Positions 1 to 24,000 of a stretch of DNA of 24,000 nucleotides are shown one piece after another. Positions within the stretch are counted from its first letter, which is position 1. Every line of letters starts with the position of its first letter. The notes under the pieces are model-generated. The model searched no databases. It saw nothing but the letters and a program-made list of their open reading frames with translations, and was not told the DNA's origin. This DNA is from Nitrososphaerota archaeon (GTDB lineage: Archaea > Thermoproteota > Nitrososphaeria_A > Caldarchaeales > Wolframiiraptoraceae): assembly GCA_021163925.1 (NCBI GenBank), contig JAGGTD010000002.1:1-24000 (forward strand), written 5' to 3'. The position numbers and the translations under genes are program-made.

Positions 1-790
1 AGCTTCCTAACCCTAGTCCCCCTATGAACGGCCAACAGATCATCTGAATGCCAAGCATGCATCACAACGCAGACCTCGGCGAATGGGGCGTGGCCAGCGA
101 CACGGGTCGCAGCTATCAGGTTCGTCGCCGCATCACTTGACGGCCTATCCGAAGACCTTTGAGCTCCAACGAAGACTATGGGTATGGGGGGTTTTTGGAG
201 GGCGAAGCTCAGGGCTGCGGCCGAGTATCCCATCGTATCGGTTCCATGGGCTATGACAACTCCATCCACTCCGCTCTTGATCAATCGATCGACCTCCATG
301 GCCATCCTGTTCCAGAGCTCTGGGGTCATGTCCTCGCTGAAGATCGAGAACAGTATCTTCGCATCTATCTCGGCTATATCTGAGAGTTCTGGAACTATTG
401 AGAGGAGGTCTTCAGCCGTTAACGCGGGTCTAACCCCACCGGTCCTATAACTATCCTGCTCGCTATCGTTCCACCCGTGCTCATGATCGTGACCCTTGGA
501 AGACCCTCCCTGAACTTAGGCTTGGGCGGTGGAACGAATCTAGGCTTCTTCGCCGACGCGATCTTCTTAACCCTCACCTCGTCCTCAACCCTTATCCCAA
601 TGTTGTAGCCGTTTGAGAGCTTGATCACGATATAGTTTGGGTCGGCGAGCTCATATCTCGCCATGAGGATTCCCCTATAGGTCTCACCCCTGGCCTCGAC
701 CTCTACCTCATCCCCGACCTCAACCCTGCTCTCCTCAAGAAGCCTCCTAACCCTTCCAGAATATCCCTGAAGCCTATCACCTATGGCCAT
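1..790 (-). CDS. gatD: Glutamyl-tRNA(Gln) amidotransferase subunit D (GatD), N-terminal ~260 codons. The gene runs off the left edge and its frame is broken by an apparent 1-nt deletion at 450/451.
   Basis: ORF 419-790 gives the GatD N-terminal domain and ends in the asparaginase-type motif STGGTIAS. A second minus-strand frame is open from 458 down to position 3 (my manual translation): DSYRTGGVRPALTAEDLLSIVPELSDIAEIDAKILFSIFSEDMTPELW...IAHGTDTMGYSAAALSF...VGAQRSSDRPSSDAATNL. This is the continuation of the asparaginase-like domain. Confidence 0.85.
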
Positions 791-936
791 CTTCTATCAA
801 GAAAGACTCATCCCGGTATTAAGCTTAATTCTGGTTATGCAGAGCTTGCTGAACATCGCATCAAGTGAGGATGCGGATAATTTGCGTGGATCTCTTCAAA
901 CACTTTTAAGCGAGTAAATCGAACAAAATCTCACGC

Positions 937-2136
937 ATGTCTAGGTACAAGATTCCAAGAAGGATTGTGAACGTGAGCGCTGAAGCCGCCTTCGCCGTCT
1001 TGAGAATCGCGAAGAATGTTGAGAAGATGGGTAAGAGGGTTATCCACCTAGAGATAGGGGAGCCCGACTTCGACACGCCTAAACACATAAAGGAGGCGGC
1101 GGTCGAGGCCTTAAACAAAAACCTCACCCACTACACCCCAACCCTAGGGATTCCGGAGCTTAGACAGGAGATAGCTGAGAGCGTTAAGAGGGATTATGGG
1201 GTTGAGGTTGATTGGGAGAAGAATGTGGCCGTGACCACTGGATGTAAGCAGGCGATCCTCGCATCAACCCTATCGATAGTCGATGAGGGGGAGGAGGTGA
1301 TCTACCCAAATCCAGGCTATCCAGAATATGAGGCCGCCGCATATTTCGCCGGCGGCAAGCCTGTCCCATATAGGCTCAGGATTGAGGAGGGCTTTAGGAT
1401 GACCCCCGATGGATTAGCGGAGCTCATAACCCCGAAGACCAAGCTCGTCGTATTGAATACTCCAAACAATCCATGTGGAGTTGTGATGTCTGAGGAGGAT
1501 GTTAGGGGCGTGGTCGAGCTCGCCGAGGATCATGGCTTCTACATACTCTCAGACGAGATCTATCGCCCAATACTCTTCGACGGCTTAAAACATTATTCAC
1601 CACTCCACGTTAAGAAGAGCTTGGATAGGCTGATCATAGTCGACGGATTCTCTAAGAGGTATGCGATGACTGGGTGGAGGCTTGGATACGCTCTAGTCCC
1701 TGAAGAAATCTTGCCGCAGCTCTTCAAGCTCTTAAACGTCATGACCTCATGCCCAAACTCGATCTCCCAGTACGCCGCCCTAGCAGCCCTCAGAGGGCCG
1801 CAGGAGCCCACCATGAATATGGTGAAGGAGTATTGGAGGAGGAGAGAGATAGTTGTGGAGGAGCTCTTAAAGCTTGAGAAGATCAAGTTCGTGAAGCCTG
1901 AAGGAGCGTTCTATGTGATGGTGGATGTGAGCGAGATCTTGAATAAGCTCAAGACCAGCTCCGAGGAGTTCGTCAAGATGTTGATAGAGAGGTATGGGGT
2001 CGCATTCCTCCATGGAACCGCTCTAGGCTCCTATGGCGAGGGATTCATAAGGATAAGCTTCGCCACATCCGAGGAGAACATAAGGGAGGGGATTAGACTA
2101 CTCGGAAAGGCCATAGAAGAATTATCTAAGTCTTGA
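937..2136 (+). CDS. Class I/II (fold-type I) PLP aminotransferase, aspartate-aminotransferase-like
   Basis: 399-aa ORF with ATG start. Motifs: LEIGEPDFDTP, NTPNNPCG, and the PLP-lysine block DGFSKRYAMTGWRLGY. A TATA-like cacttttaag lies about 30 nt upstream. Confidence 0.9.
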   Translation: MSRYKIPRRIVNVSAEAAFAVLRIAKNVEKMGKRVIHLEIGEPDFDTPKHIKEAAVEALNKNLTHYTPTLGIPELRQEIAESVKRDYGVEVDWEKNVAVTTGCKQAILASTLSIVDEGEEVIYPNPGYPEYEAAAYFAGGKPVPYRLRIEEGFRMTPDGLAELITPKTKLVVLNTPNNPCGVVMSEEDVRGVVELAEDHGFYILSDEIYRPILFDGLKHYSPLHVKKSLDRLIIVDGFSKRYAMTGWRLGYALVPEEILPQLFKLLNVMTSCPNSISQYAALAALRGPQEPTMNMVKEYWRRREIVVEELLKLEKIKFVKPEGAFYVMVDVSEILNKLKTSSEEFVKMLIERYGVAFLHGTALGSYGEGFIRISFATSEENIREGIRLLGKAIEELSKS

Positions 2137-2815
2137 TGGCCTCGAAGAGGACGAGCCTCCAACAAATCCTCCCCAAATGATCGTAAACATAGTCTGAGTC
2201 AGGCAACGACTTAAGGTGGTTAAGCGATCTATAAAGTGTCTTCCCAAATGGATGAACTCGATAATCTAAGACCCTTGGGCTCAACCCTCTCTCCAACAAT
2301 GCTCGAAAGGTTCTACCTATACCGACTAGGGAGACGACGGGGAGGAGGAGCCTCCCACCTCTCCTTAGATGATTCGGCGCCCCATCTATAACCCTATCGA
2401 GAATGAGCCTTCCATCAACTCCTCCCCAAGTAAATCTATGTAGCTGAGTTAGGGATGGAGTCATCGGAGGATTACAGATTATCAGGTCGAATAGCTCATC
2501 TCTTACGGGGTCAAACAAGTCTCCTATCCTAAAATTTATCTCAACTCCATTAAGCTCAGCGTTTCTCCTCGCTATCCTGATAGCTCTTTCCGAAATATCG
2601 GTTGCGACGACGCTCTCCGCTCCGAGTTTTGATGCGAGTATTGCCAAGACTCCAGAACCTGTTCCAAGATCTAAAACCCTCAAACCATCTAAATCATGGA
2701 GGTTCTCGGCTATGAGCCTCGTCGCAACCGATGGCATGTAGATCTTCCGATCCTTAACAAGCTTTACCTCGATCTCCCCAACCTTGAATACCGTGATCTT
2801 CTTCTCCCCCACCAT
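2126..2815 (-). CDS. Class I SAM-dependent methyltransferase, HemK/Mtq2-like (N5-glutamine or N6-adenine type)
   Basis: 229-aa ORF. SAM motif I is VLDLGTGSGVLAI, followed by an acidic loop (ATDIS) and the NPPM variant of the (D/N)PPY motif (ICNPPMTPS). The 3' end overlaps the convergent aminotransferase by 11 nt. Confidence 0.8.
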   Translation of the reverse strand: MVGEKKITVFKVGEIEVKLVKDRKIYMPSVATRLIAENLHDLDGLRVLDLGTGSGVLAILASKLGAESVVATDISERAIRIARRNAELNGVEINFRIGDLFDPVRDELFDLIICNPPMTPSLTQLHRFTWGGVDGRLILDRVIDGAPNHLRRGGRLLLPVVSLVGIGRTFRALLERGLSPRVLDYRVHPFGKTLYRSLNHLKSLPDSDYVYDHLGRICWRLVLFEAIKT

Positions 2816-2848
2816 TCTCTAAAGAGATAAATAGCCTCGACCTATGAA

Positions 2849-3823
2849 ATGGTTATCGTGGAGCCGCCGACCCATCCAATCGAGGGCTTCTACGTCGAGC
2901 TCGGGAACATGATCATGGCCGTCAAGGGAGTTTTACAGCCTCCGAGGAGGGTGATCGCCCTCCCAACCCACATCTTACTCGATGAAGGCTTTAAGAGAAT
3001 TAGAAGCCTTGAGGAATCCTTGAATTACTTCCTCGAGAGATATCCTGAGTATTATAGTTGGTTTAGTTTCGCTGGGAGGAGGTTGCCCGCCCCGCCCTTA
3101 GACGCCGTTGATAAGGTACATAATCCTCTATCCGTTAAGCATGTTGAGCGAATCTCGCCTGAGGCTGAAGAGCTTAGGAGGATCTTGGTTGAGGAGTCTG
3201 GGGTTGATGAGAGTTTTATCGGGATAACGGGGTCGATACTCCTCGGAAAATGTTCACCGAGATCAGACATAGATCTCATAGTGTATGGAGTTGAGAACGG
3301 GAGGAGAGTCTATGAATCGATGAAGGAGCTTAGGAGAAGCGGAGATCTAAAACCCTTAGAAGATTATTATGAGCTGAGGAAGTCTAGGCTGGATTCATCC
3401 CTATCATTGAGAACCTGGATGACCGTCGAGAGATCTAAGATCTTAACTGGAATGTTCTCTGGAAAAGCATATACGGCGAAGATAGTCCCGCTGCCATCTG
3501 AGTATTGGGAGAGCCTGGATCAAGAATGCGTGGAGATAGGCTCAACGGGTTTCATAGGAGAAGTCGTAGACGATGAATATTCGATCCTAACCCCGAACAG
3601 GTATTCGGTATCCGTGGAGAGGAGGTTATTCGGCGAGGTCGAGGAGGGAGAGGTAGTCGAGGTCTTCTCGATGAGGAGCAGGTTTGCGGAGATGGCCTCA
3701 TGCGGAGACAGAGTTAAGGTCATTGGAAGGCTTGAAACCGTTAGGCTCGGCGGCAGAAAATGGAAGAGGATATTCTTGGGAAATGATGAGATGGATGTGA
3801 TAATCCCGCTCCACTACATCTAA
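2849..3823 (+). CDS. Predicted pol-beta-superfamily nucleotidyltransferase with a probable C-terminal OB-like barrel (archaeal COG1665-like), paralog 1
   Basis: 324-aa ORF. The minimal NTase signature is GITGSILLGKCSPRSDIDLIVYG (G-S ... D-x-D). The C-terminal part (GDRVKVIGRLETV) is collinear with the next gene. Confidence 0.7.
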   Translation: MVIVEPPTHPIEGFYVELGNMIMAVKGVLQPPRRVIALPTHILLDEGFKRIRSLEESLNYFLERYPEYYSWFSFAGRRLPAPPLDAVDKVHNPLSVKHVERISPEAEELRRILVEESGVDESFIGITGSILLGKCSPRSDIDLIVYGVENGRRVYESMKELRRSGDLKPLEDYYELRKSRLDSSLSLRTWMTVERSKILTGMFSGKAYTAKIVPLPSEYWESLDQECVEIGSTGFIGEVVDDEYSILTPNRYSVSVERRLFGEVEEGEVVEVFSMRSRFAEMASCGDRVKVIGRLETVRLGGRKWKRIFLGNDEMDVIIPLHYI

Positions 3824-3851
3824 ATATGGATCGAGGAATCTAATTGGTAGA

Positions 3852-4859
3852 TTGATAAGAGATCACGACTTCCTAGAGACGGAGGATTCATGGATATTCT
3901 GCGTCGTGGGAGACATCCATCCGCCGGGGAAATTCTTCTCATATCTCAAGTATGTTCCGGGGACTGGGCCGTGGAGAAGGGATGGGAAAAGCTTTTCGAG
4001 AGCATTCCCAGAATACTTGATGGACGAGTTCAAGAAGATGTTAGAGTATTTGAAGAGGGTTAAGCCCGAGTTCGTCGAATATGATCCGGTGATAGGGGCT
4101 GAGATGATCTCGGTTCCAATAGAGTTCGTCAAGAAGCATTATAACTGCTCGGCTGGGTTGCGTGAACTCTTTAAGCGCGGGCCGAGGGATAGGTTGGAGA
4201 AGCTGACGATCGCCCTCATTCAGGAGATATGCGATCACGGGGATGTCCATCAGGACGATCTCGGGATAACTGGATCGATCCTACTCCAAATACATCATGA
4301 GAGATCCGATATAGATCTGATAGTCTATGGGAGGAGGGAGTTCTGGGAGGTAATTGAGATTTTAGGCGAGCTAGGCTATCTAGGAGTAAGGTCTAGGGAA
4401 CAGGCTTTAAGAGACATGCTTAAACGCTATCCAATAACGCCGAGCGATGCCTCAAATCTAGTCAATCGAGTGAGGTATAAGGGAGTTTATCGGGGGGTGG
4501 AATTCTCAGTACATGGTGTCAGAAAGAGCGAGGAGATTACTGAGAAATACTCTGATAAGATTTACCGGAGGATTGGATTAGCTCATGCAATCCTCGAGGT
4601 AGATGATGCATCCGACTCATGCTTCAACCCAGCTATTTACAGGGTTCATGGAAGCGCTGAGATCGGCGGTAGAGAATACGATGTTGAGCAGCTAATGTGT
4701 TACGATCTCACATTCTCTGCGATGTTCGAGGAGGGGGATAGAATTGAGGCTTATGGGAAGCTTGAGTCCGTGGTTGATAGAGTTCATGGCAGGAAGTTCT
4801 ATAGCCTACTAATAGGGTCTGTTGAGGCGGCGGGGAGAGAGTATGTTAAGCTTATCTAG
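3852..4859 (+). CDS. Predicted pol-beta-superfamily nucleotidyltransferase (COG1665-like), paralog 2
   Basis: 335-aa ORF with TTG start. It has the same signature (GITGSILLQIHHERSDIDLIVYG) and the same C-terminal block (GDRIEAYGKLESV). The N-terminus (DFLETEDSWIFCVVGDIHPPGKFFSYLKYVPG) is typical of this archaeal family as I remember it. Confidence 0.7.
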   Translation: MIRDHDFLETEDSWIFCVVGDIHPPGKFFSYLKYVPGTGPWRRDGKSFSRAFPEYLMDEFKKMLEYLKRVKPEFVEYDPVIGAEMISVPIEFVKKHYNCSAGLRELFKRGPRDRLEKLTIALIQEICDHGDVHQDDLGITGSILLQIHHERSDIDLIVYGRREFWEVIEILGELGYLGVRSREQALRDMLKRYPITPSDASNLVNRVRYKGVYRGVEFSVHGVRKSEEITEKYSDKIYRRIGLAHAILEVDDASDSCFNPAIYRVHGSAEIGGREYDVEQLMCYDLTFSAMFEEGDRIEAYGKLESVVDRVHGRKFYSLLIGSVEAAGREYVKLI

Positions 4860-6433
4860 GATTCCAATACCTCCCTAACACTTCTCCTAATCCTCGACTG
4901 GATCCATGGCGGAGTCCATGGGACGAATATCCTCATAAACCTCTGATCCAACGCATCTCTGACCACATTCCTCTCCCCAACCTCAAGATATCCTCGAACG
5001 ACATTTCTAGAGAATCTTTCCGCCTCTTCCGGATTTAAGTAATGGCCTGTATAGAATAGCAGCTCACATAGATCCCAGGGCTTTGAGCCCTCGAAGGAAC
5101 ATTGTTCAAGATCCACTAAGTATGCTTCATCTCCTGCGAAGATGAACGTGAATGGATTACAGTCTCCTATGCAGATCCCCTTCTCGTGAACCATCGCTAG
5201 GGTCTTCCCCATCCTATATGAGATCGCATCGAATATCCTCGGCTCACCAGCATTCTTCAAAGCTTTCAACCCATTCACACCGTCTATGTATCTCTGGAAG
5301 ATCATCTTCTTAGGCCAATTTATATGGAGTATCTCGGCGGTGTTGAATCCAAGCTCTGATAGCTTGTTTATGAAGTAGATCTCATTACTCATCCTAGATG
5401 AGGCCAAGACCGAGAAGTTCTTCACACCTATGGCCCAGAGCCATGCCGCCACCCACTTGAAGTCGGTCCAGTTGAGATATTTCTTGATGAAGATCCTCTC
5501 CTCCCGTCCATCGACCCTAAATGATGCGAAGTAGGTTGAGTTGAAGACTCCTCCAACCTTCCTCAACTTGACATCCACAGGTCTAACCCCATAAGCCTCG
5601 TGAATGAAGTCCCTTATCCCCTTACTCGTCGCTAGGGATTGAGGTCCGATCGAGGTCTCCATGTAGAGCATCTTGCTAGGATCTGGAACCCTCATGGGGA
5701 TTAAGATGTCGAGATCGAGGCTTATGCTCTTGATGGCGTTTAGTGGTGATGAGAAGCTGGCCGTCAGATAGAGTTTAAGGAGGCGTTCAAGCTCGTCTGA
5801 GAATCTATCATAGATGGTCTTCCTAGACAAGACCTCATTGACGAATCTATCTGTTGGAGAATATCCTCCATGTCTCTCTTCAAGGATCCCCTGATCGACC
5901 AGCTCCTTTATCGCCCCCAGGAATCCCTCTAAAACCCTGCTGACATCATCCCTCGATCCTCTAAACATCTCCCTGACAAATCTCCTAGAGGGTGGATAGA
6001 TGGCAGTGAGCCTTCTAAGCTTGTCATAGAGGAAGTATTCAGGCTTGATTATCAGCCTGGTCGAGGCCAGCTTATGCTCTAAAATGAGGTTTTGAAGGGA
6101 TTCAACTATGACGAGCCTCTTATATCTCCTCTCAAGATCCTTTAAGAGCCTCTCATTGATTATGGGATTGTATGGGAGTAAGAAGCTGTGCGCTATGATC
6201 CCCCCGAACTCCTCATTTGAAGCGTCTCTTGAGGCGCTCTCCTCATCAGCCAATATCAAGAGGCTTAACCCCCTCTTCACGAACCTAAACTGCCTCACAA
6301 TATCCGTTATTACTAGTATGATCGAAGGCCGCCTCTCGGCTGACGCGCGGTGGATGCTTAGAGCCTTAACAGACTCCGCGGCGATCCCAATACGCTTAAG
6401 CTCCTCCTCAACTATTTCATCGGAGAATCGCAT
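4856..6433 (-). CDS. Two-domain protein: uncharacterised ~270-aa N-terminal region plus a C-terminal atypical protein-kinase-like fold (RIO/Bud32/Kdo-kinase-like)
   Basis: 525-aa ORF with ATG start. The C-terminal half follows the kinase layout: a G-loop-like KVGGVFNSTY, a beta3 Lys in RIFIKKY, a hinge MIFQRYIDG, a catalytic-loop-like HEKGICIGDCNPFTFIF, and a metal-binding equivalent YLVDLEQ. I recognise nothing in the N-terminal half. Confidence 0.55.
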   Translation of the reverse strand: MRFSDEIVEEELKRIGIAAESVKALSIHRASAERRPSIILVITDIVRQFRFVKRGLSLLILADEESASRDASNEEFGGIIAHSFLLPYNPIINERLLKDLERRYKRLVIVESLQNLILEHKLASTRLIIKPEYFLYDKLRRLTAIYPPSRRFVREMFRGSRDDVSRVLEGFLGAIKELVDQGILEERHGGYSPTDRFVNEVLSRKTIYDRFSDELERLLKLYLTASFSSPLNAIKSISLDLDILIPMRVPDPSKMLYMETSIGPQSLATSKGIRDFIHEAYGVRPVDVKLRKVGGVFNSTYFASFRVDGREERIFIKKYLNWTDFKWVAAWLWAIGVKNFSVLASSRMSNEIYFINKLSELGFNTAEILHINWPKKMIFQRYIDGVNGLKALKNAGEPRIFDAISYRMGKTLAMVHEKGICIGDCNPFTFIFAGDEAYLVDLEQCSFEGSKPWDLCELLFYTGHYLNPEEAERFSRNVVRGYLEVGERNVVRDALDQRFMRIFVPWTPPWIQSRIRRSVREVLES

Positions 6434-6561
6434 GGCATGCTATTGATATTAAATTCCTAGAATAAATATCCAAAGCCGAAGCCTCCGAGGCTATCTTAAA
6501 TTTGGGGGGTCTGAGCGGGGGAAATCTTATTGCCTCGATAAGCTCAGAGATTTTGAGAAGG

Positions 6562-7923
6562 ATGGATCCGGGAAAGCTTACGAGATTCATAGTCTCGAAT
6601 GCGCTTAAGCTTGGGGCCACGGATGTGGTCGCCGAGGTCTATGTTGGGAGGGAGAGGAGGATAAAGTTCGCGAACAATAAGGTGGTCATATCGGAGGAGA
6701 GGGATGAGCGGACGGCCGAGATATTCGTCGCCATAAGGGAGAGGAGGGCCAGCATCTCGGTTGACAACCTATCGATCCAAAGCATTAGGGAGGCTTTGAA
6801 GCAGGCGATCCATCTAGCGAGGATGAGCGAGCCCGCCGAGACCTATGCCGAGCTCCCAAGAGGCCCATTCAAGTATGATAAGAGTTTATTGAAGGCTGGA
6901 AAGGTGTCAGGAGATCCGGAGAAGCTAATAGACCATGTTGAGGCCGCCGTAAACGCGGCTCTAGCTGAGGGAGCTGAGAGGGTCGCCGGAACCTTAACCT
7001 ATTCAAGCGGCAAGACTTGGCTTAGGACTAGCGGGAGGGCCTATGGGGTCGCGAGTGAGGCCGCGGTCGAGATCTCGGTTAGAGCACTCGCATCTGAGGA
7101 CGCTGCAGGCCACTTTGTCTCGATCGCCGCAGACGATAGGGACTTTAATCCGGAGGAAGCTGGGAGGAGAGCTGGAGATCCGGAGGAAGCTGGGAGGAGG
7201 GCTGGAGAGATAGCTCGGATGGCCTTAAACCCAGTTGAAGGCGAGCCTGGAGAATATGAGGCTCTCTTAGGGCCTATGGTCTTCGCCCACCTAGTGGAGC
7301 ATGTTGGAGATGCTTCATCAGCCTATTATGTCGACGCCGGCCTATCCTTCCTCAAGGATAAGCTTGGCCAGGAGGTCTCGTCGAAGGTCTTTAGCCTCAT
7401 AGATGATCCAACCATTCCTAGGACCTATGGCTCGGCAGCCTTTGATGATGAGGGGGTTCCGACTAGGAGGAACGTGATAATCGATGGAGGTGTTTTGAAG
7501 ACCTACCTACATAACTCGACGACCGCCAAGAAGTTTGGGGCGGAGACCACGGCCAACGCCGGACTCATAGTCCCAACCCCATTCAACCTAATAGTCGAGG
7601 GAGGTGGTAAGAGCTTCGAGAAGCTCCTCTCAAGCATAGATGACGGGATCTATGTGACGAATGACTGGTATCTCAGATACCAGAACTACAGGACTGGAGA
7701 CTTCTCAACCATTCCTAGAGACGGCCTATTCAGGATAAGGAGGGGGAGCATAGAGTCCTCGATAAAGGGGCTTAGGATAAGCGATAACATGCTTAGAATA
7801 CTGAGCGGGATAAGGGAACTTGGGAGGGAGAGGTATTGGATAAGCTGGTGGGAGGTCGAGACCCCGGTCTACGCACCGCACGCAATAGTGGAGAAGCTGA
7901 ACTTCACGAAATCAACCATCTAA
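6562..7923 (+). CDS. TldD/PmbA-family metallopeptidase-like protein
   Basis: The ORF is open from TTG 6502. ATG 6562 gives the family-typical N-terminus MDPGKLTRFIVSNALKLGATDVVAEV. The C-terminal part (GIYVTNDWYLRYQNYRTGDFSTIPRDGLFRIRRGSI...ISDN) matches the PmbA_TldD C-terminal domain pattern. It contains the 30-bp tandem duplication listed separately. Confidence 0.8.
   Translation: MDPGKLTRFIVSNALKLGATDVVAEVYVGRERRIKFANNKVVISEERDERTAEIFVAIRERRASISVDNLSIQSIREALKQAIHLARMSEPAETYAELPRGPFKYDKSLLKAGKVSGDPEKLIDHVEAAVNAALAEGAERVAGTLTYSSGKTWLRTSGRAYGVASEAAVEISVRALASEDAAGHFVSIAADDRDFNPEEAGRRAGDPEEAGRRAGEIARMALNPVEGEPGEYEALLGPMVFAHLVEHVGDASSAYYVDAGLSFLKDKLGQEVSSKVFSLIDDPTIPRTYGSAAFDDEGVPTRRNVIIDGGVLKTYLHNSTTAKKFGAETTANAGLIVPTPFNLIVEGGGKSFEKLLSSIDDGIYVTNDWYLRYQNYRTGDFSTIPRDGLFRIRRGSIESSIKGLRISDNMLRILSGIRELGRERYWISWWEVETPVYAPHAIVEKLNFTKSTI
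7149..7208. repeat. Perfectly phased 30-bp tandem duplication (2 copies, 29/30 identical) inside the TldD/PmbA CDS
   Basis: tccggaggaagctgggaggagAgctggaga (7149-7178) is followed directly by tccggaggaagctgggaggagGgctggaga (7179-7208). Together they encode PEEAGRRAGD/PEEAGRRAGE. Confidence 0.95.
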
Positions 7924-7963
7924 AAATAAAATATAAAACCAGCGGAAAACCAATAGAAAATAA

Positions 7964-8066
7964 GCCCCGGTAGCTCAGTCTGGTAGAGCACCGGCTTGGT
8001 AAGCTAAAGCTTCAAAAAGCTGGCCCTAAGAGCCGGTGGTCCCGGGTTCAAAGCCCGGCCGGGGCT
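7964..8066 (+). tRNA. tRNA-Thr (anticodon GGU at 7998-8000) with a ~29-nt intron at the canonical 37/38 position (about 8002-8030)
   Basis: Manual fold: acceptor GCCCCGG/CCGGGGC, D stem GCTC/GAGC, anticodon stem CCGGC/GCCGG flanking loop TTGGTAA, T arm CCGGG-TTCAAAG-CCCGG, discriminator T. CCA is not encoded. An AT-rich box (aaatataaaa) lies ~30 nt upstream and a T6 run at 8105-8110 downstream. Confidence 0.9.
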
Positions 8067-8117
8067 TCACCCAAAACCTTGGCCATCATCCTAAATACAT
8101 CTCATTTTTTGAGAACC

Positions 8118-9752
8118 CTATCTCATAGATGTTAGGAGATGCAGCTTTTTCACCATTGTGGGCAACATAGCTCTGGTGAGCTCGCGGGTGCTTCTAATAT
8201 CGACTCTAGAGTATTCTTTGTCTATGATGTTGGGATCTTTCTCTACGCCGCTTATCCAATCTTCTAGGGCGTCTATGGCAAGAGATGCTAGGTTGCTGAA
8301 TATCCTTGAGAGTAGCGGGTTCTTAATTCTTATCACCCTCCTAGCCAATATCTTGGAGTTGGCGACGCTTAACTTGCAGCCAGCTATCATGCAGTCGATC
8401 GCCTCTTGCGGTAGGTTAGAGATGCCTGAACTCGGGAAATCCACTCCCTTCCTCTCTATTATGGTTCCACCCATGGGTATCAGTAGTAGTGGGAAGGTCC
8501 ATCCCATGAATCCCTCACTCTTCAATCTGTCTATCAACTCTGTAGTCGCTATATAGTCGTCCGGCGTGGCGTCGGGGAAGCCTATGATATAGGTGAAACA
8601 TGGATACCAGTATGAGTCGTTGAATAATTTTGCAGACTCAACCACGATGTTTGGCCAATCCTCTGGCTTCCAAGGATATGCCTTTCCTCTAAAATATTTG
8701 GCGACGATCCTAGGACTCCCGGATTCCAAGCCTACTTGAGGAAACGTCGGCTCAGCATCGCTTAACTCCTGGATCTCGGTTATGTACTTGACAACATCTT
8801 TCAAAACCAGAGCTGAGGCGCAGGAGACGTGTGAGAAACCTATTTTTTTGTCGGGAACTCCCCACCTTCTCGCCAAGTCCACAACTACTTTAAACAGTTT
8901 CTTGACGGCATCGGGGTTTAATTTAAGCCCATGGGCGCCATATAGTAATACGTCCTCCGTAACAAGTGATATATTGTTCTTGATGCCATTCTTCAGGTTA
9001 AACTCCATCTCCTCTACAATAACGTCTAGGGGAAATGATCTAAAATGCCACATAGTTGGATTGCAGAAGTGGCATCTCCTAGGACATCCGCGGGTGATCT
9101 GAACCAGCCCGTTTCTAGAAGGCGTCATTATCAATGGAATCCTATCCAATGGCATGGGCTCTCCTCTAACATATCTCGGAACCTCCTCGCCGTCGAGCAG
9201 TTTCTTGACGATTATTGGGAATGTTACCTCGGCTTCGCCATCAAATAATACGTCTATCCCATACTTATCCTCATATCCTCTTAGCTGCCAATTTCCCGGC
9301 CCACCTATAATCACCTTAAACCCATACTTCTCTTTTAACGCTCTTACGACGTTCATCAGCTTCTCAAACTCAAGCTCGGTACAGCTCTTACCGCCGCCAG
9401 CTAATGCCTTTAAGGTCCAAGTGACCGGAGCTAAACCCTTGGGATCGAGCACGTGTATTGCAACTATCTCCGTATCCCTGTCGATAGCCTTCGCAACCAT
9501 GCGTGGGGGGACGATGAGGACATCATCCCTACTGAAGCCTGCGGCGATTAACGATGCCTCCACCTTACATATAGCGTAGGGAGCATATTTAGCTCTCAAA
9601 CCCTTGGTAGGGACCTTAGGGGAGAGTATGTGGTATTGCACTAGCTCGGGCACGATTCTGTATGGGAGGCATAATCCGAAGCCGAAGAGGTCGGCTCCAT
9701 GATAATCTGTGAAGACCGCCCTATCAGCTGTTAAGATGATCTTATTAGCCAT
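8118..9752 (-). CDS. Radical SAM enzyme with an N-terminal B12-binding-like (Rossmann) domain; function unknown
   Basis: 544-aa ORF with ATG start. The CX3CX2C cluster motif is in ITRGCPRRCHFCNP. The N-terminal ~190 aa (IILTADRAVFTDYHG...VIIGGPG) resemble the B12-binding/radical-SAM archaeal families. Confidence 0.75.
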   Translation of the reverse strand: MANKIILTADRAVFTDYHGADLFGFGLCLPYRIVPELVQYHILSPKVPTKGLRAKYAPYAICKVEASLIAAGFSRDDVLIVPPRMVAKAIDRDTEIVAIHVLDPKGLAPVTWTLKALAGGGKSCTELEFEKLMNVVRALKEKYGFKVIIGGPGNWQLRGYEDKYGIDVLFDGEAEVTFPIIVKKLLDGEEVPRYVRGEPMPLDRIPLIMTPSRNGLVQITRGCPRRCHFCNPTMWHFRSFPLDVIVEEMEFNLKNGIKNNISLVTEDVLLYGAHGLKLNPDAVKKLFKVVVDLARRWGVPDKKIGFSHVSCASALVLKDVVKYITEIQELSDAEPTFPQVGLESGSPRIVAKYFRGKAYPWKPEDWPNIVVESAKLFNDSYWYPCFTYIIGFPDATPDDYIATTELIDRLKSEGFMGWTFPLLLIPMGGTIIERKGVDFPSSGISNLPQEAIDCMIAGCKLSVANSKILARRVIRIKNPLLSRIFSNLASLAIDALEDWISGVEKDPNIIDKEYSRVDIRSTRELTRAMLPTMVKKLHLLTSMR

Positions 9753-10019
9753 CTCATAAGTTAATTATTGTAATACTGCACGTTAAACTTATCCACCCTA
9801 AAAAACTGGGAAATGGTATGAGAGCATCCAAGGATAAAATATCGGCCTGTTCATCCCTATTTTTGGATATATTCTGACGGCTGACGCAGTACCCTCCACT
9901 GGCTCTCAAAGCTCGTTTAAGAAAGACTTAGGCTAAGGTAGAGTTTATTAGCAGAGCTTTAAGATCTGTTAAGGAGAGAATTGAGTTTAATACTTAAGGA
10001 ATCGACGTTATTATTGGCG

Positions 10020-10135
10020 GCCGGGGTGCCTTAGCCTGGTAGAGGGTCGGCCTCGAGATCATAGAAGCTGGTCAGAGGCGGGTGAGCCGATGCCCCATGC
10101 GGGGCGCGTGGGTTCAAATCCCACCCCCGGCGCCA
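10020..10135 (+). tRNA. tRNA-Ser (anticodon CGA at 10054-10056) with a ~27-nt anticodon-loop intron (about 10058-10085), a long variable arm and an encoded CCA
   Basis: Manual fold: acceptor GCCGGGG/CCCCGGC, anticodon stem TCGGC/GCCGA flanking CTCGAGA, variable arm GCCCC-ATGC-GGGGC, T arm GTGGG-TTCAAAT-CCCAC, discriminator G (typical for Ser), then CCA at 10133-10135. A TATA-like tttaatac (9986-9993) lies ~30 nt upstream. Confidence 0.85.
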
Positions 10136-10388
10136 GCCTTAAACACACTATATCCTCCCAAATTGGTTAATGGTCTCTCTTTGGGGGTTTCAGGTGAATT
10201 TAAGTCAGTGAGCAAGGGTGTCGGGAGAGATCCTTCTATTCTCTTTTAAGGATTCACTTGATGACCGCGATGGCGTAAGTTGTTCACGACTTCCCTTTTA
10301 ATCCTCTTTTTAAGATTCCTCGGTCTCAAACTCGGCGGCAAACCTCCTCCATGTATGTTTAAATGTCCTCTCTACCCGATCTTATCGA

Positions 10389-11072
10389 ATGAGGTTAAGG
10401 TTTGGTAAGTTCGTCTTGCTGGCCATGACGATCATAATGATCTATGTATTGCTCGTTAGAGGTTTTCCGATCCTCATGGAGTCTCTCAAGAGACCTGATG
10501 GAATTCATCCAAGTCCGGTGGTCGAGCTTCAGGTTGAGTGCGCCGATGGATCGTATATGATCGTGAGAGGTAATGGTTCTCGAACTTCTTGCGCGGTTAA
10601 GCGAGCTTTCCAGCTAGTCTTGACCCTGTTAAATAATAGTAGTGAGCCGAGCGTCAGGGATGTTGAAACGGCTTCTGGGGCGATGATCTTATTGGAGGGA
10701 GGCAGGGTTGCGGGGTATGAGCTAAGGGGATTCGATAGCATAACAGGGGTGACTGAGGAAGGTGAGCTGATTGACCCGATTGGATCGAGGATAATCGAGG
10801 TCTTCTCCAGACATGTTGGTGGCTGGGCTAGGAAGATTGTGAAGCTGAATATAACCGTGGATGAGGGTGTAGGCGTTGTTCAGCTGAGGTTTAGGGGCTG
10901 GATAATCGATGAGGATGATAAGGTTTGGAATCCCATGGATAAAGTTAAGGAATACTATTGTGCTAGAGATCCGCCCGAAGACCCTATTGAGAATCCGCCC
11001 GATTCGAGGTGGAGTGGGAGAAACTTCCTAAAGTATAAGACATATGTAGTTCAGGTTCGAGTTGCTCAATGA
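10389..11072 (+). CDS. Hypothetical protein with a single N-terminal hydrophobic anchor or signal; no family recognised
   Basis: 227-aa ORF with ATG start. The N-terminus is MRLRFGKFVLLAMTIIMIYVLLV. A TATA-like gtttaaatg lies ~30 nt upstream. There are no recognisable catalytic motifs. Confidence 0.6.
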   Translation: MRLRFGKFVLLAMTIIMIYVLLVRGFPILMESLKRPDGIHPSPVVELQVECADGSYMIVRGNGSRTSCAVKRAFQLVLTLLNNSSEPSVRDVETASGAMILLEGGRVAGYELRGFDSITGVTEEGELIDPIGSRIIEVFSRHVGGWARKIVKLNITVDEGVGVVQLRFRGWIIDEDDKVWNPMDKVKEYYCARDPPEDPIENPPDSRWSGRNFLKYKTYVVQVRVAQ

Positions 11073-11081
11073 CCCCTCCTT

Positions 11082-11915
11082 CTAATGCTGTGCCACCATT
11101 CCCAATACTCCGACCGCTAGCGTGATCATAGCTAAGATCAAGGTGAATAGATAGGTCTTCAGCCTCTCCGACAATTTTAGGAGACTTGATATCGTGAATA
11201 ATGATGTGATTATCGCCGTGAGCGACGATATTGTTAAGATGAGGATCCTCGACTCAATGAGTATAGGCATGGCCGCGTATGAATAAACTATCCCGCCTAT
11301 CGTCGCAGGTATCCCCATTAGGAAGCTCAGCCTCAGCGAGTCCCTCGAGCTATGGCCTAGCAGGATAAGGGTGAAGATCGTTATCCCACTCCTACTTATC
11401 CCCGGGAGAGCCGAGAGCCCTTGCGCAAATCCCGCCAACACCGCGTCTATGAGACTCACCTCCCTCACCTCATCGACTCCTCCACTCATTCTAGTTCTAA
11501 GCCAGGTGAGGATCGTGGTTAGGAGGAAGAGAGATCCCATGACGATCATCGCGACATTCTCATCAAACGATATGAATTTCCTTGAGAGCTGTGCAAGTGG
11601 GATGGCGACCAGCCCAGTTAAGATTGTGGAGATTATGAGAAACTTGAAGACGGCGAATCCCTCTCTATATCTCCTCGGAGACCTTATCGACGAGAGCATC
11701 TCAAGAATCTCCTTCTTGAAATAGATGATCGCCGCCACAGCCGTTGCGCCGTTTATCACAAGCCCCATCAAATACGCGGTTTGAGCATCAAAACCATAGG
11801 CGAGAAGTGTTAGGAGGATGAGGGTCTTACTGCTGACCGGAAGCCACTCAGTTACTCCTTGGATCAAGCCCGCTAGAAGCGCGGCGAAGAGATCTCGGCT
11901 CAAGTCCATGAGCAT
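11082..11915 (-). CDS. uppP: Undecaprenyl-diphosphate phosphatase (UppP/BacA family)
   Basis: 277-aa polytopic membrane ORF carrying both family signatures: GVTEWLPVSS near the N-terminus and LPGISRSGITI in the middle. Confidence 0.85.
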   Translation of the reverse strand: MLMDLSRDLFAALLAGLIQGVTEWLPVSSKTLILLTLLAYGFDAQTAYLMGLVINGATAVAAIIYFKKEILEMLSSIRSPRRYREGFAVFKFLIISTILTGLVAIPLAQLSRKFISFDENVAMIVMGSLFLLTTILTWLRTRMSGGVDEVREVSLIDAVLAGFAQGLSALPGISRSGITIFTLILLGHSSRDSLRLSFLMGIPATIGGIVYSYAAMPILIESRILILTISSLTAIITSLFTISSLLKLSERLKTYLFTLILAMITLAVGVLGMVAQH

Positions 11916-11985
11916 CGTGTCCGCGTCACACTATTTAGGGAATTTCATCCAAAGAGCAGCTTAAATCCACGCTCCTGGGAGAACT

Positions 11986-13173
11986 TTGAAATACTCTCGT
12001 AACAGAGATGACTTGGAGATGATCATAAGGCTTCCTAGAAGAGTCTCGGAGAAGGAGTGCGCGGTCTGCGGCAAGAGATCAAAACTCATCTCAAATTCCA
12101 TCAAGGTCTGCGTCGACTGTCTGAGGGAGAGGTCTGAGGAAGCTTTAAGGTATCCTATGGAGACGCATGAAGAGGTTAGGAGGAGGTTCGGGCTTCCACC
12201 AACTCCTCCCAGATCGGTGGATGGTGTTAAATGCAATCTATGTAGTGCTGAGTGCGTGATGGGGGAGGGGGAGAGAAGCTATTGCGGATTAAGGGAGAAT
12301 AGGGGTGGAAAGCTATTCTCATTGGCTGACTCGGAGAACGCGCTACTCCACTATTACCTCGACCCCCACGTCACGAACTGCTGTAACGCATGGTTCTGCC
12401 CAGCTGGAACTGGATCAGGCTACCCAGTTTATGCCGTTAAAGATGGCCCTGAATACGGCTACTATAACCTCGCCCTATTCTTCTATGGATGTAGCTTCGA
12501 CTGCCTCTTCTGCCAGAATTGGAGTCATAAGAATTTGAGGGATGCGAAAAGAGTTCATGTGAGGGAGATAGTGGACTTGACCCTCGAGGATAGGAGGATA
12601 ACATGCTGGTGCTGGTTCGGCGGGACTCCCGAACCCCAGCTCCCATTCGCGATAAATGCTTCGAGACTCATCTTGGAGGAAAAGCCGAGCAATAGAATTA
12701 TGAGGATATGTTTTGAGTGGAATGGGTCTGGAAACCCAAACCTCGTTAGGAAGGCGGCTGAATTATCGTTTGAGAGCGGTGGAAACATAAAATTCGATCT
12801 AAAAGCATTTACTCCGAGCGTTCACATGGCCTTGACTGGAAGAGATAATAAGCGGACATTTGAAAACTTTGAGCTAATCTATCGAGAGTTTTATGAGAGG
12901 AGGAGGGGTGTTCCGGTCTTGGCCGCCACAACCCTACTCGTCCCACATTATGTCGATGAGTATGAGGTTTCAAGGATAGCCGAGTTCATAGCAAGCCTAG
13001 ACCCAGAGATACCGTACAGTCTCCTAATATTCCATCCAGACTTCATGATGAGCGATGTGACGGTGACCCCGAGGAAACAGGTTGAGAGCTGCTATAGGGC
13101 TGCGAAGAGATATTTGAAGAACGTGAATATAGGGAACATAGCCTTGCTAGGGCTCGCCGAGGCCGGGCTATAA
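11986..13173 (+). CDS. Radical SAM enzyme, PflA/COG1180-like, with an N-terminal Cys-rich (zinc-ribbon-like) region
   Basis: 395-aa ORF from TTG 11986 (alternative ATG at 12019). The radical SAM motif is FFYGCSFDCLFCQNWSH. The N-terminus has CAVCGK...CVDC and further Cys pairs. Confidence 0.75.
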   Translation: MKYSRNRDDLEMIIRLPRRVSEKECAVCGKRSKLISNSIKVCVDCLRERSEEALRYPMETHEEVRRRFGLPPTPPRSVDGVKCNLCSAECVMGEGERSYCGLRENRGGKLFSLADSENALLHYYLDPHVTNCCNAWFCPAGTGSGYPVYAVKDGPEYGYYNLALFFYGCSFDCLFCQNWSHKNLRDAKRVHVREIVDLTLEDRRITCWCWFGGTPEPQLPFAINASRLILEEKPSNRIMRICFEWNGSGNPNLVRKAAELSFESGGNIKFDLKAFTPSVHMALTGRDNKRTFENFELIYREFYERRRGVPVLAATTLLVPHYVDEYEVSRIAEFIASLDPEIPYSLLIFHPDFMMSDVTVTPRKQVESCYRAAKRYLKNVNIGNIALLGLAEAGL

Positions 13174-14247
13174 TTCCCAGCTAACTGGAACGAATCTATA
13201 GTCGCTCATAAATCCGGGTGGAGGCCTGCCGTAGATCGCTATCGGATATCCGCAGAACTTACACCTATTCTTCTCATCTAGATTCCATGAGAGGATGTCA
13301 AATCCATATCTCTCAACCACAACCTTACCGCATTCAGGGCAATAGGTGCTCTCATACGGGTGACCTGGAACATTTCCGAGATAGACGTATCTCATCCCCT
13401 CCTCCTTGGCGATCTCATAATGCTTCTCAAGGGTCTTGATGGGAGTTACGGGGAGATCTAGAAGCTTGTAGTCTGGATGGAATCTAAGGAAGTGGATCGG
13501 AATATCTGGGCCGAGATTATCATAGATCCACCTCACAAGCCTTCTCGCGGCGTTTAAATCGTCTCCGATCCTAGGAACGACCAAGTCTGTTATCTCGATG
13601 TGTATGTTCGTCTTATCCCTTATCTCTAGAAGTGTCTGGAATATAGGCTCGGGATCTGGGACGCTCGCAAACTTTCTCAGGAAATCTCTATCCGCATTTC
13701 CCTTGAAGTCCACGGTCGCGGCGTCAAGGAAATCCTTCGCCTCGTTCACCGATTCAGGTGTCCAGTAGCCGTTTGTTACGAATACGTTTATCAATCCCTC
13801 CCTCCTCGCGATTACACCGACATCGTGGGCGAACTCCATGAAGATCGTCGGCTCATTATAGGTGTATGCGATTCCATGGCTCCCATGCTTCTTAGCCATC
13901 TTAACGACCAGCTCGGGAGTTACGTCCACGCCCTCAACCCTCCTCCTCTGACTGATATCATAGTTTTGACAATATTGGCATGCCCAATCGCATCCAGTTG
14001 TGGCTATGGAGAAGACCTTAGAACCGGGCGCGAAGTGGACTAATGGCTTCTTCTCGATGGGATCAACGTGGGCGGCGATGATCTTTCCATAGACGAGGAG
14101 GTAGAGGGTTCCATCCACATTCATCCTAACCCCACAGAACCCCACCTGACCCGGCCTAAGCCTACAATATCTCGGACAAGCCTTGCACACGACCATCTTA
14201 TCTCCAATCCTCTCGAAGAGCCTTGCAGGCGCTCCAGAAACTTTCAT
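13168..14247 (-). CDS. AmmeMemoRadiSam-system-type radical SAM enzyme (PflA-like)
   Basis: 359-aa ORF. Family-typical string: CKACPRYCRLRPGQVGFCGVRMN...VDPIEKKPLVHFAPGSKVFSIATTGCDWACQYCQNYDISQ. The C-terminus has a zinc-ribbon-like CPECGK...CKFCG. No AMMECR1 or Memo gene is in the window. Confidence 0.8.
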   Translation of the reverse strand: MKVSGAPARLFERIGDKMVVCKACPRYCRLRPGQVGFCGVRMNVDGTLYLLVYGKIIAAHVDPIEKKPLVHFAPGSKVFSIATTGCDWACQYCQNYDISQRRRVEGVDVTPELVVKMAKKHGSHGIAYTYNEPTIFMEFAHDVGVIARREGLINVFVTNGYWTPESVNEAKDFLDAATVDFKGNADRDFLRKFASVPDPEPIFQTLLEIRDKTNIHIEITDLVVPRIGDDLNAARRLVRWIYDNLGPDIPIHFLRFHPDYKLLDLPVTPIKTLEKHYEIAKEEGMRYVYLGNVPGHPYESTYCPECGKVVVERYGFDILSWNLDEKNRCKFCGYPIAIYGRPPPGFMSDYRFVPVSWEL

Positions 14248-14336
14248 AGTATCATCCTTAACACCTTTAGCAGAGCATATAAGGTTTTTGATTAGAGGAT
14301 TGCTTAAATCTTCGAAGACCTTGATTATCGGCGATC

Positions 14337-14759
14337 TTGAGAGGGGTTTACTTACTATTGTTAATGGTTGGACGCGATCTGAAGATTAGGGTTGGATCCT
14401 TGGGAGTTGTAAGGTTTAAGAGGGGTTACTACGTCTACGTCGGGTCAGGTCAAAGGTATCTTGAGAAGAGAATTCAAAGGCATAAGAAGAAGATCAAGAA
14501 GGTTAAGTGGCACATAGACTACTTGACGACAAATAGCGGTGTTAGAGTGATGGAAGCGGCGGTATACAATCTACCGAAAAAGTATGAGTGCATATTTGCA
14601 GACATGTTACGGAGCATGGGATTCAAATCCGTTAAGGGCTTCGGATCAACCGACTGCAAGTGCATCTCACATCTGTATCAAATTGATGTGGATTTTGATC
14701 GAATAGTTGATGAGATTTCGGATAAAGTTCGCGTTAAGCCGTTAAGGTTGGATCCATGA
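14337..14759 (+). CDS. GIY-YIG (Uri) superfamily DUF123/COG1833-type putative endonuclease
   Basis: 140-aa ORF with TTG start. Family-typical string: GVYLLLL...IRVGSLGVVRFKRGYYVYVGSGQRYLEKRIQRHKKK..KWHIDYL. Confidence 0.75.
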   Translation: MRGVYLLLLMVGRDLKIRVGSLGVVRFKRGYYVYVGSGQRYLEKRIQRHKKKIKKVKWHIDYLTTNSGVRVMEAAVYNLPKKYECIFADMLRSMGFKSVKGFGSTDCKCISHLYQIDVDFDRIVDEISDKVRVKPLRLDP

Positions 14760-14761
14760 AA

Positions 14762-14971
14762 TCATCTCCTTCTTCTACCCCTTACAGATCTCCTTGAGAC
14801 CTTCTCGATTATCATGCGAGAATTGTTCACGTCAACCGATATCGCGAGCTCGTCTCCTTCCTTGAACGGAAACTGGCTGTCATGCGCTAGCTTGGCCGGT
14901 ATGTGGATGTAATAGTATTCATTCCCACTCACATGGGTCTTCTTCCTTAGATGGCTCCTCGCCCTCAACAT
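14762..14971 (-). CDS. Small basic protein, possibly an AbrB/SpoVT-like swapped-hairpin DNA binder
   Basis: 69-aa ORF with ATG start. The core (YYIHIPAKLAHDSQFPFKEGDELAISVDVNNSRMIIEKV) fits the AbrB-type pattern, and the tail (RGRRRR) is very basic. The assignment is by pattern only. Confidence 0.45.
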   Translation of the reverse strand: MLRARSHLRKKTHVSGNEYYYIHIPAKLAHDSQFPFKEGDELAISVDVNNSRMIIEKVSRRSVRGRRRR

Positions 14972-15114
14972 CTCCGCCCGCCTCCTATATGGTGGGGAGA
15001 TTGATATATAAAAATTATTGATAAAAAAAGGTTATGATTTTTGGAGAACTTGCTTTAAAGGATTCCGGGAAACCTTTTTATTACGCTCCCTATCGATTGG
15101 ATTTAAGCCTAGAG

Positions 15115-15351
15115 ATGGGGAGGGTTAGGACTAGGAAGGTGAAGGTGCTGGCTAGGGAGATCTTAAAGACATTCCCAGATAGGGTTACAACTGACTTTGA
15201 GCTTAATAAGAAGCTAGTCGGCGAGGTCTTGGTCGGAAGGGTCTCGAAGAAGCTAAGGAATAAGGTGGCGGGCTATCTAACGGCTCTCGCTAAAAAGCTT
15301 GAGGCCGAGAGGCGGGAGGCCGAAGAAGTTAAGGAAGAGGCAACCGCTTAA
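15115..15351 (+). CDS. rps17e: 30S ribosomal protein S17e (eS17)
   Basis: MGRVRTRKVKVLAREILKTFPDRVTTDFELNKKLVGEV...SKKLRNKVAGYLT matches the eS17 pattern. The ORF-track start at 15034 adds 27 non-homologous residues. ATG 15115 has a TATA-like ctttttatta (15074-15083) ~35 nt upstream. Confidence 0.9.
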   Translation: MGRVRTRKVKVLAREILKTFPDRVTTDFELNKKLVGEVLVGRVSKKLRNKVAGYLTALAKKLEAERREAEEVKEEATA

Positions 15352-15376
15352 ATACGGGGATGAAAGACGTTTAATT

Positions 15377-15437
15377 GCCCGATGATGAGGATGACCTGCG
15401 CGGAGCGTATATGAGGAGGATGCACCTCTCTGAGGGT
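15377..15437 (+). ncRNA. Candidate C/D box sRNA (2'-O-methylation guide)
   Basis: C box AUGAUGA 15382-15388; 12-nt guide; D' CGGA 15401-15404; 6-nt linker; C' AUGAGGA 15411-15417; 12-nt guide; D box CUGA 15430-15433. The flanks (GCCC and GGGU) can pair. This is the canonical archaeal 12/12 spacing and ~52-nt core. Confidence 0.5.
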
Positions 15438-15443
15438 TTAGGG

Positions 15444-15725
15444 ATGGGCGGCTCTATCTCGATAAGGTTGATCGGCCTCTTAAGAGGGCTTATTGGATCG
15501 GATTCTTTGGAGATAGGGGTTGAGGGCGAGCTCGGGCTTCTACAAGTCTTAAATATGCTCCCAGAAAGGCTTAAAAGAGAGGTTTTAAGGGGGGCTGGAG
15601 AGCCTTCTCCAAAGATCTTGATCTTGGTTAATGGGGTTGAGGTCACGGGATTCGGGGAGCTTGAGAAGATCAGGGTTGGAGCTGGAGATGAGATAGTTTT
15701 AATACCGATAATTCATGGGGGCTAA
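15444..15725 (+). CDS. MoaD/ThiS-family beta-grasp protein ending in Gly-Gly (SAMP/Urm1-like small modifier or sulfur carrier)
   Basis: The ORF is open from TTG 15375. ATG 15444 gives a 93-aa product, MGGSISIRLIGLLRGLIG...ILILVNGVEV...VGAGDEIVLIPIIHGG-stop, which is the MoaD/ThiS C-terminal pattern (NG...DGDE..i.P..GG). Confidence 0.75.
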   Translation: MGGSISIRLIGLLRGLIGSDSLEIGVEGELGLLQVLNMLPERLKREVLRGAGEPSPKILILVNGVEVTGFGELEKIRVGAGDEIVLIPIIHGG

Positions 15726-15761
15726 GCGTTGAGCCTAACATCCTTTGGCGACAAGTGGGTT

Positions 15762-16295
15762 ATGGCAGGGGTCTGCCGAGGGGTTCGAGGAGAGGTTCTA
15801 AGAAGCCCCTTAAAGATTCTCGGAGATCTTAAAGCCTTGGGAGAAGACTTCACGGCTCAAATCTTCGATGCAGAACCCGTAATATCGCTGAGACAGATAC
15901 ACGCGGCCGCGGTTGCAGCCTACCTCTCATTTAAGGCTGGCGTCAATATATCAAAGAGACTTGAGATAGAGTTTCTTTTGAGACTTGCAGCCGATACCCA
16001 GATCGATAGAGCTTTGGAGAAGATCGGCGTTAAGCCTAATTCGAGCGAGGTTGGGTTCTGCATCTTCGCGGATAGTAAGGAGAGGGCGGTCGAGGTTGGG
16101 AGGGTAGCGCTTAGAACTCTCGGCGGAGAAGCCCTAACGGATGCAGAGCTTGGAGTAGAGGATAGGGTGAGGAGCGCCCTCAGATTCTATGGAATAGATG
16201 AGTCTGAGCTCAGAAATGTCCAAGCGGATTCAAGGCTTCAAGCCGCTCTCCTCTTAATCCTTGAGAGGATAGCGACTCTCGACATCAAGCGTTAG
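15762..16295 (+). CDS. cgi121: KEOPS complex subunit Cgi121
   Basis: The ORF is open from TTG 15729. ATG 15762 gives MAGVCRGVRGE..., comparable to archaeal Cgi121 N-termini. The middle block is AQIFDAEPVISLRQIHAAAVAAYLSFKAGVNISKRLEIEFLLRLAADTQIDRAL and the C-terminus is LLLILERIATLDI. Confidence 0.75.
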   Translation: MAGVCRGVRGEVLRSPLKILGDLKALGEDFTAQIFDAEPVISLRQIHAAAVAAYLSFKAGVNISKRLEIEFLLRLAADTQIDRALEKIGVKPNSSEVGFCIFADSKERAVEVGRVALRTLGGEALTDAELGVEDRVRSALRFYGIDESELRNVQADSRLQAALLLILERIATLDIKR

Positions 16296-16922
16296 ACCAA
16301 GCTCTTCGCAGACATCTTTAAGCTTCTCAACTGTTATCGAGCCTAATCTCAGGATTCTCAGCCGACCCTCGTCCACAAGCCTAACCACGGTTGAGGGCTT
16401 ACCTATTAAACACCTCCCACCATCGATCACCAGATCCACAGATCTCAAGATCTCCTCATCCAGCTCTTGGATGCTTTGAGGCGGCGGTAGTCCGGAGATG
16501 TTCGCGCTCGTCCCGACCAAGAGTCCTCCCGACTCCTTGATTATGGTTAAGGTTTGGAGAGATGCGGGTATCCTAACACCAATCCTTCTATCCTCAGACA
16601 TGAGCCTCGAAATTCTAAAACTAGGCTTCGCCCTAAGTAGGATTGTTAATTGACCGGGCCATAGCTTTGAGACGATCTCGAACTCGATCTCATTCATCTC
16701 GGCGATCCTCTCAATATCGTTAAGATCTTTAGCGAGAATTGGCATGGGCTTCCCAAATCTCTTCTTAATCTCATAGATCCGCTTAACCGACTCATCGTTG
16801 AGAGGGTCGCATCCAATTCCATAGACCGTATCTGTTGGAAAGACTATAACCCCTCCAGCCTTGACAATATTCCCCGCGAGCTTCGCGGATTTGGTCGAGA
16901 ATTTTAGAACTCTCATCTTCAT
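16254..16922 (-). CDS. L-threonylcarbamoyladenylate synthase, single-domain TsaC/YrdC-type (Sua5 family without the C-terminal SUA5 domain)
   Basis: 222-aa ORF. YrdC-domain motifs: VIVFPTDTVYGIGCDP, IYEIKKRFGKPMPIL (K-x-R), VGTSANISG (S-x-N), GKPSTVVRL. The ATGA start overlaps the upstream gene's stop. Confidence 0.85.
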   Translation of the reverse strand: MKMRVLKFSTKSAKLAGNIVKAGGVIVFPTDTVYGIGCDPLNDESVKRIYEIKKRFGKPMPILAKDLNDIERIAEMNEIEFEIVSKLWPGQLTILLRAKPSFRISRLMSEDRRIGVRIPASLQTLTIIKESGGLLVGTSANISGLPPPQSIQELDEEILRSVDLVIDGGRCLIGKPSTVVRLVDEGRLRILRLGSITVEKLKDVCEELGLTLDVESRYPLKD

Positions 16923-18097
16923 GGAAGCGTTCCCAGAGATGAGTAGAAGGCTTCGAGCGCCGTCCCCTCATCCGCCTCGAATCCCAGCTTCCTAAGCGTA
17001 TATGCTAGGCCGGTTATCGTGTAAACTAGGTATGGCACGTTCGCCGTCATCCCCATATGTCCAACCCTTACAGTCGTGTTCTCAAGCTTGCCCATCCCCC
17101 TCGCTAAGAGTATGTTGAATCTATGGAGCATTTCCTGAATCAATTTCTTAGGCATCCCATGTGGGAGCTTGATCACCGTTATCGTCGACGAGGCGTATTC
17201 ATCCGGCGCAACGGTCTCTAAGCCCATCGCCCTCACAGCCTCCCTAAAGGCAGTCGCCATCCTCCTATGCCTTTCATACCTCTTCTCAAGCCCCTCGTTC
17301 AAGACAATTCTCAAAGCCTCTCTAAACGCTAGGATTGTGTGGGTTGGAACCTCGGTTGGGTATGGTCTGCCGAGCACGCTCCACCTCTCGATAGACTCCT
17401 TCCAAACCTTTAGGTCTAGGAACCATGCGGCAACCTTCCACTTCCTATCCTCTATGATCCTCTCAGCTCTTGGGCTGACGGCCACTGGGGTTATCCCGGT
17501 TAGGCCTGAGATCGCCATCCCACAGTGGCCCACACAGTAATCTACGCCCCACTCATCGACTCTTAGATCCATTCCACCATAGGAGGATGAGGCGTCGACC
17601 ATGAAGAGAGCATTACTATTCTCTTGAACGACTTTTCCATAGGTCTTAACTGGGTTGCGAACGCCTGTGGAGGTCTCGCTATGCAGGGCTACGACTAGAT
17701 CGACATCTGGATTCTCTCGGAGAACGGACTTCAACTCAGATGGCTTAACTATTTGACCATAATCCGCCTCAACCGTAACCACGTCTCGGCCGAGATGGCG
17801 AGCTATATCTACAATCCTCTCTCCACAGAATCCATTGACTATAACGAGTAGCTTTCCATCGGGTGGGACGAGGTTCGCGATCCCCATCTCTAGAGCGGCC
17901 GAGTATGGAGCGGGTATCAGGAGGACTTCTCCAGATGATCCGAATGGTTTCTTCGCCATCTCCCTAACTTCCTCGAATATCTTCCCCCACCTTCTCCCAT
18001 AATATGGCATGGGGTGTAGGGATACCGCCGTCAGGACTCCCGCCGGAACCTCCGATGGCCCCGGGACCATCAGTATCGGTCTCTCAACCTTGCTCAT
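16919..18097 (-). CDS. Class V (AGXT/serine-pyruvate-type) aminotransferase-fold protein lacking the canonical Schiff-base lysine
   Basis: 392-aa ORF. Family blocks: MVPGPSEVP, NGFCGERI, ALHSETSTGV, FMVDASSSYGG, DEWGVDYCVGHCGMAISGLTG. The last block has Met194 (17516-17518) where the family has SQK. Confidence 0.75.
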   Translation of the reverse strand: MSKVERPILMVPGPSEVPAGVLTAVSLHPMPYYGRRWGKIFEEVREMAKKPFGSSGEVLLIPAPYSAALEMGIANLVPPDGKLLVIVNGFCGERIVDIARHLGRDVVTVEADYGQIVKPSELKSVLRENPDVDLVVALHSETSTGVRNPVKTYGKVVQENSNALFMVDASSSYGGMDLRVDEWGVDYCVGHCGMAISGLTGITPVAVSPRAERIIEDRKWKVAAWFLDLKVWKESIERWSVLGRPYPTEVPTHTILAFREALRIVLNEGLEKRYERHRRMATAFREAVRAMGLETVAPDEYASSTITVIKLPHGMPKKLIQEMLHRFNILLARGMGKLENTTVRVGHMGMTANVPYLVYTITGLAYTLRKLGFEADEGTALEAFYSSLGTLP

Positions 18098-18203
18098 GTC
18101 TACCTCTCCTCTCGTAAAATTGTGTAAGACCTAGCTTAAAATCCTTCCACGCGCCTCCTCCCAGCTAAATATCTCTGAGTCTAAACCCGCGATTATCCCA
18201 ATC

Positions 18204-19055
18204 TTACAGTTCCTCAATAAATTCTTCGATAAGCTTATTCAGATCATCTGCCCTCTCATAGAGTATTAGGTGGCCTGCTCTCTCTAAGATCGCGAGCCTC
18301 GAATTCGGGAGTAGTTCATGGATTTTGATGCTCTCATCCTTCGGCGTCACCTTATCATCCTCCCCCACGATCACTAGGGCTGGAGTCTTAACCTCGGAGA
18401 GCCACTTAGATGCATCATAATCTTGGAAGAACTTCAGGTATCTGAATGCGTGGGCTGGAAGGCTCTCAAGATACTCCTTGTTATCTTTGATGAATTCCTC
18501 GAATATCTCATCCGATGTGGAGGGGCTGAAGAATAGACCTCTATACACCTTCCTCGTAAGCGGGTTCTCGGTGAAGAATAATTTTCTCCAAAATATCGGT
18601 GGGAGATTCCAGACTATCTTATCGATTATGTCGGGCTTGATCTTGATCAAGGATCCTATCAAGACCAAACCTTTAACGGCGTGATCTCTGGCATATGCTT
18701 GGGCGACCATGCCTCCAAAGCTGTGGCCGACTAAAACCGCATCATCAGCCGATATGTTAAGTTTGTTCATGAGCGATGTGAGATCATCGAGATAATCCTT
18801 CAACAGAACCTTGGCGGGTTTATCCGATCTTCCATATCCCCGCTGATCATAAGCCACCACCCTATACCTCTCCTCAAAGTAGCTTATCTGATACTTCCAG
18901 TTTGAGATCTGTCCAGGTGATCCGTGGAGGAAGATCATCGTTAATGGGCTTTGATAGCTATGCGTCCTCGACGAATCATATACATGTAGCTTCAAGCCAT
19001 CTAGGTCTATGAAGAAGAGGTTTCTCTGATCGATCAAAGCCTTCTCATCCGACAT
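18204..19055 (-). CDS. Alpha/beta-fold hydrolase
   Basis: 283-aa ORF. Oxyanion HG motif IFLHGSPG, nucleophile elbow VGHSFGG (G-x-S-x-G), and a C-terminal AGHLILYE histidine block. Confidence 0.85.
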   Translation of the reverse strand: MSDEKALIDQRNLFFIDLDGLKLHVYDSSRTHSYQSPLTMIFLHGSPGQISNWKYQISYFEERYRVVAYDQRGYGRSDKPAKVLLKDYLDDLTSLMNKLNISADDAVLVGHSFGGMVAQAYARDHAVKGLVLIGSLIKIKPDIIDKIVWNLPPIFWRKLFFTENPLTRKVYRGLFFSPSTSDEIFEEFIKDNKEYLESLPAHAFRYLKFFQDYDASKWLSEVKTPALVIVGEDDKVTPKDESIKIHELLPNSRLAILERAGHLILYERADDLNKLIEEFIEEL

Positions 19056-19091
19056 GTGGGAGATTCTGGTCTAGGCGGCTTATATCAGTTT

Positions 19092-19511
19092 CTACCTCTC
19101 CAACTCTTTTAGCCGTCTTGTTATGGCCTCGTTTGCGAGCCTATCCGCTTCCACGTTAAGCTCTCTCGGAACGTATACTATCCTATATTCCTTGAAATTT
19201 TTGAGGAGTTGGAGGCATTCTAGATGGAGCCTCTTAAGCTTCTCATCCCTAACGGAGTATACTCCCTTAACCTGTCTCACCAGAAGTTCGCTGTCAGAGT
19301 ATAGCTCCACCTTCTCCGCGCCTAGCTGCACGGCTCTCCTCAAAGCCTCGATCAAAGCATGATATTCGGCCTCATTATTCGTTCCAAAGCCGATAAACTT
19401 TGAGAACTTATCCAAAACTCTTCCAGACTCATCGAAGACTATTATCCCGATACCCGATGGCCCGGGGTTTCCATGCGATGATCCATCGAAGAATATCTTC
19501 AGGGTCTTCAA
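19092..19511 (-). CDS. rnhA: Ribonuclease HI (type 1 RNase H)
   Basis: 139-aa ORF. The TTG start lies in a TTGA overlap with the L10e stop. DEDD residues are in FFDGSSHGNPGPSG, TNNEAEYHALI, YSDSELLV and VEADRLAN. Confidence 0.85.
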   Translation of the reverse strand: MKTLKIFFDGSSHGNPGPSGIGIIVFDESGRVLDKFSKFIGFGTNNEAEYHALIEALRRAVQLGAEKVELYSDSELLVRQVKGVYSVRDEKLKRLHLECLQLLKNFKEYRIVYVPRELNVEADRLANEAITRRLKELER

Positions 19512-20017
19512 GCCGCCTTACTCGCCGCGAGCTCCCTGATCAAGACCCTATACCTCTTGGGAAGCTTCTTCGCCGCTATCCTCAATGCCTTCTTTGCCTC
19601 CTCAACCCCATTACTATAGGTCAAGACCCTGAAGACGGGTGATCCCTTCCTAACCCTCGCAGCCCTTCCAACAGGTTTTCCGAAGGCTCTCCTCATCCCT
19701 TCCTGAAGCCTATCCGCGTGTGCTCCGAAGATCATCTTATTCTCCCTTAAGACGTGGTGTGGATGGGCCTTAAGCTCTAGGAAGAAGTTGTCTCCACCCA
19801 GCTTGGATGTGAGCTGCTTACCTATCGCGACTCTAGCGGATTCAAGCGCTACATCCCTGACTTGGAGATCCTCCTCGGCGATCAACAGCAGTTCATGGGT
19901 GTAGTCCTCCTTATAGGATCCCATCGTATACTTCGCTATCCTAGGCTGAGGCGCTCCATGGATATAATCCTCTCTAGTGTATGGCCTCTCGGCAGCCCTC
20001 CAATTCCTAGCCCTCAT
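19508..20017 (-). CDS. rpl10e: 50S ribosomal protein L10e (uL16)
   Basis: 169-aa ORF beginning MRARNWRAAERPYTREDYIHGAPQPRIAKYTMG, and containing ...RENKMIFGAHADRLQEGMRRAFGKP. This is the typical archaeal L10e pattern. Confidence 0.9.
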   Translation of the reverse strand: MRARNWRAAERPYTREDYIHGAPQPRIAKYTMGSYKEDYTHELLLIAEEDLQVRDVALESARVAIGKQLTSKLGGDNFFLELKAHPHHVLRENKMIFGAHADRLQEGMRRAFGKPVGRAARVRKGSPVFRVLTYSNGVEEAKKALRIAAKKLPKRYRVLIRELAASKAA

Positions 20018-20050
20018 CCCAATCTCCCCTCAAAGATCCGATAACGGCGC

Positions 20051-20815
20051 TTATTTAGTCTTCAACTCTAGGAACTTCTCCGAGACTGAGAGCAATTGAG
20101 ACGGCGTTAGCTGGTAAACCCTCTTCGACATGAGTTCATCTCCTAGAACCTCGGTTAAATCAACGGCCAACTCCTCTTCCTTCGCGAGGTCTCTCAGTAT
20201 TCGCCTTAACATCTGCCTCCTCCTCGTGAAGAGGAATTTGACGAATCTCTTAACATCTTCATCCAGCTTCCGAACACCCTCCCTCCTCCTCATCAAGACT
20301 ATCGCTGAATCGACTTTGGGCATGGGTCTGAACAGATTTCTGGGGATGAACTCGACCACGCTTGACTCGTAGAGTAGGTTTGAGAGGAATGAGATGTATA
20401 GATATTTCGTGGACCCTGGCTTGGCCACAAGCTTTGACGCAAACTCCCTTTGAAGCGTTAAAACTATTCTCTCCGCGTCTTCTTCGATGAGCCATTCGAG
20501 GAGCCTCGTCGAGATATTATATGGGGGGTTTGAGACCACCTTATTGAAGCCTGTGGGCTTGAGCTTGAGGACGTCTCCGACCAAGAGCTCGACGTTATCA
20601 TAGTCCTTTAACCTCCTCCTCGCCTCCTCCGCCAATTCTTGGTCGAGTTCAACAGCTATTACCTTGCCAGCCTTCTCAGCAAGCCTCGCCGTGAGTTCTC
20701 CTCTTCCAGCCCCGACATCTAAGACTACGTCATCCCTTGTAATCTCGCCATATCGAACCATCCTATCGAGGATCTTCTCATCTATCAGGAAATGTTGGCC
20801 GAGCCTTCTCCTCAT
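20051..20815 (-). CDS. rsmA: 16S rRNA (adenine1518/1519-N6)-dimethyltransferase RsmA/KsgA/Dim1
   Basis: 254-aa ORF with LGQHFLID at the N-terminus, SAM motif VLDVGAGRGELT and VVSNPPYNIST. Confidence 0.9.
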   Translation of the reverse strand: MRRRLGQHFLIDEKILDRMVRYGEITRDDVVLDVGAGRGELTARLAEKAGKVIAVELDQELAEEARRRLKDYDNVELLVGDVLKLKPTGFNKVVSNPPYNISTRLLEWLIEEDAERIVLTLQREFASKLVAKPGSTKYLYISFLSNLLYESSVVEFIPRNLFRPMPKVDSAIVLMRRREGVRKLDEDVKRFVKFLFTRRRQMLRRILRDLAKEEELAVDLTEVLGDELMSKRVYQLTPSQLLSVSEKFLELKTK

Positions 20816-21411
20816 ATCGGTGGACTCGTCCTTCTGATGGGCTCCCTCACGAACAACCTATGCCTCTCCTCATGGTTCATGAGCTCTTGCAGGATCCTCT
20901 GGACAATTATCTTGACCGGATCCTGAATCTTACCCCTCTTCTTCAAGTCCTCATAGCTCTCGAAGGGCTTTATCTCCCTCTCCGCGATTATCTTCAAGGC
21001 TATCTTCTTACCTATACTTGGCATGAGTTCTAAGGCGTGCATCTTAGGGGTTACTGGAGTGCATTTATTGAAGAACTCCACGAACCTCTGCTCATTCGAC
21101 TCAACTATCTTTCTGACAGCGTTCTCAAGCTCGTTCTTCGCATTCTGAGTTAAGTCCTCATAATTTATCCTCCTAATGATCCTCAAAATACTCCTCGGAA
21201 CATCCTTTCCAACATAGATTCTAGTCCCTATCGGCGGCTTATGCTTCGGCGAGACCGCGGCCTCAAGCAAAGTGAAGAAATCCTCGCCCAAGAGCTGGAC
21301 TATAAGCTCTCCTCGCGAGAGGGTTATGTTCGGAAGCCTCGCCTTGAGCTCAGACGCTGGATAAACGTCTAAAACATATGCAAAGTCTTCATATTTCTTC
21401 TGTCTAACCAA
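20812..21411 (-). CDS. DUF655/COG1491 predicted RNA-binding protein with a helix-hairpin-helix
   Basis: 199-aa ORF with TTG start. The N-terminus is YEDFAYVLDVYP, and an HhH-like LMPSIGKKIALKII follows later. Its position between Rpo4 and KsgA matches the conserved archaeal gene string. It overlaps ksgA by 4 nt. Confidence 0.75.
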   Translation of the reverse strand: MVRQKKYEDFAYVLDVYPASELKARLPNITLSRGELIVQLLGEDFFTLLEAAVSPKHKPPIGTRIYVGKDVPRSILRIIRRINYEDLTQNAKNELENAVRKIVESNEQRFVEFFNKCTPVTPKMHALELMPSIGKKIALKIIAEREIKPFESYEDLKKRGKIQDPVKIIVQRILQELMNHEERHRLFVREPIRRTSPPI

Positions 21412-21440
21412 AGGCCAACAACCCCATGGCTTAGATCAAG

Positions 21441-21800
21441 CTATTCCTCTTTCCCCATCTCCAAATACTTCTTGACCAAGTCGACTATTGCCTGCATCTT
21501 CTCCTCCGAGAAGAGTAGGAATGAGACGAGCCTCTTATATCCGCTGAGTATCGCCCTTAACTCCTCGATATGCGTCGGACATATATCGGCTATTTGGACC
21601 GCCTCCTCCCTCGTTAGCTCAAACTTCTCCATGAGTTCCTCGATGAGCTTCTCGGCCGCCTCGCTTGAGAGCTTCGAGTACTTCCTAACATAGTTTAAGA
21701 CTCTTAGCTGCATGGAGTTTAATTCCTCCTCCCTCTCCTCCATCAACCGCTTAACCTCTGGTAATGAGAGTGGGGTTTGGGATAAGATCTTCTTAGCCAT
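21441..21800 (-). CDS. rpo4: DNA-directed RNA polymerase subunit Rpo4 (RpoF, Rpb4 family)
   Basis: 119-aa acidic helical ORF (LSLPEVKRLMEEREEELNSMQLRVLNYVRKYSKL...EEAVQIADICP). Its size, composition and position directly downstream of L21e fit RpoF. Confidence 0.7.
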   Translation of the reverse strand: MAKKILSQTPLSLPEVKRLMEEREEELNSMQLRVLNYVRKYSKLSSEAAEKLIEELMEKFELTREEAVQIADICPTHIEELRAILSGYKRLVSFLLFSEEKMQAIVDLVKKYLEMGKEE

Positions 21801-21805
21801 CCTTC

Positions 21806-22099
21806 TCAGCCACCCCAGCTCGATAGATGATCTGGTAGGATTGTGAGAATCTTCTGCTTATTTCCAAGCCTAACCCCCACCACGTAGGCTCTCCCCCTCT
21901 TCCCCAAAACCTCCCCTATCTTCCCATGATATCTTCGATGAGGCATCCCCTTATGAACCGCTGGATTTATCTTTATGGCAACCTTGTCTCCAACCCTAAA
22001 CTCTCTTAAATAGATCTCTGGATTTGGGCCCTGCCTCGAGCCCTTAGGCTTAGTCAATACGTCTCTAGACTTGTATCTGAATCCCTTTGATTTCGGCAT
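21806..22099 (-). CDS. rpl21e: 50S ribosomal protein L21e (eL21)
   Basis: MPKSKGFRYKSRDVLTKPKGSRQG...FRVGDKVAIKINPAVHKGMPHRRYHGKIGEVLGKRGRAYVV is the L21e pattern. The ORF track starts two codons earlier at TTG 22105; ATG 22099 is preferred. Confidence 0.9.
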   Translation of the reverse strand: MPKSKGFRYKSRDVLTKPKGSRQGPNPEIYLREFRVGDKVAIKINPAVHKGMPHRRYHGKIGEVLGKRGRAYVVGVRLGNKQKILTILPDHLSSWGG

Positions 22100-22155
22100 T
22101 TCCAACGATTTTTAAGGTATAGGCGATTTAAAAGCTTTAAGAATGGCGCGTTTGC

Positions 22156-22785
22156 TCAGCTTCTCGTGAGCTTCTCCTTAAACTTCTTGATGACTGAGCT
22201 CAGCGATGGCGGCAGGGAGCTCTCCTCATAGATCTCTATCTCCTCAACCCTCCTAGGGGTTCCTAGATACTTGAGCTCGACGAGCTCCATCCCTTGGATC
22301 GTGCTCTCCAAGACCTTCCCCCTATGAATCCCTATCGTGGTCCTGACCTGAACCACCTTCCCCTTCCTATTGATCCTGAAGACCTTAAACTTTAGATCCC
22401 TGAGCCTCCTAGTCCTCGCATAGTCTACTGGATCCACGACTAGGGCGACGGCCTTCGGGAACATCATCTGATATCTCTTCTGAGTCTCGATATCTATCGC
22501 GGATAGGAAGAGGCTGAATCCTGGGTGAGAGTGATACCATCCAACTATGTATAGTCCAGGTCTATTTCTCAAAACCCAGTCCGCCGCGGCCGCTATGGTG
22601 TTCTCATCTAGATAGACGAATCCGGAGGTGGCTCTCTGCGCTCCGGTTACGGCATCCCAGATCTCCAAGACATCTTTCTTCTTGAGATACTTCCCTATTA
22701 GGAGTCCAGCAACCTCTCTCTCAAGGTCGCTTAGGGTGTGTTTAATCACCTTCCCGATCGCAAGTGGGTAGATCCTCGCCCTCAT
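22156..22785 (-). CDS. MPN+/JAMM metalloprotease, Rpn11/CSN5-like (putative deubiquitylase)
   Basis: 209-aa ORF with ATG start. The upstream Glu is in [11 protein letters not shown]. The JAMM block [23 protein letters not shown] (H-x-H-x7-S-x2-D, 22492-22533) is very close to the eukaryotic Rpn11 block as I recall it ([23 protein letters not shown]). Confidence 0.9.
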   Translation of the reverse strand: [209 protein letters not shown]

Positions 22786-22908
22786 CTTAACTTATGTTAA
22801 AGTCTCATTAGGATGGATTTAATGTTACCTATCCCATTTGTCCGGTAATCTCATGGTATTTCGTCTAAGATTTCTCTAGGATTCTCGTAGACTCCCCCGC
22901 ACTTAACA

Positions 22909-22938
22909 CTTATATAGAGTGTATCAGAGGATTTAAGG
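22909..22938 (+). promoter_or_regulatory. Candidate TATA elements for the ubiquitin-like gene, within the divergent promoter region shared with the JAMM gene
   Basis: cttatatag (22909-22917) and atttaagg (22931-22938) lie 40-48 and 19-26 nt upstream of ATG 22957. A GGTG (22945-22948) could serve as a short Shine-Dalgarno if the distal box is used. Confidence 0.3.
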
Positions 22939-22956
22939 CGGATTGGTGTAGAGCGT

Positions 22957-23193
22957 ATGAAGATTAAGGTCGTTCCCGCAATCGGCGGAGGGAGTCCAAT
23001 AGAGCTTGAGGTCTCTCCAACGACCACGATAGGAGCTATAAGGGCGAAGGTATGCGCCATGAAGAGGCTTCCACCAGACACCACCAGACTAACCTATAGA
23101 GGTAGGGCGTTGAAAGACGTTGAAACCCTAGCATCCCTCGGGGTACAGGATGGAGACAAGCTTGTATTGATAACGAGGACGGTTGGAGGCTGA
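22957..23193 (+). CDS. Ubiquitin-family small protein (eukaryote-type Ub homologue) ending in Gly-Gly-stop
   Basis: 78 aa: MKIKVVPAIGGGSPIELEVSPTTTIGAIRAKVCAMKRLPPDTTRLTYRGRALKDVETLASLGVQDGDKLVLITRTVGG. By eye it aligns along its whole length with ubiquitin ([71 protein letters not shown]), with about one third of positions identical and a 2-residue insertion in the first loop. GGA GGC TGA is at 23185-23193. Confidence 0.85.
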   Translation: MKIKVVPAIGGGSPIELEVSPTTTIGAIRAKVCAMKRLPPDTTRLTYRGRALKDVETLASLGVQDGDKLVLITRTVGG

Positions 23194-23222
23194 GCTACAT
23201 CCTCATAGATCTGCTCAAAATA

Positions 23223-23229
23223 TTTTTTT
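23223..23229 (+). terminator. Oligo-T tract (T7), candidate archaeal intrinsic terminator or attenuator after the ubiquitin-like gene
   Basis: tattttttta begins 28 nt after the Ub stop codon. Archaeal RNAP terminates at oligo-dT runs. Confidence 0.35.
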
Positions 23230-23297
23230 AGGGATACGCATCCAAGACGAGATGACGCAAGTATTCTATGAGAATGACCATCAATGATCCTTTTGAG

Positions 23298-23310
23298 TTA
23301 AGGTTAATTA
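23298..23310 (+). promoter_or_regulatory. Candidate TATA box for the E2-E1 transcription unit
   Basis: ttaaggttaatta lies 23-35 nt upstream of ATG 23333. This would give a leaderless or near-leaderless E2 mRNA. Confidence 0.3.
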
Positions 23311-23332
23311 CCCGGCTTTGAACCTCTATCTA

Positions 23333-23818
23333 ATGGCTTTGCTGGCAGAACTTCCTGAGCCGCTATGGTATAGGAGGCTCGCGATCGAGTATAAGCTTAT
23401 GCATGAGCATGAGCCGTTATTCGATATAGTTGAGGGAGATTTAACCCACTATAAGGGGGTTTTAATAGGCTCAGGACTCTATGAAGGTGGATACTTCAAG
23501 GTTGAGATCCTCTTGTCGAGGAGCTTTCCATTCGTTCCACCGAAGGTTATTTGGTGGACTAGGATATGGCATCCAAACTTCACCGATGAGGTTCCGGCGA
23601 GGATCTGCGAGTCCATCTTTAAGGATGATTGGAGACCTCCCCTCCACCTGATAACGGTTATAGGGGCTTTGAGAAATCTCTTGAACAACCCTAATCCAGA
23701 CGATCCATTAAACACAATAGCGGCGATGGAGATGAAGTTTAGGCCAGATGTATTTAAGGCGAGGGTTAGACAATATATCGAGCTCTACGCGAGACCCGAG
23801 AAATCGTTAATAAAGTAA
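23333..23818 (+). CDS. Ubiquitin-conjugating enzyme (E2, UBC fold)
   Basis: The ORF is open from TTG 23318; ATG 23333 is preferred (161 aa). UBC core: YEGGYFKVEILLSRSFPFVPPKVIWWTRIWHPNF (HPN at 23570-23578), catalytic Cys in ARICESIFKDDWRPP (TGC 23606-23608), then LRNLLNNPNPDDPLN. This tracks the eukaryotic E2 consensus (YPf.PPkv.F.T.i.HPNi...G.iCldiL...W.P......LL..PnpddPl). Confidence 0.85.
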   Translation: MALLAELPEPLWYRRLAIEYKLMHEHEPLFDIVEGDLTHYKGVLIGSGLYEGGYFKVEILLSRSFPFVPPKVIWWTRIWHPNFTDEVPARICESIFKDDWRPPLHLITVIGALRNLLNNPNPDDPLNTIAAMEMKFRPDVFKARVRQYIELYARPEKSLIK

Positions 23819-23831
23819 AATAGATGGCTAG

Positions 23832-24000
23832 ATGAGATCTAATCGAATGCCGGGTTCAGATGGAGTCGAACTAAGCGGCGAGTTGCTGGAGCGATATGAT
23901 AGGCAGCTTAGGCTTGAGGGATGGGATCAGAGGAAGCTAATGGATTCTGAGGTGATCATAGTTGGGGTTGGAGCCATAGGATGTGAGTTGGCTAAAGATC
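23832..24000 (+). CDS. Ubiquitin-activating enzyme E1-like (ThiF/MoeB/Uba adenylation domain), 5' fragment running off the right edge
   Basis: This ORF is not in the supplied track. My manual translation from ATG 23832 (or ATG 23847, same frame; TAG stop at 23829-23831 just upstream) gives MRSNRMPGSDGVELSGELLERYDRQLRLEGWDQRKLMDSEVIIVGVGAIGCELAKD. RYDRQ plus the GxGxxG loop GVGAIGCEL resembles the Uba1/Uba3 block GAGAIGCELLKN. It begins 13 nt after the E2 stop. Confidence 0.8.
   Translation, partial: MRSNRMPGSDGVELSGELLERYDRQLRLEGWDQRKLMDSEVIIVGVGAIGCELAKD

Follow-up and report, generated by a model that had tools for sequence, protein, structure and literature searches.

The ubiquitin operon of the archaeon Candidatus Caldiarchaeum (Caldarchaeum) subterraneum (C. 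subterraneum), discovered by Nunoura et al. (2011; PMC3082918), comprises genes for an Rpn11-like protein (CSUB_C1473), ubiquitin (Ub; C1474), E2 (C1475), E1 (C1476) and a small RING finger protein (C1477). Its E1/E2/RING cascade and Rpn11 cleavage have been reconstituted in vitro (Hennell James et al., 2017; PMC5654768), and the structures of CsRpn11 and CsUb have been solved (Fuchs et al., 2018; PMC6043591). ATP-dependent transfer from E1 to E2 to substrate, and Rpn11-dependent deconjugation, have been shown in vitro only for the C. subterraneum proteins (PMC5654768). The system was present in six of the six Aigarchaeota bins examined (PMC6053391), and in C. subterraneum it coexists with a SAMP-like system (PMC6043591). 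It bears on the origin of eukaryotic ubiquitin signalling, a significance that studies of C. subterraneum and of Asgard archaea had already established.

Here we describe a related locus at one end of a window of 24,000 nt (the whole stretch of DNA that was analysed). It is almost certainly an intact, eukaryote-type ubiquitylation operon of the Caldarchaeales (formerly Aigarchaeota), chromosomal and vertically inherited, and it is a further member of a known, characterised system rather than a new one. A first-pass annotation of the same DNA had assigned it high interest; that rating does not hold up for a system known since 2011 and characterised both biochemically and structurally.

Locus and host lineage

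The host is an archaeon from a hot environment, of the order Caldarchaeales ("Aigarchaeota"). Whether the locus belonged to a described or a new lineage had been left open by the first-pass annotation; the lineage is a described one, within Caldarchaeales and with Wolframiiraptoraceae as the nearest family, and no new phylum is involved. Near-identical contigs and MAGs carrying the locus are already public. The four open reading frames first called from the sequence (JAMM protease, ubiquitin, E2 and the start of E1) lie where the first-pass annotation had placed them:

22156..22785, minus strand: Rpn11-like JAMM/MPN+ deubiquitylase, 209 aa, divergent from the ubiquitin gene (Pfam, PDB, motif)
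22957..23193, plus strand: ubiquitin, 78 aa, mature form (...TRTVGG, then a TGA stop; Pfam, PDB)
23333..23818, plus strand: E2 ubiquitin-conjugating enzyme, 161 aa, UBC fold, HPN at 80–82, catalytic C92 (TGC 23606–23608)
23832..24000, plus strand: E1, N-terminal 56 aa, cut by the window end, with RYDRQLRL and the nucleotide-binding loop GVGAIG

As previously noted, 13 nt separate the E2 stop (23816–23818) from the first E1 ATG (23832); on sister contigs gene callers took the second ATG (23847), which leaves a 28 nt gap after E2. The window holds 56 residues of E1 and no RING, and the remainder of the operon was read on contigs 99.7–99.8% identical to it. Successive gene gaps are 139, 13, 33 and 43 nt, and the order Rpn11 / Ub-E2-E1-small RING is, as the first-pass annotation had stated, the published order of C. 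subterraneum (PMC3082918).

Protein families and catalytic residues

All family assignments pass the curated Pfam cut-offs. NCBIfam could not name the six proteins, since none of them reached the cut-off of a model. For the JAMM protein, Pfam JAB (PF01398) scores 66.4 bits over a cut-off of 22.5, and Prok-JAB only 37.6 bits. Its motif is complete, with the upstream catalytic Glu that had been claimed (E24) and H85-S-H87-x7-S95-x2-D98, and this Rpn11-like gene with intact motif adjoins the operon on the opposite strand. Among PDB entries CsRpn11 (6FJU; E 2.5e-63) ranks first, with eukaryotic Rpn11 next (E 7e-18).

The 78-aa modifier belongs to the ubiquitin family: it matches Pfam PF00240 at 53.5 bits (cut-off 25.4) and drew no ThiS or MoaD match in the Pfam search. 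Among PDB sequences the CsUb structures 6FJ7/2MQJ come first (E 1.4e-39) and eukaryotic ubiquitin next. Sequence identity is 81% to C. subterraneum-type Ub and, over 67 columns, 39% to human Ub; with structures already solved for a protein 81% identical, structure prediction was judged needless.

The E2 matches UQ_con (PF00179) at 91.3 bits and has a single Cys, C92. Its PDB sequence matches are eukaryotic E2-25K, Ubc13 and UbcH5, down to E 1e-23, and an AlphaFold model (pLDDT 82.8) superimposes on UbcH5c (1X23) with a TM score of 0.80, which together with the UQ_con match places the 161-aa product in the UBC fold. The catalytic Cys and the HPN motif are invariant across 27 homologues. An upstream TTG start, giving 166 aa, was rejected for the ATG at 23333, the start backed by the homologue alignment.

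The E1 fragment at 23832–24000, which translates as MRSNRMPGSDGVELSGELLERYDRQLRLEGWDQRKLMDSEVIIVGVGAIGCELAKD, covers profile positions 1–37 of Pfam ThiF and is identical to the start of an intact 406-aa E1 on L004, a contig 99.8% identical to the window. The reading frame, whose decay past the window had been named as grounds for giving up the proposal, runs on there to a single-chain enzyme with a ThiF domain (214 bits), a C195 at the alignment position of the Uba1 catalytic Cys, two zinc motifs (CLEC 177 and CFVC 320), and a C-terminal ubiquitin-like domain (UBL) at 331–388. In the PDB its strongest matches are to eukaryotic Uba1 and UBA3 (E 1e-43 to 1e-39); ThiF and MoeB rank behind them (E 1e-30 to 1e-26). 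The RING that had been expected beyond position 24000 is there: directly after E1 on L002, L004 and L005 lies an 85-aa protein matching zf-RING_2 at 40.5 bits, with ligand spacing C-x2-C-x12-C-x2-C-x4-H-x2-C-x11-C-x2-C. Past it, the near-identical contigs carry genes for two coiled-coil proteins (116 aa and 277 aa) and for a second RING of 243 aa that is anchored in the membrane. Against Pfam the coiled-coil pair drew nothing but non-specific coiled-coil matches, all below cut-off.

Ubiquitin conservation and the missing propeptide

The ubiquitin retains K4, K31, K36, K53, K68 and T46 (cf. PMC5654768). Compared with L003 (genomes approximately 85% identical in DNA), its gene differs by 25 nucleotide changes, all synonymous, and by 0 amino-acid changes; purifying selection on ubiquitin is near-absolute, and in this comparison it is tighter than on the adjacent ribosomal proteins.

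In the window and in its whole clade a stop codon (TGA or TAG) follows Gly-Gly directly, and the ubiquitin has no C-terminal propeptide. It is not alone in this respect. Because 40 of the 75 species-level loci are without a tail, the pro-ubiquitin tail does not define the family; the propeptide is a trait of the type example, C. subterraneum, and not of the family as a whole. The pro-ubiquitin step, which has been described as belonging to the pathway, is absent in about half of the lineages, the host's included. With nothing after Gly-Gly here, the protease would be needed for deconjugation only, not for maturation. Recoding or read-through of the TGA was also considered and was rejected: in close relatives the codon at this position is TAG or TAA, and a second in-frame stop lies four codons on.

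Candidate transcription signals

Intergenic motifs were sought by alignment; a sigma-70 promoter and terminator scanner was left aside, the host being archaeal. Four elements are of interest:

22910..22916, plus strand: TTATATA box, candidate archaeal TATA element, 41 nt upstream of the ubiquitin ATG
22944–22947: GGTG Shine-Dalgarno-like element upstream of the ubiquitin gene
23223..23229, plus strand: run of seven T, candidate archaeal oligo-T terminator or attenuator, 30 nt past the ubiquitin stop
23297..23311, plus strand: AT-rich box GTTAAGGTTAATTAC, candidate separate promoter for E2-E1-RING, 22–36 nt upstream of the E2 ATG

The TTATATA box is invariant in five of five aligned relatives, including L009, whose flanks have otherwise diverged. 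The T-run after ubiquitin is likewise conserved among relatives, and the AT-rich box is invariant in four relatives in which the flanking spacer is variable. Conservation of these motifs suggests promoter roles for the TTATATA and AT-rich boxes and a terminator role for the T-run; transcription may accordingly be split, with ubiquitin expressed separately from E2-E1-RING.

Genomic setting and alternative explanations

The neighbours of the ubiquitylation genes encode L21e, RpoF/Rpb4, DUF655, KsgA/Dim1 and L10e, and synteny of the flanking housekeeping genes extends across genera. A tRNA-splicing endonuclease and intron-containing archaeal tRNAs lie on the same contig. Rfam reports two long tRNAs in the window, presumably intron-containing; ARAGORN found zero, a result disregarded in favour of Rfam's. 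The 24,000-nt window yielded neither mobile nor defence genes. A weak, decayed CRISPR-like repeat trace occupies 10176–10318, some 12 kb from the ubiquitylation genes. The setting described in the first-pass annotation (ribosomal, RNA polymerase and rRNA-modification genes, with none for mobility or defence) is therefore borne out, save for this trace.

It might be supposed that the genes form a conflict or defence E1/E2/JAB cassette (Bil, CBASS Cap2/Cap3, 6A–6E), a horizontally moved conjugation system directed against viruses. PADLOC "E1-E2" (Cap2-like) models do match the E1 adenylation domain, at no more than 73 bits, its JAB models match the JAMM protein at no more than 33 bits, and the CRISPR-like trace lies within approximately 12 kb. 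The E1 matches, however, are confined to the shared adenylation core (residues 27–188 of 406), and there are zero PADLOC matches for Ub, E2 or either RING. E1 and E2 are separate genes and not fused as in Cap2; around the cluster lie ribosomal, RNA polymerase and tRNA-synthetase genes, syntenic across genera; and essentially all of the Caldarchaeales species sampled carry the cluster, at the same site in the chromosome. A defence cassette is highly improbable on this evidence, and the housekeeping, vertically inherited role favoured from the outset is the better fit.

A second possibility is sulphur-carrier or sampylation chemistry of the SAMP/MoaD-ThiS kind, with E1-only activation, a JAMM desampylase, and a merely superficial likeness to ubiquitin and E2. 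NCBIfam models for ThiF, MoeB and the SAMP-activating UbaA match the E1 core at 123–142 bits, but these scores fall far under the curated cut-offs of 266–450 bits (for UbaA, 123 versus 450), and the JAMM protein reaches only 23 bits against the desampylase model, whose cut-off is 130. The modifier matches Pfam ubiquitin and not ThiS, and the system includes a true UBC-fold E2 as well as RING fingers. Further, a separate SAMP-like gene with a Gly-Gly end lies at 15411–15725, and both systems therefore coexist. The family assignments refute this reading, and we give it next to no credence; Pfam, PDB sequence matches and the E2 model all agree with the original view that the proteins are of eukaryote type.

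Eukaryotic DNA mis-binned into an archaeal assembly, whether by contamination or recent transfer, is refuted as well and of negligible probability: outside the archaea, the nearest relatives of each of the four proteins are indeed eukaryotic, but the operon is intron-free and shares one contig with archaeal ribosomal proteins, RpoF, the tRNA-splicing endonuclease and archaeal tRNAs, identity to eukaryotic proteins is only 30–39% versus 51–81% to C. subterraneum-type proteins, and independent assemblies from at least six metagenomes contain the locus.

Proposed mechanism

For the vertically inherited ubiquitylation operon, a mechanism can be proposed from its homology to the C. subterraneum system as reconstituted in vitro. 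The 78-aa ubiquitin would be produced ready for use, its Gly-Gly end free. E1 would adenylate Gly78 with ATP and then hold ubiquitin as a thioester on Cys195; its C-terminal ubiquitin-like domain would recruit E2, and ubiquitin would be handed to E2 Cys92. The 85-aa RING may stimulate the discharge of ubiquitin to lysines of substrates and to K4, K53 and K68 of ubiquitin itself, and the divergent Rpn11-like JAMM metalloprotease would strip ubiquitin off again. Gene identities, catalytic residues, fold, synteny and purifying selection are established by the sequence analysis; the enzymology of the whole cascade is predicted by analogy with C. subterraneum, the in vivo substrates are likewise putative, and there may be a link to the proteasome.

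A more speculative extension, which we regard as possible though rather unlikely, is that the unit conserved in Caldarchaeales is eight genes and not the published five, with the two coiled-coil proteins and the membrane RING E3 (with four transmembrane segments) as further members, and that this RING, possibly with the coiled-coil proteins, serves as the native targeting layer. In this clade ubiquitin would also be uncoupled from its enzymes (made mature, from its own TATA box and ended by the T-run terminator), the Rpn11 homologue would be purely a deubiquitylase, and the "propeptide" found elsewhere would be a by-product of Ub/E2 overlap. If true, the eight-gene module would constitute an archaeal membrane-associated ubiquitylation pathway, with a logic like that of ERAD or MARCH ligases.

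Comparison with known systems

The gene order Ub-E2-E1-RING recurs in approximately 70 species-level Caldarchaeales genomes, far beyond chance. The eight-gene layout is also found in the C. subterraneum-type genome L051 and in dozens of other Caldarchaeales, and operon and extended neighbourhood are stable across at least two families of the order. The locus adds comparative detail and opens no new question; its use lies in the picking of orthologues for biochemistry.

SAMP/UbaA/JAMM systems and bacterial defence E1/E2/JAB systems have in common with this locus the JAMM metalloprotease motif and an adenylation core of the ThiF type; their modifier family is a different one, and SAMP systems have neither a UBC-type E2 nor a RING. 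Asgard archaea (Heimdallarchaeia and others) have the same kind of eukaryote-like components, and Heimdall E2s are 46–50% identical to the E2 described here. In the Heimdall loci fetched, no homologue of Ub, E1, JAMM or small RING was found within 6 kb of E2 at the thresholds used, so these loci do not share the compact layout of Caldarchaeales.

The best non-archaeal matches of all components are eukaryotic proteins, and the eukaryotic system (Uba1/UBA3, UbcH5/Ubc13/E2-25K, RING E3s, proteasomal Rpn11) shares the folds, the catalytic motifs and the order of chemistry. It differs in several respects. The eukaryotic E1 is a pseudo-dimer of approximately 1000 aa, whereas the E1 here is a single short protein of 406 aa; the Rpn11 homologue is free-standing, without the Rpn8 partner or lid of its eukaryotic counterpart; K48 and K63 of eukaryotic Ub are not conserved (R50 and D65 here); and the genes are organised as an operon, unlike eukaryotic ubiquitin genes.

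C. subterraneum remains the closest comparison, although the two hosts belong to different families. CsUb carries a 9-aa tail, CGEPIRRAA, which is removed by Rpn11, whereas the ubiquitin here has none; genes that overlap in C. subterraneum are spaced here; and the left flank L21e-RpoF-DUF655-KsgA is not common to Caldarchaeum. Identity to the proteins of L051 ranges from 81% for Ub through 66% for E2, 59% for JAMM, 51% for E1 and 41% for the small RING to 35% for the second RING. Gene order and orientation are nevertheless the same, the divergent Rpn11 included, as is the extended neighbourhood of a small coiled-coil gene, an opposite-strand large coiled-coil gene, the second RING and an aminoacyl-tRNA synthetase. 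The E1 has the C-terminal UBL in both, the C4HC3 zinc-ligand pattern is the same in both RINGs, the ubiquitin shares the TRTVGG end and the conserved lysines and threonine listed above, and all catalytic residues are held in common.

Gene content of the locus

The right end of the window encodes an Rpn11-like JAMM protease, ubiquitin, an E2 and the start of an E1, which the first-pass annotation read as a eukaryote-type ubiquitylation cassette. All four ORFs are present in both the ORF list and the raw sequence and are assigned to Pfam families, with the JAMM (JAB), ubiquitin and E2 (UQ_con) scores clearly exceeding curated cut-offs. Every motif quoted in that annotation for JAMM, E2 and E1 was found; the JAMM carries E24 and H85-x-H87-x7-S95-x2-D98, the E2 has HPN at residues 80-82 and a sole cysteine, C92 (TGC, 23606-23608), and the E1 fragment includes RYDRQLRL and GVGAIG. 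The 13-nt E2-E1 gap is likewise correct for the first E1 ATG; gene callers on sister contigs took the next ATG, 15 nt downstream.

Genes and candidate regulatory elements of the locus
22156-22785, minus: JAMM gene, 209-aa ORF; Pfam JAB, 66.4 bits
22910-22916: TTATATA box upstream of ubiquitin; invariant
22957-23193, plus: ubiquitin gene, 78-aa ORF; Pfam ubiquitin, 53.5 bits
23223-23229: T7 run after ubiquitin
23297-23311: GTTAAGGTTAATTAC box preceding E2; conserved
ATG 23333, stop 23816-23818, plus: E2 gene, 161-aa ORF; Pfam UQ_con, 91.3 bits
From ATG 23832, open past the window end, plus: E1 gene start, 56-aa fragment; ThiF, first 37 positions
L004, 33 nt after E1: small RING finger, 85 aa; zf-RING_2, 40.5 bits
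L004 12430-12780, plus: 116-aa coiled-coil protein without family assignment
L004 12770-13603, minus: 277-aa coiled-coil protein without family assignment
L004 13715-14446, plus, about 3.4 kb past the right end of the window: second RING, 243 aa, C-terminal C4HC3 RING

Three contigs (L002, L004 and L005) are 99.7-99.8% identical to window positions 12957-24000 and reach further right. Decay of the E1 frame past the window would have counted against the cassette; on L004 the frame is intact, encoding 406 aa (ThiF, 214 bits) with a C-terminal ubiquitin-like domain (331-388), the zinc motifs CLEC and CFVC, and a cysteine, C195, aligned with the Uba1 catalytic Cys. The RING expected beyond position 24000 is also found there, as the 85-aa protein. 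The second RING, for which we found no characterisation in the literature searched, has four hydrophobic transmembrane-like segments and a Pro/Ala-rich linker ahead of its C-terminal RING, and may be a membrane-anchored E3. The two coiled-coil proteins, whose genes separate the RING genes, could serve as adaptors or be substrates.

Affinity with eukaryotic and prokaryotic modifier systems

Structure and sequence matches, together with the NCBIfam and PADLOC results, point to a eukaryote-type gene set, as originally proposed. The nearest solved structure to the JAMM is CsRpn11 of Candidatus Caldiarchaeum subterraneum (6FJU, E 2.5e-63), and those nearest to the ubiquitin are CsUb of the same organism (6FJ7/2MQJ, E about 1e-39); the next nearest are the eukaryotic counterparts, Rpn11 and ubiquitin respectively. 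The best PDB sequence matches of the E2 are eukaryotic E2-25K, Ubc13 and UbcH5, and its AlphaFold model (27 homologues, pLDDT 82.8) superposes on UbcH5c with a TM of 0.80. The E1 matches Uba1/UBA3 better than ThiF/MoeB. A SAMP-type assignment finds no comparable support, all scores to the NCBIfam ThiF, MoeB, SAMP-E1 and desampylase models falling far under their cut-offs; nor does a defence role, since PADLOC models did not match the ubiquitin, the E2 or either RING, and matched only the generic core of E1 and JAB.

A SAMP-like gene does lie elsewhere in the window, 7 kb from the ubiquitin gene, at 15411-15725 (plus; a longer ORF starts at 15375). Its product ends ...IVLIPIIHGG before the stop, has near-threshold matches to ThiS (21.2 bits, cut-off 22.5) and Urm1, and so looks like a SAMP/Urm1-type modifier; neighbouring genes encode Cgi121 (KEOPS), Sua5 and a cysteine desulfurase. 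Two modifier systems, prokaryote-type and eukaryote-type, thus occur together, a situation also reported for C. subterraneum (PMC6043591).

Ubiquitin sequence, termination and expression

Constraint on ubiquitin in this lineage is extraordinary. In a comparison with the L003 genome (DNA identity about 85%), its gene differs at 25 nucleotides but the protein at none of its residues, whereas substitutions number 2 over 98 residues in the adjacent L21e and 5 over 170 in nearby L10e. K4, K31, K36, K53 and K68 are conserved, as is T46, the equivalent of human I44.

The window gene encodes the mature form, with TVGG followed immediately by a stop. Recoding of this TGA is disfavoured: sister genomes use TAG at this site, and four codons further on there is another stop in frame, which argues for selected termination. 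Among 75 species-level loci (L001-L076), 40 have no tail after Gly-Gly, including those of Calditenuaceae, Wolframiiraptor and the window clade, and 35 carry tails of 1-20 residues with little conservation. When a tail is present the ubiquitin stop usually lies inside the E2 gene start, while a spacer separates the two genes in nearly all loci that lack one. Because tail presence tracks this overlap, the propeptide looks like an outcome of gene overlap that varies among lineages rather than a fixed pathway step. Given a mature ubiquitin gene, the only role left for the JAMM of the window lineage should be deubiquitylation.

Gene spacing in the window lineage (139, 13, 33 and 43 nt), with the TTATATA, T7 and GTTAAGGTTAATTAC elements, suggests that ubiquitin may be expressed separately and more highly. 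It is a rather unlikely, though conceivable, extension that the membrane-anchored RING and coiled-coil genes form a native targeting layer in a clade whose ubiquitin is independently expressed from a ready-made gene.

Host lineage and distribution

An identical 78-aa ubiquitin occurs in 210 indexed blocks of the public collection. Aligning the E2 against one genome per GTDB species recovered 80 loci, led by an 'uncultured Nitrososphaeria archaeon' MAG (L007; E2 99%, DNA 95.8% identical to the window) and the 'Thaumarchaeota archaeon AUK008' MAG (E2 identity 96%). Others belong to Ca. Benthortus, Geocrenenecus, Wolframiiraptor, Terraquivivens, Pelearchaeum, Caldarchaeum and Calditenuis, with a few Heimdall- and Bathyarchaeia-type E2s at ~49%. 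The left flank (KsgA-DUF655-RpoF-L21e) is common only to Wolframiiraptoraceae genera, and the right flank (aminoacyl-tRNA synthetase) to relatives as far as Caldarchaeum. The scan and shared flanks therefore place the window in a roughly genus-level lineage nearest Wolframiiraptoraceae. NCBI taxonomy assigns Benthortus to Wolframiiraptoraceae and C. subterraneum to Caldarchaeales; the window lineage sits inside the lineage where the system was discovered. The locus is vertically inherited at a stable chromosomal site.

Both RING and both coiled-coil genes are kept beside the operon in Wolframiiraptoraceae and Caldarchaeaceae; the larger coiled-coil gene (277 aa) can be recognised in both families, the smaller (116 aa) in Wolframiiraptoraceae but only some Caldarchaeum loci. 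Calditenuaceae loci keep only ubiquitin, E2 and E1, plus JAMM in about half, with neither RING gene and no coiled-coil gene detected within 6 kb. Across Calditenuaceae and related loci (L049-L072) the operon appears reduced to Ub-E2-E1, with JAMM detected in about half of them and no RING-motif ORF within 6 kb, so that an E3 is either encoded at another genomic site or missing.

Other features of the window

Rfam identifies two tRNA genes missed by ARAGORN, at 7964-8066 (plus, 103 nt) and 10020-10132 (plus, 113 nt), whose lengths suggest archaeal introns; this fits with L004, where a gene for a tRNA-splicing endonuclease follows the operon downstream. Directly after the second, three degenerate ~22-nt repeat copies, 63-64 nt apart (10176-10318, plus), may be a decayed mini-CRISPR array; one copy barely reaches the Rfam CRISPR-DR45 threshold (37.3 vs 37 bits), and the window has no cas genes. 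Three further products are essentially unannotated: adjacent proteins at 2849-3823 and 3852-4859 (both plus) with weak nucleotidyltransferase (NTP_transf_2) matches only, and a 525-aa protein at 4856-6433 (minus) with only a faint Kdo/RIO kinase-like match.

Comparison with known systems

The finding is real and its first-pass interpretation right; the system is known and experimentally characterised, and the lineage is public and auto-annotated. Exactly this cluster (rpn11l, ubl, e2l, e1l, srfp) was described in C. subterraneum (Nunoura et al., 2011; PMC3082918), whose E1/E2/RING cascade was reconstituted, Rpn11 was found to cut off a 9-aa propeptide (CGEPIRRAA) and deconjugate ubiquitin, and chain sites were mapped to K4, K53 and K68 (Hennell James et al., 2017; PMC5654768). 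Structures of CsUb and CsRpn11 followed, with mention of an adjacent second E3 (Fuchs et al., 2018; PMC6043591), and the system was present in 6/6 Aigarchaeota bins examined (Hua et al., 2018; PMC6053391). In the literature searched, only one paper names both Wolframiiraptor and ubiquitin, and its sole mention of ubiquitin is an introductory comment on C. subterraneum; this kind of system is therefore well known and this member not individually described. It differs from the C. subterraneum-type locus in that genes overlapping there are spaced here, and that CsUb carries the 9-aa propeptide whereas the window ubiquitin has none. At the positions of human ubiquitin K48 and K63, the window protein has R50 and D65.
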